The position numbers and the translations under genes are program-made. From positions 183,465 through 247,464 of the forward strand of contig CAVVCH010000053.1 in the NCBI GenBank assembly GCA_963746605.1: a stretch of DNA of 64,000 nucleotides, written 5' to 3'. How positions within the stretch are numbered: the stretch's first letter is position 1; the number at the start of each line of letters is the position of its first letter. The notes under the pieces were generated by a model. That model was not told where the DNA came from and searched no databases. It saw only the letters and a list, made by a program, of their open reading frames with translations. Shown here one piece after another: positions 1 through 64,000 of the stretch. Origin of the DNA: an uncultured delta proteobacterium (GTDB lineage: Bacteria > Desulfobacterota > RBG-13-43-22).

Positions 1-1
1 C

Positions 2-337
2 GCCGATCTCTCCGGGAGGGCCCACCTGGCGGCGGCCCGAAGGCTTTCCCTCGACGAGGAAAATCACGTGCTGGTATCCGAGTGGTTATGTCCCGAGACC
101 GTGATCAATTTGCGGACCAACCGTTTTGTCTCACTGGTCGCCTGGGATGCCGCCGCGGATCGGGGGTTTCAATTACTGGGGAAGTTGCGGGAGATGAAAG
201 ACCTGGAGATGTTGAACGGCTACAGTCCCGACCTGGAAAAGAAAGAGCCCATACCCCAGGTGGAGCGGGAACTGGTCGTTCAGGTCGATCAAATCCTGGA
301 ATTCAAAATAGCGCCTCACAGCGACGTGGAGGAATAG
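2..337 (+). CDS. hypothetical protein, C-terminal part (5' end lies outside the window)
   Basis: Frame is open from position 2 with no upstream stop. Ends at TAG 335-337. Two stem-loop terminators follow immediately. Confidence 0.4.
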   Translation, partial: ADLSGRAHLAAARRLSLDEENHVLVSEWLCPETVINLRTNRFVSLVAWDAAADRGFQLLGKLREMKDLEMLNGYSPDLEKKEPIPQVERELVVQVDQILEFKIAPHSDVEE

Positions 338-388
338 CAGGCTAGGCCGGGATACGGCTCTGTGTCGGGAAGAGGTCTTTTAAGCAGG

Positions 389-426
389 CAGCCCGCTGGT
401 TTCTGAACCAGCGGGCTTATTTATTA
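389..426 (+). terminator. stem-loop (AGCCCGCTGG...CCAGCGGGCT) followed by TATTTATT
   Basis: 10-bp perfect inverted repeat with an 8-nt loop and a T-rich tail, directly downstream of the first CDS. Confidence 0.5.
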
Positions 427-430
427 AACG

Positions 431-470
431 CCATGCTTCGGGGCGCCCCGAAGCATGGAAACAGTTTTTT
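431..470 (+). terminator. rho-independent terminator (CCATGCTTCGGGGCG/CGCCCCGAAGCATGG + AAACAGTTTTTT)
   Basis: Perfect GC-rich palindrome followed by a U-tract. Confidence 0.6.
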
Positions 471-474
471 CGTA

Positions 475-580
475 GGGGTGGGGTTTACCCCCACCCGAGC
501 TTGGACATCACGGTCTCACATTTTTTCAGGGCTCCTGGAAGATGCCGAGTCTTGTGCGGGTGGGGATTAACCCCACCCCT
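475..580. repeat. two copies of a palindromic hairpin repeat GGGGTGGGG-N4-CCCCCACCC (475-496 and 557-580)
   Basis: Near-identical G/C-tract hairpins with TTTA and ATTA loops, both in a non-coding stretch. Confidence 0.5.
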
Positions 581-635
581 ACCTCAAGCATGTGACGAGG
601 TCGTTTGAGCCTTTGAAGAGCAAGACGCTATTATT

Positions 636-748
636 ACCAAATAAACTTCGAACGTCCAACCTCGAATGACCGACAAATCTCCTTTGCCTAACAGGGAGTA
701 TCTTTCCATTAAACATTCGATGTTGGAAGTTCGATGTTCGACGTTCAA
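636..748. repeat. TTCGA-rich repeat block forming the left arm of a long inverted repeat (partner at 7396-7463)
   Basis: 685-748 (GCCTAACAGGGAG...CCATTAAACATTCGATGTT[GGAAGTTCGATGTT]CGACGTTCAA) is the reverse complement of 7396-7463 apart from a 14-bp internal duplication. A further related unit CATTCGAGGTTGGACGTTCGAAG lies inverted at 636-658. Confidence 0.55.
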
Positions 749-798
749 CTTTTCCGCAATCCTTCCGCAGTCTATCCAGCGCAAAAACAACTTACCGC

Positions 799-1137
799 CT
801 AGGCGGCGGGGGAGTAAACCTGCAGCCCCTTGGCTTGTTTGATGGACTTAAAACGGACATAATGTTCATGGACCCGATGACGGAGACTCTTTAACCGCTG
901 TGAATAGGCCTCGGATGTACCCCGGGGCTCGCTGATGGAAAAAACATAATTCGCCAGATCATCCATGACATGTTCAATCGCCGCCGCCCATTCTCCGGTG
1001 ACTTGGGAAGACATTTTTTCGGCTTCAGCCAATTGCTCATCGAGCATCCGGATCGATTTCTCAAGCCCGTCCATGAAAACCGCCCAGGAGTCATTGACGC
1101 AACACACCAGATCGTTACATTCCATAATTTGAGCCAT
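799..1137 (-). CDS. hypothetical protein (112 aa)
   Basis: ORF with AAGGAG ribosome-binding site (RBS) upstream of the ATG at 1137. No recognisable motif. Confidence 0.6.
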   Translation of the reverse strand: MAQIMECNDLVCCVNDSWAVFMDGLEKSIRMLDEQLAEAEKMSSQVTGEWAAAIEHVMDDLANYVFSISEPRGTSEAYSQRLKSLRHRVHEHYVRFKSIKQAKGLQVYSPAA

Positions 1138-1220
1138 AAACTGTCTCCTTCTCTTTGGAATTCAAAGTGTCCCGCACATTTTATATTTCAGGTGACGTCA
1201 GGGAAAATCCCCCGCCGCTC

Positions 1221-1412
1221 TCAGACATCCTTCAACAGCAGCAGCAAGTTGTCCTTCAAGAGGTACTTTTCCGGTACAGTCCGAAACGTGTTTTGGTACT
1301 CGGTTCGGCTCGGGCCGGGAGCGGGCGATTTTTCCCCCATTCCTTCCCCCTCTAGAAATTTCAAGGTCTGGTCATATAATTTCTCTACATCGCGAAAGAC
1401 TTCCTGTTTCAT
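1221..1412 (-). CDS. small hypothetical protein (63 aa)
   Basis: Strong RBS (AGGAGG) 8 nt upstream of the ATG at 1412. Same strand as, and tightly spaced with, neighbouring genes. Confidence 0.55.
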   Translation of the reverse strand: MKQEVFRDVEKLYDQTLKFLEGEGMGEKSPAPGPSRTEYQNTFRTVPEKYLLKDNLLLLLKDV

Positions 1413-1436
1413 GAGAACACCTCCTCTTTTAGTGGA

Positions 1437-1652
1437 TTAATCCGGAATTTTTTTGCGGCCCGTCCAGCGTTGAAACCGTCCGATTTCTTTGCCCAACTCT
1501 TCGGACAGGGAAGACCCGTGGGACCGGACCAGGATTTCATACAGAGCGATGGCCGGTCCGGCCAGCAGGTCCTGGGCCCTTAGAATGAAGATGGGTTCCC
1601 GCTCCCCGATTTTAGGAATATCGATTTGACCATACTTCCCCGAGATAGCCAT
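1437..1652 (-). CDS. small hypothetical protein (71 aa)
   Basis: RBS AAGGGAGGAG immediately upstream of the ATG at 1652. Overlaps the 3' end of the upstream gene in a different frame, which suggests translational coupling. Confidence 0.55.
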   Translation of the reverse strand: MAISGKYGQIDIPKIGEREPIFILRAQDLLAGPAIALYEILVRSHGSSLSEELGKEIGRFQRWTGRKKIPD

Positions 1653-1896
1653 GGCGCTCCTCCCTTATAGATTGATCCTCCACTTTGTTCGGTTTGGTTT
1701 CAACGACAGGGTTTTCCTTATTCAGGATGGCCTTGTTATGCGGCTCCGATATAATCAGATCGAAGTCCTCTTTTTTCAGAAGTTCGATAGCCGTCTCCAA
1801 ACGGACCGAGGTCCGGATGGAAGTTCCCGGACGGTAAATAAAATAGGTTATCTTGAAATCGGGATCGATGTGCAGAATCTTAACCAGACTGGGCAT
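1612..1896 (-). CDS. hypothetical protein with a degenerate receiver-like N-terminus (94 aa)
   Basis: VKILHID...ETAIELLKKEDFDLIISEP resembles a response-regulator receiver N-terminal segment, but the phospho-acceptor Asp position reads S-E-P. Weak similarity only. Confidence 0.45.
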   Translation of the reverse strand: MPSLVKILHIDPDFKITYFIYRPGTSIRTSVRLETAIELLKKEDFDLIISEPHNKAILNKENPVVETKPNKVEDQSIREERHGYLGEVWSNRYS

Positions 1897-2151
1897 GAAA
1901 CGGCCTCCTTCATCCTTGATGGCTCAAAGGATAGCGCGATCAGGCCATGAAAGGAATAGGGGGAAACCGTAGTTTTGGGGGGAAAATGGGTGTATTTTAA
2001 GCACCGGCAGGCTATAAGTTGAACCCGCGGCTGGTTCCCGAAAAATATCGGTTTAGCGTACGACCGTCAAAGGACAGGTTCTTCGGTCATTAATTTCAAG
2101 TATGGTGTAGATGATCCTGGTTTTGTTCGGCGGCAGGGCCATGGGGCGTTT

Positions 2152-2838
2152 CTAGCCCTTCTCTTTTCCGGCGGGCTGATCTCTCAGGTACCATTCCAAG
2201 GGATTGATAAAAGTAAATCCCAGGGCCTCCAGCTTTTTTTTGAGCTGGAGTATGTTGTGGGTAAAAAGATAAGGGAAAAAGGCTCGTTTGCCTTCCTCCC
2301 AATGCCGGGAGACCAGGATGCTCCCAAAGCGTATCTTTTCCTCGGTGATGGCATCGACGATTCGTTTCATCTGTCCCTGTAGATCCTCGGCCACGATGCC
2401 CAGGAGCATCCCCGGTTCGTCGATGCCCAACACCTCGGTAAAGGCCCCCAGCAAGTCCCGGAGGGAGATGATGCCGGCGACTTTCCCGTCCCGGTCCACT
2501 ACCGGCAGGGCCCCCACGTGAATTCTCTGCATCAGCAGCAGGGCATCCTGCAGGGTATTGGCCGGCGAAACGGTCACCGGGTCGGCGGTCATGATATCCT
2601 TGATTTTCAGTGTGGCGCTGCGCTCTTTCTGGCGGAGGATTTCCTCTTCCGAGAAAAGATCCGAGGGCCAGGCACTGCGCACATCGCGATCGGTGACGAT
2701 CCCGATCAACGTGCCATCGGCCGAGACGACCGGCAGGGAATGAATCCGGTGGCGGCGCATCTGTTCTTTGGCTTCGGCAATCCCGGCCTCCGGCTCGATG
2801 GTGATCACTTTTCTGGTCATGGATTGGTCGATAAACAT
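2152..2838 (-). CDS. CBS-pair domain protein with C-terminal ACT-like domain (AcuB-like)
   Basis: Two CBS motifs (IHSLPVV...GIVTDRDV and GALPVVDRDGKVAGIISLRDLL) plus a C-terminal approximately 70-aa domain. The AcuB architecture is established knowledge. Lies 3 nt downstream of the HDAC gene. Confidence 0.8.
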   Translation of the reverse strand: MFIDQSMTRKVITIEPEAGIAEAKEQMRRHRIHSLPVVSADGTLIGIVTDRDVRSAWPSDLFSEEEILRQKERSATLKIKDIMTADPVTVSPANTLQDALLLMQRIHVGALPVVDRDGKVAGIISLRDLLGAFTEVLGIDEPGMLLGIVAEDLQGQMKRIVDAITEEKIRFGSILVSRHWEEGKRAFFPYLFTHNILQLKKKLEALGFTFINPLEWYLRDQPAGKEKG

Positions 2839-2841
2839 GGG

Positions 2842-3792
2842 TTATCCTTTTAGTAGAATTTCCATATGATGACAGGTTAATTCCGGGAGACGGTCCAGGG
2901 AATAACCCCCCTCCAGGACGGAGATCAACCTCCCCTGGGCGTGCCGCTCCGCCAACCCCATAACCCGGTTCATGATCCAGGAATACCCGGAGGTGGAAAG
3001 ATTGATATTGGACATGTCGTCGTCCACATGGGCGTCAAACCCGGCGGAAACCAAAATCACCTCGGGTTGGAAACGCTCAAAGGCCGGTAGCAGGTCTTTT
3101 TCAATCAGGGTCCGGTATTCCTCATCCCCGTATCCGGGAAGGACCGGGGAATTCAGGGTGTAACCATAACCGGCTTCCAGGCCTTTCTCGAATTCCCGGC
3201 CGGTGCCGGGGTAGGAAAAGGTCGGGTGCTCGTGAATCGAATAATAAAATACCGAGGCGTCTCTTTCAAAAATATGCTGGGTCCCGTTGCCGTGGTGGAC
3301 ATCAAAGTCAATGATCCCGATGCGCCCGACGCCCCATTCCGCTTGCAGGTACCGGGCGGCAATGGCCACATTGTTGAAAAAACAAAAACCCAGGGCCCGG
3401 TCCTTCTCGGCGTGATGTCCGGGAGGCCGGACGGCACAGAAGGCATTGTCCAACTCCCGCTCCATGACCCTCCGAACGGCTTCCAGGATTCCTCCCACGG
3501 CCAGCAGGGCGGTTTCAAAGGTCTCCTCGCAGATCTGGTTGTCCGGGTGATCCAGTTCGCTTTTGCCCATCAGGCAGGCCTCTTCAAAACGCCGGATATG
3601 TTCGACGCTGTGAACGGCCTCTATCCAGCGGGACTCCGCCTGTCGGGCCGGGATGACCGTCAGTTGCGAGAGCAGGCCCTTTTGCTCCAAGCCTCGGTAA
3701 ATAACCTCCAGTCTTTCCGGGACCTCGGGGTGATACGGTCCGGTCCGGTGCTGGAGAAAGCGTTGATCAAAAACAAAACCCGTTTTTTTCAT
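2842..3792 (-). CDS. histone deacetylase family protein (AcuC / acetylpolyamine amidohydrolase-like)
   Basis: HDAC signature blocks: RPPGHHA, GFCFFNNVA, DFDVHHGNGTQ, SAGFDAHVDD, EGGY. Confidence 0.9.
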   Translation of the reverse strand: MKKTGFVFDQRFLQHRTGPYHPEVPERLEVIYRGLEQKGLLSQLTVIPARQAESRWIEAVHSVEHIRRFEEACLMGKSELDHPDNQICEETFETALLAVGGILEAVRRVMERELDNAFCAVRPPGHHAEKDRALGFCFFNNVAIAARYLQAEWGVGRIGIIDFDVHHGNGTQHIFERDASVFYYSIHEHPTFSYPGTGREFEKGLEAGYGYTLNSPVLPGYGDEEYRTLIEKDLLPAFERFQPEVILVSAGFDAHVDDDMSNINLSTSGYSWIMNRVMGLAERHAQGRLISVLEGGYSLDRLPELTCHHMEILLKG

Positions 3793-3914
3793 GATTCGCG
3801 ATTATTAATTCCCGTGGTCTTTTTGTCAACAGCTTTATGGGGCGCGAAGGCAATAAATCCAGCGGTCAATAATAAATTGACTAAGGCGGAGGACTTCGTT
3901 AAAGATTCTTAGTT

Positions 3915-5735
3915 ATGGGAAAGGCCTCCCGAGAATTCATCGTTCTGACGGTGCTCCTCCTCTACGCGATCACCGCCACCTATCCTCTGATTGTTCATCT
4001 CTTTGATCGCCTGCCGGGATGGCCCGGAGACAATCTGTATTTTCAGTGGGAATTATGGTGGTTTAAACGGGCGATCCTCGACCTTAAGATCAGCCCTTTC
4101 ACCTGTCCGGACCTCTATTATCCGGCGGGGATGGACCTTTCCCGGGATGAAGTGACCCCATCCAACACCCTCCTGGGGCTTCCCTTGACGGCCCTTTTCG
4201 GCCCGACCGCGTCTTATAACCTCCTGCTCCTGGTTTCCTTTGTGCTCACCGGGTACGGTATCTACCGGATCGTTTTCGAAGGAACCGGCAATCGCTGGGC
4301 CGGATTGCTGGCCGGGATCGCCGCCTCCCTCGCGCCCTACCGGATGGCCCATTTGGCCGGACATTTGAATCTAATGGCAACCCAATGGATCGTGCTGACC
4401 CTGCTTTTTTTGGGGCGGTGGTTTAAGGATCAACGTCCCGGCGCCATGGTCCTGGCCGGCCTGTTCTTCGCCCTCAACGGCCTGGCCGCCTGGTACTATT
4501 TTTATATCGGGACCTTCACTGTGGGCCTCTACCTGCTGATAAGGTCCTGGCCTTTAGGACGATTCTGGAGGCAGCGCCGGGCCTGGTGGGGATTGCTTTT
4601 GTTTGGATTGATTTCCCTGGTGCTGGTTTTGCCTTTTGCCCTGCCCATGCTGGAATTAAGAGACCAGGGTCTGCTGGAACGGTCGATTTCCGGCCTGGAG
4701 GCCTTCGGGGCCAATCCCACAAATTTTTTTCTGCCCAACCCCTGGCATCCCCTCTGGGGAAATTTAACCTGGAAGATTTTCCCTTCCCAGTGGGGGTCGG
4801 TGGTGGAGCAAAACCTGAGCCTGGGGGGGACGGTATTGCTCCTGGCTTTTCTGGGAGCGGTGGTTTCTCGCCGGAATCGGGAAGTCCGGCCCTGGCTTTT
4901 TCTGGCGGTGATCAGCGCGATTTTAGCCATGGGGCCGGTGCTCAAGTGGAACAATCACCGCTGGGAATTCCATCTCCCGGCCCTGGCGGTTCAATGGGCC
5001 GAACAGACGGGAGTACCCTCTTTCCTGGATCGCTGGGTGGACCCCCAATACGGTGAGGCCATACGCTCCGGAAAGGGGTTTGTCCCCCTGCCCCTGATGC
5101 TGTGTTACGCCCTGGTGCCGCTGACCTCGTCCATGCGGGCTTTAGTGCGGTTTGGCTGGATTACCTTTCTCTCGGTGAGTGTCCTGGCCGGGTACGGAGT
5201 CCACTGGCTGCTCTCGAAAACAACCGGCCGCCCGGTCCTGACCAGGGGGTTCCTGGCCCTGGGCTTCATCCTGATCCCGTTGGAACTCTGGACCCAGATT
5301 CCGAAATGGACCTCCACGACCCCCCGGCCGGTCGATCTATGGCTGGCAACACAGCCCCGACCGTCGGCCGTGATCGAGTACCCTTTTTTGGATAATTTTT
5401 CCGCCCGGCTCATGCTCTCCCAGACCGTTCATCAGCAGCCCCTGATTATGGGAGGGCTCCCGCCTTCTTTTCATCCGGAAGAATTATATCAAAGAAGCGA
5501 GCGACTGAAGGATTTCCCTTCCCCGGCCGGGATCGAGGCCCTGCGGGGCTGGGGTGCCCGCTATATTCTGGCCACCCCTGTCCGTTTTCCCGGCGAGCCG
5601 AGTTGGCAGGAATTCAGGAACAAACTGACCGGATTCCCGGAGGTCCGGCTGGTGAAAGAAATCAACGGCGTCTGGATTTATGAATTAGAATTCGGGAAAC
5701 GTAAGGGGAAATATTCTTCAGGAAAGGAGCCATAA
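3915..5735 (+). CDS. large polytopic membrane protein (606 aa), possibly a membrane glycosyltransferase / YfhO-like
   Basis: At least 12 hydrophobic segments, with conserved-looking N-terminal D/E and W-rich loops. The family assignment is tentative. Confidence 0.6.
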   Translation: MGKASREFIVLTVLLLYAITATYPLIVHLFDRLPGWPGDNLYFQWELWWFKRAILDLKISPFTCPDLYYPAGMDLSRDEVTPSNTLLGLPLTALFGPTASYNLLLLVSFVLTGYGIYRIVFEGTGNRWAGLLAGIAASLAPYRMAHLAGHLNLMATQWIVLTLLFLGRWFKDQRPGAMVLAGLFFALNGLAAWYYFYIGTFTVGLYLLIRSWPLGRFWRQRRAWWGLLLFGLISLVLVLPFALPMLELRDQGLLERSISGLEAFGANPTNFFLPNPWHPLWGNLTWKIFPSQWGSVVEQNLSLGGTVLLLAFLGAVVSRRNREVRPWLFLAVISAILAMGPVLKWNNHRWEFHLPALAVQWAEQTGVPSFLDRWVDPQYGEAIRSGKGFVPLPLMLCYALVPLTSSMRALVRFGWITFLSVSVLAGYGVHWLLSKTTGRPVLTRGFLALGFILIPLELWTQIPKWTSTTPRPVDLWLATQPRPSAVIEYPFLDNFSARLMLSQTVHQQPLIMGGLPPSFHPEELYQRSERLKDFPSPAGIEALRGWGARYILATPVRFPGEPSWQEFRNKLTGFPEVRLVKEINGVWIYELEFGKRKGKYSSGKEP

Positions 5736-5737
5736 GG

Positions 5738-6307
5738 TCACATTTCTTTTTTCATGGAAGGGTTTGACCTTCCCTCCTGCGCGGACCTCATCTTGGAGAG
5801 CTCGTTCAGATATTTCACCATTTCCTCCGTCCGTGTGGCGATCTGGTGAGGATTCTGCCCCCCTTGGACTTCTTTTTCCAGCAAATCCAGGTTTTCCTTG
5901 AGGCCGGCCAGGTTTCGATTCATACGTTCCATCATCATCTTGACTCTCGCCTGCATGGCGGAGTCCATGGTCTTCACGTGGGCCTTTTGGAATTCCTCGA
6001 TCAGGGCAAAGCTGCGCTTCATTTCCGCGAAGGCCGCCTTGATAAATCCCGAGTCGATCTGGTCCGGCCGTTGGGCGGCCTGAAGATGAAGCGCGTTGGT
6101 AAAGGCCGCCAGGTATTGAATGGAGGCGTTGGCCAGCACCTTGTTCTGTTCCTGCATCATTTTTACCATCTCTTCCGGACGGTCCCCGCCCATCATTCCC
6201 GTTCTCATTCCCGTTTCCTGGGCGGAAAGCATTGGACTAAAGGCCGACAGCCAGGAGATGACTATCAAAAAAGAAAAAAATTTTGCTACGCGGCAGAAGT
6301 AGTGCAT
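5738..6307 (-). CDS. secreted Met-rich hypothetical protein (189 aa)
   Basis: N-terminal signal peptide (FFSFLIVISWLSAFSPMLSA). Met-rich stretches (MRTGMMGG, MVKMMQEQ, KMMMERM). Confidence 0.55.
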   Translation of the reverse strand: MHYFCRVAKFFSFLIVISWLSAFSPMLSAQETGMRTGMMGGDRPEEMVKMMQEQNKVLANASIQYLAAFTNALHLQAAQRPDQIDSGFIKAAFAEMKRSFALIEEFQKAHVKTMDSAMQARVKMMMERMNRNLAGLKENLDLLEKEVQGGQNPHQIATRTEEMVKYLNELSKMRSAQEGRSNPSMKKEM

Positions 6308-6386
6308 GGCCCCTTCCCATAAGCGATAAGGTTATTGTCTAACAACAATAAGTCCTTTATGGGGACTTTACAATCCCTTGAGCAAT

Positions 6387-7211
6387 TTATTGACCGCTGG
6401 GGGTGGGGCTGTCTTCCGGTTTTGTCCGTTGGGGTTCGGGAGGGGGCGGCGCCGGGGCCTCGCCGGTCTCGGTCAAAGGAGCCCCTTGATGTTCCAGTTC
6501 CGGCACCATGACCTCCTCAAAGGCCGGGATGACGATGCCCCTGCGAACCATGATGTTATAATAGATCCGGGAACGATTGACCACGAATTTGGATTGGCTC
6601 AGGGGGCTGTATTTTCGGGGGTTCGGGAGGACGGCCGCCAAGCGAGCCGACTCTTCCGGACCCAGGGCCGAGGCCGGTTTTCCGTAGTAATTTCGGGCGG
6701 CCGCTTCGATGCCGAAGATTCCCTCGCCCCATTCCACCGTGTTTACGTAAAGTTCCATGATCCGTTTTTTGGGGAGCGCTCTTTCCAGGCGCCAGGTCAG
6801 GATGGCCTCCTTGATTTTTCGGATGGGATTCTTGGAAGGGCTGAGAAATAGATTCTTGGCCAATTGCTGGCTGATGGTGCTGCCGCCGACCTTGAACTTT
6901 CCCTCCTTGAGGTCCTTTTCCATGGCTTTCTGGATGGCCTCAAAATCAAAACCCTCGTGCTGATAAAATTTATCGTCTTCGGCGATAATCACAGCCTTGA
7001 TCAGGTAAGGTGAAATCCGCGACAGGGGCACCCAGCGGTGTTTTATTTTTATGTTTTTCCCTTCCCGCTGCCACTCACTCTCCCGGTATTCCATAAAGGC
7101 GGTCTTGACGGGATTCTCCTTTCTTAGGTTCCCCACGTTCGGATAAACCAAGAAAGACCCAAAATACAGGATAAGGGCCGCGAAGCAGGTTCCTATGATC
7201 TTAGTAAGCAT
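6387..7211 (-). CDS. mtgA: monofunctional biosynthetic peptidoglycan transglycosylase
   Basis: Glycosyltransferase family 51 motifs: EDDKFYQHEGFD, GGSTISQQLAKNLFL, RKIKEAILTWRLE. N-terminal transmembrane anchor. Confidence 0.9.
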   Translation of the reverse strand: MLTKIIGTCFAALILYFGSFLVYPNVGNLRKENPVKTAFMEYRESEWQREGKNIKIKHRWVPLSRISPYLIKAVIIAEDDKFYQHEGFDFEAIQKAMEKDLKEGKFKVGGSTISQQLAKNLFLSPSKNPIRKIKEAILTWRLERALPKKRIMELYVNTVEWGEGIFGIEAAARNYYGKPASALGPEESARLAAVLPNPRKYSPLSQSKFVVNRSRIYYNIMVRRGIVIPAFEEVMVPELEHQGAPLTETGEAPAPPPPEPQRTKPEDSPTPSGQ

Positions 7212-7395
7212 AGCGATAGATTATCCCCGAATTCAGATTTGGCAGGTTCCCCCTGGCGGGGGGGTAGTACCTCAATAGAACTCGGCACTACTCGGCTTTT
7301 ATTAATAGTTAACAATTAACAATTTATTATTAATTATTAATATCAATTAGTTATGATTATCCCCATGACCCCGTAGGTGGAAGGGTACCTAAAAA

Positions 7396-7512
7396 TTGAA
7401 CGTCGAACATCGAATGTTTAATGGGGAAAAGGAAGTAATAAAAATAGGTGCTCCCTGTTCGGCAGTGCGATTTGCTTTTCATTCGAAGTTGGGCGTTCGA
7501 TGTTCAATGTTC
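7396..7512. repeat. right arm of the long inverted repeat (7396-7463) plus an extra direct TTCGA-rich unit (7480-7512)
   Basis: Reverse complement of 685-748 (see the feature at 636). CATTCGAAGTTGGGCGTTCGATGTTCAATGTTCA at 7480-7512 is a third family member. Confidence 0.55.
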
Positions 7513-7595
7513 ATTTATCTTATTAAGGGGTTGCCCCGCCTGCCGGATTAGGATAAATTAACATTCCTACCTTTTGACGCCTGACAAGTCAAGGG

Positions 7596-9347
7596 GTGTT
7601 GATATCTTACCAGGAGGATGGAATGGATGCGGAACAAAAACTATTGATGGAACTGACCCGGGAGCCGATGATCGCCTATTTCACCATGGAGATCGGGATC
7701 AACAGCAATATTCCAACGTACAGCGGCGGCCTGGGTGTGCTGGCCGGGGATACGATCAAGTCCGGGGCCGACCTGGAACTGCCCATGGTGGCGGTGACCC
7801 TGCTCACCCGGAAAGGTTTCTTTCGCCAGGAATTGGATGAAAAAGGCCGGCAGATTGAACATCCCTATATTTGGGACCCGGCCACGTTTATGACCCGGCT
7901 GAGCCGGCAGGTTTTCGTGGAGATCGAGGGCCGGACAGTGGCAGTCCAGGCCTGGCACTACGTGGTCAAAAGTTTTACCGGGGGCAAGGTTTCTGTTTTT
8001 TTCCTGGATACCGAGGTGGAGGGGAACACCCCGGAAGACCGGGGAATCACCGCATCGCTTTACGGCGGCGACCAGGCCTACCGGTTCAAGCAGGAAATCG
8101 TCCTCGGTCTCGGGGGCGCCCGGATGCTGAAGGCACTGGGTTTCGAAATTAAGAAATACCACCTCAACGAAGGTCACGCCAGCCTGTTGACCCTGGAGTT
8201 GCTGGATAAATTTAAAAAGCCCATCGAGGAGGTGTGGGACGAGAAACTGATCTGGGACGTAAACGGTGTCAAAGACCTGTGCGTCTTTACCACCCACACC
8301 CCGGTGGAGGCCGGCCATGATCGTTTCCCGTATGAGCTGGTCGAACGAGTTCTGGGAAGCCACATCCCCCTGGACATCCTCAAGGGACTGGCCGGAACGG
8401 AGGACCTGAACATGACGGTTTTGGCCCTGAACCTGACCGAATTCGTCAACGGAGTGGCCAAGAAGCATGGGGAAGTATCCCGGAATATGTTCCCGGGATA
8501 TAAAATTAATGCCATTACCAACGGGGTCCATTCCTATACCTGGACCTGCGACAGCTTTAAGAAACTATACGATAAATACCTGCCGGGCTGGGCCAATGAA
8601 CCGGAGCTTTTCGTCCGGGTGGGCCGGATACCGGATATTGAAATCTGGGAGGCGCACCAGGCGGCCAAGGGGGTTCTCCTGGATTACGTTTTGAAGCAGA
8701 CCGGAGTAGAAATGGATTTGAATGTCTTGACCATCGGGTTCGCCCGCCGGGCCACGGCCTACAAACGGGCCGATCTGTTGTTCAGCGATTTGGAACGGTT
8801 GGAAAAAATCGCCGCCGGGAAGATTCAGATCATCTATGCCGGCAAGGCCCATCCACATGACACGCCGGGAAAAGCTCTGATCGAAAATATTTTCGCTTAT
8901 AAGGAACGGCTGGCCGGCAAGATAAAAATGGTTTATTTGAGCAACTACGATATGGATATGGCCTTGAAGATGGTTTCCGGGGTGGATGTCTGGCTGAATA
9001 CCCCTCAACGGCCCCGGGAGGCCTCGGGGACCAGCGGCATGAAGGCCGCCCATAACGGGGTGATGAATTTCAGCGTTTTAGATGGCTGGTGGATCGAAGG
9101 GTATATCGAAGGGGACACCGGCTGGTCCATCGGTCCCAGTCCGGTGGAGACCCGGCTGGTGGAGAACCACGATACCCTGGATTCCGACGATTTGTATGCC
9201 AAGCTGGAAAAGGAAATTATCCCCACCTACTACGACGCCCGGAGCATCTGGGTTTGGATGATGGGGAACGCCATCGGCCAGAATGCCTATTATTTCAATA
9301 CCCACCGGATGATGCGTCGCTATGTGACCGAAGCCTATATTCGCTGA
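7596..9347 (+). CDS. alpha-glucan family phosphorylase (GT35, maltodextrin/glycogen phosphorylase, short form)
   Basis: YFTMEIGI, GGLGVLAGDTIKSGADL, and the pyridoxal-phosphate Lys motif EASGTSGMKAAHNG. The true start is probably the ATG at 7623, which has an AGGAGG RBS. Confidence 0.9.
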   Translation: MLISYQEDGMDAEQKLLMELTREPMIAYFTMEIGINSNIPTYSGGLGVLAGDTIKSGADLELPMVAVTLLTRKGFFRQELDEKGRQIEHPYIWDPATFMTRLSRQVFVEIEGRTVAVQAWHYVVKSFTGGKVSVFFLDTEVEGNTPEDRGITASLYGGDQAYRFKQEIVLGLGGARMLKALGFEIKKYHLNEGHASLLTLELLDKFKKPIEEVWDEKLIWDVNGVKDLCVFTTHTPVEAGHDRFPYELVERVLGSHIPLDILKGLAGTEDLNMTVLALNLTEFVNGVAKKHGEVSRNMFPGYKINAITNGVHSYTWTCDSFKKLYDKYLPGWANEPELFVRVGRIPDIEIWEAHQAAKGVLLDYVLKQTGVEMDLNVLTIGFARRATAYKRADLLFSDLERLEKIAAGKIQIIYAGKAHPHDTPGKALIENIFAYKERLAGKIKMVYLSNYDMDMALKMVSGVDVWLNTPQRPREASGTSGMKAAHNGVMNFSVLDGWWIEGYIEGDTGWSIGPSPVETRLVENHDTLDSDDLYAKLEKEIIPTYYDARSIWVWMMGNAIGQNAYYFNTHRMMRRYVTEAYIR

Positions 9348-9531
9348 GTGTTTGGCCTTAGGCGTCAGGAGTCAGGAGTAAGAAGTAAGAAATGCGAAGC
9401 CTGACCACGAAGCCCTTCGTTCTTCGCTCAGCGCTAGGCGCTCTGCGTCTTTAGAACCGCGGGCTAAAACCAATGGGGATATTTACTCAACGTCTCCAAA
9501 AGAGAGGCGGAACCAGGAAAGGAGCTTTGGA

Positions 9532-10491
9532 ATGTCGGAAGGCGAACTTTATGATTGCATTATTGTAGGCGGCGGACCGGGCGGCCTTACGGCAGGCATC
9601 TATGCCATGCGGGCGGCCATGAAAACGGTTCTTATCGAAAAAGGGATGCCCGGCGGCCAGGTGGCCTTAACCAAAGGTGTGGAGAATTATCCAGGGTTTA
9701 TTGAAATAGGGGGGTTTGAGCTCTGCGATAGGTTTTTGAAGCACGCCGAATCGTACGGCCTGGAAATGATCCAAGACGAAGCGGTGTCCGTTGAACCGGG
9801 GATGGAGTCCCATTCCGTCAGGCTGGCCGATGGCCGTCTGCTGCAGGCCCACGCTTTAATTCTGGCAGCCGGCGGCAGCGCGCGAAAACTTGATATTCCC
9901 GGGGAAAACGATAACTTCGGCAAAGGCGTTTCGTACTGTGCCACCTGCGACGGGTTCTTCTTCAGGGATAAAACCGTCGTAGTCGTAGGAGGAGGGGATA
10001 CGGCCCTGGAGGATGCCCTCTACCTGTCAAAAATCACGCAGCGGGTCTACCTGGTCCATCGACGGGACGCTTTCCGGGGAAGCCGAATCCTTCAGCAACG
10101 CGTTCAGGCCGAACCCAAGATCGAAATCCTTTTCAACACCGTGGTAACCGAAATTATCTCCGATGAAGCCGGGGTTCAAGCCGTTTCCCTCAAAAATGTT
10201 AAGACGGATGAAAGAAGAAAGCTTCCCACAGACGGCGTCTTCATTCTGGCGGGTTTTTCTCCCAACAACCGGCTCGCGCCGGCAGGCGTTAAAATCAATC
10301 AAGCCGGCTACGTCATAACGGATGAAAAATGCGAGACCGCTATTCCGGGCATCTTCGCGATCGGCGACCTGAGGCAAAAATACGCCAATCAGATTGTGAT
10401 CGCCGCTGCCGACGGCTGTACGGCCGCCCTGGCCGCAGCGCACTATGCCGAGATCAAGAAGGGGAGCGCGGCTTGTCTGATCACTCCTTGA
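9532..10491 (+). CDS. trxB: thioredoxin-disulfide reductase
   Basis: FAD motif GGGPGG, redox-active CATCDG, and NAD(P)H motif VVGGGDTALEDA. Confidence 0.9.
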   Translation: MSEGELYDCIIVGGGPGGLTAGIYAMRAAMKTVLIEKGMPGGQVALTKGVENYPGFIEIGGFELCDRFLKHAESYGLEMIQDEAVSVEPGMESHSVRLADGRLLQAHALILAAGGSARKLDIPGENDNFGKGVSYCATCDGFFFRDKTVVVVGGGDTALEDALYLSKITQRVYLVHRRDAFRGSRILQQRVQAEPKIEILFNTVVTEIISDEAGVQAVSLKNVKTDERRKLPTDGVFILAGFSPNNRLAPAGVKINQAGYVITDEKCETAIPGIFAIGDLRQKYANQIVIAAADGCTAALAAAHYAEIKKGSAACLITP

Positions 10492-10538
10492 ACGATGATT
10501 TTTCCGGGATCGGAGAGAGGCGCGAGGGCGTAAGTCGC

Positions 10539-10570
10539 AAGGCGTAAGGAGCGGTAAACCCCTTACGCCT
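10539..10570. other. stable stem-loop between convergent genes (AGGCGTAAGG-N10-CCTTACGCCT)
   Basis: 10-bp perfect stem flanked by partial direct copies of the arms. No U-tract on either strand, so not a canonical intrinsic terminator. Confidence 0.35.
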
Positions 10571-10588
10571 CACGCCCTTACGGTAGTT

Positions 10589-11849
10589 CTAGAACCTCCA
10601 GGTCAAACCGAATTCATAGCTCATTTCGGTCAGATTGGATTCCAGGCGGACCGGCTGGCCGTTGAGGGCTGTGCCGTTTTCACTGATCGACTCCCCGAAC
10701 CCATAGGTATAGCCGATATGGGCGGAAAAGCTACTGGTAAATTCGTAGCCGATCCCGAAAGTGATGTGACTCTTGGTAATGGCCGGAAAGCCGATGATCC
10801 GGAAGGTTTCGTAGTAATAGGTGGGCATAAATTTGCCCTGGACCTCTTTGGGATTTAATCCGGCAAAATTATTGTGCTGTTTGACCGGGTTATTGGCATA
10901 GTTGTAGCCGGCCCGCAGGATCAATTTATTCGTGGCCTTGTATTGGACCCCCAGCCCGAAGACCCACTGGTCTTCCCAGTCGAAATCCTTGTAGCCGGCG
11001 GCGTTGGCCCAGTTGATCCATTTGCCGTCGACTTCGACCATCAGCTTCCCCGGCAGGACATCGTAGGAAACGCCCAGTCCGGCCTGCTGCGGGGATTCCA
11101 GGTCAAAATTATCCTTGCTGCCGTTCCCGTCGAAATCCCTGACATTGGAATAGGTGATTTTCTGGGGGGTGGTGTAGGTGGCACCCAGGGAGAGACGGTC
11201 CAGCGGATGGTAGATCATCACCCAATTGGGCTCCAAAACCGTAGGCGGAGGAGGTGCCGGCGCCCAAATCGAGCATGGAGTAGTCCAGATGGGCGGCCAG
11301 GCCGAAGGAAAATTGGCTGTTCGGCTGGAAAGCTATGGACGGGGCAAACTTCATGGTCGACAACTGCGTGTATTCGCCGGCCACCAGGGGAAAACCGCCG
11401 AAACCGGCGAACTTTTGCTGATCCAGGCTGGTATTGCGATAATCCACGCCCAGTCCGGTAACGCCGTAGGCCGCCAGACCGAAACGCCAGAGGGGCAGGG
11501 TTTTGGTGATCGGGGTGGACAGGCCGATGGCCGGGATGGCATAAACGTTGTTGGCGCTGTCCGCCTTGAAGGTATTGCCGCCGAGCGTTACTTTGCCGTC
11601 CACCTTAGGGGTGAAGAGGGTCCCGGCAAAATTGAATTCCGATCCCGGGCAATAGGGTCCGAAGCACATGGCGGCCGGGTTGGAAAACACGGCGCTGATG
11701 GCATCCTGGGGCGCGGCGATGCCCACACCGCCCATGGCCCGGGAGGCCGGTCCGATGCCGATTAAGTTGTCCCCATTGGTGGCCAGGGCCAGGGAAGCCC
11801 AGAGAACCACCAGTCCCACCATTACACTCATTCTAAAGATCTTTTTCAT
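10589..11849 (-). CDS. FadL/OmpP1/TodX-family outer membrane transport protein, single apparent frameshift near 11215-11225
   Basis: N-terminal signal peptide (ORF 11109-11849) and a C-terminal beta-barrel ending in a terminal Phe (ORF 10589-11236). The two halves join as ...AYGFGAQLG / VMIYHPLDRL..., which is a one-base indel in a G-run. Confidence 0.7.
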
Positions 11850-11927
11850 TCCCTTTTCTCCTTTCTTCCTTTCGATCTTAAGAGGTTGGAAATTTTATAT
11901 AGATACTCCTGCCGGCGGCCTAGCCCT

Positions 11928-13181
11928 CTACGGAATCAGGGCGTCGGCCACCAGGGAGGAGAGGAATTTTACTTCCACGCCCATCTGGTAGTGGTCGTTT
12001 AAATCGCTGAGCTGGGTATGGCAATTTTCGCAGGCCGTGGCCAGAATCTGGGCCCCGGTTTTTTTGACCTGGTCCACCTTGACCGTAACCGATTTCATGC
12101 GAAAGTCGTGGGTATCCTCCCCCAGGGCCACCAGACCGCCGCCGCCCCCGCAGCACCAGTTGTAACGCACATCGTCGGTCATATCGACAAAACGACTGGT
12201 CAACTGGTTCAGGATATACCGCGGCTCATCGATGACTCCGGCGTTGCGGGCCAGTTGGCAGGGGTCATGATAGGTGATGATTTCCTTCCACTTGTCCTTA
12301 TCCACCCGGATGCGCCCCTCCCGGAGGTAGCGGGCGTGAACTTCCGTAATGGAACTGACCTTAAAAGGCTGTTTCCCGGAAAGCTGCTTCATCACCCGGA
12401 AAGCAGTGCCGCACTCGCAGATGCAGACCTCCTTCACCTTCAGCCTGTTGGCTTCATTCAGGATTCGGTCCAGGATCAGCTTGGTCCGGGTGGGATCGCC
12501 CACGAAGGCCCCGAAATTGACGGCTTCGAAGAAACTTAAGGTCCAGTTCTCCTTGGCGGCGTTGAAGATCGCGGCGGCCGGCACTATGGAGTGAGCCCCG
12601 GCCAGGGCCACGTAGAGCAGGTCCGCCCCTTCCACGTCCACCGGGATAGGGGTTTGGCCGGCTTCCCCCTTCCATTTTTCAACCACCTGGGCCTCCAGGT
12701 TTTTGATCCCGGTTAAGAAACTTTCCTTATAGAACTCCAGGGATTTTCCTTTTTCAACGGAAGTATCGGCCAGCATGGAGAGGATCTCCGGCTCGGTTCC
12801 GGCTCCGACCAGCAGCAGTTTGGCGATCGACATCAGCATCTGGGTATCGATACCGTGGGGGCAGTAGACCATGCAGCGCCGGCAGCCGGTGCAGGAGTAA
12901 GCGGCCTCCGATAACTCCTGGAGGGCCATTTCGGTCAATTCCTTGCTTTCTCCCCAGGCCGGAAAGGCCTTCCCTTGGCCCTTGAAATATTTTTTATAAA
13001 TCCGCCGGACGATCTCGTGGCGGTAGGCCGAAATATAGCGGACCTGACCCATCGACTGGTAGGCGTGGCAGGCTTCGGTGCAGATGCCGCAGCGGGAACA
13101 GGTCTCCAGGTAAAACCGCATAGCCTCATTGAGTTTGGATTGAAAGAGTTTCAGTAAATCGTCGCGCGTTTTTTCATCCAT
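11928..13181 (-). CDS. HdrD/DsrK/GlpC-like iron-sulfur protein with two 4Fe-4S motifs and two CCG domains
   Basis: CSRCGICTEACH and CTGCRRCMVYCP ferredoxin motifs. CCG-domain cysteines (YHDPCQ, NWCCGGGGG, CENCHTQ). Confidence 0.8.
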   Translation of the reverse strand: MDEKTRDDLLKLFQSKLNEAMRFYLETCSRCGICTEACHAYQSMGQVRYISAYRHEIVRRIYKKYFKGQGKAFPAWGESKELTEMALQELSEAAYSCTGCRRCMVYCPHGIDTQMLMSIAKLLLVGAGTEPEILSMLADTSVEKGKSLEFYKESFLTGIKNLEAQVVEKWKGEAGQTPIPVDVEGADLLYVALAGAHSIVPAAAIFNAAKENWTLSFFEAVNFGAFVGDPTRTKLILDRILNEANRLKVKEVCICECGTAFRVMKQLSGKQPFKVSSITEVHARYLREGRIRVDKDKWKEIITYHDPCQLARNAGVIDEPRYILNQLTSRFVDMTDDVRYNWCCGGGGGLVALGEDTHDFRMKSVTVKVDQVKKTGAQILATACENCHTQLSDLNDHYQMGVEVKFLSSLVADALIP

Positions 13182-13183
13182 GG

Positions 13184-13895
13184 CTATCCCCTCCTTAATT
13201 TGTTCATGGGAATAGTTAAAAAAGAATGCATGATCTTGCTGAAGGGAAAGAGCATGATGAACAGGTTGGCAAAGAAGACATGCAGGACCAGCATAAAGGA
13301 ATGCCCGGTCTGGTAGGCGGCATCCGGTACTTGGGGTCGCAGGAACAACAGGCTGGTGAAATAGGTCTTATAATCGCCGGGCCCCAATTCCCCGTAGTTG
13401 TACCAGCGGCGGGCCCAGTCCATCTGGGCGCCAAACAGTACGGTCAGAAACAATAGAATCAGCAGATAATAGTCTTCCGGCGCGGAGAGGTCCCTGACCG
13501 GCGAGGCGAAGCGCCGGAAGAGAAAGAAGAGCAGGGCGAGGGACAAAACCAGCCCGACAAAGCCTTTTCCCAGAAATATCTCGTGGGGGATGAACTGGAA
13601 GGCATTAAAGCCCTCGAACAATTCCAGGTGGCCGATGATCAACAGCAGCAGGGCGATGTGGAAGGACATCAGGAAAACCCAGTGCAGCGGTTTATGGCGC
13701 CGGACCGAGGGCATTAGAAAGGAATCCGCCAGGGCCCAAAACCACGTAGGATTTTTTTGCGGATAGATCTGCAGGGTGCTGGCCGGATTTTTCGGGCTGC
13801 CGAAAATCTTGGCCAATTTAGCTACGTTCCCACGATAAAGACCAGGAAAGCCAGGTAGACCATGGGCACCAGGATCAGGTAGTAAATCGTTTTCA
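13184..13895 (-). CDS. NarI/DsrM/HdrE-like membrane cytochrome b subunit, apparent frameshift near 13825-13840
   Basis: Multiple transmembrane helices with conserved His (HWVFLMSFHIALL, HSFMLVLHVFF). An ATG at 13895 with an RBS encodes a first helix MKTIYYLILVPMVYLAFLVFIVGT that stops at TAG. The body continues in the +1 frame, where the ORF table begins it at a TTG (13816). Confidence 0.6.
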
Positions 13896-14024
13896 TAGGT
13901 TTCCCCTATCGCTTAAAGAGAAGGATCATCTTTCCCGCGAACGGATTTTTCACGTTCTTCCCTCCGTCAGAGAAGGGCCCCGTCCCCGGATTCCGGGGAC
14001 GGGGGTTGGGGAAGATGAGGAGGT

Positions 14025-14267
14025 TTACTTGAGGCGTTTGATGTAAATCTTGATGACCCCGTCACCCTGGTCGGTTTTCAGGATTTCGTTACCGCTGGTC
14101 CGGGCCCAGGCCGGAAAATCCGCCAGGGCCCCGGGATCCGTGGTCAGGGCCTCGATGACCTGGCCGATCTGGATGTCTTTAATCCCCTTGCTGACCTTGA
14201 CCACCGGCATGGGGCAGGGAAGTCCTTTCAAATCCATTACTTTGTCGACGTTGATTGCTTCAGCCAT
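14025..14267 (-). CDS. tusA: TusA-family sulfur carrier protein
   Basis: Conserved CPxP motif (LPCPMPVVK). 80 aa. Confidence 0.85.
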   Translation of the reverse strand: MAEAINVDKVMDLKGLPCPMPVVKVSKGIKDIQIGQVIEALTTDPGALADFPAWARTSGNEILKTDQGDGVIKIYIKRLK

Positions 14268-14287
14268 TTTTTTTCTCCTTCTTGATT

Positions 14288-14839
14288 TTAAAGAAATAAG
14301 GTAATCTTGCTGTTGATGGCATGCTCCAGAAAGGTGGCCACCCCGACGTACTCCACGCCGGGGTAATCGATCATTTCCTCATGCTTGAAACCCATGAGGT
14401 CCATGGACATTTCACAGATGAATATCTTGACCTCCAGTTCGGCGGCCATTTTGATAAACTCTTCCAGCGAAGCCACATTTTTCTTTTTCATGAGCGATTT
14501 CATCATGGCCGTTCCCATCCCGCCCATGTTCATCTTGGACAGCTTCACCTTTCCGGCGCCCTTAGGAAGCATGGATCCGAACATGGTCCCCATCAGGTCC
14601 TTGCCGCCCACACTTTTGTTTTTATCCCGCAGTATCGGCGTACCCCAAAAAGTGAAAAACATGATCACTTCCAGGCCCATAGCCACGGCCCCGGTGGCGA
14701 TGATAAAAGCGGCCAGGGCTTTGTCCAGATCCCCGCTGAAAACGATCATGGAGAGTTTTTCCTCCGGCTGGGAACCGGACAGGCCTTCCACCCGGGCTTT
14801 TAATTCGGCTAACTGTTTTTCCATCTCTTCCATCTGCAT
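14288..14839 (-). CDS. DsrE/DsrF/DsrH-like family protein (DsrE2-type)
   Basis: N-terminal coiled segment followed by a DsrE-like fold region (LSMIVFSGDLDKALAAFIIATGAVAMG...CEMSMDLMG). Adjacent to tusA, as in known TusA-DsrE2 pairs. Confidence 0.65.
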   Translation of the reverse strand: MQMEEMEKQLAELKARVEGLSGSQPEEKLSMIVFSGDLDKALAAFIIATGAVAMGLEVIMFFTFWGTPILRDKNKSVGGKDLMGTMFGSMLPKGAGKVKLSKMNMGGMGTAMMKSLMKKKNVASLEEFIKMAAELEVKIFICEMSMDLMGFKHEEMIDYPGVEYVGVATFLEHAINSKITLFL

Positions 14840-14875
14840 AACCTCCCCCTTTCAATGAATCGGGTTATTTTATTA

Positions 14876-14894
14876 TTGTTAATATCGTTAACAA
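14876..14894. promoter_or_regulatory. palindrome TTGTTAATATCGTTAACAA between marR and the dsrE-like gene; candidate MarR operator
   Basis: Inverted repeat TTGTTAA/TTAACAA. A second GTTAACAA copy lies at 15392-15399 upstream of marR. Confidence 0.4.
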
Positions 14895-14909
14895 AAACAA
14901 CCAAACTAT

Positions 14910-15389
14910 CTAAACCAATTGTTGTTTAATCACCTCCATGGAAGACCGCAGGGTTTCCAGGGAGGCCAATACATTTTTTCGGTCGTCTTCTTTCAGTTCC
15001 TGCAACAACTGGTGGTGGAGATCCTTTAAAAACACATCGAGGGCCTCGACTTGTTTTTGCCCCTCCGGGGTCAGGCTGATTAAAATCACCCGAGCATCTT
15101 CCGGGTCTACAACCCGCTGAGCCAATCGTTTATTCACCAGTCCATCAATAATCTTGGTGATCCGGCTTTTGGCCACTTCCAGCTTTTGAGCCAACCCCTT
15201 GACCGTCAGGTAACGCTCTTCCTTAAAGAGTAACAGGCATTTCATCTCCGCTTGGGTCAGACCAAACTTATGGGCCTGGTAGAGGGTCTTTTCCTGGCAG
15301 CACTGGGTAATTTCCCCAATCAGGTCTTGAAGTTTTTGGGCCTGGTAGCGGGTTACCTGTTCTTTAGAAGTGGGGTAAAAATCGTTCAT
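14910..15389 (-). CDS. MarR-family transcriptional regulator
   Basis: Winged-helix-turn-helix region (LTVKGLAQKLEVAKSRITKIIDGLVNKRLAQR). 159 aa. Heads the minus-strand cluster. Confidence 0.85.
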   Translation of the reverse strand: MNDFYPTSKEQVTRYQAQKLQDLIGEITQCCQEKTLYQAHKFGLTQAEMKCLLLFKEERYLTVKGLAQKLEVAKSRITKIIDGLVNKRLAQRVVDPEDARVILISLTPEGQKQVEALDVFLKDLHHQLLQELKEDDRKNVLASLETLRSSMEVIKQQLV

Positions 15390-15552
15390 GGTGTTAACAA
15401 AATAGAACCAACCCAGAGCCTTGTCAAGAAAAAAAATGGGGTCCGGGCATTTTTTTGGACCTCTTTCCGGGGCAGCGGCTGGAAATTAGATTGATTTTAG
15501 GAGAACGGGAGCTTATTAGTTACGAAACAGGATTGCAACCCAACCGAATTCC

Positions 15553-17304
15553 ATGACCGCTTACCGTATTTTAATTCCCTTTCTGCGACCGGGGTACTTT
15601 CCCTTGGCCGCGGGGATCTGCCTGCTGGTGCTGGTGGATTTTCTCCAACTGCTTATCCCCCGCTTTATCAAGGGCGCCGTGGATGCCTTGTCTTCCGGCC
15701 GGGCCACGACCGGGACCCTGACGCGCACCCTGGCCCTGATCCTGGGCGTTTCCCTGATCATCTTCGGTTTTCGTTATCTGTGGCGGCGCCTGATCTTCGG
15801 TCAGGCCCGGCGGATCGAGGAGGCCCTGCGAAACCGATTGATCGGTCAGTTCTTCCTCCTTTCTCCGGCTTTTTTTCAACGCCGGCCGATCGGCGATCTC
15901 ATGGCCCACGCCACCAATGATATGGAAGCGGTGCGGATGGCCCTGGGAATGGGGCTGGTGTCTCTGGTGGATTCGTTTTTTTTAGGCTGCGCGGCCATCG
16001 GGTTTATGCTGTACATCAGCCCCGGATTGACCGCCGCCGCCCTGGTGCCTATGCCGGTGGTGGCCTACCTGACCTATCGTTTAAGCCGGGTATTTCATAA
16101 AAAATTTGAATCGGTGCAAGTCCTTTTTTCCGGATTGATGGAAACCGTGCGGGAAGGCCTGGTAGGTATCCTGGTCGTCAAAGCCTACAACCTCCAACCG
16201 CGGGAATTGGGCCGCCTTTCCGAGCTCAGTGGAAAATATCTGGATAAAAATTTGCAGTTGGCCCGGATTACCGGGACGCTTTTTCCCTTGTCTCTGCTGT
16301 TGACCAACCTGAGTCTGGCCGTGGTTATCTGGCTGGGCGGGGTTCAGGTCTACCAGGGAAAGATCACCACCGGCGATTTTGTGGCCTTCATCACCTACCT
16401 GGGCATGCTGGGATGGCCGGTGATGGCCCTGGGCTGGGTAGTCAACCTGTTGAAACGAGGAGGCGTATCCCTGGAGCGGATCGGACGACTGCTGGATGAA
16501 AAACCTGAAATCGCCGATCGTCCCGGATTAACAGCACCGCCCTCACCCGTTCGGAAAATATCCATCGCTCATCTTTCCTTTAGTTATCCGGGGGAGAAGC
16601 AGCCGGTGTTGAAGGACCTGAGTCTGGAAATAGGCGCCGGACAGCAAATCGTGTTTACCGGCCGAACCGGCTCCGGAAAGACCACCCTGGCGCAACTGCT
16701 GGTCCGGCTCTATGATCCTCCGGAGGGGACCATTGCGCTGGACGGCCAGGCAATCCATAAAATACCGCTGGGATATTTACGGAACACCATATCCTTAGTT
16801 CCCCAGGTACCATTTCTTTTTTCCGACACCTTGCGGGCCAACCTGCAAATGGCCGATCCCGAGGCCGGAGAGGCCCGATTGTGGGAGGCCCTGTCTCTGG
16901 CCGCTCTGGATAAGGAAGTCAGGGCCTTCTCCGAGGGGTTGGAGACGGTGGTGGGGGAGAAAGGGGTGCTCCTTTCGGGAGGACAGCGACAACGGTTGGC
17001 CTTGGCCCGGGCCTTGCTGTTCAATCCGCCTTTTTTGATCCTGGATAACACCCTGGCCTCGGTGGACCTGTCCACCGAGCGACAGATCCTCGAGGGCCTG
17101 AAGTCCAGGCGAAAGGGATTGACCACTATTTTTATTTCTCACCGCCTGGTGGGGCTGGAGGCTGTGGATTGGATTTTTCTTTTTGAGGCGGGTCGGATCG
17201 CCGAATCCGGGCAACACCAGGCCCTGATGGAACAAGACGGCCTCTATGCCCGGCTCTACCGGCGGCAGCGTTTGGAAAAGGAAATCCGGGAGGGAGTTTT
17301 TTGA
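15553..17304 (+). CDS. ABC transporter permease/ATP-binding protein (type I exporter)
   Basis: Six-helix transmembrane domain, Walker A GRTGSGKTT, signature LSGGQRQRLALARAL, Walker B ILDN. Confidence 0.9.
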   Translation: MTAYRILIPFLRPGYFPLAAGICLLVLVDFLQLLIPRFIKGAVDALSSGRATTGTLTRTLALILGVSLIIFGFRYLWRRLIFGQARRIEEALRNRLIGQFFLLSPAFFQRRPIGDLMAHATNDMEAVRMALGMGLVSLVDSFFLGCAAIGFMLYISPGLTAAALVPMPVVAYLTYRLSRVFHKKFESVQVLFSGLMETVREGLVGILVVKAYNLQPRELGRLSELSGKYLDKNLQLARITGTLFPLSLLLTNLSLAVVIWLGGVQVYQGKITTGDFVAFITYLGMLGWPVMALGWVVNLLKRGGVSLERIGRLLDEKPEIADRPGLTAPPSPVRKISIAHLSFSYPGEKQPVLKDLSLEIGAGQQIVFTGRTGSGKTTLAQLLVRLYDPPEGTIALDGQAIHKIPLGYLRNTISLVPQVPFLFSDTLRANLQMADPEAGEARLWEALSLAALDKEVRAFSEGLETVVGEKGVLLSGGQRQRLALARALLFNPPFLILDNTLASVDLSTERQILEGLKSRRKGLTTIFISHRLVGLEAVDWIFLFEAGRIAESGQHQALMEQDGLYARLYRRQRLEKEIREGVF

Positions 17305-17545
17305 CGGGATTAGTATTATATGACGTGTTCGCAAAAAAGTTCTTCAGCGAAGTTTTGTCATTCTGAGCGAATGCGAAGAATCTCGTTTTTTCAACAGGTC
17401 GAAATCCTTCGCGGAGTTTATCCTGAGCTGGAAGACGAGATCCTTCACTTCGTTCAGGATGACAAGGCAGGCGAAGGACTCAGTATGACAAGCCGGCGAG
17501 GGCCGGATGACAAGCGAAAGGCCAAGGATGACAGTTTGAAACATT
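17305..17545. repeat. repeat-rich intergenic region (GTCATTCTGAGCGAATGCGAAGAATC-type element plus 4 copies of GATGACAAG)
   Basis: Short direct repeats and palindromic segments. The spurious ORFs listed here overlap them. Confidence 0.4.
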
Positions 17546-19349
17546 TTGCGAGGTCATCACTATAATATGCCTCCCAATGACTTCGGTTATTTTGAAGGGG
17601 AGCACTTGGGCAAGCCGTACGATTTGGGGTTGCTCAAGAAGGTCTTTCCTTATTTGTGGCCCTGGCGATTTCGATGGCTGCTGGTCATGGTACTGACCCT
17701 GGCCGGGACCGCCCTGGACCTGATCCCCCCCTACCTGACCAAACTGGCTATTGACCAATTTATTCTTAAGGGGCGGATCCAGGGCCTGGAGTTCTTGGCT
17801 TTATTGCTACTGGTGGTCCTGGTTTTGGGCTATGGTTTCCAATATGCCCAGGTGGTGCTCATGGAACAATTGGGCCAGCGGGTGATGCATGCCCTGCGCC
17901 TGGACTTGGTGGCCCATCTCCTGTCGCTGCCGCTGCCCTTCTACCAGGAGCACCCGGTGGGACGGCTGGTTACCCGGGCTACCAACGATATCGAGAACCT
18001 CAACGAGATGGTCAAGTCACTGCTCTCCACCCTCGTTAAAGATATCCTGCTGTTCTTGGGGATCATGGGGGTCCTTTTCTATTTAAATTTTAGGTTGGCC
18101 CTGATCACCTTTGCCGTCCTGCCGATCATCTTTGTGGCCGCCCGTCTTTTCAGCCGGAAGGCCCGGGACGCCTTCCGGGATTTGCGTCGCTGGGTAGCCC
18201 ACCCTGAATTCCTTTATCCAGGAAACCCTCTCCGGCATGACGCTCATCCAGCTCCTGAAAAAGGAAGCGATGAGGGCGCAGGACTTCCGATGGGTGAATC
18301 ACCAGACCTATTTGGCCGGGATGAAGCAGATTCAGGTTTTTGCGTTGTTCATGCCGCTCATGGAATTGATTTCGGCCGGGGCCGTGGCCCTGCTGATCTG
18401 GTACGGCGGCGGTCAGGTCATTCGCCAGACTCTCACCCTGGGCGCCCTGGTGGCCTTCCTGTCGTACATCCAGATGTTTTTTCGTCCCCTGCGGGAGTTG
18501 ACCGAAAAATATAGCGTCCTGCAGTCGGCCATGGCCTCTCTGGAGCGAATTTTTGCCCTGATGGAGGAAAAGGCCGAGGAGGGACCGGATGAAACTTTGT
18601 TCCGGCGACCGACCCGGGTCCAGGGGGAGATTACCTTCGATCGGGTCAGTTTTGCCTATCAAGCCGAGGATTGGGTGCTCCAGGACATTTCTTTTACCAT
18701 CCGCCCCGGAGAAGCGGTGGCTATCGTCGGGATGACCGGGGGGGGTAAGACCACCCTGATTCAGCTCCTGGAGGGCTTCTATACCCCTCAGAAGGGACAA
18801 ATCCGGATCGATGGGCTCCCCATCCAGTCCTTTCCCAAAAAATTCTTGAGGACCTTGGTGGGGTTGGTTCCCCAGGAGGTCTTTCTCTTCGCCGGGGACC
18901 TGAAAGAAAATATTTTATTGGCGGATAAGGAAACCCTTTCTTCCCGGGACGATCCGGAAAACATATGGAAGGAAATCCAGCCCCTTTTCCAAGACTTCCA
19001 GGGAAGAAAGGTCGACACCCTGTCCTCCGGAGAACGGCAGTTGGTGGCCATGGCCCGGGTTTTAGCCCGGGACCCGTCGATCCTGGTTCTGGATGAGGCC
19101 ACCGCCCACCTGGACGCCCAGACGGAAGAAAAGGTTCAGACGGTCCTGGGAAAGCTGCTGGCCGGCCGGACCTCGCTGGTCATCGCCCACCGGCTGTTTA
19201 CCCTCCGCCAGGCCTCTCGGATTATGGTGCTGCACCAGGGCCGCCTGGTCGAGGAAGGGACCCACGCGCAACTCATGGAGCGGAAAGGGTACTATTACCG
19301 GTTATACCAGTTGCAGTATAACGAGGTTCAAAATGGGGGGGGTTATTGA
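17546..19349 (+). CDS. ABC transporter permease/ATP-binding protein, apparent frameshift near 18200-18212
   Basis: Transmembrane domain in ORF 17546-18514 and the rest in ORF 18237-19349. The expected ...RRWVA-LNSFIQETLSGMTLIQLL... is split. Walker A GMTGGGKTT, signature LSSGERQLVAMARVL. Probable heterodimer partner of the upstream ABC gene. Confidence 0.8.
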
Positions 19350-19470
19350 CGGTCTCTTTATTGTATTTACAGGTGATTTCTCGTCATCCCCGAAAGCCTT
19401 TGTCGGGGATCCGGTGTTTCTTAAAAAAACCTGGATTCCCGCTCAGAAGCGCCGCGGGAATGACGCTTTA
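19350..19470. repeat. two palindromic hairpin elements (ATCCCCGA-N9-TCGGGGAT and TTCCCGC-N11-GCGGGAA)
   Basis: REP-like hairpins downstream of the ABC gene that may act as terminators. They share the GTCATCCCCGAAAG / ATTCCCGC motif style. Confidence 0.4.
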
Positions 19471-19481
19471 TGATGTTTGGA

Positions 19482-19829
19482 TCATTTGGATTTTGGACCT
19501 TTGTGCTTGTTTCGGCCTGCGACGAGCTCAGTCGGGGCGATTTTCGTGCTTCGGATTGCAAAGTCAAAGCCCGCTTCAAAATGCAAACCGGAGGCATCCA
19601 CTTGGTGCAAACGGATCCGGGACAACAGCCCGGCTCTTTCGGCGCGGCGTCGGACACCGGCGAGCATCTCCGGCTGCAAGTCCACGGCCGTCACGTTCCC
19701 GGAGGGTCCGACTATTCGGGCCAGGGGAATCGTGAAGTAGCCGATCCCACACCCGAGGTCCAGGCACGCTTCCCGGGGGTGAACGAGATCCTGGAGAATC
19801 CTCTCCGGCTTCTGGACGAGACGCCGCAC
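19482..19829 (-). CDS. class I SAM-dependent methyltransferase, truncated (115 aa)
   Basis: Motif I LDLGCGIGYFT is present. The protein ends soon after motif II, at roughly half the usual length. Confidence 0.55.
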   Translation of the reverse strand: MRRLVQKPERILQDLVHPREACLDLGCGIGYFTIPLARIVGPSGNVTAVDLQPEMLAGVRRRAERAGLLSRIRLHQVDASGLHFEAGFDFAIRSTKIAPTELVAGRNKHKGPKSK

Positions 19830-19846
19830 GAAGTTGTCAAAGGAGT

Positions 19847-20293
19847 TTAATCTTCGCCTACAGCTTCTAGATCCGCAATATCCTTCTTGCGTCCCAAAGC
19901 TCTTTTATTTACTATAAAGTCATCACGGCCTATGTAATGAACCATCAAATCACCAAACCACCCTTCAACTCTGCCCGATTGCGCCTGCTCCCATTGAACC
20001 CCGGTAATCGATGTTATAATGTCTATCCTGACCGGTGGAACCCCAAGTTGAACGACTTTACCCTCTTTCACAAAATCCGCCGCTGTCAAACCAACTGCCC
20101 CAAACCCAAACTCATTAAGGGCGTGCATGATGCTTTTTGCATTTATAGGGTCCGGCTTCACAAAGACGTCAAGGTCACCTGTGTATCGCGGGGCGCCGTG
20201 AAATCCCAGTGCGTAAGCCCCTACAATGATATAATCAACCTCGTATTTGTTGAATAACTCGAGCAGATCTCTGAAGTCTTGCTGAACTTCCAT
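19847..20293 (-). CDS. minimal nucleotidyltransferase-fold protein (toxin-antitoxin or defence-associated type)
   Basis: IIVGAYALGFHGAPRYTGDLDVFV fits the hG[GS]...DxD nucleotidyltransferase motif. 148 aa. Confidence 0.55.
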   Translation of the reverse strand: MEVQQDFRDLLELFNKYEVDYIIVGAYALGFHGAPRYTGDLDVFVKPDPINAKSIMHALNEFGFGAVGLTAADFVKEGKVVQLGVPPVRIDIITSITGVQWEQAQSGRVEGWFGDLMVHYIGRDDFIVNKRALGRKKDIADLEAVGED

Positions 20294-20426
20294 GGTATTG
20301 TCCCCTTAAGAATTCAATTGCTACGATTCGTTCTTGAGGTGTTTTGCTTAGCCAGTAGGCCAGATCTTTCTTAATTGACGAATCGGTTTTCAAATCAAGT
20401 TTCTTAACGGTTTTTTCAATCATCAT
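20235..20426 (-). CDS. small hypothetical protein (63 aa), probable partner of the nucleotidyltransferase
   Basis: Overlaps the nucleotidyltransferase gene start by 59 nt on the same strand. Confidence 0.4.
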   Translation of the reverse strand: MMIEKTVKKLDLKTDSSIKKDLAYWLSKTPQERIVAIEFLRGQYHGSSARLQRSARVIQQIRG

Positions 20427-20557
20427 TGTCCCCCTGTATCTCCAGTGGTCGATATCAAAGCCTTTCCCAAGTTCGCTACTCCCGGATCAATCTGATGCTT
20501 CGCTTGTGCCTGGCCAAACATGCTGCCGCACGCGATCAAAAAAAAGAAACGCCCTCA

Positions 20558-20588
20558 GGAAACTAAATGAATATTCATAAGTTTCTCC
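20558..20588. other. 27-bp imperfect palindrome centred on ATGAATATTCAT, followed on the minus strand by a T-run
   Basis: AAACTAAATGAATATTCATAAGTTT. Possible terminator or recombination-site hairpin 3' of the SRPBCC cassette gene. Confidence 0.3.
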
Positions 20589-20606
20589 TTTCTATTCAGA
20601 AAGACT

Positions 20607-21062
20607 TCATAGGCCCACCGGCATGTCGTAAGGATGCGGACGGCCTTTGCCCGTCTCGACAAATTCCTTGAGGCTAAGCAGGAAAAGCACCCAGTGCATC
20701 GAGGTCCGAGGGAACATTTGGGCATCCTCGCGCCATTTTGAGTGGCGAAGGTGAAGAAACGTTTTGTCGCCTTCGCAGAAGATTTTCCATTCAATTTCGG
20801 TGTTGACCCAATCAGGATCGCTCCGCTCAGTTGCGCGCCACCGCACGAGTTCATCAACCTTCAGAGTGGTTACAACCATCTCCTTTAACCATTTCCCATA
20901 AAACCAGAATTCCAATTTCTTCCCGACGGCAGATTCCCCCTGCGTCTCGGTGGTCCACCAATGCGCTAGCTTTTTCACTTCGGTCAACGCTTGGTAAAGC
21001 TCGCTGGGGGAAGCTTTGATGATCATTTCATGCCAGATTTCACGATATGCCATTGAAAACAC
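20607..21062 (-). CDS. SRPBCC-superfamily protein (AHSA1/START-like)
   Basis: 151 aa. W-rich beta-grip pattern typical of activator-of-Hsp90 ATPase 1-like bacterial proteins. Confidence 0.7.
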   Translation of the reverse strand: MFSMAYREIWHEMIIKASPSELYQALTEVKKLAHWWTTETQGESAVGKKLEFWFYGKWLKEMVVTTLKVDELVRWRATERSDPDWVNTEIEWKIFCEGDKTFLHLRHSKWREDAQMFPRTSMHWVLFLLSLKEFVETGKGRPHPYDMPVGL

Positions 21063-21180
21063 CTCCTCTTCTAATGAAGTATGTCAAGCATATAGTTTCG
21101 GTCTCTGTCCGTTAAGACCGTTTGTGTTGTGGCGGCTTCCAGCCTTTTTGCCCCCCTTATCTAACCTCTTTTGTTCTCCT

Positions 21181-21321
21181 GGCCTTATGCCCATCCCCCA
21201 GGATGAGGAGCGCGACGTTGGCGCGTCTGCTCGATCCGTTTGATGGGCCGGGGACCCGCAGGCCTAAAAACTTGTTGACGGGGGCGCTCCGCAGCCTGGG
21301 GGATGGGCATAAGGCCAGCGG
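21181..21321. repeat. attC-like (or MITE-like) imperfect palindromic element, copy 1
   Basis: 22-bp perfect terminal inverted repeats GGCCTTATGCCCATCCCCCAGG / CCTGGGGGATGGGCATAAGGCC. The inner arms carry bulges. The central 111 bp (21198-21308) is identical to 24008-24118. Confidence 0.6.
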
Positions 21322-21408
21322 CCCATCGTTCAAACTCAGCCGCCGCCCATGAGCCGCGCAGGCGGCTTATGGGCGGTCGGCTGGAGTGCCTTGTTGGGCG
21401 TCACGCTT

Positions 21409-21888
21409 TCAGAAATCAAGGGGTCGTTCCGAAATACGCCGCACGAAGCCTAATTCGCTCGCCTTGGCCTTGCCTTTCCGCCGAATGGTATCGAGGGCGA
21501 CCGCGGCACGGATGAGTGCTTTGAACGCGTCCGCATCGACCTCCGCCCCCTCATGGATGTCAATCGCGCGCCTTACGTTCCCGTCGAGGCTCGAGTTGAA
21601 GAGCTTGGCCGGGTCCTTCAACGCAGCACCCTCGGCGAAGGTGAGTTTCACTTTGTCCTTGTAGGTCTCGCCGGTGCAGATGATCCCGTCGTGGGACCAC
21701 ACCGGGACTCCCAACATCGAGTTCGACGGCTTTCTCCATTTCAACTCCTCGACCACATCTGGGTCTGCCTCTTTGATGAGCTCGCGCATCCTGCTCAACG
21801 TCGCCCCGTGCCAGTCCGCGAGCTCGGCGATTCTTTTGTCAATCAGCTCAGATGCTGACTGGCCCTCGGTCGAACCCGACTTTTTCAT
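21409..21888 (-). CDS. DUF1801 (YdhG/YjbR-like) domain protein
   Basis: 159 aa, with the characteristic C-terminal WHG...L segment of DUF1801 proteins. Confidence 0.65.
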   Translation of the reverse strand: MKKSGSTEGQSASELIDKRIAELADWHGATLSRMRELIKEADPDVVEELKWRKPSNSMLGVPVWSHDGIICTGETYKDKVKLTFAEGAALKDPAKLFNSSLDGNVRRAIDIHEGAEVDADAFKALIRAAVALDTIRRKGKAKASELGFVRRISERPLDF

Positions 21889-22060
21889 GTTCTCCTCCTA
21901 AAACTTCCAGATTCTTCCAGAATGCCTTCAAACGACTCAATCGTCGTAACTTCTCCACGCCGCTAGAGAAACGGTGGATGAAGCCGCCGCGCGCAGCGCG
22001 GTCGGTTGGAGCGACTCGTTGGGCAGCCGGAGATTCAGCTTGGAGTTCCGCCACAATTAT

Positions 22061-22516
22061 TCACTTCTCCAAAAACTTCTTCAGACCAGCAAGCATCATG
22101 TCCCAATTCTTCTGGGAGTGTTCACGCGCTTCTTCCGTCGGATTGTTGTCCTGGGCCAGGGAGACAAGGGTTTGGGTTTCCTTGGACGTGAGCTTGATGG
22201 TCACCGTGTGATAGTTCTCCGGCTGATCCGGAAGCCCGGAGAACGGACTGAAATGCGTGTATTGGAGTAGCCGTTTTGGATCACAATGGAGAATCACTCC
22301 TTTGTCCTCGTACGCCTTGCCTTTCCACTCGCCTTTCCATGTGATTGGGCTCCCCTCGCGCCAATCGGATGCGACGTCGGTGCCGAACATGTACTCTTTG
22401 ATGGCTTGTGGATTAACGAGCGCATCCCAGACCTTGGCGACTGAGGCGTCAATGGTGGCCGACGCCTTTGCGATCAGATCGTTCTTCATAGGTCGTTCCT
22501 TTCTTTGGCCACCCAT
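22061..22516 (-). CDS. SRPBCC-superfamily protein (AHSA1-like)
   Basis: 151 aa. VWDALVNPQAIKEYMFG...W...W pattern. Confidence 0.7.
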   Translation of the reverse strand: MGGQRKERPMKNDLIAKASATIDASVAKVWDALVNPQAIKEYMFGTDVASDWREGSPITWKGEWKGKAYEDKGVILHCDPKRLLQYTHFSPFSGLPDQPENYHTVTIKLTSKETQTLVSLAQDNNPTEEAREHSQKNWDMMLAGLKKFLEK

Positions 22517-22644
22517 TCGATGTGATGCCGCCCAACGCCTTAATCAGCGGCGCGGCCCTTTGCGTCCGCTGAATTTAGATGGTATGCTCAGTAGTTTAGA
22601 TATACCTTCTACCGGCCTAGTGCAGCCAGTACATCATCATGGAT

Positions 22645-23313
22645 TTAACCTTCTCGTTTCATCTTCTCGCGGCGTGCGACTTCCGCCGGTGTGGGAGGGT
22701 CCATAGTGAAATCCCCGGTCTTGACTGCACCGTCGCGTACATACTTCGCAATTAAGATGCCATTGGGCGATGTCCGGTTCGCAATCAGTCGAAACGCCCC
22801 AGCTCTTGAGCCAGCGCCAAACAACTTCTTTCCTTGCCCGAGGATGATTGGGAATGTAAAAATATTGATCTGATCGACGAGGTCATCCGCAAGCAGCGTT
22901 TGGATCAAGTCGGTACTGCCCTGTGTAAGAAGCGATGGTCCTTCCTCCCGTTTCAGCTTGGCGACATCTGACGCTGCGTCACTGAGGGCCACCGAATCCT
23001 TCCAGGTCAGATCCAAGCCCTTCCGGGTAGCAACATACTTCGTGACTGAATTGAAAGTCTTGGCAATGGAATCATCGGGCCCGCCCTCGGCATAGGGCCA
23101 GTGGGCCGCGAAGATCTCGTAAGTCTTTCGACCGAGCAACAAGTCGTACGGCTCGCTTAACATCTTGCCAATCTCTTCGCCGAAAACATCGTCCACCAGT
23201 GGCGCTACCCAGCCGCCGTGGTTGAATCCCATAGTAGGATCTTCAAGAGGGCCTCCGGGCGCCTGCATGACGCCGTCCAAGGAAACCATGGCTCCGATTA
23301 TTACTTTTCTCAT
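22645..23313 (-). CDS. dihydrofolate reductase-family protein (RibD C-terminal domain / YwjB-like)
   Basis: MRKVIIGAMVSLDGV...LLLGRKTYE...FTFPIILGQGKKLF, typical of bacterial DHFR-like proteins. Confidence 0.8.
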   Translation of the reverse strand: MRKVIIGAMVSLDGVMQAPGGPLEDPTMGFNHGGWVAPLVDDVFGEEIGKMLSEPYDLLLGRKTYEIFAAHWPYAEGGPDDSIAKTFNSVTKYVATRKGLDLTWKDSVALSDAASDVAKLKREEGPSLLTQGSTDLIQTLLADDLVDQINIFTFPIILGQGKKLFGAGSRAGAFRLIANRTSPNGILIAKYVRDGAVKTGDFTMDPPTPAEVARREKMKREG

Positions 23314-23494
23314 AAATCACACTCCTTTCTTGTCCCATAGTGTAAGGTAAAAATGGGCATGGTTAACCCGCCACTCGTTCGGGCCGGAACATGTTATCCC
23401 CAAGGTCGAAAACAAAAGTTCATGAGCGAGGAGGTTCGAGTCCGCCCGTCATGTACCTATTGCAGCTCCGTGAGTACACTGCTACTGTGCAACC

Positions 23495-23980
23495 TCAACC
23501 GCGGCGCGCCGACTCGATAGCAGCGATGTCGATCTTTGTCATCTGCATCATCGCATCGAACGCGCGCTTTGCGACGTCGGGATCGGGATCGGTGACCGCT
23601 TTCGTTAGAGCGATCGGCGTAATCTGCCAGGATAATCCCCACTTATCCTTGCACCAGCCGCACACGCTCTCCTGGCCGTCGTTGCCAACGATCGCGTTCC
23701 AGTAGCGATCCGTTTCGGCTTGGTCATCGGTTGCGACCTGAAACGAAAACGCTTCGCTGTGCTTGAACGTAGGTCCACCGTTGAGCCCGAGGCATGGAAT
23801 GCCCATCACGGTAAACTCGACGGTCAACACGTCTCCTTTCTTCCCCGACGGAAAGTCTCCAGGGGCACGGTGCACCGCGCCGACGTACGAATCGGGAAAG
23901 GTCTCGGCGTAAAATCGCGCTGCGTCCTCGGCATCGCCATTGTACCAAAGGCAAATCGTGTTCTTTGCAGATTTCATCAT
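23495..23980 (-). CDS. VOC-family protein (PhnB / 3-demethylubiquinone-9 3-methyltransferase-like glyoxalase fold)
   Basis: ICLWYNGDAEDAARFYAETF...VEFTVMG...FSFQV pattern of PhnB-like VOC proteins. Confidence 0.8.
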   Translation of the reverse strand: MMKSAKNTICLWYNGDAEDAARFYAETFPDSYVGAVHRAPGDFPSGKKGDVLTVEFTVMGIPCLGLNGGPTFKHSEAFSFQVATDDQAETDRYWNAIVGNDGQESVCGWCKDKWGLSWQITPIALTKAVTDPDPDVAKRAFDAMMQMTKIDIAAIESARRG

Positions 23981-24002
23981 GTCACTCCTCCTTCGATGGG
24001 AT

Positions 24003-24125
24003 AACCCCCAGGATGAGGAGCGCGACGTTGGCGCGTCTGCTCGATCCGTTTGATGGGCCGGGGACCCGCAGGCCTAAAAACTTGTTGACGGGGGCGCTCC
24101 GCAGCCTGGGGGATGGGCCGCCGGC
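24003..24125. repeat. attC-like (or MITE-like) element, copy 2
   Basis: Same 111-bp core as copy 1, with shorter terminal inverted repeats. It is followed by the perfect palindrome ATGGGCCGCC-GGCA-GGCGGCCCAT. Confidence 0.6.
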
Positions 24126-24335
24126 AGGCGGCCCATTCGCGGCGACGAAGTCAGCGCCGCGATTCTCGGGGACGCAGTCGCCGAGAACAAGTTATTCTAA
24201 AGCTTCTGGATAACTCCCCGAAAATAACTATCCTCTGGGGATTATAAACAACTACCATTGGTTGTTTTTGGATAACCAATGGTCCGCCAACCCTTCCAAA
24301 TTACAGCTAACTCATTATAAATAATAAATATTATC

Positions 24336-24363
24336 TTGACAAATTAATTTTATTTCCTAAAAT
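24336..24363 (+). promoter_or_regulatory. near-consensus sigma70 promoter (TTGACA-N16-TAAAAT)
   Basis: Consensus -35 TTGACA and -10 TAAAAT, both read from the sequence. The -10 ends 1 nt before the first in-frame codon of the IntI-homologous ORF, so that ORF has no 5' UTR or RBS. Confidence 0.5.
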
Positions 24364-24958
24364 TTGAACCATGTATATTCATCAAATGATGTGAAAGAGT
24401 TTTTGACCTTTTTGGCCGTAAAACGAAAGGTCTCGGCTACCACGCAAAACCAGGCCTTTAATTCTCTGCTTTTTTTTTATCGGCATGTCCTGAACAAAGA
24501 ATTCGGAAAGATCGACGGAGTGGTCCGGGCCAAACGAAAGCCGTATATCCCGGTCGTTTTATCCCGGAAAGAGATCGAGACCGTCTTAAAGCACTTGGAG
24601 CCTCCTTTTGATCTGGTCGTAAAATTGCTATACGGCTAAGGAGTTTATCTGGCAATGGTTTTTCCCAGCCAAAGTTTTAACCGTTGAGAATAAGACCGGG
24701 GAACTTAGACGTTACCATCTGCATGAAACCCATGTGCAAAAGGCGATCAAACAGGCGGTAGACCAGGCCAGGATTTCCAAGCGGGCAAGCGCCCATACCT
24801 TTCGACACAGCTTTGCCAGTCATCTGTTACAGGCCAATTATGATATTCGGACGATCCAGGAACTGTTGGGGCATAGCGACGTCAGAACCACTATGATTTA
24901 CACTCATACCGTGAAGAGCGTCACGATCAAGGAGGCCAGGAGCCCCCTGGATTTTTAA
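24364..24958 (+). pseudogene. intI: integron integrase, degraded (N-terminal about 55 aa missing, internal deletion of about 75 aa, and a frame change)
   Basis: Fragment 1 (SNDVKEFLTFLAVKRKVSATTQNQAFNSLLFFY...LLYG) matches the IntI N-terminal SAM-like domain. Frame 2 from 24623 (EFIWQWFFP...[41 protein letters not shown]) matches the IntI C-terminus, including the IntI-specific WxW segment. The catalytic box I region is absent. Confidence 0.85.
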
Positions 24959-25005
24959 AATTGAAAACGATTAAGGTAAACCGATTAAAATAAGGAGACC
25001 CTGAC

Positions 25006-25797
25006 ATGGATTTAGGTCTGAAGGATCGGGTGGCCCTGGTGTGTGGGGCCAGTAGGGGATTAGGAAAGGCAGTGGCCCTGAGTTTGGCCCGGGAGGGGGC
25101 CCGGCTGGCGATCTGTTCTCGTAACCCGGAAAATATACAGCAGGCGGCCGAGGAAATCCGTAGAGATGCCGGAACGGAGGTAATCCCCCTGCCGTGCGAT
25201 TTGTCGTCCTCCGAAGAGGCCCGGCGTTTTTTCCGTGAAGCCCATCGGCATTACGGGCGGGTGGATATCCTGGTTAATAACGCGGGGGGGCCTCCCTCCC
25301 TGCCTTTTATGGAAATCAGCGAGGACCACTGGCAGGAAGCCTTCCAATTGACCCTGATGAGCGCCGTGACCTTGATGAAGGAAGTTATTCCTTTAATGCA
25401 GGCTCGGAAGTTCGGGCGGATCATCAACCTGACCTCGGTGGCTGTTAAGCAACCGATCCTGGGTTTGATCCTTTCCAATGCCCTGCGGACTGGCCTGGTG
25501 GGTCTGGCCAAGACCCTGGCCACGATTTACGCGCCGGACAACATTCTAATCAATAACGTCTGCCCGGGATACACGCTGACCGAGCGGGTTCGTGAATTAG
25601 CCGAGGTGGTAGCCCGGCGGCAGCACACCACTCCCGAAGCGGTCATCCAAGGCTGGGAGGCGGAGATACCGATGGGGCGCCTGGGGAAGCCGGAGGAACT
25701 GGCGGACCTGGTGGTCTTTCTGGCCTCGGAGCGAGCCGGCTACCTCACCGGGGCCACGATACAGGTGGACGGGGGATATTACCGAGGGTTGATGTGA
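25006..25797 (+). CDS. SDR-family oxidoreductase (3-oxoacyl-ACP reductase-like)
   Basis: GASRGLGKAVAL cofactor motif, NNAGG, catalytic S...Y...K spacing. Confidence 0.9.
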   Translation: MDLGLKDRVALVCGASRGLGKAVALSLAREGARLAICSRNPENIQQAAEEIRRDAGTEVIPLPCDLSSSEEARRFFREAHRHYGRVDILVNNAGGPPSLPFMEISEDHWQEAFQLTLMSAVTLMKEVIPLMQARKFGRIINLTSVAVKQPILGLILSNALRTGLVGLAKTLATIYAPDNILINNVCPGYTLTERVRELAEVVARRQHTTPEAVIQGWEAEIPMGRLGKPEELADLVVFLASERAGYLTGATIQVDGGYYRGLM

Positions 25798-25866
25798 ATC
25801 ACGAAGCTGGGATTTGGATGCCGGGGCAATCTGCAATCTTGCCCCGGCATCTGCTTCAATCGGTGG

Positions 25867-28290
25867 CTAACGCCTAATCAGCGGCAGGTAGATCCCGTTA
25901 CCAGTTAGCTTTTCCTCTACCGTGTAGGTCTCGCCACTGGTGTATGGCAGGCCGGCCAGCGGGTTCCCGGCCTGATCGGCAATGGTTGCGCTGGTGGGCA
26001 CATCCAGGCGGAGGGTGCCGTTTCCGCTGTCTCTGTTGACAGTCACAGTGTAGATTGTCGGGCCGCCACTGACGCCCGTGACAGATTCGCCACTGATAGC
26101 GCCGGTTTTGGTCAGGGCGAAATCGCCTGCAGCCACTCCTGTCACGGATTCGGAGAAGGTGACCGTGAAGTTCATGCTGGCGAGATTGGTCGGGCTGGGA
26201 TTGGCGCGGATGATGGAAGTGACGGTCGGCATGGTCGTGTCCACCACAACCGCGCGTGGGGAAGCGAAGACGGCGGAGACGTTGCCGACCGCGTCCTTTG
26301 CCCAAGGGTACAAGGTGTAGGAACCATCAGAAGCGACCGTATAGGTGGTGGGAGCGGTACCAGTCCAGCCGGCCACGCCAGCCGCCGGCGCCGTGGCGGA
26401 GGTGGTGATCAGGTAGCCGGTCACGCCGACAGTATCCGAAGCCGTGAAGGCGGTGATGGGGATGTTGAGACTGTTGGAGGGCGTGGTGACGGTAAAGGTG
26501 TTAACTGTCGGGGCAGTCGTGTCCACCACAACCGTGCGCGGGGAAGCGAAGACGGCGGAGACATGGCCGACTCGCGTCCTTTGCCCAGGGGTACAGGGTG
26601 TAGGAGCCATCAGAAGCGACCGTATAGGTGGTGGGAGCGGTGCCAGTCCAGCCGGCTGCGCCAGCCGTAGGTGCGGTGGCGAGGTGGTGATCAGGTAGCC
26701 GGTCACGCCGACAGTATCCGAAGCCGTGAAGGCGGTGATGGGGATGTTGAGACTGTTGGACGGCGTGGTGGCCGTGAAGGTGTTTACTGTCGGCGCAGTC
26801 GTGTCCACCACAACCGGGCGTGGGGAAGCGAAGACGGCGGAGACATTGCCGGCCGCGTCCTTTGCCCAGGGGTACAGGGTATAGGGGCCATCAGAAGCGA
26901 CCGTATAGGTGGTGGGAGCGGTGCCAGTCCAGCCGGCCGCGCCAGCCGCAGGTGCGGTGGCGGATGGTGGTGATCAGGTAGCCGGTCACGCCGACAGTAT
27001 CCGAAGCCGTGAAGGCGGTGATGGGGATGGTGAGACTGTTGGACGGCGTGGTGGCCGTGAAGGTGTTCACTGTGGGTGCGGCAAAATCATACATGCTCAA
27101 AGGCGCCGATGTCGCAGTGCGCGCCTTGCGGACGGGTGACGCCGCGCTGGTCGGTGGCCGGACAGGTGGCATCGTTGCCCGTGTCGATGGCGGATGAACC
27201 CGCCAGGAGCGGGATGGTCTGGGTGAAGCCGCCATAGTTGCCGAGCGTGCCGAGCAGGGGATCAGCGGTGATGATGTTCGTGCCTCCGGCATACCCACCC
27301 TGCACGACACTGTCGCTCACGACTGGGAGTACTGCTGTCAGTTGTAAATCTGCGCTCCGCCGGAAGCCGTATTGCCCCAGAAAATCGTGTTGCGGATCTG
27401 CGGATTGCTGCCGACTTCGTTGTACATCCCGCCGCCGGTGCTGTGTTGCCGAGTTGCCGCTGAAGGTGACGTTCGTCAACGTCGGACTGCTGGTATCAGT
27501 TGTACATCCCGCCGCCGTTAAGGTTGTCGCCGAGTTGCCGCTGAAGGTGACGTTCGTCAACGTCGGATTGCTGGTAGTATCGTTGTACATCCCGCCGCCG
27601 TCGTATCGCCGAGTTGCCGCTGAAGGTGACGTTCGTCAACGTCGGGCTGCTGCTGATCCAGTTGAACATCCCGCCGCCGTCGCTGCTCGCCGAGTTGCCG
27701 CTGAAGGTGACGTTCGTCAACGTCGGACTGCTGCTGTATACGTTGTACATCCCGCCGCCGTAGTGTCGGCCGAGTTGCCGCTGAAGGTGAGGTTCGTCAA
27801 CGTCGGGCTGCTGGAATCGTTGTACATCCCGCCGCCGCTATCGTTGGGATACAGCGCCATTGGCATTGCCCGCCGTGATGGTGAAGCCATCCAGGGTTGC
27901 GCCGGTTGCGCCGGTGACCACGTGATAACTGTTGGTGGTATTGCCGGTCACGGTAGTGAGGTCGGTAATGATCGGCGTCTGGCTGTCGTTATTGTCAATG
28001 TCGCCGCTCAGGATGGTGACGTTGGCCGCAGGGTTGCGCTGGTTGCGCGCCGTCTCCGTCCCGGCGAAACCGCCGTAGACCGCCACGCCGTTCTTGAGTT
28101 GGAAGGTGGCGCTGCGGTCTGTTCCCGCGTGGTCGGCTTGTACGTCCCGGCCGCGACCCAGATCTCGTCGCCGCTGACGGCGCCGGTCAGCGCAGTTTGC
28201 AACGTGCAGGCATTCGCCCAACTTTGACAATTGCCCGCTGCCGCTGGCCGCCGGTTTGACATAGTAAGAATGCGTGTCATGCATATTCAT
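25867..28290 (-). CDS. large secreted repeat protein B: choice-of-anchor-Q / right-handed beta-helix region plus 4 C-terminal Ig-like tandem repeats. Fragmented across at least 4 frames.
   Basis: [30 protein letters not shown], then [20 protein letters not shown]..., repeated [21 protein letters not shown] units, [52 protein letters not shown], then about 90-aa repeats (VVDTTAPTVNTFTATTPSNSLNIPITAFTASDTVGVTGYLITT). Frame breaks fall in the repeat DNA. Confidence 0.5.
26215..27085. repeat. tandem array of about 270-bp coding repeats (about 3.2 copies, over 90% identical)
   Basis: Repeated unit GAAGCGACCGTATAGGTGGTGGGAGCGGT...GTGTCCACCACAACCG read directly from the sequence. It encodes the Ig-like repeats. 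Confidence 0.7.
27420..27840. repeat. tandem 60-66-bp coding repeats (GCCGAGTTGCCGCTGAAGGTGACGTTCGTCAACGTCGGACTGCTG...)
   Basis: At least 6 consecutive copies. Encodes the [12 protein letters not shown] beta-helix rungs. A second array lies at 28633-29010. Confidence 0.65.
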
Positions 28291-29596
28291 ACGCGCCGAT
28301 GTCGCAGTGCGCGCCTTGCGGACGGGTCACGCCGCGCTGGTCGGTGGCCGGACAGACAGCATCATTCCCCGTATCGATGGCGGATGAACCCGCCAGGAGC
28401 GGGATGGTCTGGGTGAAGCCGCCGTAATTGCCGAGCGCGCCGAGCAGGGGATCGGCGGTGATGATGTTCGTGCACGTGCTCCGCGGATACCCACCCTGCA
28501 CGACACTGTCGCTCACACTGGGAGCACTGACTGTCAATTGTAAATCTGCGCTCCGCCGTGGGAGCCGTATTGCCCCAGAAAATCGTGTTGCGGATCTGTC
28601 GGACTGCTGTACTGGTTGTACATCCCGCCGCCGCTAGTAGTCTGCCGAGTTGCCGCTGAAGGTGACGTTCGTCAACGTCGGACTGCTGGCATAGTTGTAA
28701 CATCCCGCCGCCGTCGCGTTGCGCCGAGTTGCCGCTGAAGGTGACGTTCGTCAACGTCGGACTGCTGCCGGATTGTTGTACATCCCGCCGCCGGTAGTGT
28801 CGCCGAGTTGCCGCTGAAGGTGACGTTCGTCAACGTCGGACTGCTGGAATCGTTGTACATCCCGCCGCCGTACCGGTCTGCCGAGTTGCCGCTGAAGGTG
28901 ACGTTCGTCAACGTCGGGCTGCTGCTGCATCGTTGTACATCCCGCCGCCGCCGATATGTCGCCGAGTTGCCGCTGAAGGTGACGTTCGTCAACGTCGGAC
29001 TGCTGTTGCAGGTTGTACATCCCGCCGCCGCAACCGTCGGGATCGACCGCCATTGGCATTGCCCGCCGTGATGGTGAAGCCATCCAGGGTCGCGCCGGTC
29101 GCGCCGGTGACCACGTGATAACTGTTGGTGTCATTGCCGGTCACGGTGGTGAGGTCGGTAATGATCGGCGTCTGGCTGTCGTTATTGTCAATGTCGCCGC
29201 TCAGGATGGTGAGATTGGCCGCGGGGTTGCGCTGGCTGCGCGCCGTCTCCGTCCCGGCGAATCCGCCGTAGAGCGCCACGCCGTTCTTGAGTTGGAAGGT
29301 GGCGGTGCGGTCTGGTCCCCGTGGTCGGCTTGTACGTCCCGGCCGCGACCCAGATCTCGTCGCCGGGGAAGCGCCGTCAGCGCGGATTGCAGGTCGTATA
29401 GGCATTCGTCCAAGATGTGCCAGCGATCGCGGTTCCGCTGGCATTCGACTTGACGTAGCATTCCCGCGGCGTGCGCAACCTGAAGCGGTGTGACTGCCAG
29501 CATAAAGACAACAACGAACAAAACAGAGAAAATGCGGGAAATTGACTTTTTAGCAAACATGAAAACCCTCCAGGGGAAGTGAATTGGAATGCACAA
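28277..29596 (-). CDS. large secreted repeat protein A (paralogue of B): signal peptide plus choice-of-anchor-Q / beta-helix domain. Fragmented by frame breaks.
   Basis: Signal peptide [32 protein letters not shown] (ORF 29201-29596). [20 protein letters not shown]... in ORF 28989-29444. C-terminal ...[25 protein letters not shown] in ORF 28277-28537. Confidence 0.5.
28633..29010. repeat. second tandem 60-66-bp coding repeat array (same unit as 27420-27840)
   Basis: Repeated GCCGAGTTGCCGCTGAAGGTGACGTTCGTCAACGTCGGACTGCTG units. Confidence 0.6.
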
Positions 29597-29912
29597 ATCT
29601 TAATTCTATGTATCGGTAACTTGTTCTATGCTCTTAATAATTTCTTCTTGGACGCGGTGAATATAGAATAAACCCAATAGGGAGTCAAGGTGAATAAAGG
29701 ATATGTCTAAGGAAATTAAGTGGTTATATGCTGATCAGTCGGGTGAAAAAGCCGCCGGGCTGAGTAATTTGAGTCCAAGAGGAAGGAGGGCGGGGTTAAG
29801 GTCCCAAATGGTGACAAACCGCTTCGCCCAGACTAGGGTTTGGCTGAATACTCTAAATTCCCTCAAAAGATGGTCTTGGTCAAGCGCTGCCATTCGTTAT
29901 CCAGATTCTTCA

Positions 29913-30884
29913 TCAATCGTCTGAATGAGGTGGACCAACCGAACTGGCAGCCTCGGCAGAGGAAGCCGTCTTTTCCCCCCAGCCGCCGCCGTATAAATAG
30001 TCGAGCACCTTTTGGGCCCGAGGGCCGTTCCAAACCTCTATCAGGGATTTCTCTCGCACATTGCCCAAAGAAGTTCTTCGGCCCATATCTTCGCAACAAA
30101 GAACCACCTGGCCGTCGAAAGAAATGACCATATCCCTCAGGGGTTCCCCCTTTTTGCAACCTTTCAGCCAGGGACCGGGGTATTTGAGAGAAAGGCCTTC
30201 GGCGGCGGCTACCAGATTGGCCCGGGAATTGGGTATGCCGATGGCTACCGGCACCCCCTGGGCACGCCAATATTTCCTGACTTTATGGGCCTCGCCCTTG
30301 GGCCAATGAAAGGCATAGGCGCGGATATTGACTTTGGAATATTTGCGGGTCAGATAATCGATGTTGGCCAGGGTCTTCTCATAGGGCAGCCCCATAATAT
30401 CTTCATAGACGGATTTGGTGATTCCGTGAAAGCTGATATAGATGGGTCCGTCAAAACCGCTGTCCAGGAGACGATCGGTCTTCTCCGGCGTCAGCAGAGC
30501 GGCATTGGTTTGAAGAATCGCGGTCAGGCCGGCTTTCCGGACATAGGACAGTTTTTCAATGACCCGGGGATCGATGAGGGCTTCCCCCATGTTGCAGAAG
30601 ATGACGTGCCCGCGAACCGGGTTGTGGGCTTTAATGTCGGCGAATTCATCGATCAGGCGGTGGAAAAGGTCCTCTGCCATCCAGCCCATGGGTATTTTAT
30701 CTTTAACCTGGGGATAAGGACAAATGCGGCAGCGGGCGTTACAGTAAGAATGGATGTCGATAATCAGATTCTGAGGGTAAGGAGTGCGCGCTGTTCTCCA
30801 ATTGAAAAAGGTCTCGGTCATGATTTCGGGGCTTGCCGGGTCAGTACCCGTATTCCCCGCTCTCGATCCTGGTGAGTCTCCCAT
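29913..30884 (-). CDS. radical SAM protein with SPASM/twitch-like C-terminal cysteine region
   Basis: CNARCRICPY (CxxxCxxC). C-terminal LCCEDMG...G cysteines. The start is probably the internal Met (MTETFF) near 30821. Confidence 0.8.
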   Translation of the reverse strand: MGDSPGSRAGNTGTDPASPEIMTETFFNWRTARTPYPQNLIIDIHSYCNARCRICPYPQVKDKIPMGWMAEDLFHRLIDEFADIKAHNPVRGHVIFCNMGEALIDPRVIEKLSYVRKAGLTAILQTNAALLTPEKTDRLLDSGFDGPIYISFHGITKSVYEDIMGLPYEKTLANIDYLTRKYSKVNIRAYAFHWPKGEAHKVRKYWRAQGVPVAIGIPNSRANLVAAAEGLSLKYPGPWLKGCKKGEPLRDMVISFDGQVVLCCEDMGRRTSLGNVREKSLIEVWNGPRAQKVLDYLYGGGWGEKTASSAEAASSVGPPHSDD

Positions 30885-31176
30885 TCTCGAAGGTCAAATA
30901 GAGCATAAAAGAAGTGGGGCCCCAATTGTAGGTCCACTCTTCGATTTCGACCGCTCCCAGGATATAACCCCAGGCCCTTCCTTCCTGCCGCTGGTCGGCC
31001 GTTGTGGGAGGACCGCATTTTCTTCGGACCTCCGAGACTCGGTCGTTGATTAAAATCAGGCTGCCGTCGGGACATCGAAATTGGTTGAAAGTAACGGCGG
31101 ACGAAACCGGTTCGGGTGGTTCAGCCACACCCCAACATAGCAATAGTAATATGATCACAGAAAAGCGTTTTTTCAC
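30841..31176 (-). CDS. small secreted protein (111 aa, 2 Cys), possibly DUF2845-like
   Basis: Signal peptide MKKRFSVIILLLLCWGVA. The DUF assignment is tentative. Confidence 0.55.
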   Translation of the reverse strand: MKKRFSVIILLLLCWGVAEPPEPVSSAVTFNQFRCPDGSLILINDRVSEVRRKCGPPTTADQRQEGRAWGYILGAVEIEEWTYNWGPTSFMLYLTFENGRLTRIESGEYGY

Positions 31177-31188
31177 AAGTCCTCCCGT

Positions 31189-32451
31189 CTAAGCCTCCAA
31201 CGTTTCCAGGTCCATCGTCCCGAACTGATTGGCCCAAGTCACTGAAGCCTGGAAGGCCTCTTTGACGGGACCTTCCTCGAGACCCAGCCGCCGGACCAGA
31301 GCGGCGGCTTCCTCCCAGCGTCCGTCCTCCAATAACTCCGCCAGCAGGAGGAGCGGGAGATACTCATTATTTTCCTCCCGCTTCAGGGCCGACTTCAACT
31401 TGTCTTCCAGGGGCAGGTACTGGAGGGTCTCGGCCATGGGCAGTCCCAGCATGACGTCGAGAAGCGAGAAGAGCCCGAGCAGTTGGAGACTGTCCGGATC
31501 AAACCCCCAATAGTCAAAGGTCGTTCCGATCTGCTCCAGAAAGCGTCCCCGCTGGGCCGAGAGGTACACCAACTCCGGTGAATTCAGACCGTGGGCCAGG
31601 TCATTGATCAAGGCCACGCGCAGCCAGTTCCGGGTCTTCTGCCAGCCCAGGAGGGTGACCGCCTGTCGGATCGATTTGATCTTTTGCCGAAAACCGAAGG
31701 CGGCCGAATTGAGCAAGGCCAACAGGCGGTAGCTGATCGAGGCATCGGACTGGATGACCTCGGCCACTTTGAAGAAGTCGGGGTCTTTCTGCTCGATAAG
31801 CTGAAAGAGACGCAGCCGGGCGATTTCGTTCGAGCTGATCCGCCGGACAGGAACATCCTCGGGCGATTTGAAGTAGCTCCCCTGAAACAGATCGAAACCG
31901 AGGGTGGCGCAAGCTCCCAGCCGAGAGCGATCCGCCACACCGGTGGCCAGCAGTTTCGCCGGAAAATTCCGGGCCGCCTTCACCAGCCGGGTCAGTTCGG
32001 AGATCTCCAGCCCGGCCGAAAGCCCCAAGATATCGCCCATTTGATACAGGGATTCCAATGTGGCTTCACCTGAAAAATCTCCCACCACCAGCAGGTACCC
32101 CTCGGTTTTCAATTGCACCAGGGTTTCCATCAGGTCCGGATGGGCGCCGAGCCGCTCCGGAACCTTCAAGGCCGCGAGCGAGGGCTGAAAGGTATACGGG
32201 AGATTCTCCAGCAACGTCCGATCGTTGAGCCCGACCACGATCCGTTTTCCCCGCTCGGATACCTGCTGCAGGCCCACGTAGGAGCCGGAGGCCATGGAGG
32301 AGAGCGACGGCTCCTCGGCCGTCGGAGTAGGGCTCAAGCCGCCCTGGTTGGAAACACAGAAAATTTCATAGCCCCAGAGGATCTGTCGGGCATCGAAGAT
32401 CGGGTGTCGGGCCAGGGCCCAGTCACTGGCTTTTAGGTCGTTCTGATCCAT
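31189..32451 (-). CDS. EAL-like plus HDOD domain signalling protein
   Basis: N-terminal degenerate EAL-type segment (ILWGYEIF). C-terminal HDOD-like region (AVTLLGWQKTRNWL...). 420 aa. Confidence 0.75.
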   Translation of the reverse strand: MDQNDLKASDWALARHPIFDARQILWGYEIFCVSNQGGLSPTPTAEEPSLSSMASGSYVGLQQVSERGKRIVVGLNDRTLLENLPYTFQPSLAALKVPERLGAHPDLMETLVQLKTEGYLLVVGDFSGEATLESLYQMGDILGLSAGLEISELTRLVKAARNFPAKLLATGVADRSRLGACATLGFDLFQGSYFKSPEDVPVRRISSNEIARLRLFQLIEQKDPDFFKVAEVIQSDASISYRLLALLNSAAFGFRQKIKSIRQAVTLLGWQKTRNWLRVALINDLAHGLNSPELVYLSAQRGRFLEQIGTTFDYWGFDPDSLQLLGLFSLLDVMLGLPMAETLQYLPLEDKLKSALKREENNEYLPLLLLAELLEDGRWEEAAALVRRLGLEEGPVKEAFQASVTWANQFGTMDLETLEA

Positions 32452-32482
32452 ATTCGTATTCCTTTAGATCTAGCCAAAAAAA

Positions 32483-35018
32483 TTAGATTTTTACATCCGT
32501 TGTCAAGGACAAATTCTCAGAACAATGGTTGTAAAAATCTAATTCCAGGGGATTTACGTTCCAAATCTTGCCGGCATATTCCAGGATGGAGCGGTCGCTG
32601 GAGAAGAGGCCGGTTCTCGCCGTGTTCAGGATGGAATGACGGGCCCATGCCTCGTGGTCGGCATACACCTTCCCGACCCGGTCCTGGGCTTCCAGATACG
32701 CGCGGAAGTCGGCCAGGACCAGGAAATAGTCTCCCTGGTCCAGGAGGGCCTGCACCAGGGGACGGAACAGGCCGGGCTCTTCAGGCGAGAAAAACCCCTC
32801 TCCGATAAGATCCAGCGTTCCCTTAAGCTCCGGGTCCGCCGCGACCACCGCCCGGGGAGCATAGCCCCCGGAACGGAGGGCGCCGACTTCTTCGGCGTTC
32901 AAGCCGAAAATAAAAATGTGGTCCCGGCCGACTTCCTCCATGATCTCGATGTTCGCGCCGTCCAGGGTGCCGATGGTTAAGGCCCCGTTGAGGGCAAACT
33001 TCATGTTGCCCGTCCCGGAAGCCTCCATCCCGGCGGTGGAGATCTGTTCGGAGAGATCGGCCGCCGGGATTACCTTCTCCGCCTGGGAGATGCAGTAGTT
33101 CGGCAGGAAGATGACCCGCAGCCGTCCCCGGATATCCGGATCGTTGTTGATTACCTGGGCCACGGCATTGACCAGTTTGATGGAGAGTTTGGCCTGGTAA
33201 TAAGCGGGCGCGGCTTTGCCGCCGATGAAGATGGTTCGGGAGGGGGCGGAATAATCGGGATCCGATTTGATCCGGCGATAGAGCGCGACGATGTGGAGGA
33301 TATTCAGGAACTGCCGTTTGTATTCGTGGATCCGTTTGACCTGCACATCGAAAAGGGTATCCGGATTCACCCCCAGACCGATCTTGCGGAGCACGTACCG
33401 GGCCAGGCGCTTCTTATTCTCCCTTTTGGTCTCTTGCCAGACTTTCCGGAATTCGGGGTCCTCCGCCAGGGGTTCGAGTCGGCGTAACTGTTGCAAATCC
33501 TTCACCCACTCCGGGCCGATGGCCGAGGTGATCAACCTGGTCAGGGCCGGATTGGCCTGGACCAGCCAGCGTCGAGGCGTGACCCCGTTGGTCACGTTCC
33601 GGATGCGGCCCGGGAAGATCCGATCGAAGTCTCGAAAGAGCTGTTCCCGGAGAATCCGGGAGTGCAGTTTGGCCACGCCGTTCACGGCATGTCCTCCCAC
33701 CACGGCCAGGTGGGCCATGCGGACCCGACCGCACCGGCCCTTCCTGGATCAGGGAGACCCGGGCCGGCAGCTCCGGATCCTGGGGGTGTTCGGTTCTGAC
33801 CCCATCCAGAAAACGCCGATTGATCTCGTAGATGATCTCCAGGTGACGGGGCAGCAGCCGCCCCAGTACGTCCACCGGCCAGGTTTCCAGGGCTTCGGGC
33901 AAAACCGTGTGGTTGGTATAGGCAAAGGTGTGCCGGCAAATGGACCAGGCGTCATCCCAGCCCAGCCCCTCTTCGTCCATCAGTTGCCGCATCAATTCGG
34001 GGATGGCGATGGTGGGATGGGTATCGTTCAGTTGAATGGCCACGGCCTCCGGAAAGCCGGACCATTCCCGGTGTTGTTTTTTGAACTTCCGGAGAATATC
34101 CTGAATCGTGGCCGAGACAAAGAAATACTGCTGCTTCAGCCGCAGCTCCCGGCCCTGGGCGATTTCGTCGCTGGGATAGAGAACTTTGGAAATGTTCTCA
34201 CTCAACACTTTGGCTTCGACGGCGCCCACGTAGTCACCCTGGTTAAACTCCTGGAGGTTGAATTCCCGGCTTGATTTAGCCACCCAGAGGCGCATATTGG
34301 TGACATACTCCCCCCCGTAGCCCGGCACCAGGATGTCTGAGGCCATGGCCAGAACCGATTCGGTATCCACCCAGCGGTGGCGCAGGCGGCCCTGGGCATC
34401 GTGGTAAGGCTCCGAGCGCCCGTAATAATGAACGGGATACAGCACCTCCGGCCGCTGGATTTCCCAGGGGGTGCCTTCGCGCATCCAATTGTCGGATTGC
34501 TCGTGCTGGTACCCGTTGACGATATGCTGGTAGAAAATGCCGTAATCGTACCGGATTCCGTAGCCGTAGGCCGGGAGCTGCAGGGTGGCCATGGAATCCA
34601 GAAAGCAGGAGGCCAGTCGGCCGAGGCCGCCGTTTCCCAGACCCGCGTCCCATTCCTCCTCCTCGATGTCCTCCAAGTCGTAGCCCAGACTGTGCAGGGC
34701 CTCCTGGGCCTCTTCTTCGATGCGGAGACTGGAGAGGTAGTTCCGTAGAAACCGGCCGGGGAGAAACTCCAGGGACAAGTAGTACACCCGCTTGGCCAGC
34801 AGTTCGTAGCAGGCCCGTTGGGTTCTCAGCCAGCGTTCGACCAGCCGGTCCCGCACGGCGGAGCAGAGTCCCAGGAAAACCTGACGGCGGTCCGCCAGAT
34901 CCGGATCATTGCCTTGGGTGAACTGGATGTGTCTATGGATATCTATCCGGATCCGGTTTTGAGCCAGCGAATCGCTCACGGGAATCCCTCCATTCGTAGG
35001 TGTCGTCTCGGACGACAA
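32483..35018 (-). CDS. glgP: glycogen phosphorylase (GT35, long form), apparent frameshift near 33720-33745
   Basis: N-terminal half (ORF 33414-35018: LSLEFLPGR, GLGNGGLGRLA) and C-terminal half (ORF 32483-33718: MAHLAVVGGHAVNGVA, EASGTGNMKFALNG). The join is at ...IQEG / RMAHLAVV... Confidence 0.85.
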
Positions 35019-35315
35019 GACGAAAATGAGGATCGTTTATTTGATCTGGCTATATATACCAGAATCGGATAAAAATAAGAATGGTTATGTCAGGACTAAA
35101 GAAGATCCGGCCGATTCCACGAGCCCGAGGTGTCCGATGAAATTCTGTTCCTTCCTGTGCCCCCAGGCCGATAACGAAAAAGCCCAGCACGCCGGCTGTC
35201 TGGCGGTGAACGGCGTATTTTGCAGGAACCTGCTTCGGGTGGTTGAAAAAGGGTCGCCCTGCCCGGCCGAAGACCGTCAGGCCCCTAAAAGAAAGAAGAA
35301 AAGAGAAGTAAATGT

Positions 35316-36260
35316 TTATTCGAAACACCGGCTGTATCTGTCGTTGAATTCCTCGGGACTGAACCGGTAGTCCTGGGTGCCGTAACACTCCACCGCGAAG
35401 GAAGCGCAGACGCTGCCCCAGCGGGCGGACTGCTCGAGGGTTCGGCCTTGGACCAGACCGCTGATCAACCCGCCCCGAAAGGAATCGCCGGCGCCGGTAG
35501 GGTCTTCCACCTTCCGGGGAGAAACCGCCGGGATATGCAGGCAGTCTTCCCCGGTACTAATTCTTGAACCGTGCTCTCCCAGGGTGGTTATAATAACCCG
35601 GGCCCGCTTCAGCAGGGCCTCCTGGTCCAACCCCGTCTTGGCCATGATCAAATCCAATTCATAATCATTGGAAATCAGGATCCGGCAGCCGTCTATGGCC
35701 CGGACCAGGGCTTCGGCCTCCAGCATGGGAAGTGATTGTCCCGGATCAAAGATATAGTCGATCCCCAAGGCCTGGCAGCGGCCGGGATACTGCATCATGT
35801 CCTCCAAATTGCCGGGAGAGATGATCATCATGGTCTTCGCGGGGTTGAGTCGGTCGAAATCGAGCGCGGAAGAATATTTCATGGCCCCGGGATTGAACCC
35901 GGTAATCTGGTTGTCGGCCCGATCGGTGGTGATATAGGCGCCGGCCGTGAATTCCTCCTCGATGATTTTGGTGTATTCGGTGGACAGTCCGATCTTGCCC
36001 AGCCATTCAAAGTAGCGGTGATAGTCATGGCCGATGGCCGCGGAGATGATGGGCTTTTCCCCCATCAGGGTGAGGGCATAGGCAATATTCCCTGCCGTGC
36101 CGCCGAATTTTTCCTTCAGCCCGTTTACCTGGAAGCAGACGTTTAAAATATGGATCTTCTCGGGAAGGATATGCTCCGAAAAGTATCCCGGGAAATCCAT
36201 AATCCTGTCGTAAGCCAGTGACCCGGCAACAATAATGTTCATTTTCCTGAACCTTTCCAA
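35316..36260 (-). CDS. PfkB-family carbohydrate/nucleoside kinase
   Basis: GG motif (FGGTAGN). C-terminal DPTGAGDSF anion-hole motif. Confidence 0.85.
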   Translation of the reverse strand: MERFRKMNIIVAGSLAYDRIMDFPGYFSEHILPEKIHILNVCFQVNGLKEKFGGTAGNIAYALTLMGEKPIISAAIGHDYHRYFEWLGKIGLSTEYTKIIEEEFTAGAYITTDRADNQITGFNPGAMKYSSALDFDRLNPAKTMMIISPGNLEDMMQYPGRCQALGIDYIFDPGQSLPMLEAEALVRAIDGCRILISNDYELDLIMAKTGLDQEALLKRARVIITTLGEHGSRISTGEDCLHIPAVSPRKVEDPTGAGDSFRGGLISGLVQGRTLEQSARWGSVCASFAVECYGTQDYRFSPEEFNDRYSRCFE

Positions 36261-36431
36261 GGCGATGGTCTTTCAACGGGCAAAATTGTTACAATAAATC
36301 AGGCTTAAATGTCAAGCAGGAAAAGGAGGCGCGGCATCGTCGTGGGCGAGACACCCTCAATCCACTGCTTGAAGAAAGCCGTTTCCCATGGTAAAAGAAA
36401 TTAAAAACCGCAGCGGAGTGGAGGGTCCTGC

Positions 36432-36872
36432 ATGAATGTTGATACCCATTACCGATCGCTGGAAAAAATGTATCTGTCAGCACCGATCAACGCCTTCTTT
36501 AAGCCCAAAATAGCGATCTCCCGGGAATACGCGGAAATAGAAGTTTCGATAAAGACGGCCTGGCACCATGGTGCCCAAGCCGTCCATGGAGCGGTCTATT
36601 TTAAAATGCTGGATGACGCGGCTTATTTCGCCGCCCATTCCATTGAAAGAGAATTTTTTGTATTGACAGCCGCTTTCACCACGTATTTGATCCGGCCCGT
36701 TTCAAAAGGGCTGATGAAATCGGTCGGCCGGGTGGTGAACCAGGGCAAAACGCAAATATTAGCCGATTCGGTGGTGTATGACGGCCAGGGAAGAGAGATC
36801 GGCCGGGGTAATGGGCTATTCGTTCGTGGGAAAAATCGCTTATCCGAAGTCGGGGGGTATGGCGATGGATAA
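36432..36872 (+). CDS. PaaI-family hotdog-fold thioesterase
   Basis: HGGAVYFKMLDDAAYFAAHS pattern typical of PaaI/YbgC-like thioesterases. 146 aa. Confidence 0.7.
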   Translation: MNVDTHYRSLEKMYLSAPINAFFKPKIAISREYAEIEVSIKTAWHHGAQAVHGAVYFKMLDDAAYFAAHSIEREFFVLTAAFTTYLIRPVSKGLMKSVGRVVNQGKTQILADSVVYDGQGREIGRGNGLFVRGKNRLSEVGGYGDG

Positions 36873-38601
36873 GCTTCGGAATTTGGACGACAAACGCCCG
36901 GCCCGGGTTCTCGGGTTAATATTCGTCATCCTGGCCGCCGGCATCATTTTGTCCGGGGTCTTCAATTATCAGAACAAGAAAAAACATTTCAAAAAGGAGA
37001 CGGAGCATAAACTGGCTGCTGTCGCGGACCTGAAAGCCGGCGAAATCGTGCGCTGGAAAACCGAGCGTTTGAGGGATGCCGAGGTCTTTTTCCGTAATCC
37101 CGTCTTTGCGGCTTTGGTGCGGGATTTTTTCGCCCGTCCCAACGATTCCACCCTGGAGAAGAAACTTCGGACCTGGATGGGCCTGATCGAGGGAGGGTAT
37201 GATTATGACCGGGTGCGGTTGCTCGATTCCCGGGGCGTTGTGCGGTTGTCGACCCCCGACATGGAGGAGCCGCTCTCGCCGGTCATTAAACAGAAAGTCG
37301 CTGAAACACTGCAATCAAGGAAAATCACTTTCGTGGATTTCTACCGGCAGGAGCACTCCCGGAAGATCTCCCTGTCCTTCCTCGTCCCGATTCCGGATGA
37401 TCGGGACGGGGGCCGGCCTTTGGGGGTGCTTTCCCTGAGGATCGACCCGGAGGTCTATCTCTATCCCTTCATCCAACGCTGGCCTTCGCCGAGCGACACG
37501 GCCGAAACGCTGCTGGTCCGCCGGGAAGGGAATGACGTTGTATTTCTGAACGAGCTCCGGTTTCAAAAAAATACCGCCTTGACCCGCCGTATCCCGCTGG
37601 CGAATCAAGACGTTCCCTCGGTGAAGGCGGTCCTGGGTTGGAAAGGGATGGTGGAGGGGCCTGATTACCGGGGACAGCCGGTTTTGGCCGCGGTGCGCGC
37701 TATCCCTGATTCCCCGTGGTTTCTGGTCGCCCGCATAGATGTCGCGGAAGTATACAAACCCATGCGGGAAACCATGTGGCTGATGCTCCTGCTGGTGGGC
37801 GCCCTGCTCGTTGGTGCGGGGGCCTGGGTGGCCCTGATCTGGCGGCAGCAACACCTCCGCTTTTACCGGGAGCGGGCCGATGCGGCGGAGGCCCTGGAAA
37901 GAGCTAATGAAGAGTTGGAGCGTAGGGTCGAGGAGCGGACGGCGGAAGTCCGGTTCCTGTCATCGCGGCTTCTGGCAGCCCAGGAGGAAGAACGAAGAAA
38001 GATCGCCATCGATCTTCATGACGGATTCGCGGGACTGCTGAGCGCCGTCAAGTACCAGGTCGAGGCGGCCCGAAGGGGCGGTAATCTGGAGGAAGCGGTC
38101 ATCCTCCTGCAGAGGGCCATTGAGGAGTGCCGGAGCATGCAGATGGCCCTCAGACCTCCCCTGCTGGACGACCTCGGCCTGCTGGCCACGTTTAACTGGC
38201 TCATGCGAGAATTCCAGATAAGGACTCCCGGCCTGACGGTCGAAAAGCAATTCGAAGTCGAAGAGCTGGCGATTCCAAAGGCTTTGAGGGTGGTGATCTT
38301 CCGGATTACCCAGGAGGCCTTGAACAATATCGCCAAGTACAGCGAGGCGGATTGGCTGCTGCTTTCCCTGCGGGAAACCAATGGGACACTGGTGCTAATC
38401 GTCCGGGACAATGGGCGGGGGTTCGATGTCGAAAAGGCACTGACCAAGGAGAATACCGAACGTGGGCTTGGGCTGACCAGCATGCGGGAACGAGCCGAGT
38501 TGTCGGGGGGAACGTTCTCCGTCGAATCCGCGTTCGGTAAAGGGACGGTCGTTCGGGTTACCTGGCCGGGAAAGACGGGAACGGACGATCGGGAAATGTG
38601 A
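36859..38601 (+). CDS. sensor histidine kinase, HisKA_3 (NarX/UhpB-like) family, with periplasmic sensing domain
   Basis: Two transmembrane helices flank an approximately 280-aa periplasmic region. H-box IAIDLHDGFAGLLSAV. HATPase GLGLTSMRERAELSGG. Start taken at the Met at 36859, after the GGGGGG RBS. Confidence 0.85.
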   Translation: MAMDKLRNLDDKRPARVLGLIFVILAAGIILSGVFNYQNKKKHFKKETEHKLAAVADLKAGEIVRWKTERLRDAEVFFRNPVFAALVRDFFARPNDSTLEKKLRTWMGLIEGGYDYDRVRLLDSRGVVRLSTPDMEEPLSPVIKQKVAETLQSRKITFVDFYRQEHSRKISLSFLVPIPDDRDGGRPLGVLSLRIDPEVYLYPFIQRWPSPSDTAETLLVRREGNDVVFLNELRFQKNTALTRRIPLANQDVPSVKAVLGWKGMVEGPDYRGQPVLAAVRAIPDSPWFLVARIDVAEVYKPMRETMWLMLLLVGALLVGAGAWVALIWRQQHLRFYRERADAAEALERANEELERRVEERTAEVRFLSSRLLAAQEEERRKIAIDLHDGFAGLLSAVKYQVEAARRGGNLEEAVILLQRAIEECRSMQMALRPPLLDDLGLLATFNWLMREFQIRTPGLTVEKQFEVEELAIPKALRVVIFRITQEALNNIAKYSEADWLLLSLRETNGTLVLIVRDNGRGFDVEKALTKENTERGLGLTSMRERAELSGGTFSVESAFGKGTVVRVTWPGKTGTDDREM

Positions 38602-39026
38602 TCCGGAGCGAAACCTGGAAGTCCCGGCCACCGAAGACGGCCGCCTGCACCTCCATGTCCCCGAGATGGCCGACTGGGTCCGATCCATCGAGCCGCAATC
38701 CGAGGCCGCAGCCCTACAGGGGGACCCGGACTGGCCCTTCATCCTGATGGCCGGCCGACATACGGACCAGAACGCCAATACCCTCATGCGGGACCCGGCC
38801 TCACCGGAGGGTTCCAGCATTGACTCGAGTACTTTCTTCGGTTGTTCTCCCTTTTGGGATGGCGGTCAGACAATAGGGTAGTCTGAAATCGGGCCTTCAG
38901 ACCCGATGCGGGGGTACCCGCCTAAAAGGCGAACAACCATTTTTTCTTTGATCACTGCTTCTTGCCTTGTGTTATACTCCACCATCCCTCACCCCGGGGT
39001 TCCCGTAGGGATTTACTGACTAAATT

Positions 39027-42000
39027 TTGGAATTTTTTATGGAATCGCCAGAGCAAAAAAAAGAGGAAGGGGTCGGTCTCGAGGAACTTCGTCATCGGAT
39101 TTTCGAACTCGAGGAGGAGATCCGTAGACTGAAATCCTCGCCGAAAGAGAAGGAAGCGGCGGGTCACTTAGCAGACCAGGAGACCCGGATTCGACTGCTG
39201 ATCGAGAATATGGAAGATTTGATCTTTACCCTCGATCTCAATCTTCGGACCACTTATATCAGTCCATCGGTCAGGAAAGTCCTCGGGTACAGCCCTGAGG
39301 AAAGGATGAGGCAACGTCCCGAGGAACAGCTCACTTCGGAGTCGCTCCAACTGGCCGTCCAAACGCTGGCGCTGGAACTGGAACGGGAAAAGGATCCCTC
39401 AACGGTTCCTGATCGCTCGGTTACCCTGGAGCTGGAATTTTTTCATCGGGACGGTTCGACCCGGATTATGGAAACCGTCTTTCGCGGCCTCCGTGACCGG
39501 CAGGGAACGTTGGTTGGAATCTACGGCCTTTCCCGGGATATCAGCAAGCGGAAGAGGATGGAGGAGGCGCTGAGGGAAAGCGAAGAACGCTACCGCGATT
39601 TGGTCGAGAACAGCCAGGATATTATCAGCACCCACGACCTGCAAGGAAATATCCTTTCCGTGAGTGGAGCGCTGGTTAGATTTTTGGGGTATTCCCGCGA
39701 ATCTTTACTGAAAATGAATGTGGCCGATTTGCTTGTTCCGGAGATGCGTAAGCGGTTCGGGGCCTATCTGGCCGAGATCCAGAGTCAAGGCCGGTCCAGC
39801 GGCATCATGCGGATCCAAACCGCCGGGGGTGAAACCCGCTTTTGGGAATATAACAACACCCTGCGGACCGAAGGGGTTCCCATCCCCATCGTGCGAGGCC
39901 TGGCCCATGACATCACCGAACGCAAGCTGGTCGAAATGGCCTTACGTCAGAGCGAGACCTCGCTCCAGGCGATTCTGCGATCTACTGCTGACGGCATTTT
40001 AGCCGTCAGCACGGAAAACAAGATTCTTTTCGCCAATGAACTTTTTGTGGAGATGTGGAAGATACCTCCCGGAGTGATCGAAAGGGGGGATAATGCCGCT
40101 TTGCTTCCGTATGTTTCTGCTCAAGTGAACGATCCGCAAGGGTTCCTGAAAAAAGTCCAGGAAATATACGCCTCGAAGGAAGACAGTTTTGATATCCTGG
40201 ATTTTAAGGACGGCCGGGTAATGGAACGACTGTCCCGTCCCCTGATGCAGGGGGAACAACTCCGGGGCAGGGTCTGGTCCTTTCGAGACATCTCCGAACG
40301 CAGACGGAAAGAGGAGGCCCTGCGGCAAAGCGAGGAGCGGTATCGGGCCATTTTCGAACAGGCCGTGGAAGGTTTTTTTCAGAGCACACCGGAGGGACGG
40401 TGGATCAAGGTCAACCAGGCCCTGGCCGGAATGTGCGGTTATGATTCCCCAGAGGAAATGATAGCTGCTATAACGGATATTGGGAGCCAACATTACACCA
40501 ACCGGCAGGACCGGGAGGTTTTCAACCGGCTTCTCCTGGAACGGGGGGTGGTGGAGAATTTCGAACACGAGACCCGGCGCAAGGACGGCAGCACTTTTTG
40601 GACGTCCGTCAGCGCCCGGGCCGTCCGGGATGGCGAGGGACGGATTCTTTACTATGAAGGGACCCACGAGGATATCGATAAGCGGAAAACTGCCGAGCTG
40701 TTGCTGGTGGATGCCGAAGAACAGTATCGCTCGCTCTTTGAATCCTCCACCAACGCTATCCTGATTCGAAACCGGGAGGGCCGGATCACCATGGTGAATC
40801 CGGCGGGGGTCGACCTGCTGGGGGCCGCGAAGGCCGAGGAATTGATCGGCCGGGCCTATCTGGACCTGGTATATCCGGAAGACCGTCCGTTATCGGCGGA
40901 GCGGATCGAAAAAATATTTCTGGGGGACGCCGGCCAACAGCCAATCGGAAGTTCCGGTCGACCCGCCGTATTGCCGAGAGAACACCGGATGGTCACGCTT
41001 AAAGGCGAGGTGATCCATGTTGAATCCACCGGAGTGGCCTTTCACCATAAGGGAGAATCATTCCTCCAGGGGATTTTTCGGGATATCACCGAACGTAAAC
41101 AAGCGGAAGAGGCCCTGCGACGGAGTGAAGACAATTACCGCTGTTTGTTCGAGGAATCTAAGAGGGCCGAGGAGTTATACCGTTCGCTCCTGAATGCTTC
41201 GGCAGACGCTATTGTTGTATACGACCTGGAAGGAAATGTACGGTTTCTCAACCCTTCCTTCACCCGGATATTCGGCTGGACCCTTGAGGAGCTATCCGGG
41301 AAGCGCATCCCCTTCGTTCCAAATTCCGAAAAAGAGGCCTCCCTGGCCCAAATCCGGCAGGCGTTGTCCGGCATACCATCCGTGAACTTTGAAACCCAGC
41401 GGTATGATAAGGACGGCCGCATACTGTCCGTCAATCTCAGCGCCTCGCGGTTTGACGATCATGACGGAGTGCCGGCCGGTTTGCTGGTAATTCTGCATGA
41501 TGTCACTCAAACCAAGGCCCTGGAATCTCAATTTCGGCAGGCTCAGAAAATGGAGGCCATCGGCACCCTGGCCGGAGGCGTCGCGCACGATTTCAACAAT
41601 CTCCTGCAGGTGATCAGCGGCTATGCCCAATTGCTCCTCTGGGGTAAATCCGAACGGGATCCCGGCCATAATGAACTCTTGGAGATTCAAAAAGCCGTCC
41701 AGCGGGCGGCCCAGCTCGTCCGCCAACTGTTGACCTTCAGCCGCAAAGTGGAAGGGAATCGCCGCCCTCTCGACTTGAATCAGGAAATTCTGGAAGCCGA
41801 AAAAATATTGAAGAGGGCCATTCCGAAGATGATCATCATCGATCTTCGGCTGGGGAGCCCTCTGGAAACGGTCAATGCCGATCCGGTCCAGATCGAGCAA
41901 ATACTGTTGAATTTAGGGAGCAACGCCGCCGACGCTATGCCCAACGGGGGGCGACTGACTCTGGAGACCCGTCTTGTCAGCCTGGACGATGAATTCTGCC

Positions 42001-42671
42001 GTCATCACCCGGGAGCGAAACCTGGAAATTACATCCTGATGAGCGTTTCGGATACCGGCCAGGGCATGGAGCGGGAGACGGTGCAGCATATATTCGAGCC
42101 TTTTTTCACCACCAAGGAAATCGGTAAAGGGACCGGGTTAGGGTTGGCTTCGGTCTACGGAATTGTCAAGAGCCACGGAGGATACATCCTCTGTGAAAGC
42201 GAGGCCGGGCAAGGCACGGCCTTCAAGATTTATTTGCCGGTTGTCCAGGAAAAGCACGCGCCCGTTGAAAAAGCGGGCGGAGAAGTCCTTTTCAAAGGTG
42301 GATCGGAAACCGTCCTGGTGGTAGATGATGAAGCCTCGGTCAGGGAAATGGCCGCGCAGATCCTCCAGCGCCATGGCTATCATGTATTCGCCGCCGATTG
42401 CGGCGAGACGGCTCTGGATTTTTTCCAAACCTGCAAAACTGGAGTTGACCTGGTCATCCTCGATCTGGGGATGCCCGGTATGGGCGGTCTCAACTGCCTG
42501 CGGGAATTTCGAAAGATCGATGCCTCCCTCAAGATCCTGATCGCCAGCGGCTACGCGGCCACCGGTCCGGCAAAGGAGGGCCTGGAGTCCGGCGCCGCGG
42601 GGTATATCGGTAAACCCTATCGACTTCAGGATCTGCTGGCCAAGGTCAGAGCGGTTCTGGACGGAGCCTAG
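39027..42671 (+). CDS. multi-PAS hybrid sensor histidine kinase with C-terminal receiver domain
   Basis: At least 6 PAS/PAC units, HisKA H-box GVAHDFNNLLQVISGY, HATPase DTGQGME...GTGLGLA, and a REC domain (VLVVDDE...DLVILDLGMPGMGG). Confidence 0.9.
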   Translation: MEFFMESPEQKKEEGVGLEELRHRIFELEEEIRRLKSSPKEKEAAGHLADQETRIRLLIENMEDLIFTLDLNLRTTYISPSVRKVLGYSPEERMRQRPEEQLTSESLQLAVQTLALELEREKDPSTVPDRSVTLELEFFHRDGSTRIMETVFRGLRDRQGTLVGIYGLSRDISKRKRMEEALRESEERYRDLVENSQDIISTHDLQGNILSVSGALVRFLGYSRESLLKMNVADLLVPEMRKRFGAYLAEIQSQGRSSGIMRIQTAGGETRFWEYNNTLRTEGVPIPIVRGLAHDITERKLVEMALRQSETSLQAILRSTADGILAVSTENKILFANELFVEMWKIPPGVIERGDNAALLPYVSAQVNDPQGFLKKVQEIYASKEDSFDILDFKDGRVMERLSRPLMQGEQLRGRVWSFRDISERRRKEEALRQSEERYRAIFEQAVEGFFQSTPEGRWIKVNQALAGMCGYDSPEEMIAAITDIGSQHYTNRQDREVFNRLLLERGVVENFEHETRRKDGSTFWTSVSARAVRDGEGRILYYEGTHEDIDKRKTAELLLVDAEEQYRSLFESSTNAILIRNREGRITMVNPAGVDLLGAAKAEELIGRAYLDLVYPEDRPLSAERIEKIFLGDAGQQPIGSSGRPAVLPREHRMVTLKGEVIHVESTGVAFHHKGESFLQGIFRDITERKQAEEALRRSEDNYRCLFEESKRAEELYRSLLNASADAIVVYDLEGNVRFLNPSFTRIFGWTLEELSGKRIPFVPNSEKEASLAQIRQALSGIPSVNFETQRYDKDGRILSVNLSASRFDDHDGVPAGLLVILHDVTQTKALESQFRQAQKMEAIGTLAGGVAHDFNNLLQVISGYAQLLLWGKSERDPGHNELLEIQKAVQRAAQLVRQLLTFSRKVEGNRRPLDLNQEILEAEKILKRAIPKMIIIDLRLGSPLETVNADPVQIEQILLNLGSNAADAMPNGGRLTLETRLVSLDDEFCRHHPGAKPGNYILMSVSDTGQGMERETVQHIFEPFFTTKEIGKGTGLGLASVYGIVKSHGGYILCESEAGQGTAFKIYLPVVQEKHAPVEKAGGEVLFKGGSETVLVVDDEASVREMAAQILQRHGYHVFAADCGETALDFFQTCKTGVDLVILDLGMPGMGGLNCLREFRKIDASLKILIASGYAATGPAKEGLESGAAGYIGKPYRLQDLLAKVRAVLDGA

Positions 42672-42790
42672 CGACATCCCGGCCCCGATCCTCTGCCGGG
42701 CCGAGGTCGGGTGCTCCAATAGGTTCATAAAGCCCTAGAAAGCCCGGGAGAAACCCCTGGCTTTTTTGGGGGGGGATCCATATGTTTTTC

Positions 42791-42824
42791 CAAACCATGG
42801 TTTGATTTTTTTGACTTAAGTCAA
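42791..42824. promoter_or_regulatory. two adjacent perfect 14-bp palindromes upstream of nrfH: CAAACCATGGTTTG (42791-42804) and TTGACTTAAGTCAA (42811-42824, a CRP/FNR-family-type TTGAC-N4-GTCAA box)
   Basis: Both palindromes are read directly from the sequence. TTGAC-N4-GTCAA is the consensus class for FNR/Dnr/HcpR-type regulators, which is established knowledge. A TATACT -10-like hexamer follows at 42833-42838. Confidence 0.45.
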
Positions 42825-42937
42825 AGATTTTATACTTTATTTCTTTATACTTCTTTGCTACATTGAGCTTCATACGAAAAGCCGTTTAAAAGACCCTTTT
42901 TATTCCACAACAACCAAATTTATATAGGAGGATCCTG

Positions 42938-43402
42938 ATGAGCCCTTTGCCCTCCAAGAAGTTGTGGTTCTACGCCATTATCCTCGCGGTTATCCTGGGA
43001 GCCGGCGGCCTGTTTGTCATGTTCGGCCCGCCGCAACTCTACGCCAAAACCGGAACCCCTGAATACTGCGGAAGCTGCCACGTCATGGAAACGGAGTACG
43101 AGGCCTGGCGCCATGCCGGTGCCCACCGCCGCATCAAGTGCATCGACTGCCACCTGCCGAACGACAGTAAGGTGAAAAATCTGACCTGGAAAAATATCGA
43201 CGGCATGACGGACATGTTCAAGTTCTATACCGGCCAGGTCCGCGAGAATCTACGCATCTCCGAGCGGGGCGCCAGGGTGGTCCAGGAAAACTGCAAACGC
43301 TGTCACGAGGAGACCATCTCCCGGGTTACGGTGGACCGGAACTGCTGGGAATGCCACCGGCGGTTGTCCCATAAATTGACCGGGGTCAGGGATACGCTTT
43401 AA
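42938..43402 (+). CDS. nrfH: NapC/NirT-family tetrahaem cytochrome c, nitrite reductase quinol-oxidising subunit
   Basis: N-terminal transmembrane helix. Four CxxCH motifs (CGSCH, CIDCH, CKRCH, CWECH). Confidence 0.9.
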   Translation: MSPLPSKKLWFYAIILAVILGAGGLFVMFGPPQLYAKTGTPEYCGSCHVMETEYEAWRHAGAHRRIKCIDCHLPNDSKVKNLTWKNIDGMTDMFKFYTGQVRENLRISERGARVVQENCKRCHEETISRVTVDRNCWECHRRLSHKLTGVRDTL

Positions 43403-43478
43403 TTTGATGTTTTGAAACCAATAATAATCAATAATCAATTGTTAATTTTTAATTGTCAATTTTGAAAAGGAGAGGGTT

Positions 43479-45011
43479 ATGAAAAGGAGAGGATGGACAG
43501 TCATACTGGGGTTGATCGGGCTGGTCGGGGCCTGGGGGCTTTATGCCTGCGCGCCTTCCAAGCCCGAACCGGTTAAAACAGTAACCATCGCCGACGGGGA
43601 TTTCGATCCGGTCAACTGGGGCAAGGCCTATCCCTTGGAATACGAATCCTGGTTGAAGACCAAGGACCCGAGGCCGGCCGGTAAAAGTAAATACAAGAAG
43701 GGCTTCGATACGGACAATATCATTTACGACAAGCTCAGTGAATTTCCTTACATGCCGCTTCTGTTCAACGGCTGGGGCTTCGGGGTGGAATACAACGAGC
43801 CGCGGGGCCATCACTACATGCTGATCGATCAATTGGAGGTCGACCCCTCGCGGCTGAAGGCCGGCGGGGCCTGCCTGACCTGCAAGACCCCCTTTGCTCC
43901 GAAAATGCAAAAGGAGATGGGAGTTGATTATTTCAAGCTTCCTTACCTCGAGGTCCACAGCAAGATTCCGGTGGCCTTTCAGAAGTTAGGGGTAACCTGC
44001 GTGGATTGCCATGACAATAAAACCCTGAATCCCAGGCTTTCCCGTTGGACCCTGCAAAAGGCCTTGGCCGATATCGGGAAGGATCCGAACCAACTCGGAC
44101 GCCAGGAGTTGCGCAGCCTGGCCTGCGCCCAGTGCCACGTCACCTACATCGTCCAGAAAGACGAAGAGATGAAATCCAAGGCCGTCTTTTTCCCTTGGCA
44201 GGGCAGCAAACCGGGAGATATTTCGGTGGAAAACATCATCAAGGTTATTAAGAGCGATCCTTCCCATCTGGAATGGAAGCAGGCGGTCACCGGCTTCAAG
44301 GTCGGCTTCATCCGCCACCCGGAATACGAATTTTACAGCCGGAACAGCGTCCACTGGAAGGCCAACGCCGCTTGTGCCGATTGCCATATGCCCTACACCA
44401 AGGTGGGGGCCAATAAGATTTCCGACCACAACGTCATGAGCCCGTTGAAGAACGATATGAAGGCCTGCCAGCAGTGCCACACCGAAACCCCCCAGTGGCT
44501 GACCGATCAGGTAATCGCCATCCAGGATCGCACCGTGTCCCTGATGAACCGGTCCGGGTATGCCTGCGCGGTAACGGCCAAGCTGTTTGAGACGGCCCAC
44601 AAGGCACAGGAACAGGGCAAGAAGATCGACGAAGCCCTGTACAAACAGGCCAAGGACCTTTATCTGGAGGCTTTCTACCGGGTGATCTTTCTCGGGGCTG
44701 AAAACTCGGTCGGGTTTCACAACCCTTCCGAGGCCGGTCGAATCGCCGGCGACGCGGTGGCTTTGGCCGCTCGATCCGAAGCCCTGCTGCGGCAGGCCTT
44801 AACCAAGGCGGGCGTGGATCTGCCGGCTGACATCAACCTGGAAATGGTCAAATACGTCAATGACCGCGGGATCAAAAAACTGAAATTCCGTCCGGAATTC
44901 GAATTCAAGGATCCTTTCGGGATCCAGGAGATGCTGACCCCGGCTAAATTTTCCGGTCTGCCTACGGCGGCCGCTAAAACGAAAGTAACCTTATGCGAAC
45001 CATTGGTTTGA
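43479..45011 (+). CDS. nrfA: cytochrome c552 nitrite reductase (ammonia-forming), pentahaem
   Basis: Diagnostic CxxCK active-site haem motif (CLTCK at 43871-43885) plus four CxxCH motifs (CVDCH, CAQCH, CADCH, CQQCH). Signal peptide present. Confidence 0.92.
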   Translation: MKRRGWTVILGLIGLVGAWGLYACAPSKPEPVKTVTIADGDFDPVNWGKAYPLEYESWLKTKDPRPAGKSKYKKGFDTDNIIYDKLSEFPYMPLLFNGWGFGVEYNEPRGHHYMLIDQLEVDPSRLKAGGACLTCKTPFAPKMQKEMGVDYFKLPYLEVHSKIPVAFQKLGVTCVDCHDNKTLNPRLSRWTLQKALADIGKDPNQLGRQELRSLACAQCHVTYIVQKDEEMKSKAVFFPWQGSKPGDISVENIIKVIKSDPSHLEWKQAVTGFKVGFIRHPEYEFYSRNSVHWKANAACADCHMPYTKVGANKISDHNVMSPLKNDMKACQQCHTETPQWLTDQVIAIQDRTVSLMNRSGYACAVTAKLFETAHKAQEQGKKIDEALYKQAKDLYLEAFYRVIFLGAENSVGFHNPSEAGRIAGDAVALAARSEALLRQALTKAGVDLPADINLEMVKYVNDRGIKKLKFRPEFEFKDPFGIQEMLTPAKFSGLPTAAAKTKVTLCEPLV

Positions 45012-45370
45012 TAATCGGTTTAATTGTCTCGATAGTGGCGCCTCAGGTCCTGGCCCAGGGGCCTGAGGCCCTGTTCAAGGAAGGTAAGAAGCTTTTCGAA
45101 AACACCTGCGCCGACTGTCACCGTGTGAATGGGCAGGGGTTACCAAACATGTTCCCGGCCCTGGATAAGAATCCGTTTGTGGTCGGAGACCCTTCGAAGG
45201 TGATCGATACCGTGCTCCAGGGGCGAAAAGGAAAACTGGGCCAGATGCCGACCTGGAAGGACACGTTCAATGATCAACAAATGGCGGCCATTCTCACCTA
45301 CGTTCGCCAGGCCTGGTCCAACAAAGGGACGCCAGTAACTCCGGAGGCGGTAAAAAAGCAAAGGAAATAA
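44993..45370 (+). CDS. monohaem c-type cytochrome (class I)
   Basis: Signal peptide. Single CADCH motif. A distal Met candidate sits in GQMPTW. Overlaps the nrfA end by 19 nt. Confidence 0.75.
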   Translation: MRTIGLIIGLIVSIVAPQVLAQGPEALFKEGKKLFENTCADCHRVNGQGLPNMFPALDKNPFVVGDPSKVIDTVLQGRKGKLGQMPTWKDTFNDQQMAAILTYVRQAWSNKGTPVTPEAVKKQRK

Positions 45371-45430
45371 ATAAATGGGACCGGGAACCGTCCTCTCGCC
45401 ACCGCACCGGAGGCCGGTGGTTGCTCTCCC

Positions 45431-46244
45431 ATGGCTACTCGATCTCCCGTCGGGGAGGGGTTCCAGATGAAATGGACCGATGAAGCGGAGGGGGCTGTTT
45501 CCAAAGTCCCCTTTTTTATTCGCAAGCGAGTCAAAAAGCGGGTTGAGGAAGAGGCCGAACGGTGCGGCAGCTCCCTGGTTACCCTGGACCATGTCAAGAC
45601 CTGCCAACAGCGGTTTCTCCAGAACATGGATTCAGAGGTCAAGGGTTTCCAGGTCGAAAGCTGTTTCGGACCCACGGGCTGCCCCAATGCGGTAGTCGTC
45701 AGTCCGGACCTGGTTCAAAGGCTGGAAAAAAAATTAGAACAGCGGAACCTGCGGGAGTTTCTTAAAGAGAAGGTTAAGGGTCCGCTGAAGATGCATCATG
45801 AATTTCGGGTTTCCCTGTCCACCTGCCCCAATGCCTGTTCCCGGCCCCAGATCGTGGATTTCGGGATTATCGGGGCCCTCCGTCCCGGAATCAGTACCGA
45901 ACCCTGCACGGGCTGCGGGGCCTGTGTGGAGGCCTGTTCCGAGGAAGCCATAGCCCTGGCGGAATCGCCGGAGGGGCCGGTGATCGATCCGTCACCGCTG
46001 CCTGGCCTGCGGCCAGTGCCTCAAGGTCTGCCCCACCGGGACTCTGGTGGAAGGAGAAAAAGGCTATCGCATTCAATTGGGCGGAAAACTGGGACGCCAT
46101 CCCCAACTGGGTCGGGAATTGCCCGGGTTCCATTCGGAGGAGGACCTGTTAGCCGTTCTGGACCGAACCCTGGACCACTACCAGAAATATAATGAAAGAG
46201 GGGAGCGACTGGGAGAGGTTCTGAAGCGACACCCAATAGGATAG
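45431..46244 (+). CDS. nitrite/sulfite reductase-like sirohaem/4Fe-4S protein with N-terminal PCP_red-like domain, apparent frameshift near 45985-46000
   Basis: MKWTDEAEGAVSKVPFFIRKRVKKRVEE (PCP_red-like). SLSTCPNACSRPQIVDFGIIG (NIR_SIR ferredoxin-like). CTGCGACVEAC, then in the +1 frame RCLACGQCLKVCP followed by GYRIQLGGKLGRHPQ. Confidence 0.55.
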
Positions 46245-46398
46245 CGGTCCTCAGACAATTCAGCTCGCCGATTGAACAGGCCGGCATAAAAATACAGGGT
46301 TTTTATCCAAAAAATACGGTGTTCGTCTTATACACGCAGGCCTGTTCTTCGAATAAAATTAAAATATACCTATTTATGGAATTTGAAAGGAGAGCACC

Positions 46399-46704
46399 AT
46401 GCGAATGATTCTGCAGGCGAGGATTCCTCACGAAGAGTTTAACGCGGCTGTTCGAGACGGTAGCGTAGGGGGGAAGATGAAAAAAATTCTCGATGAAACT
46501 AAGGCGGAGGCCGTTTATTTCACCGAGTATGACGGTCAGCGCGGGGCCATTATGATCATCAATATCAAAGACTCGTCGGAAGTGCCAAAGTTTGCCGAAC
46601 CGTGGTTTCTATTGTTCAACGCCGACGTCGAATTTCACGTTGCCATGACCCCGGAGGAATTAGGGCGGGCAGGCCTTGAAAAGCTAGGGGAGAAGTGGTC
46701 TTAG
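46399..46704 (+). CDS. small hypothetical cytoplasmic protein (101 aa)
   Basis: ORF with RBS GGAGAG. No recognisable motif. Confidence 0.5.
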   Translation: MRMILQARIPHEEFNAAVRDGSVGGKMKKILDETKAEAVYFTEYDGQRGAIMIINIKDSSEVPKFAEPWFLLFNADVEFHVAMTPEELGRAGLEKLGEKWS

Positions 46705-46757
46705 GATCGAGCTAACCGCTCACCCTGCTCCAGGTAAAATCAAGAAAGGAGAAGATC

Positions 46758-47126
46758 ATGAAAAAGCTGGAAGTAAAAAGCTTCGGTAGTCCTGATGAGG
46801 TAAGAACCTTTGACAAGGGGAAATTGGAACTGATCAAGGTTGGCGGAGCATTGATCGGCCGAGCTACACTTCAACCCGGGTGGAAGTGGTCGGAATCGGT
46901 CAAGCCCATAGCCAAGACTGAGAGCTGCGAGGCCCCTCATTTTCAGTATCATGCGTCAGGTACAATTCGGATCAGGATGGATGATGGCACGGAAAGAGAT
47001 GTCAAGGCTGGTGAGGTTTCATTGGTTCCATCGGGACATGACGCCTGGGTGGTCGGGAATGAGCCGGTCGTCTTGATCGACTTTCAGGGCATGGCCGACT
47101 ACGCTAAGGAAGGTGCAAAAAAATAG
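46758..47126 (+). CDS. cupin-domain protein
   Basis: 122 aa. Conserved cupin beta-barrel motifs (G..H.H...E..YVL.G). RBS AAGGAG. Confidence 0.7.
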   Translation: MKKLEVKSFGSPDEVRTFDKGKLELIKVGGALIGRATLQPGWKWSESVKPIAKTESCEAPHFQYHASGTIRIRMDDGTERDVKAGEVSLVPSGHDAWVVGNEPVVLIDFQGMADYAKEGAKK

Positions 47127-47159
47127 GAAGATTTTAGACGAAGCGGTCTTGGTGGGTAA

Positions 47160-47561
47160 ATTTTTCCCAGGGAAAGTCAGGCCATATCAAGTAATGCCAG
47201 ATATCGAGGTCCTTCCCGCATTAGGGTTGGTGACCGTAGGCTGACCGCCGTCAGGCCGCCCCTGTTCGATAACCCGACGACTATCGGTGTCTACGATGAC
47301 AAGTCGGAAGCCTTTTTCTCTGCCGATTGCTTTGGGGGCATCATCCCGTCGCCGTCGCAGGATGCCGATGATGTGACCGCGGGGGATCTGGCCCAAGGCC
47401 TGACCACCTGGGCCGGCGCGGACAGTCCATGGCTTCATATGGTTGAGGCGGGGAAATTCAGCCAAGCGCTGGACAGAATTCGCCAAATTGTCCCGAAAAT
47501 GATTTTCTCGGCACACTTGCCACCGGCGCGAGGAAAGACCGACCAGTTCCTGGAGTGTTAG
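47160..47561 (+). pseudogene. possible 3' remnant of an MBL/ODP-fold (flavodiiron-like) gene with no start codon
   Basis: Open frame of 134 codons with no ATG/GTG until codon 72. The translation contains DKSEAFFSADCFGG, reminiscent of the LFSxDAFG motif of ODP/MBL domains. A terminator follows. Confidence 0.3.
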
Positions 47562-47582
47562 GTGTGATTTTGTGGGATTAGG

Positions 47583-47618
47583 GGCTGCCACAGGCATAAG
47601 CCCGTGGCAGCCTGTTTT
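47583..47618 (+). terminator. rho-independent terminator (GGCTGCCAC-N12-GTGGCAGCC + TGTTTT)
   Basis: 9-bp perfect stem with a U-tract on the plus strand. Confidence 0.5.
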
Positions 47619-47670
47619 AGGCTAGTACCCTTAAGTGGCTTCGTCAACTCCAGGCGTCAAAACGGTGCGC

Positions 47671-49413
47671 CTACTTCGTCTGCCTTTTCTGCTTCTCCTC
47701 ATCCTTTAGCACCCGTCTCAAAATTTTGCCCACCGGGGTCATGGGCAGGGCCTCGCGGAACTCCACGGCGTGGGGGCGCTTGTAGGCCGCCATCCGGTCC
47801 CGACAGAATTCAATAATCTCTTCCTCGGTAGCCGTCTCTCCGGGTTTGAGTTGGATAAAGGCCTTGACGGTTTCCCCGCTGCGGGGATTGGGAACGCCGA
47901 TGACGGCGGCATTGGCTACCTTGGGATGTTCGTATAAGATCTCCTCCACCTCCCGCGGGAAGGCCTTCATCCCGCCCACGATAATCATGTCTTTCTTGCG
48001 ATCGGTGATGACCGTGAACCCTTCCTCGTCCAGGTGTCCGATGTCCCCGGTCAGGAAATAGCGGCGGCCGTCTATCATCCGAAAGACCTTTTCATTTTCT
48101 TCCGGCTTGTTCCAGTAGCCCTTCATCACCTGGGGTCCGCTCAGCGCGATCTCCCCGTCTTCTCCCTGGGCCATTTCCCGGTCCCCGGTCTCCACATCAA
48201 GTATTTTGACCATGGTGTCCGGCAGGGGCAGGCCGATGGTCCCGAATTTACGCCCCCGGTGGTTGGTCGGGTTGGTGTGGGTCACCGGGGAGGTCTCGCT
48301 CAGCCCGTAGCCTTCCACCAGGAGTCCGCCATGGGTGAGTTCCTCAAATTTTTTGGCCACCTCCAAGGGCAGAGGCGCCGCCCCGGAAGAACAATAAATG
48401 ATCGAACCGAGGTCGAACTGGTTGATCAGGGGATGATTGATAATGGCGCTGTAAAGGGTGGGGACCCCGTGCAGGATGGTTACTTTATATTTTTGGATCA
48501 GGCGCAGGACTTCGGTAAAGGGTGGGTTCCCGGCCCGGGGATCGGGGACGCAGACGACCCTGAAGCCGCTTCCGCAACACGACAACAACGTCAGGGTCAA
48601 GCCATAGGAATGGTACCAGGGTAAAACCCCCATGTAGGTTTGCTCAGTCTCGGAGACCTTGACGGCCGGGCCGCCGTCCTTGGGCTCCAGCCGGGCCCAC
48701 TCCTCGATCATCCTCAGATTGGAGTAAATGTTGTTATGGGTTAAGGAAGCCCCTTTGGGAACACCGGTGGTGCCTCCGGTGTAGAGGATCAGGGCCAGGT
48801 CCTCCACGGGGTTGATGGTCAATTGAGGAGGGGAGGGCGGGGTCTTCAAGACTTCCTTAAAATGGAGGTGTTTCGGGTCCAGGGCCGGGGCCTTGGGGAT
48901 CTTGCCCAGCAGCCCGCCCAGGACGGCCTTGAGGGGAGGAAGGAAATCTTTGATGGAGCAGACCACCACCGTTTGGACGTCGGTCCCCTTGATGGCCTCC
49001 AGGGCCGTGGGATAGATGACCGGGTGATCCAGCACGAACAGGGCCTTGGCCCCGCAATCCTTGAGCTGAAAGTTCAGTTCGTTGGCCTTATAGAGAGGGT
49101 TGCAGGTGACACAGACCGCCCCGGATTTAAGGGCGCCGAAAAAGGTTACCGGAAAATGAGGAACGTTGGGCAGGAAGAGGGCCACCCGGTCGCCCGGCTG
49201 GACGCCTATTTGGACCAGGAAGGTGGAAACCCGGTCAGCCATATCCAGAATTTGCCTGTAGGTCTGCTCGTGGTCGGCAAAAATGGTATAGGTGCGGTTG
49301 GGATATTTTTGGGCCGTTTCTTCAAGCACCTTGAAGAGCGGTTGGGGCTCGTAGGTCAGGGAATGAGGGACCTCCGGGGGCCATTTATATTTGTGCCAAA
49401 GCTGTTCTTCCAT
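47671..49413 (-). CDS. fadD: long-chain fatty acid-CoA ligase (AMP-binding enzyme)
   Basis: AMP-binding motifs LYTGGTTGVPKG, GYGLSET, and the C-terminal GKILRR. Confidence 0.9.
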   Translation of the reverse strand: MEEQLWHKYKWPPEVPHSLTYEPQPLFKVLEETAQKYPNRTYTIFADHEQTYRQILDMADRVSTFLVQIGVQPGDRVALFLPNVPHFPVTFFGALKSGAVCVTCNPLYKANELNFQLKDCGAKALFVLDHPVIYPTALEAIKGTDVQTVVVCSIKDFLPPLKAVLGGLLGKIPKAPALDPKHLHFKEVLKTPPSPPQLTINPVEDLALILYTGGTTGVPKGASLTHNNIYSNLRMIEEWARLEPKDGGPAVKVSETEQTYMGVLPWYHSYGLTLTLLSCCGSGFRVVCVPDPRAGNPPFTEVLRLIQKYKVTILHGVPTLYSAIINHPLINQFDLGSIIYCSSGAAPLPLEVAKKFEELTHGGLLVEGYGLSETSPVTHTNPTNHRGRKFGTIGLPLPDTMVKILDVETGDREMAQGEDGEIALSGPQVMKGYWNKPEENEKVFRMIDGRRYFLTGDIGHLDEEGFTVITDRKKDMIIVGGMKAFPREVEEILYEHPKVANAAVIGVPNPRSGETVKAFIQLKPGETATEEEIIEFCRDRMAAYKRPHAVEFREALPMTPVGKILRRVLKDEEKQKRQTK

Positions 49414-49590
49414 GACGGGTCTCCTTTTTCGTATTTTAGGAATATCGCTAAAGATTTCCTCCGGAGAGGAAAAACGTGCGGGGAGTCTTTTGGGAAGGGA
49501 TCATAATGCAAAAACCGACACAGATCAATAGAAGTTTTTCAGGCTTTTTGTTTGACAGGATAAGCAACCCGACCCTATACTTTTTCCGAA

Positions 49591-50499
49591 ATGTTTGGTT
49601 TGAAGGATTTCTTTCTATTGATGACGATTTTTGGCTCCATGGGCCTGGGTCTTTACTGGCCGGCCGTGGGGCGACCCCTGACCCCCGGACTGACCTATTT
49701 CCTGATATTTCTCCTTTTCTTGAGTTTCCTGCAGTTGAAAATGGAAGAAGTCTGGACCTCCTGGAAAAAACACGGCTTCCATTTATTAACGCTGGGCATC
49801 ATCAAACTTCTGGCCTTGCCCCTCAGTCTTTATTTCCTGTTTCATTGGCTTTGGCCGGAATACGCCCTGCCGGTCCTGTTGTTGAGCGGCGTTTCCACCG
49901 GGGTGACGGCCCCCTTTATTTCCGATCTGGTGGGGGCGCAAACCACCCTGGTGCTGGGCATGGTGGTCCTTACCTCCCTCTTCGTGCCTTTTTCTCTGCC
50001 CTTATTGGTCCGGTTTTTGTCAGGAGCGGAGCTGCAGATTTCCTTCGGGGCTATGTTTCAGGTTTTGGCCCTGGTCATTTTTTTTCCGGCCCTGCTGGTG
50101 GCCGTCCTCCGGAGGATCTGCCCCCGATTTTTGGAAAGGCTTTCGGCCGTCCGGTATCCTTTGTCGCTCTTCTGCTTTGCCTGTATCAATCTGGCGATCT
50201 TTTCCCGTTACCAGGATTTTTTCTGGGAGCGCCCGCAGGAAATTCTGAATACCACCCTGGTAGCTTACCTGCTGGCTCTGATTTTCCATGGGGTGGGCTG
50301 GTTCGTATTCAGGGGCCAGCAGGTGGAGGTGCGTCTGGCGCAGACGGTCTCTCTGGCTTATGTCAATAATATCCTGGTGGTGGTTTTCTCCGCCCGTTTT
50401 TTCGGTCCCCTGGCTACGACCCTGTCAGTGATGTACCTGCTGCCGTTTTTCACCCTGATTGTCCCTTTGCGCCTATTAGGAGGTTCGACCCGATCATGA
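49591..50499 (+). CDS. polytopic membrane transporter, bile acid:sodium symporter (BASS/SBF)-like
   Basis: About 9 transmembrane helices in 302 aa. The family assignment is tentative. Confidence 0.55.
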   Translation: MFGLKDFFLLMTIFGSMGLGLYWPAVGRPLTPGLTYFLIFLLFLSFLQLKMEEVWTSWKKHGFHLLTLGIIKLLALPLSLYFLFHWLWPEYALPVLLLSGVSTGVTAPFISDLVGAQTTLVLGMVVLTSLFVPFSLPLLVRFLSGAELQISFGAMFQVLALVIFFPALLVAVLRRICPRFLERLSAVRYPLSLFCFACINLAIFSRYQDFFWERPQEILNTTLVAYLLALIFHGVGWFVFRGQQVEVRLAQTVSLAYVNNILVVVFSARFFGPLATTLSVMYLLPFFTLIVPLRLLGGSTRS

Positions 50500-52865
50500 T
50501 CCCTGTCGCCACCCGTGAACAATTGGAATTTCATAAACTGTTGACCTTGACGGCAGAAGCTGCTCACAGCGAGCCCTCCCGAAAGGCCATCCGGGCCATA
50601 GAACCCTTAGAAAGCATAGAAGTCATTCAAGAGCGCCAAGCGCGGATCGAGGAGGTCCGCCGCTTAGACCGGGAGGGGGTCCCTTTGTCCCTGGTCCCCT
50701 TCGTCGATTTACAGCCCTTTCTGCTCCGGGTTCGGCCTCAGGGGGCCATTTTAGAACCGATCGAACTGGCGGCCTTTGTCCCGGCCCTGGGGCTGATCGA
50801 AGCCCTGGGGCTGCAGATCAGGGAACGAAATGACCTGCCGCATCTCCGAAAGCTGATCGAGGGTTTCAACGGCCATCCGGAATTGTTGCAAGCCCTGAGA
50901 CGGTCCCTGGACGACGAAGGAAATATCCTGGACCAGGCCTCATTCCTATTGGCAGATTTGCGTTCCCAGGTCAGGCAGGTGGAAGCCCGGATTCGCAAAC
51001 AACTCACCGACCTGATTCAGGACCATAGACTGTCCACCCTCCTGCAGGATGATTTTGTCACCCAGCGATCCGGCCGCTGGGTCATTCCGGTACGGATGGA
51101 GGCCCGCTTCCAGATCCCCGGCGTAGTCCACGATGTTTCCCGGTCCGGAGAGACGGCTTTCGTGGAACCAACGGCCATCATTCAGCTCTCCAACCAACTG
51201 GAAAACCTGGTGGCCGAGGAGAAAGCGGAAGAGAACCGCATCCTGCGGGAGTTTTCCTCCCGGATTCGGGAGATCACCCGCGAGCTGGAGGTGGAACTAC
51301 GCATCCTGATCACCCTGGATTTGCTGCAGGCACTGGCCAGACTGGCGGACCGTTTGCGTATGGAGCCGCCCCGGATTAACCAGGAGGGTTTCTTCGAAGT
51401 GGTTCAGGGCCGGCACCCGCTCCTGGAACTGTCTTTTCAACGGCAGGCAACAAAAGCCGAAGTGGTGCCCTTGGATATCCGTTTGAGCGAGGGGGCCAAG
51501 GTTATGGTCATTACCGGATCCAACGCCGGCGGCAAGACGGTGGCCCTCAAAACCGTGGGCCTGTTGACGCTCATGGCCCTAGCCGGGATGCCGGTGCCGG
51601 CCCGGGACACCTCCAGCTTTCCTCTGGTCGACAAACTCCTGGTGGATATGGGGGACGAACAGTCCATCGAGAGCAGCCTCTCTACTTTCTCGGCGCATAT
51701 CCGCCGCCTGTCGGAAATACTGAGCCGGGCCGATCAGGGCTCAATCGTTCTGCTGGACGAATTGGGAACCAGCACCGATCCGGACGAAGGGGCTGCTCTG
51801 GCCTGCGCCATATTAAGGCGCCTCCAGGAGTTGGGGGCCCTGGTGATCGCCACCACCCATCTGGCCGGAATCAAGGTCTTCGCCGAATATACGGAGGGTT
51901 TGCTCAATGCCGCTATGGCCTTCGATCCTCTGACCTTGACGCCGCTCTACCGGTTAAAGGCCGGAGAACCGGGGCTTTCCCACGCCCTGGAGGTGGCGCA
52001 GCGCTACGGTCTGGACCCCTCGATTATCACCTCGGCCCGGGGGCTACTGGGTGAGCAAAAGGTGCGATTGGACCGTTTGATTATTGACTTGAGCGAACAG
52101 AAAAATAAATATGAAACGGCCTGTCAGGAGATTAAACAGAGCGAAGCGGCTTTGGCCGCTAAAGAGCGGGCCTTGGAGGAGGAACGGAAAGACCTGGAAG
52201 AGGAAAGGAAAAAGGTTTTATCCAAGACCTTTCAGGAGGCCTCGGACTATCTGACTTCCATCCGCCGCCGGATGCAGACCCTGATGGATGAAATCCGGGA
52301 AAAAGGGAGGGCCCGAGGTAAGGAGGCCTTCAAGGAAGTGGGAAAAATTCAGGAGGAAGTCCACGAAAATCTAAAACGGTACTCCGGTCAGGAATCCCGT
52401 CGGCCCCTGACTTTGGAGGAGGTTCAGGAAGGCCGGATGGTTTTCATTTCTTCTTTAGGCTACGACGCCAAGGTCGCTTCCGTTCTTAAGAAACAAAAAC
52501 GGGTCAAGGTCCGGGCCGAAGGATTTGAAATCGAAGTCCCTATCCAGGAAGTGAGCCGGGCGTCCGGGATCCGGCCGGTCCCAAAATCATCGGCTTCGCC
52601 GCGGCCCCTGTCCGTGGAAGGACCGCCCGCCCGCCTGAACCTGATCGGCCTGCGGGTGGACGAGGCCCTGTCCCGGCTGGAACCCTTTTTGAACCAGGCC
52701 TCCCTGGGCGGTCTGACCGAAGTGATTATCGTTCACGGCTTCGGTGAGGGGATCCTGCAGCGGGCCGTTCAGGAGCATTTAAAGGGCCACCCCCTGGTCA
52801 AGGATTTCAGACCCGGGGCTAAACCGGAAGGCGGGGCCGGGGCCACAGTGGCGACACTGCTTTAA
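50496..52865 (+). CDS. mutS2: endonuclease MutS2 (MutS domains plus C-terminal Smr)
   Basis: Walker A ITGSNAGGKT. C-terminal Smr domain (LNLIGLRVDEALSRLEPFLNQA...VIIVHGFGEGILQRAVQEHL). Confidence 0.9.
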   Translation: MIPVATREQLEFHKLLTLTAEAAHSEPSRKAIRAIEPLESIEVIQERQARIEEVRRLDREGVPLSLVPFVDLQPFLLRVRPQGAILEPIELAAFVPALGLIEALGLQIRERNDLPHLRKLIEGFNGHPELLQALRRSLDDEGNILDQASFLLADLRSQVRQVEARIRKQLTDLIQDHRLSTLLQDDFVTQRSGRWVIPVRMEARFQIPGVVHDVSRSGETAFVEPTAIIQLSNQLENLVAEEKAEENRILREFSSRIREITRELEVELRILITLDLLQALARLADRLRMEPPRINQEGFFEVVQGRHPLLELSFQRQATKAEVVPLDIRLSEGAKVMVITGSNAGGKTVALKTVGLLTLMALAGMPVPARDTSSFPLVDKLLVDMGDEQSIESSLSTFSAHIRRLSEILSRADQGSIVLLDELGTSTDPDEGAALACAILRRLQELGALVIATTHLAGIKVFAEYTEGLLNAAMAFDPLTLTPLYRLKAGEPGLSHALEVAQRYGLDPSIITSARGLLGEQKVRLDRLIIDLSEQKNKYETACQEIKQSEAALAAKERALEEERKDLEEERKKVLSKTFQEASDYLTSIRRRMQTLMDEIREKGRARGKEAFKEVGKIQEEVHENLKRYSGQESRRPLTLEEVQEGRMVFISSLGYDAKVASVLKKQKRVKVRAEGFEIEVPIQEVSRASGIRPVPKSSASPRPLSVEGPPARLNLIGLRVDEALSRLEPFLNQASLGGLTEVIIVHGFGEGILQRAVQEHLKGHPLVKDFRPGAKPEGGAGATVATLL

Positions 52866-54124
52866 TGGAGAATCTACCGACCTCCCGAGAAATTTCCCAC
52901 CGGGCCTGGGCCATTTTCTGGATCGGCTGTGTGGGATTTGTGCTTTCCATGTTTTACCGTCTGTCGATTACGGTCATCAGCCCGGATCTGGCCCGGGATC
53001 TGAATCTGAATGCGGTCCAGCTCGGTTCTCTATCGGCGGCCTTCTTCTATGGTTTTGCTGTCACGCAGCTCCCCCTGGGAATGGCCCTGGACACCATCGG
53101 CGCCCGGACGGTCGTAACCATTTTGAATGCCTTGGGGATCCTGGGGGCGGTCATCTTCGCCGTGGCCCAGACATCCGGCCAGGCCTTCTGGGCGCGCGTA
53201 CTGATGGGAATCGGGATGAGCTGTAACCTCATGGGCCTGCTGGCCCTTATGGCGGCCTGGTTCCCCGCCGAGCGGTTTGCCTCGCTGCTGGGCTTGTTCG
53301 TGGGGATCGGTTCCCTGGGCGGCCTGCTGGCCGCCTCACCTCTCGCCCTGCTGACCGGGCAGTTTGGCTGGCGGGGGAGTTTCCTGTTTATCGCCCTGGT
53401 GAATGCCGCTCATACTCTGGCTTTTTTTCTGGTGGTCCGAAATCGGCCGGATGAAAAACCCGAGCTGAAAATTTCGGTCTCCAATCCATTGAAGGGATTG
53501 TGGCAGGTAATCAAATTCCCCTCATACTGGTGGATCAGTCTAGGCACCTTTTTCCGTTACGGCTGTCTGACGGCCCTGCAGGGCCTCTGGGCCGGCCCGT
53601 ATCTCATCAACGTTCAGGGAATGAGCGTCCTGGAGGTGGGGAATGTGTTGTTGGTGATGGGCCTGGGCTATGTGATCGGGCTGCCCCTTTTCGGACGAAT
53701 CAGCGACCACTTGGTCCGGTCCCGGAAATGGGTGATTCAGCCTTCCCTTTTCGGCATGGCGGTACTGTTCCTTTTCCTGGTTTTCTGGCCGAAAGGGGTC
53801 CATCCGCTGGGCATCTATCTCTTGTTTTTCGCTTTGGGGATGCTGGCCGCTCCCGGCCAGATTATGTATTCCCATATCAAGGAATTGGTTCCTGCGGAGG
53901 TCATGGGGACCGCCACTACCGGAATCAACCTCTTTACCATGCTGGGCCCGGCGTTTATCATGCCGGCCATGGGGCTGGTGGTGGCCGGAGGCCCCTTGGC
54001 CCTGCATAGCCCGGAAGCCTTCCGCCCGGCCTGGCTGCTCTGCGTGGCCGGATTGGGCTTGTCCGGAGTGCTCTATCTTTTGGTGCCCGAGAGTTCCTTG
54101 TTCAAAAGAAATCCTAGGATCTGA
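52865..54124 (+). CDS. MFS transporter
   Basis: 12 transmembrane helices. MFS loop motif between TM2 and TM3 (GMALDTIGARTV). Confidence 0.85.
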   Translation: MENLPTSREISHRAWAIFWIGCVGFVLSMFYRLSITVISPDLARDLNLNAVQLGSLSAAFFYGFAVTQLPLGMALDTIGARTVVTILNALGILGAVIFAVAQTSGQAFWARVLMGIGMSCNLMGLLALMAAWFPAERFASLLGLFVGIGSLGGLLAASPLALLTGQFGWRGSFLFIALVNAAHTLAFFLVVRNRPDEKPELKISVSNPLKGLWQVIKFPSYWWISLGTFFRYGCLTALQGLWAGPYLINVQGMSVLEVGNVLLVMGLGYVIGLPLFGRISDHLVRSRKWVIQPSLFGMAVLFLFLVFWPKGVHPLGIYLLFFALGMLAAPGQIMYSHIKELVPAEVMGTATTGINLFTMLGPAFIMPAMGLVVAGGPLALHSPEAFRPAWLLCVAGLGLSGVLYLLVPESSLFKRNPRI

Positions 54125-54127
54125 GGT

Positions 54128-54523
54128 ATGCCGATCAGCCGGCCGAAACAGCAGGAGTTGGAAGAGCGGTTGCAGGCCCTGGGAATTCGACGGGAGGACG
54201 TGCTCGAACAGTTTGTCCGTGCCTCCGGGCCGGGTGGGCAGAAGGTCAACAAGACCTCCAGCGCGGTCTACCTTAAACACCTGCCCAGCGGTATTGAAGT
54301 AAAGGCACAGAAAGACCGATCGCAGGGGATCAACCGTTTCCTGGCCTGGCGGCTTTTGGCCGATAAAGTGGAGGCCCATCTAACCGGTAAAGACCCAAAG
54401 GCGGCGGAGCTTGATCGCTTCCGGAAACAGAAACAGCGGCGGCAGCGAAAGACTCGGGGGAAGGAGAAGGGAGATGGAAGAGGGAAGAGGGAAGCAAAAC
54501 ATAAAGGAGAGGGGCATGAATAA
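54128..54523 (+). CDS. arfB: peptidyl-tRNA hydrolase ArfB-like (RF-1 domain protein)
   Basis: GGQ motif in [15 protein letters not shown]. Basic C-terminal tail. Confidence 0.8.
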
Positions 54524-54728
54524 GAAGCTTATCGTTATCCTGGTGTTGGTCGGTTTGGCTTTTGTTTTAATACTCCAGAACACCCAGAGCGTCTCCTTGA
54601 ATTTTTTCTTCTGGAGCCTGGTTATGCCTCTGGTGGTCCTGGTGGTGACGCTCTTTATCCTGGGGTTTATTATCGGTTTCCTGGCAGGCAGGGTTCGGAA
54701 CTCCAAGGGATTAAATAAAAAAGCCTGA
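54517..54728 (+). CDS. LapA/DUF1049-like small inner-membrane protein
   Basis: 70 aa with two transmembrane helices. Start taken at the Met at 54517 ([16 protein letters not shown]...). Confidence 0.5.
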
Positions 54729-54930
54729 ATGGCCGAATAAGGAGGAATATTTCAATTTATGGCTGCCCGGAAATTGGGGATCGACCGGGAACCAAACGAG
54801 GCAAGACAGGTTTTTATAAATCGAAGATTACTTTCAAGGTTTGGTTGATCTTTTTAGGCGCCAATAATTCATTTGTCAAGATCGGAAGACTTGGCCCCGG
54901 ATGGTTTCATCCTTACCAAGCCCTTCTTTT

Positions 54931-55026
54931 CCGGGACCCCCGAGCCCCCAGCTCGGCATTATTTAAGGGGCCTTGTCCCCAACTCTACTTCTTGAAATTA
55001 CCGAGCTGGGGCTCGGCGTCCCCGGG
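54931..55026. repeat. hairpin element with 26-bp imperfect inverted-repeat arms (CCGGGACCCCCGAGCCCCCAGCTCGG ... CCGAGCTGGGGCTCGGCGTCCCCGGG)
   Basis: Arms separated by a 44-nt loop. Sits where a higB toxin gene would be expected upstream of higA. Confidence 0.5.
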
Positions 55027-55128
55027 AGGTGGGGTCCAAGGGTTCCCAAGCTAAAGGATTTAATCTATGATTTCCGATTTCAATTGAAAATAGATATTGA
55101 CTAATGTAACCGCATATCGTCGATTACG

Positions 55129-55491
55129 GTGATTATCATTAGGAGTAATGAAATGAGAAGAATGATCAGACGCCCAACGCACCCCGGAATTATCATAAAG
55201 GAAGATTATCTTTTGCCTTTGACCGTAACCATAACGGATATGGCTGATACGCTCGGTGTTTCCAGGAAAACATTGTCTAAAATAATCAATGAAAGAGGCG
55301 CCATAACGCCTGATATGGCTTTGCGATTATCCCGGGCCTTTGGCACCACTCCTGATTTTTGGCTAACTTTGCAGAAAAACTATGATTTATGGCAGGCCGA
55401 GACTGCATCAACGGACTGGCAAAAGGTGAAACCGTTCCCCCGTCGTATCCTCCATCATAATTCATCGCCTTACAATGAACGAGGCGTTTAA
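55129..55491 (+). CDS. higA: HigA-family antitoxin (XRE-type HTH), with no adjacent toxin
   Basis: HTH segment MADTLGVSRKTLSKIINERGAITPDMALRLSRAFGTTPDFWLTLQ. Likely start is the Met at 55153. Confidence 0.75.
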   Translation: MIIIRSNEMRRMIRRPTHPGIIIKEDYLLPLTVTITDMADTLGVSRKTLSKIINERGAITPDMALRLSRAFGTTPDFWLTLQKNYDLWQAETASTDWQKVKPFPRRILHHNSSPYNERGV

Positions 55492-56086
55492 AGATCTGGA
55501 ATCACCAACCAAATTGGGGAAAATCGAGACAACACCGATATTCCACCTCCATCGCGGGACACGGTTCGGTCCGGTGGCCATCCTGTGGTCGGTCCATCAA
55601 GGTCAGCCGAAGATCCGGCGCGTCCTGCTTTCCCGGCCAGGACTTTCGGCCAAACAGACCCTCAAATCCTTGTTTCCGGATTCCAGGGGTTCTTCGTGTG
55701 TCGAGATCGATGGGGTGGCCGACCGGATTGCGGCCTTCCTGGCCGGAGAGGACATCCGCTTCTCCCTGGCCGTCGCCCGCCTCGATCTGTGTTCCCCGTT
55801 CCAGCAGAAGGTCCTACGGGCCGAACACGGAATTCCCCGGGGAAGGGTGAGCACCTATCAGCGGATCGCCGGGCATCTGGGAAATCCGCAGGCTGCCCGA
55901 GCCGTCGGCACCGCTCTGGCCCACAACCCTTTTCCCATCATCGTCCCCTGTCACCGAGCCATCCGCTCCAACGGAACACTCGGCGGATTTCAGGGTGGGA
56001 TGGAAATGAAGCGGGCTTTACTGGAAATGGAAGGAGTCCTGGTTGACACTTCGGATCGTGTCGTTTCAGGACAACTTTTCTACTGA
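55475..56086 (+). CDS. ogt: methylated-DNA-protein-cysteine methyltransferase
   Basis: Active site PCHR (IVPCHRAIRSNG) and the DNA-binding wing RVSTYQRIAGHLGNPQAARAVGTA. Confidence 0.85.
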   Translation: MNEAFKDLESPTKLGKIETTPIFHLHRGTRFGPVAILWSVHQGQPKIRRVLLSRPGLSAKQTLKSLFPDSRGSSCVEIDGVADRIAAFLAGEDIRFSLAVARLDLCSPFQQKVLRAEHGIPRGRVSTYQRIAGHLGNPQAARAVGTALAHNPFPIIVPCHRAIRSNGTLGGFQGGMEMKRALLEMEGVLVDTSDRVVSGQLFY

Positions 56087-56222
56087 ATATGGGGATGCGT
56101 TTACCCGGCCGCTTCACCTGATTGCAGACGATCCGGCTCCCGGCGAGTTTCACGATGGGCCTATTGCAAGCGACCTAATTGGCGAGTCCCTTTTCAATTG
56201 ACATCTAAGCTGGTATGATATA

Positions 56223-56486
56223 TTGTCATACTGGAGGTGGGCCATGTCAACAGAAAAAATCGCGATCACGATGGATGAAAACACGCTTCATCGGCTTGAC
56301 CGTCTGGTCAAGGATCGGGTGTTTCCGAATCGAAGCAAAGCCATTCAGGATTTGGTGGAAGAAAAACTGAAGAAACTTGAACGAACCCGCCTGGCCAGGG
56401 AATGTGCGAAGCTTGATCCGGTTGGGGAGAAGGCCATGGCCGAAGAGGGCCTGGGCGAGGAAATGGAACGGTGGCCAGAATACTAA
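56223..56486 (+). CDS. ribbon-helix-helix (CopG/MazE-type) antitoxin
   Basis: [35 protein letters not shown] matches an RHH fold. Overlaps the mazF start. A TTGACA-N15-TATATT promoter-like sequence lies at 56198-56230. Confidence 0.7.
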
Positions 56487-56809
56487 GGGGGGAGATCCGT
56501 TGGGCAGATTTGAATCCTGTAAAAGGGAAGGAACAAGCAGGCCTGCGACCGGTGGTTATTCTCAGCCAAGATGTATTCAATGAACGTTCAGGGACCGTAA
56601 TCGCCGTGGCTGTAACCCGTCGGTTTCAACCTGCCGGGTTTCCTCTAACACTTAAACTCGATTCAAAAGGCCTTCCTAAAAATTCATGGGTGAAAATCAG
56701 TCAGATCCGGACACTCTCAACAGAGCGGATCGGCAAAAAAATCGGTACAGTCTCACCAGAAGAGTTGGATCAAATCATAGTTGGCTTGGAGGAGATCATC
56801 GGGGGCTGA
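56471..56809 (+). CDS. mazF: MazF/PemK-family endoribonuclease toxin
   Basis: [44 protein letters not shown] is the classic PemK/MazF signature. Confidence 0.9.
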
Positions 56810-57130
56810 CCAATCCACCCCCGGGGAGAAAGACTCAAATTTCCCCCTCACAGGCACCGGTTTCATGCATGAGACACCTGTGGATCCTGGGGTGCATTGA
56901 ATACCCGATCCCCAACGCTTGCCAGCATTCAATCCGGTACATCACCCTACAGCGGTATCCATCGATCGCCCCGATCTGTTTCATCCCGTTTTCTCAATTC
57001 GATCCAACACTCCCATTCGTCCTCTCCTTTTTTGAAAAAAACTTATAGCCAGAGCAAAAGGGCATTTGTTAGAATGGTATTATAAATTATAAAGTTCTAA
57101 AATTATAATTTTTATAATGAAAAAACAGGG

Positions 57131-57424
57131 GTGAATGAAATGCCTTTAATCAAAGTTAAAAAGAATTTTCAGATTACTATACCTACCGCTCTAAGAAAGG
57201 CTCTAAAAATTGCTGTTGGCGATTATTTGGAGGTTGAAAGACAAGATTGCGAGTTGATCTTAAAGCCGGTCAAGCTGGTTCATCCCGACCAGGCTTATTT
57301 TTTCACTAAAGAGTGGCAGGAGTGTGAAGCGCGGGCGGACGAGGCAATTGCCAAGGGCGAGGTGTTAGGGCCGTTTGACGACCTCAAGAAAGGCCTCAAA
57401 GCCCTGAAGACCGCTAAAATATGA
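57131..57424 (+). CDS. AbrB/MazE/SpoVT-family antitoxin
   Basis: Looped-hinge helix motif (IKVKKNFQITIPTALRKALKIAVGDYLEV). Overlaps the toxin gene start by 4 nt. Confidence 0.75.
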   Translation: MNEMPLIKVKKNFQITIPTALRKALKIAVGDYLEVERQDCELILKPVKLVHPDQAYFFTKEWQECEARADEAIAKGEVLGPFDDLKKGLKALKTAKI

Positions 57425-57678
57425 AACTGGCCTTTACCAAACACTTTGTCCGGGATTATCGGAAGCTACTCCCCGAAATCCAAAAAACCGTGGACAAACA
57501 GCTCGAATTACTATTATCAAGTCCCCAGCACCCCTCTTTGAATTTCAAGAAAATGCAGGACCCACGTAATATTTGGGAATGCCGGGTCACCGCTGCCTAT
57601 CGCTTTACCCTTCAAATTGAAAATGAGGTCTACTTTTTGAGAAAAGTAGGCACGCATGACATTTTGAATCATCCCTGA
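57421..57678 (+). CDS. RelE/ParE-family toxin
   Basis: 85 aa. FTKHFVRDYRKL...WECRV...YRFTLQIENEVYFLRKVGTHD fits the RelE/YoeB fold pattern. Confidence 0.8.
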   Translation: MKLAFTKHFVRDYRKLLPEIQKTVDKQLELLLSSPQHPSLNFKKMQDPRNIWECRVTAAYRFTLQIENEVYFLRKVGTHDILNHP

Positions 57679-57741
57679 TCAATCTTCAGCGCTTCCACGC
57701 GCGGGGATCAGGCCTGTCGCCGGTCGGGACGACTCCGATCC

Positions 57742-58914
57742 TCAGCCCGGCAGACCCAGACGGACCGGCTGCTCCACGCGCTTTTTCTCGCGGACGATCG
57801 AGAGGGTCACGGTATCGCCGGCCTGATGTTGCTCCAGGGCGTTCAGCAGTTCATCGAAGGATGAAATCGGTTTGCCGTTCAGAGCGACGATGACATCGCC
57901 TACCACCAGACTGCCGTCCGGGGCGCGCTTAAAGGGTTGAATGCCCGCCTGGTGCGCCGGGCTGTCGGGATACACCCCGATCACCGCGACGCCCTTGGGC
58001 AGACCGAGCGCTTCCTGAAACGGCTTTCCCGCCGCCTGAATGCCCAGGGCCGGACGGATGAATTTTCCGTCCCGGATCAGGCGCGGCACGATGCGGTTCA
58101 CCTCGTCCACGGGAATGGCGAAACCGATGCCGGCGGAGGCGCCCGACGGGCTGTAAATCGCGGTGTTGACCCCGATCAGCCGGCCGGCGGAGTCCAGCAG
58201 CGGACCGCCCGAATTACCGGGATTGATGGCGGCGTCGGTCTGAATCACGCCCCGGATCGATCGCTGGGTGGCCGACTCGATTTCGCGGTTCAAGGCGCTG
58301 ATGATGCCGCTGGTCAGCGTCTGGTCCAACCCAAAGGGGTTACCGATGGCATAGACTTTTTGCCCGACTTGCAGCTCGCGGCTGCCTCCTACCAGGATGG
58401 GCTTGAGCTTCTCCTTGGGGGCATCGATCCGCAGTACCGCCAGGTCGCGGTCCGGGAAGGCGCCGACCAAAGCGGCCTTCCAGGTGGTCTGGTCGGCCAG
58501 CGTGATCCGCGCCGATTGGCCGCCCTGGATGACATGAAAATTGGTGACCACATTCCCGCGGTCGTCCCAGATGAAACCGCTCCCGGTGCCCCTCGGAATC
58601 TGCATAACGTCCAGGGTCAAAAAATTCCTGGCCAACTCGAGGGTGGTGATGTGCACCACCGAGGGAGAGACATTTTTAAATACCGCAATGTTATTCTGTT
58701 CGTCCTCGGCCAGCGAACCTCGGGCCGCCACCGTTCTGGGTACGGCTTCCGGTCGCGTCGAATCCTGCCGGCCGAACATCCCCTCCCACGGGCGAAACCA
58801 CCAGAGGGCTGCCAAAATAAGAATAATCAGCAGCAGTCCGGTGCCGGCCGACCCTTGGCGGTTGCGGATTCGGAACATCGCGTTCAGACCTTCTTTAGCT
58901 CTTGATGGATTCAT
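57742..58914 (-). CDS. DegP/HtrA-family periplasmic serine protease with PDZ domain
   Basis: Catalytic triad context (H in VVTNFHVI, D, GNSGGPL) plus a C-terminal PDZ. N-terminal transmembrane or signal segment. Confidence 0.9.
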   Translation of the reverse strand: MNPSRAKEGLNAMFRIRNRQGSAGTGLLLIILILAALWWFRPWEGMFGRQDSTRPEAVPRTVAARGSLAEDEQNNIAVFKNVSPSVVHITTLELARNFLTLDVMQIPRGTGSGFIWDDRGNVVTNFHVIQGGQSARITLADQTTWKAALVGAFPDRDLAVLRIDAPKEKLKPILVGGSRELQVGQKVYAIGNPFGLDQTLTSGIISALNREIESATQRSIRGVIQTDAAINPGNSGGPLLDSAGRLIGVNTAIYSPSGASAGIGFAIPVDEVNRIVPRLIRDGKFIRPALGIQAAGKPFQEALGLPKGVAVIGVYPDSPAHQAGIQPFKRAPDGSLVVGDVIVALNGKPISSFDELLNALEQHQAGDTVTLSIVREKKRVEQPVRLGLPG

Positions 58915-58957
58915 GGAGGGTTCCTTTGGTCATCGCCTGGGCTTAGTGGCAGGAGGC

Positions 58958-59353
58958 CTATTTTATCCAGTTTGTCAACTTGAGTCCGTCGATTCTCTGA
59001 AAATGCATCTCGTTGTTGGTTACCAAAGTTAAGTTGTGGGTTAGGGCGCAAGCGGCAATCATCAAGTCAAAATCATCCAGACGGGTGCCCTTGATTTCCA
59101 GTTGGGCTTTGAGCCGGCCGAAGATTTCGGCTGTCTCCGTCCCCAGGGGGATGACTTCCAGAGTCTCTTCGATCTTTTTTACCTTGGCCAGGTTACCGGT
59201 AACTTGTTGCGATTTATAGGCGCCGTAATAAAGCTCCAGGCAGGTTACGATGCTGATCTGCAGCGGATCATTCAGGTGACGCCTCAAATTTTCCTGGAGA
59301 ACGGGATGCCCTTTCAAGGAATAAATGATGATATCCGTATCCAGTAGATACAT
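58958..59353 (-). CDS. vapC: VapC-family PIN-domain toxin
   Basis: MYLLDTDIIIY...IVTCLELYYG...D acidic PIN residues. 131 aa. Confidence 0.85.
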   Translation of the reverse strand: MYLLDTDIIIYSLKGHPVLQENLRRHLNDPLQISIVTCLELYYGAYKSQQVTGNLAKVKKIEETLEVIPLGTETAEIFGRLKAQLEIKGTRLDDFDLMIAACALTHNLTLVTNNEMHFQRIDGLKLTNWIK

Positions 59354-59625
59354 TACCAGCCCTTTCCCAGCTTTTGGGAATTCCGCCGGCTTTTTCTCAA
59401 TTCCTTGATTATTTCTTCTGCCTTTCGGTCATCGGCCCAGGAGCCGGAAAGCTCCAGGAGCACTTGGGCGGGAGGCTTGGCGGTGCGGATTTTTTTGCGT
59501 TTGGCCAGGTATTCCTTGGCCAAGTAAAGAATCTGCTGGCTCAAGGAACGGTTTTCCTCATTGGCCATTTCCTTGATCTGGGCGTACAGGTCCTCGTCGA
59601 TCCCTTTAATTTGCAGGTTGGACAT
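59353..59625 (-). CDS. vapB: VapB-type antitoxin (RHH/Arc-like)
   Basis: 90 aa. N-terminal IKGIDEDLYAQIKEMANEENRSLSQQILYL RHH pattern. Overlaps the vapC start by 1 nt. AGGAGG RBS. Confidence 0.7.
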   Translation of the reverse strand: MSNLQIKGIDEDLYAQIKEMANEENRSLSQQILYLAKEYLAKRKKIRTAKPPAQVLLELSGSWADDRKAEEIIKELRKSRRNSQKLGKGW

Positions 59626-59650
59626 GAGGGGAAACCTCCTGGTTAATCAT

Positions 59651-62600
59651 CATGAAAAAAGATACCATCTTCATGATCCATGTCAAGGACAAATTTTTTA
59701 ACCTCCGTTCTGATTGGGATGATATAAGTATAAAAAACATCCGAAGAAAGAACAACCGAGAGGTGAGTTTTACTCTCGAGGAATCGGGTATGGCCGGGCA
59801 AAAATATATCTTGCTGCTCAATGAATGCCTTAAAAAGGCCCTGCCGTCGCTGGGCGCCAGGGAAAAAGAAAGGCTGACGGAAAAACTGGAGTTCCTGCGG
59901 GCCGGATTGTGGGACGCTGGACTGCGGGTCAAGAAGCTGAAAGGCAGCTCGGGGAGGGTCGTTTTTGAGGCGCGGTTTTCCCGGTCGGACCGGATGCTGT
60001 TCACCCTGGGCCGTAAGGGTTCCCGGACCGCCGTCTATCTCTGGGGGCTGATCGGCCACGACGAAGTCAACCGAACAGCCCGGCGGTTCCTGCCTGAAAA
60101 CGCCCCGTTTCTGGATTTTGTCCCGGAAAGCCAGGAAGACTTCTCGGAAGTCATCCTGGAGGAATTGCCCGCCGTGGTCTACAGCCAGGAGACCATCGAA
60201 GCGCAGGTGCCGGACGACTATGGGCCCCAGCGGTGGCTGGTACTGAACGAGGAGGAATGGGAGCGGCTTCGCAGAGCAGGGAAACCGGATGACCTGGAGC
60301 TGTTTCTTTATTTGACCGAAGAGCAGGGCCGGGTCCTGGAAGCCTCCCCGCCGGTCCTTATTTCGGGGACCGCTGGAAGCGGCAAGACCACCCTGGCCGT
60401 CTATTATCTGCTCAAACCGGAGTATGCCGGACAGCGGAAACTGTTCTTGACCTATAATCCTTTCCTGAGGGATTTCAGCCGGCGCCTCTATGACGGGCTC
60501 ACCGCGCGGACCGGCTTGGAGGACTCCGACTTACGACCGGACTTCTACGTTTTCCGGGAACTGCTGCGGGACCTGCTGGGCCCGGCGATTGGGTCATTCC
60601 CCCCGGACCGGGAAGTCCGGCTGCGGGAATTCGAGGCCCTCTTCCGTAATCACCGGTTGTACGGCCGGTACGATGCCGAACTCGTCTGGGAGGAAGTCCG
60701 ATCCATTATCAAGGGGGCCAAACCGGTACTTCGGCTGGAACGATTTAAAAGTCTTTCCCAGGCCTATCTTCAGGGACCTCTCCCACGGGACCGGGTGTTG
60801 GAGTTAAAGGAAGGTCTGCTCGGATTGGTCAACCTGGAGACGGCCTCCAAAATCCAGGTTTTTTTGCAAAGCAAGACCGGATTCGCCGGCCTGGAAGGGC
60901 TGGCCCGCAGCCTGACTACCGAAGAAAGCCTGTGGCGGAAAGAACAGGGGCTGGCCTTGCAGGAGATATTGCGGATTTTGGAGAAAAAATCCAGAGGGCT
61001 CGCCGACCCCCTCCTGACCTATCCGGAATATGTTCGGTTAGGGCAGAAACGGGCTCCCAATTTTGTATATGAACGCAGGGAACTCTATGACATCGCCGCC
61101 TATTACCAGGGCAAGCTGGAGGAACAGGGGCTGTGGGATGAAATCGACCTCTGCCGCCGGGTCCTGGACCGGTTGGGACAGGGGACCGATTCCCGGACGT
61201 GCTATGATCTGGTGGTCTGCGACGAAGTCCAGGACTTCGCTGACGTCCAACTGGCCTTGATTTTCCGCCTGGCCGGTTTTCCGGAAAACGTGGTTCTGGC
61301 CGGAGATACCAAACAGATCATCAATCCCAGCGGCTTTCGCTGGGAGGAGGTGCGCAACAAATTTTTCGAGCGCGGAATCCAGGTCCCCCGGGTGCACTCC
61401 CTGCGGATCAACTTTCGATGTGTGGGCAACGTGGTCAAGCTGGCCAACGCCCTGCTGGACCTCAAGCAGCGGCTGATCGGGTTAACCGGCTCGGAAATCA
61501 GGGAGGAGTGGAAATTCAATGGAAGACCTCCTTTCCTGCTGACCGGACTGGAGGAACGGGAAATCATGTCCCAACTGCGGATGCGGGCCGCCGGACAGGT
61601 CATTTTGGTCCGAGGCCGGGAAGAGCAGGCTCGGCTGAAACAGGCTCTGGGAACAGAGCTGATTTTCACCATCCAGGAGGCCAAAGGACTGGAATTCGAT
61701 ACCGTCCTGGTCTGGAAGTTTTCCGTCGATTCGAAAACCGCCGCCCTTTGGCGCCGCTTTCGCCAGGGGGGAGACCTGGAGCGAACCCGCCGGCCCCACC
61801 TGCGCCATGAGATTAATTTGCTCTACGTAGCCATTACCCGGGCCCGGAACACCCTCATCCTGTATGATCCGGGTGCGGAGATCTGGGAGCTGCCCGAATT
61901 GGTGGAATTCCTGTTCCGGACGTCCGACCCAGGAGCTCTGCCTAGGCTTTGGCACCGGGTCTCCTCACCGGAGGAATGGGCCGATCAGGGAGATTACTTC
62001 CTCGCTCGTGAATATTACCCGGCGGCCCTGGAATGTTATAAAAACGCCGGGGACCCGGACCGGGCGGAAATCGCCCAGGCCTTTGTTTTCGAACAGCAAA
62101 AAAAGTTCCGGGAAGCCGGCTCCCTTTTCGAGAAGCACGGCAATTGGCCCCGGGCCGCTGCCTGCTATGAGCGTTCAGGGTTGTGGCAGCAGGCCCTGCA
62201 AATCTGGGAAAAATTGAAAGACCGGGAGAGGGCGGCCCTGTGCCGGATCGCGCTGTACGAGCGGCGGGGCGACTATGAACTGGCTGCGGAGGAATGGCTC
62301 CGAAGGAAGGAGGTCGTCAAGGCCCTGGAGAATTGGCGGAAGGCCGGGAATCATCAACGCCGGGGCGAATACCTGGCCGCCCAAAAAAGGCTCCCGGAGG
62401 CGGCGGAGGCCTTCGTGGCCGGGCGGCTGTACGACCAGGCCGCGGTTCTTTTTAAAAAGTTGAAAAAGTTCGATCGGGCGGCGGACCTTTTTTTTCAGGC
62501 CGGCAACTGGGCCGAGGCCGCCGTCCTGTACAAACGGTTAAAAAACCCGGTTCGTTTGCTGGAGTGCTACGTCAAGGGCGGGGACGATTACCAGGCGGGG

Positions 62601-64000
62601 CTTTTATATGAGAAGGGCGAGGATTTGGCCGCGGCCATGGAGGCCTTCACCCGATTTGCCCGAACCGGTGAGGAGCAGAGCGCCCTATTAAACGAGGAAA
62701 TGAATCGGGCTGTTCTTAAAAACAGCCTGCTAAAAGCGGCCGTCCGTTCGTTTGCCCTGGGGCAGTACCGGGAATCGGCCGATTTTTTTCTTAAAAAAGG
62801 GTATTACAATCTGGCCCTGCCCCAGTACCAGGCCCTGGGGGATCATGAAAAAGCCGCCGGCTGTTTTTATAGACTGAAGGATTACTATCAGGCCGCCCTG
62901 GAAATTGAGCAAAGTCAGCTTCCGGATAAATGGGAACGGGCCGCCGAACTGCTTTCCTTCCATCTTGGCGAAGGCCGGCGGGAAGCCCTGGCGGAACTGA
63001 AATTGCTCCAGGAAGGAGAAAAATTTTTAAAGGAAGGCGCCCCGGACCGGGCCCTGGTCCGTTTCAAGACCGTCAATGCCCCGGACCTGGTACGGGAGGC
63101 CTACCGGAAAACCGGGCGGGACGAGGAGGCCCTGGATTATTATTTGAGGGGTAACCGTTTGGAAGAGGCTGGGCAATACGTAAATGAGGTCGTCGCCCTG
63201 AAAATTACGCCGGCCTTTTTACAGACCGTTCTGCATAAATATCTGGAAACGGACGGTTATTATCGTCTGCGGACCCAGGCCCAGGTTTTTTTGGCCGAAC
63301 TCCTGGGCCGGCTGCTGGAGCAGGGGGACAAGGAACAGTGGCGGCCCGGCGTGGACCAATTCATCTCATCGATCCCCTTTTGGGGGTCAAACCCGCCCGG
63401 TCCGGTTTTAAATTTCCTGCTCCAAAGCCGGTATTATAACGGTATTTTTGAAGTGGTCCGGGAAGGGACCCTTTTTGCCAAATCCATTTCCCCGAATTCA
63501 AAAAAATTCATCGCCGAACTTAAACGGCTGGCCACCCTGGAAAAAGATCCGACGCTCCTGGCCTGTCATCAGTTTTATAAAGACAAGGACGGATTCGAAA
63601 ACAGTCTCGACCGCCTCGAGTTGACCGGTTGGAATTATAAGCTCTTCGGTGCCAGCCCGAGACGTTATCTCGAGGCCGTTGAATTCCTGTTGGGGGAACG
63701 GAAAACCGAAGAGGCCGTTTACCTGGCCCGGCGGCACCATAATCTCCACCTGGCGGGCCGTATCCATGAAGAGGCGGGGTTCCATTCGGAAGCGGGCCGG
63801 GCCTTTCGCGACGGCGGTCATTACCAGGACGCCCTCCGCTGCTTTAAATTGGCCGGAGACGAACCGGGGCAGGCCCGGGTCTATGAACGGATGGGTCTCC
63901 AGGAAGAGGCTATGGGTATCTGGAAAAAACGGGGCAACCAGAAGGAGGTGACCCGATTGCAGAGGAAGGTGGATAAGGGGAAAACAGCGGGGTCCCAATT
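59651..64000 (+). CDS. giant multidomain protein (over 1450 aa, 3' end outside the window): RelE/ParE-like N-terminal segment, SF1 UvrD-like helicase core, long TPR-like repeat array
   Basis: Uninterrupted frame from the ATG at 59651 to the window end, absent from the ORF table because it has no stop. Walker A SGTAGSGKTT (about 60367-60393). Motif II VVCDEVQDF (61215-61240). GDTKQ. Motif V EAKGLEFDTV (61678-61710). Motif VI LLYVAITRARNT (61824-61847). From about 61960 on, more than 20 helical repeats of about 34 aa (for example GNWAEAAVLYKRLKNPVRLLECYVKGGDDYQAGLLYEKGEDLAAAMEAF). Confidence 0.75.

Follow-up and report, generated by a model that had tools for sequence, protein, structure and literature searches.

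DsrMKJOP is a menadiol:DsrC-trisulfide oxidoreductase whose DsrMK pair joins a dihaem NarI-type cytochrome b to a cytoplasmic subunit with two [4Fe-4S] motifs and one CCG motif, encoded in that order; DsrK, TmcB and HmcF share the single CCG motif and a conserved cysteine in (G/T)ECGH, and HdrD has two CCG motifs (PMC10861901). TmcBC and HmcEF, from Desulfovibrio-type membrane complexes, are protein pairs of the same type, and HdrDE of methanogens combines a membrane cytochrome b with a CCG catalytic subunit, a disulfide being reduced by a membrane quinone-like carrier. Small sulfur carriers occur in other settings: in the Staphylococcus aureus cst operon the thiol-based repressor CstR controls TusA and DrsE_2 domains along with a persulfide dioxygenase. 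In Bacteroides fragilis, BmoR is a MarR-type repressor of BF638R_0572, a CoA-disulfide-reductase/rhodanese/TusA/DrsE_2 fusion (PMC6158253). The rhd-tusA-dsrE2 relay of Allochromatium vinosum and the TusA/DsrE3 cascades of sHdr systems place TusA beside a one-cysteine DsrE-family carrier, with a genetic tie to an Hdr/Dsr-type redox enzyme (PMC3397948; bioRxiv 10.1101/2023.12.18.572138; PMC4175335). Among Desulfobacterota, TusA and a DsrE-like protein are found in the YTD cluster (yedE/yeeE-tusA-dsrE-like-chp1-chp2) of sulfur disproportionators and cable bacteria, for which handling of imported sulfur has been proposed (PMC12998232, PMC13047784, PMC13293266).

The locus described here lies in a 64-kb window, by which we mean the whole stretch of DNA analysed. 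Its minus strand carries, in order, marR, a DsrE2B-like gene, tusA, a 12-bp hairpin, a cytochrome b gene, a gene for a DsrK-like CCG protein and a FadL-type gene. An earlier note on this DNA had bounded the cluster at 11928..15389; the five genes it named lie where it placed them, and HMM searches matched all the proposed families (DsrE-like, TusA, NarI-like and CCG), but the unit extends past 11928 into the FadL-type gene (10589-11849). We hold with moderate confidence that this is a self-regulated operon combining two small sulfur carriers, an outer-membrane channel and a membrane haem/iron-sulfur enzyme. Its host is a sulfate-reducing bacterium.

The DsrE2B-like gene (14288..14839, minus strand) encodes 183 aa with a PF13686 DrsE_2 match at 1e-54, and the nearest solved structures are 3pnx (1.1e-33) and 2qs7 (6e-19). 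The protein is of true DrsE_2/DsrE2B type; its single cysteine, Cys142 (FICEMS), is invariant in 75/75 orthologues, and no other DrsE_2 gene was found in the genome. The adjoining tusA (14025..14267, minus strand; 80 aa, PF01206 at 2.2e-21) has Cys18 in C-P-M-P, present in 70/70 orthologues; ligand conservation here and below was scored over 48-75 orthologues, depending on the protein. The carriers and their link to a redox enzyme resemble the rhd-tusA-dsrE2 and sHdr cascades, but the cassette carrier is of the soluble DsrE2B/3pnx type rather than the two-helix membrane DsrE2A (101 bits against NCBIfam DsrE2A, cut-off 210), the enzyme is a membrane DsrMK-like pair rather than soluble sHdr or DsrAB, and the host is an anaerobic sulfate reducer. 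The YTD cluster is comparable in its carriers and proposed role; however, the cassette has a membrane redox pair and a FadL-type channel instead of chp genes, and no YedE/YeeE gene was found in it or anywhere in the genome (94% complete). Both BmoR and CstR govern similar carrier domains, but alongside a soluble CoA-disulfide reductase/rhodanese fusion and a persulfide dioxygenase, respectively, in contrast to the quinone-linked membrane complex proposed here. The one DsrE2B assayed in vitro, that of Metallosphaera cuprina, reacted with none of the sulfur compounds supplied and failed to bind TusA (PMC4175335), which counts against the carrier role proposed for the cassette protein.

The NarI/DsrM-like dihaem cytochrome b gene (13184..13896, minus strand) would encode about 237 aa if whole, with about five hydrophobic helices, and its ORF at 13184-13816 matches PF02665 at 1.3e-13. 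The family had been recognized correctly in the earlier note, but the frameshift and true start were overlooked: compared with relatives L017 and L068, the gene lacks a base between 13825 and 13824, which puts the first membrane helix in another frame. The 210-aa NarI-like ORF, which opens at a TTG, is spurious, and the gene starts at ATG 13896-13894. Using the numbering of that ORF, His53, His63 and His197 are present in 59/59 orthologues and His179 in 58/59; the cytochrome b scores best against TmcC, at 36 bits for the window and 45 bits for the intact L017 orthologue. Next to it, the DsrK-like cytoplasmic iron-sulfur subunit (11928..13181, minus strand; 417 aa, PF02754 CCG at 5.6e-13) has two CX2CX2CX3C motifs, Cys257 in CECGT and one complete CCG motif (C308, C343, C344, C384, C387). 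All eight cluster cysteines, C257 and the five CCG-motif cysteines are each present in 48/48 orthologues. Dihaem ligands, two [4Fe-4S] motifs and a CCG motif bear out the proposed membrane pair.

In cofactor type, gene order and the ECG cysteine the pair resembles DsrMK, but it scores below the curated cut-offs for NCBIfam DsrK (253/400 bits) and for DsrM (33/300), and the DsrK-like protein is 28% identical to the genome's own DsrK. It has ECGT rather than ECGH, and its CCG motif still ends in CxxC, with Asp at this place in the genome's own DsrK; the cytochrome b is shorter (~237 vs. 342 aa), DsrJOP are lacking, and TusA/DsrE2 are the partners instead of DsrC. Compared with TmcBC and HmcEF, scores are again far below cut-offs (TmcB 223/735, HmcF 213/750) and cytochrome c subunit genes are lacking. 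In the tree, the DsrK-like proteins group on a single branch (SH-aLRT 99, 15 rows), and DsrK, TmcB and HmcF fall outside it. HdrDE is similar in architecture, but HdrD has two CCG motifs against one in the cassette protein (PMC10861901), and CoM/CoB chemistry is not expected in a bacterium.

The genome has dsrAB, three DsrC-family genes and a canonical DsrMK(J)O on contig C61, so that the cassette might be an accessory arm of Dsr metabolism: TusA/DsrE2 would act on DsrC, loading or unloading it, and the DsrK-like enzyme would be an additional reductase of DsrC trisulfide. A dsrAB-dsrC-dsrMK operon of Desulfurella amilsii includes DsrE-like genes, whose levels go up when thiosulfate is being reduced (PMC6378623). 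We regard the accessory-arm reading as very unlikely, given the separate clade of the DsrK-like protein and the occurrence of the cassette where Dsr proteins were not found: among five carrier genomes from outside Desulfobacterota, DsrA was found in 0/5 and a DsrC-family gene in 1/5. As the earlier note had stated, DsrAB and DsrC genes are absent from the window, and also from its contig, dsrAB and DsrC being on another; an informal look at the examined loci revealed neither dsrC beside the cassette nor a conserved DsrC-sized partner gene. The cassette thus appears to occur independently of Dsr, in genomes in which DsrA and DsrC were not found.

The juxtaposition of these genes is a conserved cassette rather than a chance neighbourhood. 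With DsrE2 as the anchor, synteny was counted in 79 loci, the best of more than 556; they are mutually related, so that the following counts, restricted to loci with room, are not independent samples: TusA is nearby in 67/73, cytochrome b in 53/65, the DsrK-like gene in 46/57 and MarR in 49/73, and FadL is directly downstream in 26/50. DsrE2, TusA, cytochrome b and the DsrK-like gene occur together in 37 of 47 such loci, and all six genes in 20 of 47. Where the membrane genes are absent, the DsrE2-TusA pair adjoins a rhodanese and metallo-beta-lactamase fusion (L051, L059, L071), and an ArsR-type regulator replaces MarR in L072 and L078.

The FadL/Toluene_X-type outer-membrane channel gene (10589..11849, minus strand) has a signal-peptide-like N-terminus and one extra base near 11220; its intact orthologue in L017 has 419 aa (PF03349 at 4.7e-22). 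The cytochrome b and FadL genes are therefore each out of frame by one base in the assembly, which weighs against the oxidoreductase reading given below. If the changes were real and inactivating, the cassette in this organism would be a decaying remnant, a reading that we find highly improbable. Both frames are whole in close relatives and dsrA, elsewhere in the genome, is likewise split, so we read the changes as assembly errors. Besides these two cassette genes, at least five genes are split in this way, among them dsrA and, in the window, an ABC exporter (17546-19349) and glycogen phosphorylase (32486-35018), a pattern that fits assembly indels, and the remainder of both cassette genes is stop-free with 84-94% protein identity to L017. 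The missing cytochrome b base is present in contigs from two DNA runs and the extra FadL base is absent from one DNA-run contig, but these frame-restoring contigs are only 92-98% alike and may derive from other strains.

The gene marR (14910..15389, minus strand) encodes a 159-aa MarR-family repressor (PF12802 at 2.3e-08, PF01047 at 6.3e-08) that keeps C30 in 47/50, C31 in 50/50 and C51 in 46/50 aligned orthologues; C30 and C31 sit in QCCQE. Its promoter-like site (15399..15427, minus strand) matches 10/12 consensus positions, with -35 TTGACA (15427-15422), a 17-nt spacer and -10 TATTTT (15404-15399), and most relatives have TTGACA-N17-TATAGT/TATAAT immediately 5' of the marR ATG. Because the -10 lies 9 nt from the ATG and a Shine-Dalgarno sequence is absent, the mRNA is probably leaderless. 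Putative operator 1 (15384..15398, GTTAACACCATGAAC) overlaps the start codon and presumed +1, pointing to autoregulation; it contains GTTAACAC, the actual letters of the second site, which the earlier note had given wrongly as GTTAACAA. The other site, TTGTTAA-N5-TTAACAA, is exactly as described at 14876-14894, with putative operator 2 (14878..14892, GTTAACGATATTAAC) as its core. It covers the -35 and spacer of a dsrE2 promoter-like site (14867..14894, minus strand; -35 TTGTTA 14894-14889, 16-nt spacer, -10 TAAAAT 14872-14867) that is weak alone, its 9/12 consensus matches being equally common in shuffles.

Both sites share one 15-bp motif, GTTMAYNNNRTDAAC, found at only two places in the 64 kb, both flanking marR (4 matches with both strands counted, 0.10 expected, 4 reached in 0/100 shuffles). 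With at most one mismatch, it recurs upstream of marR in 43/45 loci and in the marR-dsrE2 spacer in 32/45, each against 2/622 random segments, although at operator 1 the right half is partly coding (Met-Asn) and its conservation is also constrained by coding. This footprint at both promoters supports the two palindromes as instances of a single operator motif; persulfides are a plausible signal for the MarR cysteines, but peroxides or electrophiles could equally be sensed.

Cysteine-bearing MarR repressors are classic peroxide sensors, and the cassette might instead be a thiol/peroxide stress system, in which an OhrR-like MarR senses (lipid) hydroperoxides, FadL handles hydrophobic peroxides, and a quinol-driven disulfide reductase keeps two thiol redox proteins, the DsrE2-like protein and TusA, in the reduced state. 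The JGI name of the DsrE2-like protein is "peroxiredoxin family protein", and work on BmoR and its TusA/DrsE_2 fusion has treated them as an oxidative-stress regulon (PMC6158253). Adjoining the cluster is a thioredoxin reductase gene (9532-10491; TIGR01292, 357 bits), but this neighbour is not conserved, with a TrxB match in 1/79 loci (L022; best 79 of more than 556). Since it is established that the TusA and DsrE families carry sulfur, each carrier here has one conserved cysteine with no resolving cysteine, and the pair recurs next to the rhodanese fusions, we consider a stress system improbable.

Between the carrier and membrane-complex genes, 20 nt 3' of the tusA stop, the hairpin of the earlier note is exactly as described (13978..14004, minus strand): a perfect 12-bp G+C-rich stem with a 3-nt loop, reading CCCCGTCCCCGG-AAT-CCGGGGACGGGG from 14004 to 13978. 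Within the surrounding sequence it folds with an MFE of -37.9 kcal/mol (z = -2.9), no T-run follows it, and it matched no Rfam family. Hairpins of -20 kcal/mol or lower occur within 70 nt after tusA in 29/67 loci vs. 5/130 control segments. It is a candidate attenuator or mRNA-stabilising element, and may reduce expression of the distal genes, most transcripts ending after tusA. In some relatives a T-run follows a similar hairpin; given this recurrence and the T-runs, the two halves may be uncoupled in expression.

Returning to the operon of carriers, channel and membrane enzyme, we give about even weight to its being a menaquinone-linked membrane oxidoreductase for sulfane sulfur on TusA/DsrE2, under a thiol-sensing self-repressor. 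The FadL-type channel would admit hydrophobic sulfur, S8 or organic polysulfanes, which DsrE2 and TusA would bind in the cytoplasm; the substrate would be zero-valent sulfur, in persulfide or polysulfide form, bound to Cys18 of TusA and Cys142 of the DsrE2B-like protein and not to DsrC. Menaquinol would be oxidised at the outer face by the NarI-like cytochrome b, and electrons would travel by way of two haems b and two [4Fe-4S] clusters as far as the noncubane cluster and Cys257 in the DsrK-like subunit. This subunit might reduce carrier-bound sulfur to sulfide much as DsrMK acts on DsrC trisulfide. A MarR dimer would sit on both palindromes, at its own leaderless start and the dsrE2 -35, until released by persulfidation or cross-linking of C30/C31 and C51, and the hairpin would keep carriers at a higher level than the membrane complex. 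With standard potentials of about -74 mV for menaquinone and about -270 mV for S0/HS-, sulfur reduction by quinol is unfavourable unless low sulfide or the membrane potential pulls it, and electron flow from sulfide-level sulfur to menaquinone is favoured.

The same machine might oxidise TusA/DsrE2 sulfane sulfur or thiols, giving, for instance, a carrier trisulfide or heterodisulfide, and reduce menaquinone, as an anaerobic sulfide/sulfur-oxidising or disproportionating input module. DsrMK-type modules take part in Dsr pathways of either direction, reductive or oxidative (PMC10861901, PMC10504309), the best-known TusA/DsrE relays are those of sulfur oxidisers (PMC3397948; bioRxiv 10.1101/2023.12.18.572138), and sulfur-oxidation capacity via another DsrE-type relay has been argued for sulfate reducers (PMC13293266). 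However, no downstream oxidising enzyme (DsrAB, sHdr or persulfide dioxygenase) is linked to the cassette, and, as DsrA was found in 0/5 Dsr-less carrier genomes, these would offer no known fate for the oxidised product; sequence does not tell the direction of electron flow, and we regard oxidation as doubtful.

For the preferred, reducing operation, the substrate, the sulfur trafficking and the direction of flow are suggested by family membership and gene neighbourhood, and the earlier reading of the module is supported in each part that could be checked computationally. Literature searches returned no description of the cassette, and the unit is widespread and apparently undescribed. Its membrane enzyme is kin of the last enzyme of sulfate respiration, yet distinct from it.

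Six genes run along the minus strand from position 15389 down to 10589 of the window, which belongs to contig C53 of a genome of 4.56 Mb (62 contigs, 94% complete). In order, they encode a MarR-family regulator (14910–15389; PF12802, PF01047), a DrsE_2/DsrE-family protein of 183 aa (14288–14839; PF13686 at 1e-54), TusA (14025–14267; PF01206 at 2.2e-21), a NarI-type cytochrome b (ATG at 13896, frame broken; PF02665 at 1.3e-13), a DsrK-like iron-sulfur protein of 417 aa (11928–13181; CCG domain and two 4Fe-4S motifs), and a FadL/Toluene_X outer-membrane channel (10589–11849, two overlapping ORFs). An earlier note had named the families of the first five genes, and profile searches matched all of them (PF12802/PF01047, PF13686, PF01206, PF02665, and the CCG domain); the DsrE-like gene is a genuine DrsE_2 family member (PF13686, 185 bits vs. 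a cut-off of 25). Two neighbors were rejected as members of the cassette: trxB (9532–10491; thioredoxin-disulfide reductase, TIGR01292 357 bits vs. a cut-off of 343), which is convergent with it and has a TrxB match in only 1 of 79 related loci, and the ABC exporter genes divergent from marR, which among the relatives are conserved in L017 and L068 alone, the two nearest ones. Elsewhere, the window holds genes for NrfH-like (NapC/NirT) and NrfA (cytochrome c552) proteins (42938–45008), which endow this Dsr-bearing genome with a capacity to ammonify nitrite. It also holds a 606-aa ORF without a Pfam family (3915–5732); another ORF, longer than 1449 aa and extending beyond the window edge (59652–63998), has UvrD-helicase and TPR-like matches.

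Relatives of the DsrE2-like protein number in the thousands; the best 120 are 72–94% identical, come from metagenomes, and carry source names such as “peroxiredoxin family protein” and “DsrE/DsrF/DrsH-like family protein.” When species-representative genomes were scanned, more than 556 stretches matched, and the best 79 loci were retained. Synteny in these was scored by tblastn with the window’s proteins, and a locus entered a count only if its DNA extended far enough on the relevant side. TusA lies 3′ of DsrE2 in 67 of 73 loci, MarR 5′ of it in 49 of 73, the cytochrome b in 53 of 65, the DsrK-like protein in 46 of 57, and FadL on the 3′ side in 26 of 50; all six genes occur in 20 of 47, fractions that describe top-ranked, mutually related loci, the best 79 of more than 556. 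The four core genes (DsrE2, TusA, cytochrome b, and DsrK-like) stand together in 37 of the 47 loci with room for them, so that the juxtaposition of sulfur carriers and membrane pair first seen in a single genome is a conserved cassette. Carriers are labeled Desulfobacterales, Desulfatiglandales, Desulfovibrionaceae, Desulfomicrobium, Desulfomonile, Spirochaetota, Leptospirales, and Aminicenantes. Sampling the window’s own phylum evenly (301 genomes) gave 53 genomes with a match at E ≤ 1e-20, 17 of them at 58% identity or more and the rest at 57% or less.

Departures from the full set were also found. Four loci (L035, L057, L066, and L092) have MarR, DsrE2, and FadL without TusA and the membrane pair, and a fifth (L063) has DsrE2 followed directly by FadL, lacking MarR as well; the minimal MarR-DsrE2-FadL form ties the DsrE2-like carrier directly to an outer-membrane channel. 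In three others, DsrE2-TusA without the membrane pair adjoins a fusion of rhodanese and metallo-beta-lactamase domains of about 380 aa (L051:5639–6799, L059:5694–6842, and L071:5751–6890), an architecture known from persulfide dioxygenase fusions. An ArsR-type regulator stands in the usual place of MarR in L072 and L078, and L018:4076–12156 contains the four core genes twice in tandem, then FadL, which may reflect either a true duplication or a fault of the assembly. As for extra conserved partners in the spirochaete loci, we found only small ORFs without a Pfam family 3′ of the DsrK-like gene, and upstream genes that vary between loci.

Both putative carriers keep an invariant cysteine. Cys142, the only cysteine of the DsrE2-like protein, is present in 75 of 75 orthologues. 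Identity with the membrane-bound DsrE2A of Allochromatium was rejected: that type (NF047629, A. vinosum; at least 210 bits) is described as having two transmembrane helices and two conserved cysteines (PMC4175335, PMC12998232), and the cassette protein scores 101 bits vs. 210, with one conserved cysteine only and one hydrophobic stretch. That stretch (residues 38–62) aligns with the core of a soluble structure, 3pnx, which is the nearest structural match (1.1e-33; unstudied), followed by 2qs7 (6e-19), named DsrE2B by Liu et al. (PMC4175335). The Pfam score, the active-site cysteine, and the likeness to 2qs7 place the protein in the DrsE_2/DsrE2B-like group. TusA scores 75.9 bits against PF01206 (cut-off 28.6) and has its Cys18 in 70 of 70 orthologues; C18, P19, and P21 are invariant in 31 aligned rows (C18-P-M/L-P), which bears out the Cys-Pro-X-Pro motif read earlier. 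Against the E. coli TusA equivalog it reaches 41 vs. a cut-off of 78, below the level of that identity.

The DsrK-like subunit belongs with DsrK, TmcB, and HmcF in its general design and is none of them in identity. According to Barbosa et al., members of this group share a pair of CX2CX2CX3C motifs, one CCG motif (CXnCCGXnCX2C), and a cysteine conserved in (G/T)ECGH (PMC10861901). In an orthologue alignment that includes the window, the corresponding features of the cassette protein, C28/31/34/38 and C97/100/103/107, the CCG motif C308, C343, C344, C384, and C387, and Cys257, are each present in 48 of 48 sequences, placing it in the group; the last reads CECGT, so that in contrast to (G/T)ECGH the cysteine is kept and the histidine is not. 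Identity as DsrK was rejected (NF045796, 253.2 bits vs. a cut-off of 400), as were TmcB (223 vs. 735) and HmcF (213 vs. 750). The genome’s real DsrK, only 28% identical to the cassette protein, scores 725.7 bits and is encoded on another contig, C61, with DsrM, DsrO, DsrC, and dsrAB; the dsrC gene that the earlier note had suggested looking for elsewhere is therefore there. In a quick IQ-TREE maximum-likelihood tree of 39 rows (15 cassette, 9 DsrK, 6 TmcB, and 5 HmcF/HmcF-like proteins, and four wrong ORFs, L096, L106, L110, and L123, on long branches), all 15 cassette rows group on one branch (SH-aLRT 99), separate from DsrK, TmcB, and HmcF/HmcF-like. Contig C61 also carries a third DsrK relative (108269–109525) that scores 481 bits with the HmcF model and 438 with the TmcB model, both below cut-off, and has one in-frame TGA, which could be a selenocysteine codon, a frame error, or the mark of a broken gene.

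The cytochrome b matches PF02665 with 51.6 bits (cut-off 22.9) and falls well below the DsrM (NF038037, 33 vs. 300) and TmcC (36 vs. 240) equivalogs. DsrM and NarI are recognized by four histidine haem ligands in helices 2 and 5. Numbered on a 210-aa ORF, His53, His63, His78, His172, and His197 of the cassette protein are each conserved in 59 of 59 orthologues (window included), and His179 in 58 of 59; the pairs 53/63 and 179/197 are 10 and 18 residues apart, as are the haem ligands of NarI. The intact orthologue in L017 has about five hydrophobic helices.

That 210-aa ORF, with its TTG start, was rejected as the whole gene, because an ATG lies at 13896 behind a GGGGAA box. From this ATG a hydrophobic stretch of 24 codons runs to a TAG, and the remainder of the cytochrome b is in another frame; one base is missing between 13825 and 13824. 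The FadL gene carries an additional base close to 11220. Assembly errors are pointed to by three observations: the cytochrome b frame is unbroken in L017 and L068 (94–95% protein identity); the missing base is present in contigs from two public DNA runs, X1 and X2 (one each, all the depth there), and the extra FadL base is absent from one X2 contig; and single frame changes likewise split an ABC exporter (17546–19349), a glycogen phosphorylase (32486–35018), and, on C61, dsrA (138831–140097), a sign of indel errors across the whole assembly. The run contigs that restore the frames are only 92–98% alike and may represent other strains, which leaves a small probability that both genes have truly been lost in this strain; we proceed on the reading of assembly error.

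The two halves of the FadL gene score 41.5 and 44.5 bits (PF03349), and the intact L017 orthologue 78.5 bits vs. a cut-off of 29.7, within the FadL/Toluene_X family. A literature search for FadL linked to sulfur returned nothing relevant; in the accessible part of one paper it is named in a figure legend only (PMC10092268). The recurrence of the FadL-type gene offers a fresh clue to how an outer membrane might be crossed by hydrophobic sulfur.

The palindrome proposed earlier as an operator (14876–14894) is real and proves to be one of two window copies of a 15-bp motif, GTTMAY-N3-RTKAAC, found only at 14878–14892 and 15384–15398 (0.10 matches expected by chance). The first copy overlies the -35 element, together with the spacer, of a promoter-like site 5′ of dsrE2. 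The second sits where a near-consensus promoter (TTGACA, 17 nt, TATTTT) meets the marR start, and its right half includes the ATG. Allowing one mismatch, the motif is present upstream of marR in 43 of 45 MarR loci and in the marR-dsrE2 spacer in 32 of 45, vs. 2 of 622 random segments matched for length and locus, a footprint that supports the palindromes as putative operators. Because, within 15384–15427, only 9 nt separate the marR -10 from the ATG and no ribosome-binding site is present, the marR mRNA seems to be leaderless; most relatives have TATAGT or TATAAT 7 nt before the ATG. The regulator itself has a matched winged-helix domain (PF12802, PF01047), and the conservation of Cys30 (47/50), Cys31 (50/50), and Cys51 (46/50) suggests a thiol-based switch.

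The stem-loop noted between tusA and the membrane genes is exact: 14004–13978, a perfect 12-bp stem with a 3-nt loop, 20 nt 3′ of the tusA stop, without a T-run. Its minimum free energy in context is -37.9 kcal/mol (z = -2.9), and at E ≤ 0.1 no Rfam family matched anywhere in 10400–15700, hairpin included. Within 70 nt 3′ of the tusA stop, 29 of 67 loci have a hairpin at or below -20 kcal/mol, vs. 5 of 130 control segments, and the hairpin is therefore a recurrent feature of this joint; a T-run comes after it in several relatives. Its role is most likely to lower or stabilize expression, such that the carriers would outnumber the membrane complex. In two public RNA libraries (X19 and X20), contigs match stretches of fadL, dsrK-like, the cytochrome b gene, tusA, and dsrE2; these Logan contigs are 90–99% like the window, derive mostly from relatives, and by their nature give no information on a transcript, its ends, or its level. 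One X19 contig spans dsrE2-tusA (14103–14518), which as a contig says nothing on co-expression; in another, 13909 is linked to 14003, so that 93 bases with the hairpin among them are left out.

The cassette is separable from the Dsr pathway. Among five carriers outside Desulfobacterota (four Spirochaetota and one Aminicenantes, of unstated completeness, one locus being on a 4.8-Mb contig), DsrA was found in none and a DsrC-family gene in one; the co-occurrence with DsrAB and DsrC taken as a mark of DsrK was not found there, in contrast to the window’s own genome, which has both. DsrC therefore cannot be the general substrate of the cassette enzyme, and TusA and DsrE2 are the obvious candidates. 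The absence of sHdr genes reported earlier holds among the 47 window ORFs, where a Pfam scan found none of HdrA/B1/B2/C1/C2 and LbpA beside the carriers, and membership in that system was rejected. So was membership in the YTD cluster, in which tusA and a dsrE-like gene accompany a gene for a transporter of the YedE/YeeE type (PF04143): PF04143 has no match in the genome (94% complete).

Our literature search found no published description of the cassette, and reviews beyond its reach may mention it. As far as the available portions of these papers go, the nearest published systems are all distinct from it: the YTD cluster (PMC12998232, PMC13047784, PMC13293266, PMC8528874), the relays of the rhd-tusA-dsrE2 and sHdr types (PMC3397948, PMC4175335, bioRxiv 10.1101/2023.12.18.572138), the dsr operon of Desulfurella, which includes DsrE-like genes (PMC6378623), and the regulon of BmoR (PMC6158253). 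With its established gene set, conservation, ligands and cysteines, candidate operators, and separation from DsrK and the Dsr pathway, the cassette is a real, conserved, and uncharacterised variant of the DsrMK/HdrDE enzyme type, coupled to a TusA/DsrE2B pair.

In the mechanism we envisage, sulfane sulfur on TusA/DsrE2 would be the substrate and menaquinol the electron source, MarR would sense reactive sulfur, and the FadL channel may carry hydrophobic sulfur species. Standard potentials favor electron flow in the oxidizing direction under standard conditions, and either direction is possible for the cassette. A bolder proposal, which we consider rather doubtful, is a new type of stand-alone, energy-conserving cytoplasmic sulfur reductase, in which FadL would admit hydrophobic S8 or organic polysulfanes, DsrE2/TusA would bind the sulfur as persulfide, and the DsrMK-like pair would draw on menaquinol to reduce that sulfur in a redox loop. 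Neither polysulfide reductase nor DsrAB/DsrC would be needed. If true, such a reductase would explain sulfur reduction in Dsr-less anaerobes, e.g., the spirochaete carriers, and would be a hidden S0 sink in sulfate reducers.

DsrMK-type enzymes are commonly seen as working for DsrC, and TusA/DsrE relays as belonging to sulfur oxidizers. The cassette couples a distinct DsrK-like clade with TusA and a DsrE2B-like carrier, in sulfate reducers and in anaerobes without detected DsrA. It is also tractable, having a clear 15-bp operator motif, three conserved MarR cysteines, and small soluble carriers, and related genes occur in MAGs labeled Desulfomicrobium and Desulfomonile, genera with cultivated members. 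If the carriers are indeed the substrate, the cassette would add a second quinone-linked route by which zero-valent sulfur is handled in anoxic habitats, with consequences for sulfur disproportionation, for cryptic sulfur cycling, and for how reactive sulfur species are tolerated.

Follow-up and report, generated by a model that had tools for sequence, protein, structure and literature searches.

The locus described here is very probably a decayed chromosomal integron of a bacterium of the Desulfobacterota (Thermodesulfobacteriota), one that is decaying in situ after the loss of its recombinase. Integrons are bacterial devices for capturing genes, and decayed integrons are a well-known kind of genomic fossil. 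A cassette array next to a degraded intI had been proposed from the bare sequence, and we find this reading supported, with none of the attC-model, MITE and stable-operon tests against it. Direct support comes from the homology of the integrase pieces, from attC structure and model matches, from exact junctions and from a syntenic relative whose array differs. Coordinates are those of the window, that is, the whole 64-kb stretch of DNA that was analyzed.

The Integrase Pseudogene

The remains of the integrase gene lie at one end of the locus.

24388-24958, plus strand: intI pseudogene as a whole, 85-91% identical to IntI of Desulfobacterota, with two deletions
24388-24637, plus strand: intI piece 1, from the end of the SAM-like domain to ...LVVKLLYG, its 5' part cut by a ~670-nt deletion
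24630-24958, plus strand: intI piece 2, in the other frame, from the IntI-specific segment to the catalytic HxxR...H...Y region and the stop codon

Piece 1 matches TIGR02249 (integron integrase) with 92.3 bits over profile positions 42-127 of 315 and piece 2 with 102.8 bits over positions 242-313 of 315, both below the cutoff of 265 bits; this is the best NCBIfam model for both pieces and it beats any Xer model. Pfam recognizes Phage_int_SAM_4 and Phage_integrase. The IntI-specific segment FIWQWFFP and the HTFRHSFA... motif are both present, so that the gene is that of an IntI-clade tyrosine recombinase with its specific extra segment, and the earlier identification of the two plus-strand fragments as IntI is confirmed. 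A homology search returned homologs in the thousands; those at the top carry the name 'integron integrase', share 85-91% identity and come from Syntrophobacterales, Desulfobacteraceae and Thermodesulfobacteriota; blastn of the fragments against the plasmid records in PLSDB gave no match.

Nucleotide comparison with the related locus L003 locates the breakpoints. Piece 1 is 85% identical to L003 1337-1586 and piece 2 84.5% identical to L003 1824-2152; ~670 nt are gone at the 5' end, and a single internal deletion of 245 nt costs ~82 aa, the box I Arg among them, and puts what follows out of frame. In the protein alignment the N-terminus is absent and an 80-column central gap spans CGLRLFE...HDGKGQKDR. 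The sequence-only reading was therefore right about the missing Arg, but its count of about 75 central residues gives way to these ~82 aa plus frameshift, and its estimate of about 55 missing N-terminal residues to ~64 aa relative to a 334-aa IntI, or ~214 aa relative to the 485-aa ORF of L003. Its start of intI at 24364 also has to be moved: homology begins at 24388, and the codons read as 'NHVYSS' are promoter-region sequence conserved in L003. With no start codon, no box I Arg, no conserved Lys and a shifted frame, the gene is not a complete ORF with the catalytic R-K-H-R-H-Y set, and the integrase is inactive, as had been supposed.

Promoters and attI

Between the pseudogene and the cassettes lie two divergent promoters, an attI region and a short remnant.

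24336-24363, plus strand: Pint-like promoter TTGACA-16-TAAAAT, into intI, 11 of 12 consensus positions
24314-24342, minus strand: Pc-like cassette promoter TTGTCA-17-TATAAT, into the array, 11 of 12 consensus positions
24188-24276, minus strand: attI region, with GTTATCC direct repeats at 24276-24270 and 24214-24208 and the core ...TTAGAATAAC TTG|TT
24137-24187, minus strand: ORF-less 51-nt putative remnant with two small hairpins (sequence, fold), between attI and the first 132-nt unit

The near-consensus sigma70 promoter reported at the 5' end of intI is thus present and has a divergent partner. The Pc-like promoter is conserved in four relatives (L003, L124, L125 and L127), and Pint among the relatives compared (these four and L005). 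We placed the attI crossover at 24188|24187 by comparing the relatives' junctions. The motif TTAGAATAACTTG|TT occupies 24200-24186, and TTAGAATAACTTG is common to six related loci, including the five just named; similarity among them stops right after the G, and the sequence beyond is unrelated. Hence an attI adjoins the 5' end of intI, with G|TT cassette junctions. No homolog of the 51-nt remnant was found.

The Cassette Array and Its attC Sites

The array runs on the minus strand from the attI crossover down to ~19480.

24005-24136, minus strand: ORF-less 132-nt cassette, copy 2, ATGGGCC...CCTGGGGG; the next cassette begins TTATCC
23367-24004, minus strand: VOC (3-dmu-9_3-mt) cassette, ORF 23980-23495, Pfam E 8e-49
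23399-23361, minus strand: attC of the VOC cassette, short and weak (covariance model 8.6 bits, E 9.9), R''=GGATAAC
22536-23366, minus strand: RibD_C (DHFR-like) cassette, ORF 23313-22645, attC 22587-22530
21953-22535, minus strand: SRPBCC/AHSA1 cassette 1, ORF 22516-22061, attC 22024-21953 (11.4 bits, E 1.9)
21327-21952, minus strand: DUF1801 cassette, ORF 21888-21409, textbook attC 21399-21321
21195-21326, minus strand: ORF-less 132-nt cassette, copy 1, then G|ATGGGC; its inner 60 nt have canonical attC geometry
20427-21194, minus strand: SRPBCC/AHSA1 gene 2 with flanks, ORF 21062-20607 (Pfam)
19847-20426, minus strand: small ORF (20426-20235) and DUF6036-like nucleotidyltransferase (20293-19847; weak DUF6036 match)
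19482-19829, minus strand: class I SAM-methyltransferase fragment, Pfam Methyltransf_25, profile positions 2-70 of 97

The orientation and families given earlier for these genes, eight ORFs in all, are borne out by Pfam, but the spacers measure 17-383 nt and not 120-350 nt. The palindromes noticed in the spacers are attC-type hairpins, by folding and covariance model, after the four proximal ORF genes.

We searched the whole window, with filters off and reporting at E<10, with a covariance model (R1) that was built solely from 12 plasmid class 1 attC sites and is ad hoc, its E-values being rough. Seven matches were reported, of which the top three and five altogether fall in the array. These five are all on the minus strand within 19350-24200, which makes up 3.8% of the search space (binomial p ~1.5e-6), and each begins 10-96 nt past a stop codon; one reaches strong significance, two are borderline and the remaining two do not rise above noise. 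The best match in the window is the DUF1801 attC (30.7 bits, E 1.9e-5), which also ranks first in an independent hairpin scan. Folding its bottom strand gives a paired R box, a spacer left unpaired and, as the two extrahelical bases, G and T; the layout of the site, 7-5-3-[C]-6-[A]...6-3-6-7, is that of the aadA1 attC. Next come the RibD_C attC (18.8 bits, E 0.023), with R'' mutated to GCATACC and R'=G|TTGGGC, and the inner 60 nt of the ORF-less copy 1 (21248-21189; 17.5 bits, E 0.05). Co-oriented cassettes thus end in attC sites, three with these scores and two weak ones, and both checks on the spacers, the search with this ad hoc model and the bottom-strand folding, came out in favor of an integron.

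The complementarity expected between the R' and R'' boxes of a cassette holds at two junctions: the R' TTGGGC of the RibD_C site, at G|TTGGGC, pairs with R'' GCCCAAC of the following cassette, and the start of the VOC cassette, G|TTATCC, is complementary to that cassette's own R'' GGATAAC. The attC of SRPBCC/AHSA1 cassette 1 retains an intact R''-L'' half (GCCCAAC GAGTC GCT-C-CAACCG-A-); its 3' half is broken in the fold, so that the 3' boundary of this cassette is uncertain.

Cassette GC content ranges from 0.38 to 0.61, with low values in the small ORF (0.38) and the DUF6036-like gene (0.47), a pair that looks like a toxin-antitoxin module. The VOC gene shares 86% nucleotide identity with a gene on a cyanobacterial plasmid, and the DUF1801 gene is 79% identical to a Caballeronia gene. 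The covariance model found no attC 3' of SRPBCC/AHSA1 gene 2, and none was detected for the small ORF and its neighbor. The methyltransferase fragment, with a 3' end that passes into a generic intergenic repeat, probably marks where the decayed array ends distally. Because no attC is detectable in this region, we can only infer that SRPBCC/AHSA1 gene 2 and the distal genes were once cassettes.

The 132-nt ORF-less Cassette

The repeat pair had been described as attC-like elements with bulged stems and a 111-bp identical core. The attC likeness stands; the identical core is 114 nt long, the element is 132 nt, and it is a complete ORF-less cassette, more than an attC-like spacer element. The two copies, 95% identical, are the only ones in 64 kb, where chance would yield 0; within the source genome, it is for this window that scattered copies are shown to be lacking. 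Genome and metagenome scans found at least 18 further copies in relatives, all in cassette context and in seven loci directly on attI-like sequence, so that the repeat does not behave as a scattered MITE. Homology at the right end stops exactly at G|TT(RRRY), and at the left end at G| after attI; among 18 distinct right junctions, including both window copies, 16 are G|TT and two are G|AT.

The R boxes of the unit do not carry the AAC/GTT triplet, which has been described as the one stretch that all attC sites have in common (PMC5027507). Outer and inner R'' alike read GCCCATC, with GAT/ATC where attC normally has GTT/AAC, and the unit begins ATGGGC in 12 of 13 ORF-less copies, the exception (L133) having TTGGGC with GCCCAAC. 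Compensatory changes accompany this variation: the R box pair AT/AT becomes TT/AA in L133, and C-G becomes G-C three times in the adjacent helix. The GAT/ATC boxes are one curiosity of an otherwise ordinary integron.

Alternative Explanations

Could the 132-nt repeats instead be MITEs that landed in an ordinary genomic island, with a degraded phage-type integrase nearby and no cassette array at all? Copy 1 does have 35-nt inverted arms with 94% complementarity, the unit is ORF-less and of MITE-like size (~130-140 nt), and its R boxes are noncanonical. Yet the outer part of the arms is absent from copy 2 and the other copies, the homology ends at cassette junctions as described, the covariance model scores the unit's inner 60 nt as attC both in the window and at the loci of five relatives, ordinary ORFs in L131, L136 and L138 are followed by variants that carry R''=GCCCAAC and form the 3' end of ORF cassettes, the other 58 kb of the window hold no copy, and the integrase is specifically IntI. 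We rejected a MITE identity for the unit, as no target-site duplication was seen and, among the matches listed, copies occur only in arrays; this explanation is very improbable. An ordinary co-regulated stress or detoxification operon whose cassette likeness is coincidental is scarcely credible. The genes share an orientation downstream of a predicted strong promoter, and VOC, SRPBCC, DUF1801 and RibD_C genes are often found together in bacterial genomes; against this stand the uneven spacers with their attC-type hairpins, the heterogeneous GC content and the closest DNA relatives of individual genes in different phyla. The operon reading is refuted by L005, a syntenic relative with a flanking SDR gene 87% identical and the same attI and ORF-less unit, after which come DUF1330-like and VapBC cassettes unlike those of the window. 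Gene order is therefore not conserved as in a stable operon, and the variable content expected of an array in related genomes is seen, from this single syntenic relative.

An intact IntI from another part of the genome or from a mobile element might still recombine these attC and attI sites in trans, with the array turning over, a scenario that we regard as unlikely. The attI, Pc, one textbook attC and the two ORF-less units are well preserved, and the 95% identity between these units, together with their 88-96% identity to the copies of other integrons, suggests recent mobility. Moreover, roughly every second CALIN is found in a genome with an IntI gene elsewhere (PMC4889954). On the other side, ORF listing and local model searches point to no second intI in the 64-kb window, several attC are broken (R'' AAC changed to ACC, a 3' half lost, none for the distal genes), a near-identical strain fragment (L001, 99.5%) keeps the gene order unchanged, and intI loss recurs in the related loci L005, L125, L127 and L131. 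We favor an integron decaying in place.

Proposed Course of Decay

In the original layout, intI would have been transcribed rightward, with Pint and Pc back to back and attI next to them. Cassettes would have been inserted leftward at the attI G|TT and read from Pc on the minus strand, each with its own ribosome-binding site. Then came the two deletions, of ~670 nt at the 5' end and of 245 nt in the interior. With them went the start codon, the N-terminal third, the box I Arg and the conserved Lys, the frame was shifted, and the locus can no longer catalyze recombination. The apparent survivors are an intact Pc and attI, two copies of the 132-nt ORF-less cassette and four cassettes (VOC, RibD_C, SRPBCC and DUF1801) that seem to keep recognizable attC sites in differing states of repair, followed by a putative distal tail (SRPBCC, small ORF with nucleotidyltransferase, methyltransferase fragment) without detectable attC. 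Judging from the promoter sequence, the proximal cassettes may be expressed from Pc, and the array would now be frozen, barring an IntI that acts on it in trans from elsewhere.

Comparison with Known Integrons

The locus is a decayed integron of an ordinary, already known kind, CALIN-type with an intI pseudogene, its attC sites being called by the ad hoc 12-site model. CALIN is IntegronFinder's term for an attC cluster without integrase. At least three attC matches lie within 1.4 kb beside the pseudogene by our ad hoc model, which is not IntegronFinder's and does not use its thresholds; a CALIN has at least two attC sites <4 kb apart and no intI gene called, and an IntI-type pseudogene lies within 10 kb of 15 of 279 CALIN (Cury et al. 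2016, PMC4889954). Like those, the locus has at least two attC and lacks a functional integrase (PMC4889954), but attI and Pc are recognizable here too, which means that the whole platform except the enzyme is preserved. Sedentary chromosomal integrons are defined by >19 attC sites or presence in 100% of a species' genomes (Cury et al. 2016, PMC4889954), a size that this array of only ~8 units does not reach.

Frameshifts or large deletions have inactivated the intI of Xanthomonas chromosomal integrons (Gillings et al. 2005, via bioRxiv 10.1101/2025.06.18.660453). These integrons resemble our locus in occupying a fixed chromosomal site with intI inactivated and the array retained, in having arrays identical in close strains and different between lineages, and in carrying cassettes of mostly unknown or accessory function (bioRxiv 10.1101/2025.06.18.660453). 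They differ in phylum (Desulfobacterota here) and flank (an SDR gene here, ilvD there), and the array here is short (~8 units) and of another attC family.

The 132-nt unit has counterparts as well. Vibrio cholerae repeats (VCR) are a lineage-specific attC family of sedentary chromosomal integrons. Like VCR, the unit is a long attC (~114-132 nt) conserved over its whole sequence at ~85-95% within a clade; unlike VCR, it has only two copies in a small array, most copies are ORF-less, and its R boxes are GCCCATC/GATGGGC, with a canonical 60-nt attC nested inside a longer palindrome. It also resembles ORF-less gene cassettes (Tansirichaiya et al. 2019, PMC6557892), which are essentially an attC without an ORF and often come first in the array; a promoter motif scan found no sigma-70-like match inside either copy. 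Class 1 integrons differ from the locus, whose cassettes hold no resistance genes and whose integrase is of a different IntI lineage. The DUF1801 attC nevertheless matches class 1 attC sites (aadA1, blaVIM-11) in box layout and extrahelical-base positions, and it shares CAGCCGACC...GGCGGCTGA with the blaVIM-11 attC.

A Probable Decaying Integron

The locus is very probably an integron that captured cassettes at its docking site, attI, expressed them from a cassette promoter, Pc, lost its integrase gene through two deletions, and is now eroding at its distal end. The pieces of the integrase gene, intI, and the neighboring promoters are as follows, with nucleotide-level matches to the closest relative, the locus L003 (GCA_043798385.1).

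Integrase pieces and promoters
24388-24637, plus strand: intI piece 1, matching L003 1337-1586
24630-24958, plus strand: intI piece 2, matching L003 1824-2152
24336-24363, plus strand: near-consensus promoter into intI, TTGACA-16-TAAAAT
24342-24314, minus strand: near-consensus promoter into the gene row, TTGTCA-17-TATAAT

The two plus-strand ORF fragments (24364-24639 and 24734-24958) that the sequence-only reading assigned to an integron integrase match the Pfam families Phage_int_SAM_4 and Phage_integrase. For both, the best NCBIfam model is TIGR02249 (92.3 bits over profile positions 42-127 of 315 for the first, 102.8 bits over positions 242-313 for the second), which outscores XerC, XerD, and XerA. 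Three-frame translation shows the second piece to be a longer open frame that includes the IntI-specific segment. The joined fragments retrieve thousands of homologs, the top ones labelled "integron integrase", belonging to MAGs of Syntrophobacterales, Desulfobacteraceae, and Thermodesulfobacteriota, and 85-91% identical where they align.

Alignment to five homologs reveals that the entire N-terminus is missing, together with an 80-column block (CGLRLFECL...HDGKGQKDR...KYKNA) that is the site of the box I arginine and a conserved lysine. Breakpoints relative to L003 define the internal deletion as 245 nt and frame-shifting. Positions 24308-24363, with "ATTTGATGAATATAC" directly after them, match the L003 promoter region (~583-665), from which it follows that intI has lost ~670 nt, its start codon and 5' third included. 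By the same match, the "NHVYSS" once read as the start of the first fragment is promoter sequence and not integrase.

The closest intact IntI, at L003 695-2152, is a continuous ORF of 485 aa. Its N-terminal extension of ~170 aa has no Pfam match, and the IntI start (MLAIP.../MPAIP...) and its ribosome-binding site are conserved just past Pc in several relatives, the upstream parts of L005, L127, and L132 having been compared as well. Database entries of the L003-type IntI clade have an annotated length of only 290-347 aa. Loss of intI is recurrent in the clade and takes varied forms, with attI and an ORF-less unit kept each time; in one form, ~20 N-terminal codons are followed by a 23S_rRNA_IVP-like gene. 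Just ~20 first codons are left in L005, and only approximately residues 99-145 in L125, L131, and L135.

Related loci with intI loss
L005 5741-6230
L125 4310-4439
L131 1877-2001
L135 1765-1889
L127 ~1700-2010

The attI Site

The promoters into intI and into the array overlap back to back. TTGTCA-17-TATAAT is kept in L003, L124, L125, and L127, a conservation in line with a role as Pc. The motif TTAGAATAACTTG, farther downstream on the minus strand at 24200-24188, is common to L003, L005, L124, L125, and L127. In every locus compared, similarity ends directly after the G of this motif and unrelated sequence lies beyond: TTCTCGG in the window, TTATGCC in L003, TTCGGTG in L127, and a 132-nt unit in L005, L124, and L125. 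A crossover of attI at G|TT should produce just such a stop, and we accordingly place it at 24188/24187.

A 51-nt segment with two small hairpins (24137-24187) separates attI from the first ORF-less unit. It starts TTCTCGG, includes CCGAGAA, and ends ...GCGA instead of G. A search for homologs of this segment found none, and it may be a collapsed cassette.

The attC Sites of the Array

An Rfam search at the gathering threshold gave no match in the window, and the attC family of cassette end sites appears to be absent from Rfam. We therefore rely on R1, a covariance model trained on 12 different attC sites extracted from six class 1 integrons, with annotation limited to the R box and the 3-bp and 6-bp parts of the L-box stem. 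In PLSDB, plasmid records match the aadA1 attC at 100% identity, and likewise the beginning of the 3'-conserved segment. A search of the whole window on both strands with filters off returned 7 hits at E<10.

R1 hits in the window
21399-21321, minus strand: attC after DUF1801, 30.7 bits, E 1.9e-5
22587-22530, minus strand: attC after RibD_C, 18.8 bits, E 0.023
21248-21189, minus strand: attC, inner 60 nt of repeat copy 1, 17.5 bits, E 0.05
22024-21953, minus strand: attC after SRPBCC1, 11.4 bits, E 1.9
23399-23361, minus strand: attC after VOC, 8.6 bits, E 9.9
25910-25865, minus strand: off-array, inside coding sequence, 11.7 bits, E 1.6
17872-17939, plus strand: off-array, inside coding sequence, 12.3 bits, E 1.1

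Five of the hits fall within the array, all on the same strand of a stretch that makes up 3.8% of the search (p ~1.5e-6 by our own arithmetic). We take the other two as chance matches. The hit at 25910-25865, beyond intI, lies in the 3' coding end of an ORF (25867-26811), and L005 has no counterpart of its R''-like half; that at 17872-17939 also lies within coding sequence.

The DUF1801 site reads GCCCAAC-AAGGC-ACT-[C]-CAGCCG-[A]-CCGCCC...GGGCGG-CGGCTG-AGT-TTGAAC-G|ATGGGC, a layout (7-5-3-[x]-6-[x]...6-3-6-7) identical to that of the aadA1 attC. When its bottom strand is folded, the R box is paired, the central spacer is unpaired, and an extrahelical G and T lie on the arm that faces the cleavage triplet; a paired R box, an unpaired spacer, and extrahelical bases are described as attC features (PMC5027507). 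A cruder, independent scan for AAC...GTT hairpins, noisy at lower ranks, also placed this site first in the window.

By the cassette rule, the six bases that open a cassette are complementary to the R'' of that cassette. Two junctions obey the rule: at 22536, where G|TTGGGC precedes the SRPBCC1 cassette with R'' GCCCAAC, and at 24005, where G|TTATCC precedes the VOC cassette with R'' GGATAAC. Other sites are damaged: the R'' of RibD_C is GCATACC (AAC to ACC), and the SRPBCC1 site has kept its R''-L'' half and lost the matching 3' half. Neither R1 nor folding detected an attC 3' of SRPBCC2, of the small ORF and nucleotidyltransferase pair, or of the methyltransferase fragment, and boundaries could not be placed at the SRPBCC1/DUF1801 junction or anywhere distal to 21194.

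Cassette Content and Variability

Pfam confirms the families named for the eight minus-strand ORFs. In the syntenic relative L005, the SDR gene adjoining the locus matches that of the window across 1.25 kb at 87% identity. L005 shares attI and the ORF-less unit with the window, but a DUF1330-like ORF and a VapBC pair come next. Cassette content, which the sequence-only reading proposed to compare among relatives, differs at the matching site in this one syntenic relative. The gene order of the window recurs in a 1.1-kb fragment from a strain with 99.5% identity; an exact-protein look-up for VOC returned only this fragment, and those for DUF1801, SDR, and the ABC transporter gave no match.

The GC fraction of individual cassettes varies between 0.38 and 0.61. 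The VOC gene (23495-23991) has 86% nucleotide identity to a plasmid-borne VOC gene of a cyanobacterium, Crinalium epipsammum PCC 9333, and 83-85% identity to genes in Kovacikia and Gemmatirosa (83% for Gemmatirosa), which suggests that it crossed between phyla fairly recently. A Caballeronia gene shares 79% identity with the DUF1801 gene. For annotation, the small VOC, RibD_C, SRPBCC, and DUF1801 genes here are to be treated as horizontally acquired cassettes and not as a native operon.

Proposed Capture, Expression, and Decay

The observed homologies, structures, and junctions, and the observed difference from L005, support the original interpretation of a cassette array beside a degraded intI. 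Very probably, cassettes were captured through IntI-mediated attI x attC recombination at attI, from where they would have been expressed by Pc, IntI was then lost through the two deletions, and the array is now eroding from its distal end. The distal genes are likely to be of cassette origin, and the array is presumably immobile at present. The main live rival, which we consider improbable, is continued action on the array in trans by an IntI from elsewhere, beyond the 64 kb of the window.

The locus matches known cases. Inactivation of intI by frameshifts or large deletions is the rule in Xanthomonas chromosomal integrons (bioRxiv 10.1101/2025.06.18.660453), IntI pseudogenes adjoin 15 of 279 CALIN elements, that is, attC clusters lacking an integrase (PMC4889954), and ORF-less cassettes have already been described (PMC6557892). 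What the locus adds is a case of integron decay with base-level junctions outside the usually studied Proteobacteria: deletions have eroded intI, Pc and attI remain along with some of the array, and other stages of the same erosion are seen at related loci.

An ORF-less Cassette

The repeated spacer element noticed from the sequence is real: a direct repeat of 132 nt (21195-21326 and 24005-24136), 95% identical with an identical core of 114 nt, present in only 2 copies in 64 kb where none is expected by chance. A scan of genome contigs used a loose pattern (17 specified bases) that gave mostly chance matches; among the matches listed, the real copies were in L005 and L081, both from deltaproteobacterial MAGs. 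A metagenome scan yielded 16 further loci with the unit. Read in cassette orientation, the copies all agree as far as ...GCGCTCCTCATCCTGGG(G/C)G, beyond which they have nothing in common. The distinct right junctions, both window copies counted, are G|TT in 16/18 (including GTTAGGC, GTTAGAC, GTTAAGC, GTTAGCC, and GTTGGGG) and G|AT in 2/18.

Thirteen copies are ORF-less units starting ATGGGCC, seven of them directly after the attI motif or diverged forms of it (L005, L081, L124, L125, L128, L132, and L134). In L128, L132, and L134, attI has diverged at ~7-9 of its last 19 positions (by eye), and the unit nevertheless stays 88-93% identical. The copies of L131, L136, and L138 start GCCCAAC or GGCCAAC directly after unrelated coding sequence and are ordinary attC sites of ORF cassettes; that of L129 comprises the inner 60 nt only. 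R1 scores the inner 60 nt as attC in five of the relatives' loci, and more canonical attC sites in the same orientation lie near the relatives' copies (e.g., L133 560-502, 35.1 bits).

ORF-less copies contain two nested candidate attC sites sharing one R', an inner one of 60 nt with canonical geometry and an outer one of ~114 nt. Both have R'' GCCCATC, and the outer R'' is GCCCAAC or GGCCAAC in ORF-bearing variants. L133 combines the start TTGGGC with R'' GCCCAAC, whereas all others combine ATGGGC with GCCCATC. In our own three-helix model of the unit, 92.7% of cells are paired, against <=55% with partners slid. Covariation support for this fold is modest: just 2 covarying pairs show double changes, the L133 pair being the informative one, and RNAalifold on 16 copies gave another local fold with no compensatory pairs.

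We considered whether the unit could be a MITE, as scattered copies outside cassettes would have indicated. The recovered copies are all in cassette context, outer inverted arms occur in copy 1 only, and there is no target-site duplication, so we reject this origin. Antisense ORFs of 76-87 aa run through the unit; we reject them as coding since two compensating 1-nt indels in L081 shift the frame of 13 codons. The unit is thus an entire cassette that lacks an ORF and belongs to a lineage-specific attC family.

A bolder proposal, which we hold to be rather unlikely, is that the unit is a self-propagating attC-only cassette spreading among the integrons of one Desulfobacterota clade and cleaved at 5'-ATC-3' where 5'-AAC-3' is universally conserved. 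As a circle, the unit would have the junction GGGGG|ATGGGC (…CCTGGGGG|ATGGGCC…). PMC5027507 describes the AAC triplet as the sole stretch that all attC sites conserve; even so, many attI sites carry the unit at G|AT, and one copy, in L133, carries a compensatory AAC/GTT version. As the same paper says that the triplet "is not important per se", a unit at G|AT is a testable curiosity and not a contradiction. If the proposal is true, IntI enzymes in nature accept a cleavage triplet other than AAC, and a cassette devoid of cargo can persist. Lying immediately downstream of Pc, the unit might then also serve a structural or regulatory function. An ORF-less attC family with ATC/GAT R boxes at many attI sites is a natural test of the need for AAC in IntI cleavage, and this is the sole point of wider interest.

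Neighboring Repeats

REP-like G+C-rich hairpins occur at 19350-19481 and 17320-17565 (GTCATTCCCGCG...CGCGGGAATGAC and GGATCCCCGAC...GTCGGGGATCC), and a "GGATTTTGGACCTTTGTGCTTGTTTCGG" repeat at 19474-19515 equals L137 5471-5512. These give rise to spurious ORFs and supply the methyltransferase fragment with a false C-terminus; they are repeats of a generic, intergenic kind and no parts of the integron. Beside the locus, 25867-28290 holds large, internally repetitive ORFs with units of ~282 nt (repeat families D1, D2, and D4), shared with L005; these ORFs encode tandem-domain proteins, probably of the cell surface.

Follow-up and report, generated by a model that had tools for sequence, protein, structure and literature searches.

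CnuH of the CoCoNuT systems (Type II/III-A) is an SF1 helicase whose motor is preceded, on the N-terminal side, by an 'RNase toxin-like' domain of RelE/colicin-D fold; this domain was found by structure and not by sequence (PMC11090510). It is defined by its UPF1-like helicase clade together with the adjacent CnuB/CnuC genes of the McrBC type (PMC11090510), and contains an OB fold and coiled coils. The protein described here, encoded at the end of the window (the whole stretch of 64,000 nucleotides that was analysed), has a similar order of domains, but it is stand-alone, with a predicted SF1A motor, an alpha-solenoid and a clamp-type motif. SF1A folds are the closest to its helicase and no McrBC-type (CnuB/CnuC) gene was found among 127 scanned neighbours, so the protein is not assigned to CnuH.

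RelE-type proteins are textbook ribosome-dependent mRNA cutters, and UvrD-type helicases are textbook clearers of DNA-bound obstacles. Canonical RelE toxins work inside the ribosome, at its A site, and DNA-bound RNA is not their target. RelE, YoeB, HigB, YafQ and Cami1 (CARF–RelE) resemble the predicted N-terminal domain in fold and topology, and Cami1 is an example of a larger regulated protein whose effector domain has a RelE fold. In contrast to the RelE-type toxins, the domain studied here belongs to a fusion of ~1400 aa and is matched by no curated RelE/ParE model. A cognate antitoxin gene, adjacent and co-oriented, was not found, nor was a conserved neighbour in 80+ loci, and the gene is not classed as part of a type II toxin–antitoxin (TA) pair; its upstream neighbour in the window is a divergent vapBC pair, a module of its own.

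Gabija GajB, Nhi, AbiO and RTasHel have a UvrD-like core and match the protein partially in PADLOC (E 1e-14 to 1e-5), mostly over ~65-90 residues of the helicase core, the longest matches (short GajB, AbiO and Nhi models) reaching ~220 residues; no PADLOC model covers the protein. It differs from these systems in lacking a partner gene such as GajA as well as their nuclease domains, and with neither a full-length GajB match nor a recurrent neighbour it is not placed in Gabija. Avs/STAND proteins with TPR arms are similar in combining an N-terminal toxin-type domain with a long C-terminal repeat arm varying by subfamily. Here, however, the core is an SF1 helicase instead of NACHT/NB-ARC, and STAND P-loop models stay below threshold (nSTAND3 14 vs 27.2, AAA_16 21.3 vs 32.6).

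DinG of B. subtilis, an exo(ribo)nuclease–helicase removing R-loops, likewise joins an N-terminal nuclease to a helicase at forks, and E. coli DinG carries QLDLF, a predicted clamp-binding pentapeptide, like the tail of the present family. DinG is, however, an SF2 helicase of the XPD family with a DEDD exonuclease; the likeness is an analogy of design, not homology. A literature search on RelE+UvrD+TPR fusions and TRANK1-like bacterial helicases revealed no paper describing the family or its architecture, in agreement with the first-pass annotation, which did not recognise the three-part fusion.

The gene and its start

The first-pass annotation reported an open frame of more than 1450 codons from 59651 to the window end. 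Translated as written from 59651, this frame contains stops throughout. It is the adjacent frame, one base on, that is open: on the plus strand it is stop-free over 59628-63998 (1457 codons) and has its first ATG at 59652; the probability of such a run at this base composition is ~4e-23. The giant ORF is a genuine gene, whose product belongs to a conserved but uncharacterised bacterial family, and the earlier description was one base off and misplaced the start. The gene had also been termed uncalled. Its absence from the ORF list is indeed explained by the frame running off the window end, but in many other genomes it is called and annotated.

The true start is predicted to be ATG 59790, not 59651/59652. 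Homologues start at the corresponding residues, and AGGAAnCGGnnATG, comprising the ribosome-binding site and the start, is invariant across four relatives. ATG 59652 was rejected: the relative L086 has ATG-TAA at its position, the 46-codon 'extension' shows no conservation, and a promoter-like site lies within it (59659-59686). The encoded protein is a stand-alone multidomain protein of ~1414 aa, ~11 codons being expected past the 3' end of the window, where the 93% identical protein P0001 reads …GSQ up to the edge and LTLFEDREEKL beyond it. Features of the locus are listed in Table 1.

Table 1. Features of the gene, its upstream region and the encoded protein; residues are counted from ATG 59790
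Feature	Residues (aa)	Coordinates	Strand	Remarks
Divergent AT-rich intergenic region, vapB/gene		59626..59789	.	minus-strand sigma70-like site and RBS of the gene
Sigma70-like promoter-like site for vapBC, TTGACA-16-TATCTT		59686->59659	minus	
RBS of the gene, GAGGAA		59778-59783	+	
Coding sequence, 3'-partial		59790..64000	+	1403 codons in the window
Predicted RelE/YoeB-fold domain	1-98	59790..60083	+	topology beta1-alpha1-alpha2-beta2-beta3-beta4-beta5-alpha3
Linker (PxNAPF … YGPQKW …)	99-190	60084..60359	+	conserved, acidic, structured; mean pairwise identity 0.52
Predicted SF1A helicase core, UvrD/PcrA/HelD-like	191-720	60360..61949	+	Pfam, motifs, AF2, Foldseek
Walker A GTAGSGKT	193-200	60366-60389	+	
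DEVQD	478-482	61221-61235	+	
GDTKQ	505-509	61302-61316	+	
NFRC		61410-61421	+	
EAKGLEFD	630-637	61677-61700	+	
YVAITRAR	679-686	61824-61847	+	
Predicted alpha-solenoid, ~660 aa	725-1385	61962..63944	+	~13-residue helix units (26-aa hairpins)
Lys-rich tail EVTRLQRKVDKGKTAGSQ		63945..63998	+	window edge falls on the Q of QxxLF

Domains of the protein

Structure models were obtained for residues 1-106 and 1-745. The N-terminus is predicted to carry a RelE/ParE-superfamily fold: the modelled domain has the topology of this fold, beta1-alpha1-alpha2-beta2-beta3-beta4(-beta5)-alpha3, and is structurally similar to solved toxins, the mRNA-interferase branch outscoring ParE. The RelE/ParE-like N-terminus had been proposed earlier from motif similarity and is now supported by structural comparison. 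Sequence methods mostly failed here, and structure was needed. Pfam applied to the whole protein matched no RelE/ParE family (ParE_toxin, YoeB, HigB, Gp49 etc.) at this domain, and applied to 28 N-domains it gave only a non-significant hit to Gp49 (E 0.06, 4 of 28 members). A PDB profile search with the N-domain found no toxin. Profile comparison by hhalign with stand-alone toxins provided weaker support (E 3.8e-5), and with the single RelE-like ORF of the window it gave E 0.067 only. One family member bears the JGI name 'mRNA-degrading endonuclease RelE…' (a COG name).

The domain is as conserved as the helicase core (mean identity 0.58 vs 0.60). E60, R62, R68 and H90 do not vary in any alignment of the ~1410-aa family and, together with K48, are invariant across 68 sequences; K48 is invariant in alignments A1, A2 and A5, and K49 in A1, A2 and A4 and nearly so in A5. 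The invariant Lys/Glu/Arg/Arg/His residues sit in conserved strands. In an ungapped comparison with E. coli RelE and YoeB, E60, R62, R68 and H90 presumably fall at the catalytic positions R61/R81 of RelE and R65/H83 of YoeB, and the invariant residues could be considered putative RelE-type catalytic residues. The linker that follows is modelled with distinct strands and helices (1-745 model, pLDDT 77-93).

The helicase is predicted to be a complete SF1A UvrD-type motor. All motifs quoted in the first-pass annotation are present, and the residues of motifs I-VI are invariant in the family. Pfam scores exceed the cut-offs (UvrD-helicase 40.7 bits, cut-off 23; UvrD_C 33.7, cut-off 25.6; UvrD_C_2 34, cut-off 27.4). 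In Foldseek, the nearest folds to the 1-745 AF2 model (pLDDT 87, pTM 0.88) are HelD, the best single match, AddA, UvrD, PcrA and Rep, while Upf1 and IGHMBP2 rank just 39th-46th. The core contains an all-helical insertion at aa 255-465, in the first half of the helicase; motifs IV and V lie only ~90 aa apart, and therefore no large 2B domain is present. In both respects the model resembles HelD. UvrD, PcrA, Rep and HelD share motif set and fold with the modelled protein, but they are without the RelE-fold N-domain and the 660-aa solenoid, and NCBIfam equivalogs score far below their cut-offs (uvrD 38.9 vs 1144, pcrA 35.9 vs 911, rep 16.5 vs 951, recB 28.1 vs 696, HelD 13.9 vs 419).

The long array of alpha-helical repeats noticed earlier is real, but the 34-aa TPR reading was rejected by its periodicity: autocorrelation peaks at lag 13 (z 8.3) and lag 26 (z 5.7), with no peak at 34. 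Pfam Clathrin matches the array at 35.4 bits (cut-off 29.6), and TPR models remain sub-threshold (TPR_12 20.5 vs 30.1; TPR_2 and TPR_7 below cut-off). The family profile searched against PDB found IFT144 (8.7e-15), 8hme_E, an IFT-A 'WD40 repeat protein' chain (2.3e-10), IFT122 (4.2e-9) and also WDR19; designed CTPRs matched worse (2e-6) than the IFT chains. At Pfam clan level the array is classified as a predicted TPR-like alpha-solenoid of the clathrin-heavy-chain/IFT type. Its identity drops toward the C-terminus (0.43, 0.32, 0.25).

QL[S/D]LF, or more generally QxxLF, is the consensus of beta-clamp-binding motifs (PMC12309361). Such a motif occurs in the last 12 aa of 82 of the 115 full-length relatives, exactly C-terminal in 69 of them and often as QLSLF, against a background expectation of 0.0033 per 12-aa window. 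The tail of these relatives matches a sliding-clamp docking motif, and the members that carry it are candidate clamp clients. The Q at 63996-63998 is the sole part of QxxLF visible in the window; in the window protein the motif is expected from relatives of 83-93% identity, with QLTLF in P0001 and QLSLF in P0002-P0005. The remaining 33 relatives lack QxxLF in the tail, which is a counter-point to the reading preferred below. It is also absent in all 51 sister-subfamily proteins checked and in three plasmid variants.

Proposed function

The earlier toxin-like interpretation overlooked this C-terminal motif, which fits a role at DNA and the replisome better than a toxin directed at the ribosome. 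From the high pTM of the 1-745 model, the RelE-like domain seems to be fixed rigidly to the 1400-aa protein, and entry into the ribosomal A site would therefore be hard. The reading we tentatively prefer is that of a putative clamp-recruited helicase–RNase acting on DNA-associated RNA.

In such a protein, the Lys-rich QLxLF tail would bind beta clamps loaded on DNA, either at forks or where DNA has just been replicated. The motor would translocate on nucleic acid and, like UvrD, PcrA, Rep and HelD, remove obstacles made of RNA or protein. RNA exposed in this way, whether a nascent transcript, the RNA of an R-loop or an mRNA engaged by a coupled ribosome, could be cut, or at least gripped, by the RelE-fold domain. 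The solenoid could serve as a scaffold or a partner-recognition arm, and the acidic linker may restrain the RNase like a cis-acting antitoxin. The cell could use this activity in replication–transcription or R-loop conflicts, or on replicating foreign DNA; we lean slightly to genome maintenance over action on replicating foreign DNA. The full version of this proposal, in which a RelE-fold ribonuclease has been taken off the ribosome and wired to a UvrD motor and the sliding clamp as a replication-coupled RNA cutter (R-loop/conflict resolver or immune sensor), with the acidic linker as a built-in antitoxin, is doubtful as a whole.

If true, the fusion, with its clamp-docking tail, would connect RNases of the translation type with replication, and in either role the protein would be the first clamp-tethered RelE-family enzyme. 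It would be a defined, testable candidate either for a single-protein immune system or for resolving replication–transcription conflicts in anaerobes that have been little studied.

Distribution, genomic context and alternative functions

The ~1410-aa family occurs in Spirochaetota, Desulfobacterota, Marinimicrobia, Acidobacteriota and Ignavibacteria, and public pipelines label its members with nothing more specific than 'UvrD-helicase domain-containing protein' or 'TPR repeat protein'. Its occurrence is sparse and scattered: the gene is present in at least 114 of 185,579 species representatives and accounts for 195 of 1.84 billion clusters, at 50% identity. Paralogues occur inside one genome; both features are unusual for a core maintenance factor.

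Patchiness across several phyla at 40-50% identity, and the paralogues, are among the arguments for a possible, though rather unlikely, single-gene anti-phage/anti-plasmid (abortive-infection) system, already proposed in the first-pass annotation. The solenoid would sense the invader, the helicase would transduce the signal or engage the invader's nucleic acid, and the RelE-like domain would be the toxic effector stopping translation. Toxin-type domains of this kind are present in Cami1 and CnuH. In seven variant members scanned from sister subfamilies, the RelE-like+UvrD core is constant and the C-terminal repeats are CHCR/TPR, Sel1, LRR or none; such variation, together with the decay of solenoid conservation, is typical of immune sensors. 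The clamp motif could equally target replicating invader DNA. Against this interpretation stand the very high conservation and fixed length of the family across phyla, the native GC of the gene, with no compositional anomaly, the lack of a PADLOC model covering the protein, and the rigid docking, which would hinder A-site entry.

Genomic context also bears on both sides. Four TA modules were reported beside the gene; by Pfam, HTH_3 ('higA'), RHH+PemK/MazF, AbrB/MazE and RHH_5+PIN (vapBC) are present, which would favour defence, but the 85-aa ORF next to AbrB/MazE, claimed as RelE, has no Pfam match. Genes of ordinary function, encoding an RF-1-domain protein, MGMT and an HtrA protease, are interspersed among the modules. 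This TA context is shared only by the 84%-identical relative L086 and is absent in the 83%-identical L001/L003 and the remaining family, so that the TA island is not a hallmark of the family.

No conserved operon partner was revealed when the six-frame ORFs of 82 loci were clustered by all-against-all BLAST. The 127 immediate neighbours contain 129 different Pfam families, none more than three times, those listed being mostly metabolic or transport-related; the PADLOC models listed for these neighbours match just one or two of them each. Neither defence genes nor mobile-element genes were clearly over-represented in these scans, contrary to the supposed defence-gene neighbourhood, and tRNA genes are nearby in 2 of 45 loci only. 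Five of the Pfam-annotated contexts and those of three variant-subfamily proteins are likewise mostly metabolic. As a rule, the ~1410-aa family appears to be flanked by ordinary chromosomal genes, not by mobility genes. No phage copies were found in IMG/VR or in 50,697 phage genomes. Among 72,556 plasmids, three carry only distant variants, one near DUF262/DUF3696 genes and another adjoining a NERD-UvrD gene, which would again suit defence. On balance, the variable repeats help the defence interpretation, but the clamp motif and the lack of a clear link to defence genes favour the clamp-recruited helicase–RNase.

It is improbable that the RelE-fold domain is only a binding module (ParE-like for gyrase/topoisomerase, or a nucleic-acid/protein adaptor), with the whole protein acting in DNA repair or recombination as a helicase scaffold at the clamp. 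In favour of this reading, the domain is matched by no curated RelE RNase model, and both the UvrD-type folds, which belong to DNA enzymes, and the clamp motif fit work on DNA; the RelE-like domain of CnuH is likewise without detectable sequence conservation relative to characterised RelE-family toxins. However, the higher score of the mRNA-interferase branch and the invariant residues at presumed RelE/YoeB catalytic positions argue against a mere binding role. RelE/ParE folds are classic plasmid-stabilisation toxins and all three plasmid variants adjoin parA/parB partition genes, but a plasmid or mobile-element maintenance gene (addiction or exclusion) domesticated on chromosomes is very improbable, given the few plasmid copies, the chromosomal location and native GC of the ~1410-aa family and the usual absence of flanking mobility genes.

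The constant RelE-like+UvrD core with a differing C-terminal arm provides a rule for recognising this small superfamily. Two of its hosts, Rectinema subterraneum and Acanthopleuribacter pedis, are cultured and available for experiments.

Reading frame and gene boundaries

A giant plus-strand ORF proposed in the first-pass annotation does exist, but not in the frame starting at 59651, which on translation contains dozens of stops. The adjacent frame is stop-free over 59628-63998 (1457 codons; first ATG on translation at 59652), and the chance of so long an open run is about 4e-23 for this base composition. It was missing from the ORF table because ORFs running off the window are not listed there. 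Translation starts at the ATG at 59790, from which residues are numbered here, as judged from the homologue N-termini, the tblastn start and the conserved ribosome-binding site. The counterpart of M-x-x-x-x-Y-I-L-L-L-N is the N-terminus in nearly all of more than 100 full-length homologues. In the 83%-identical loci the tblastn alignment begins at the position of this ATG, and the RBS with its start (AGGAAnCGGnnATG) is unchanged across the window and the homologue loci L086, L001 and L003; at the counterpart of 59652, L086 has ATG-TAA. The homologous protein P0001 (93% identical) runs 11 residues beyond the window end (…GSQ/LTLFEDREEKL, the slash marking the edge), so the gene is nearly complete, at about 1414 aa.

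Features of the gene and of the region upstream of it
Feature	Position	Strand	Basis or remark
Promoter-like site TTGACA-16-TATCTT	within AT-rich 59626-59789	-	positioned to drive vapBC
N-terminal domain	residues 1-98	+	RelE/YoeB fold, AlphaFold2 and Foldseek
Linker	residues 99-190	+	acidic, conserved (identity 0.52), structured in the 1-745 model
Helicase	residues 191-720	+	Pfam UvrD-helicase, UvrD_C and UvrD_C_2, all above cut-off
Solenoid	residues 725-1385 (61962-63944)	+	autocorrelation, Pfam Clathrin, profile matches
Lys-rich tail	C-terminal end	+	QxxLF at the end in relatives; window stops at Q

Domain architecture

The N-terminal domain, previously described as RelE/ParE-like, was modelled by AlphaFold2 from a 28-sequence alignment with pLDDT 80.8 and a beta-alpha-alpha-beta4-alpha topology. 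In Foldseek against the PDB its top 34 matches were all RelE-superfamily toxins, including aRelE 1wmi (E 2e-5, TM 0.76), YoeB, YafQ, HigB and Cami1. Sequence support is weak: Pfam gave no match to this domain in the window protein, Gp49 matched at E 0.06 in only 4 of 28 members, and no toxin appeared among the PDB profile-search matches. Profile–profile comparison with stand-alone toxins gave E 3.8e-5 over 66 columns (register KK…FEAR…R..FTL…W.GHDE). The target was a small alignment that combined toxin ORFs (about 83-101 aa), including window ORF 57421-57678, with E. coli RelE and YoeB. One family member is named 'mRNA-degrading endonuclease RelE of RelBE toxin-antitoxin system' by JGI. In conservation the N-domain equals the motor (mean pairwise identity 0.58 and 0.60), and in 68 sequences K48, E60, R62, R68 and H90 are invariant and K49 nearly so. 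By ungapped comparison with RelE and YoeB, R68 presumably occupies the position of RelE R61/YoeB R65 and H90 that of RelE R81/YoeB H83.

About 2 kb upstream (57131-57678, plus strand) the fused domain has an unfused cousin. There, an AbrB/MazE-type antitoxin gene (57131-57424) overlaps an 85-aa ORF (57421-57678) that has no Pfam match, groups with stand-alone RelE-like toxins by profile comparison and can be aligned to the N-domain in the same register (KK…W/FE.R…R..FTL…GTHD).

The full UvrD-like motif set reported earlier was recovered from the translated sequence, and motifs I-VI are invariant in the family alignments. The model of residues 1-745 (pLDDT 87, pTM 0.88) suggests that N-domain and helicase form a rigid assembly. 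Its top PDB folds are HelD, AddA, UvrD, PcrA, Rep, FBH1 and AdnB, with Upf1 and IGHMBP2 much lower, which places the motor in SF1A. An all-helical insertion occupies residues 255-465; a large 2B domain is lacking, since motifs IV and V are only about 90 residues apart. Orthology to UvrD, PcrA, Rep, RecB or HelD was rejected, with NCBIfam scores of 14-39 bits against cut-offs of 419-1144. Among plasmid matches H4-H15, a helicase core of the same type (query aa ~400-730, 28-30% identity) is joined to ankyrin repeats on Thermus and Polymorphobacter plasmids, and about 100 Shigella plasmids encode it by itself, under the name 'UvrD-helicase domain-containing protein'.

The long C-terminal repeat array was expected to have TPR-like units of about 34 aa. 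Its autocorrelation peaks at lags 13 (z 8.3) and 26 (z 5.7) and shows no peak at 34; each unit follows the pattern G-[DN]-[WY]-x-x-A-A-x-x-[YWF]-x-[KR]-x. Pfam places Clathrin above cut-off and the TPR models below it, and the family profile ranks TPR-like regions of IFT144 (8.7e-15), IFT122 and also WDR19 above designed consensus TPRs. The array is thus a clathrin/IFT-type solenoid of short helices, for which 'TPR-like' is valid at clan level only. Over the solenoid, eukaryotic intraflagellar-transport proteins lead the PDB sequence matches of the family profile (IFT144, then IFT122, WDR19 and IFT172); this resemblance could reflect either protocoatomer-type shared ancestry or merely alike periodicity and composition. 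Identity declines along the solenoid from 0.43 to 0.32 to 0.25.

The tail motif itself lies beyond the window end and is seen in relatives. QxxLF falls within the last 12 residues of 82 of 115 full-length relatives, exactly C-terminal in 69, against a background of 0.0033 per 12-residue window. Q[LM]xLF is present in 49, and the nearest relatives carry QLSLF or QLTLF. QL[S/D]LF, more broadly QxxLF, is the beta-clamp-binding consensus, and the C-terminus of PolC is QLSLF (PMC12309361).

Family, variants and genomic surroundings

A word-index search returned 408 homologues, most of about 1410 aa, 40-93% identical at 96-97% query coverage; GTDB species representatives include at least 114 carriers. 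The matches listed belong chiefly to Spirochaetota, with Desulfobacterota, Marinimicrobia, Acidobacteriota (Aminicenantes, Holophagae), Ignavibacteria and KSB1, and include two cultured carriers, Rectinema subterraneum and Acanthopleuribacter pedis. No family copies were found in IMG/VR or among 50,697 phage genomes. Some genomes hold two copies. Large Spirochaetia genomes hold the pairs L044/L054 (OZ244929.1) and L029/L072 (CBDBOG010000004.1), with 22 kb and about 160 kb between the copies. Two paralogue lineages are maintained, since L054 and L072 are 79% identical across genomes and L044 and L054, the sole pair compared within one genome, 66%. In three loci (L073, L043, L078) the gene is broken into two or three consecutive ORFs, which could be frameshifts of long-read MAG assembly or true pseudogenes.

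The N-domain profile, in an exhaustive HMM search, matched just 195 clusters of 1.84 billion, nearly all long proteins or fragments. In all seven variants scanned (sister subfamilies with the same N-domain) the UvrD helicase follows immediately, and their C-termini vary: clathrin-type/TPR, Sel1, TPR with LRR, or none detectable. None of 51 variants has the QxxLF tail. Four variants of 1660-1900 aa (P0202, P0207, P0211, P0249) have 50-280 additional residues ahead of the RelE-like domain and end in poly-Lys/Arg tails in place of QxxLF.

The toxin-antitoxin-type neighbours in the window are confirmed by Pfam (HTH_3, RHH with MazF, AbrB/MazE beside the 85-aa ORF, VapBC), as are MGMT and HtrA genes. 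The arrangement is seen again only in the 84%-identical L086, where LigB, EamA, TetR and an RND pump follow the gene, and the 83%-identical L001 and L003 are located elsewhere, with enoyl-CoA hydratase genes upstream and, in L001, barstar/barnase and a transposase downstream. The island is thus a local circumstance, not a family trait. No neighbour gene is conserved across loci, and the most recurrent flank cluster, once shadow ORFs are removed, is a generic ABC ATPase. Defence-island enrichment was assessed on immediate neighbours only: these 127 genes carry 129 distinct Pfam families with a highest recurrence of 3, those listed being mostly metabolic or transport, and each PADLOC model listed matched one or two. 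tRNA genes lie within 10 kb at 2 of 45 loci.

Several window neighbours have features of their own. The 'orphan higA' (HTH_3, 55129-55491, plus strand) overlaps by 17 nt a gene for a 203-aa MGMT/Ogt-type methyltransferase (55475-56086) and may be a co-transcribed regulator, not a leftover antitoxin. The 131-aa product of 54128-54523 (plus strand), with only an RF-1 (GGQ) domain, resembles ArfB-like peptidyl-tRNA hydrolase/ribosome-rescue factors in size and motif. At the vapC position L086 has a 61-aa gene call (9289-9474) against the 131-aa PIN protein of the window (58958-59353), beside an intact 90-aa vapB, which may indicate toxin decay in one lineage.

Proposed activity and alternatives

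We place the family provisionally among helicase–nuclease fusions with a toxin-fold effector; no published description of it was found in the literature. The strongly selected RelE/YoeB-fold domain, the intact motor of SF1A type, the variable solenoid, the tail with its clamp motif in this subfamily and the rigid N-domain/helicase unit together suggest, tentatively and at somewhat less than even chances, a helicase–RNase recruited by the clamp. In this reading the protein would be anchored through its tail to beta clamps loaded on DNA, its motor would translocate and clear obstacles in the manner of UvrD, PcrA, Rep and HelD, RNA released in this way would be cut or held by the RelE-fold domain, and the solenoid would recruit or sense partners. 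The purpose may be either to maintain the genome or to restrict foreign DNA as it replicates. A design analogue is B. subtilis DinG, an exo(ribo)nuclease–helicase that clears R-loops at forks; E. coli DinG carries QLDLF (PMC12525004). Among architectures already described, that of CnuH from CoCoNuT systems comes nearest: this SF1 helicase of UPF1-like type bears a RelE-like 'RTL' domain and is encoded in McrBC-type operons (PMC11090510). The present family differs from it in helicase clade, solenoid, clamp motif and stand-alone occurrence. Assignment to Gabija (partial GajB matches, GajA absent), to STAND/Avs proteins (no STAND core) or to type II toxin-antitoxin modules (no antitoxin) was rejected.

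The single-gene defence system first proposed is rather unlikely, though it is favoured by a patchy distribution, paralogues, a toxin-type domain, a repeat arm swapped between subfamilies and plasmid-borne variants; against it, a clear defence-gene context is lacking, conservation is high and composition is native (GC 0.58 in the gene, 0.554 in the remaining window). It is improbable that the N-domain is non-catalytic, ParE-like or an adaptor.

An origin in plasmid maintenance is very improbable. Distant variants with the same N-domain lie on three plasmids (Crinalium pCRI9333.06, Euhalothece pEu1 and a Paraclostridium plasmid), each adjoined by parA/parB. On pEu1 (L084, 7926-17527) a NERD+UvrD helicase gene comes directly after the variant, then three small kinase-like genes and another UvrD-like helicase; this grouping of helicases and kinases resembles an accessory or defence region.
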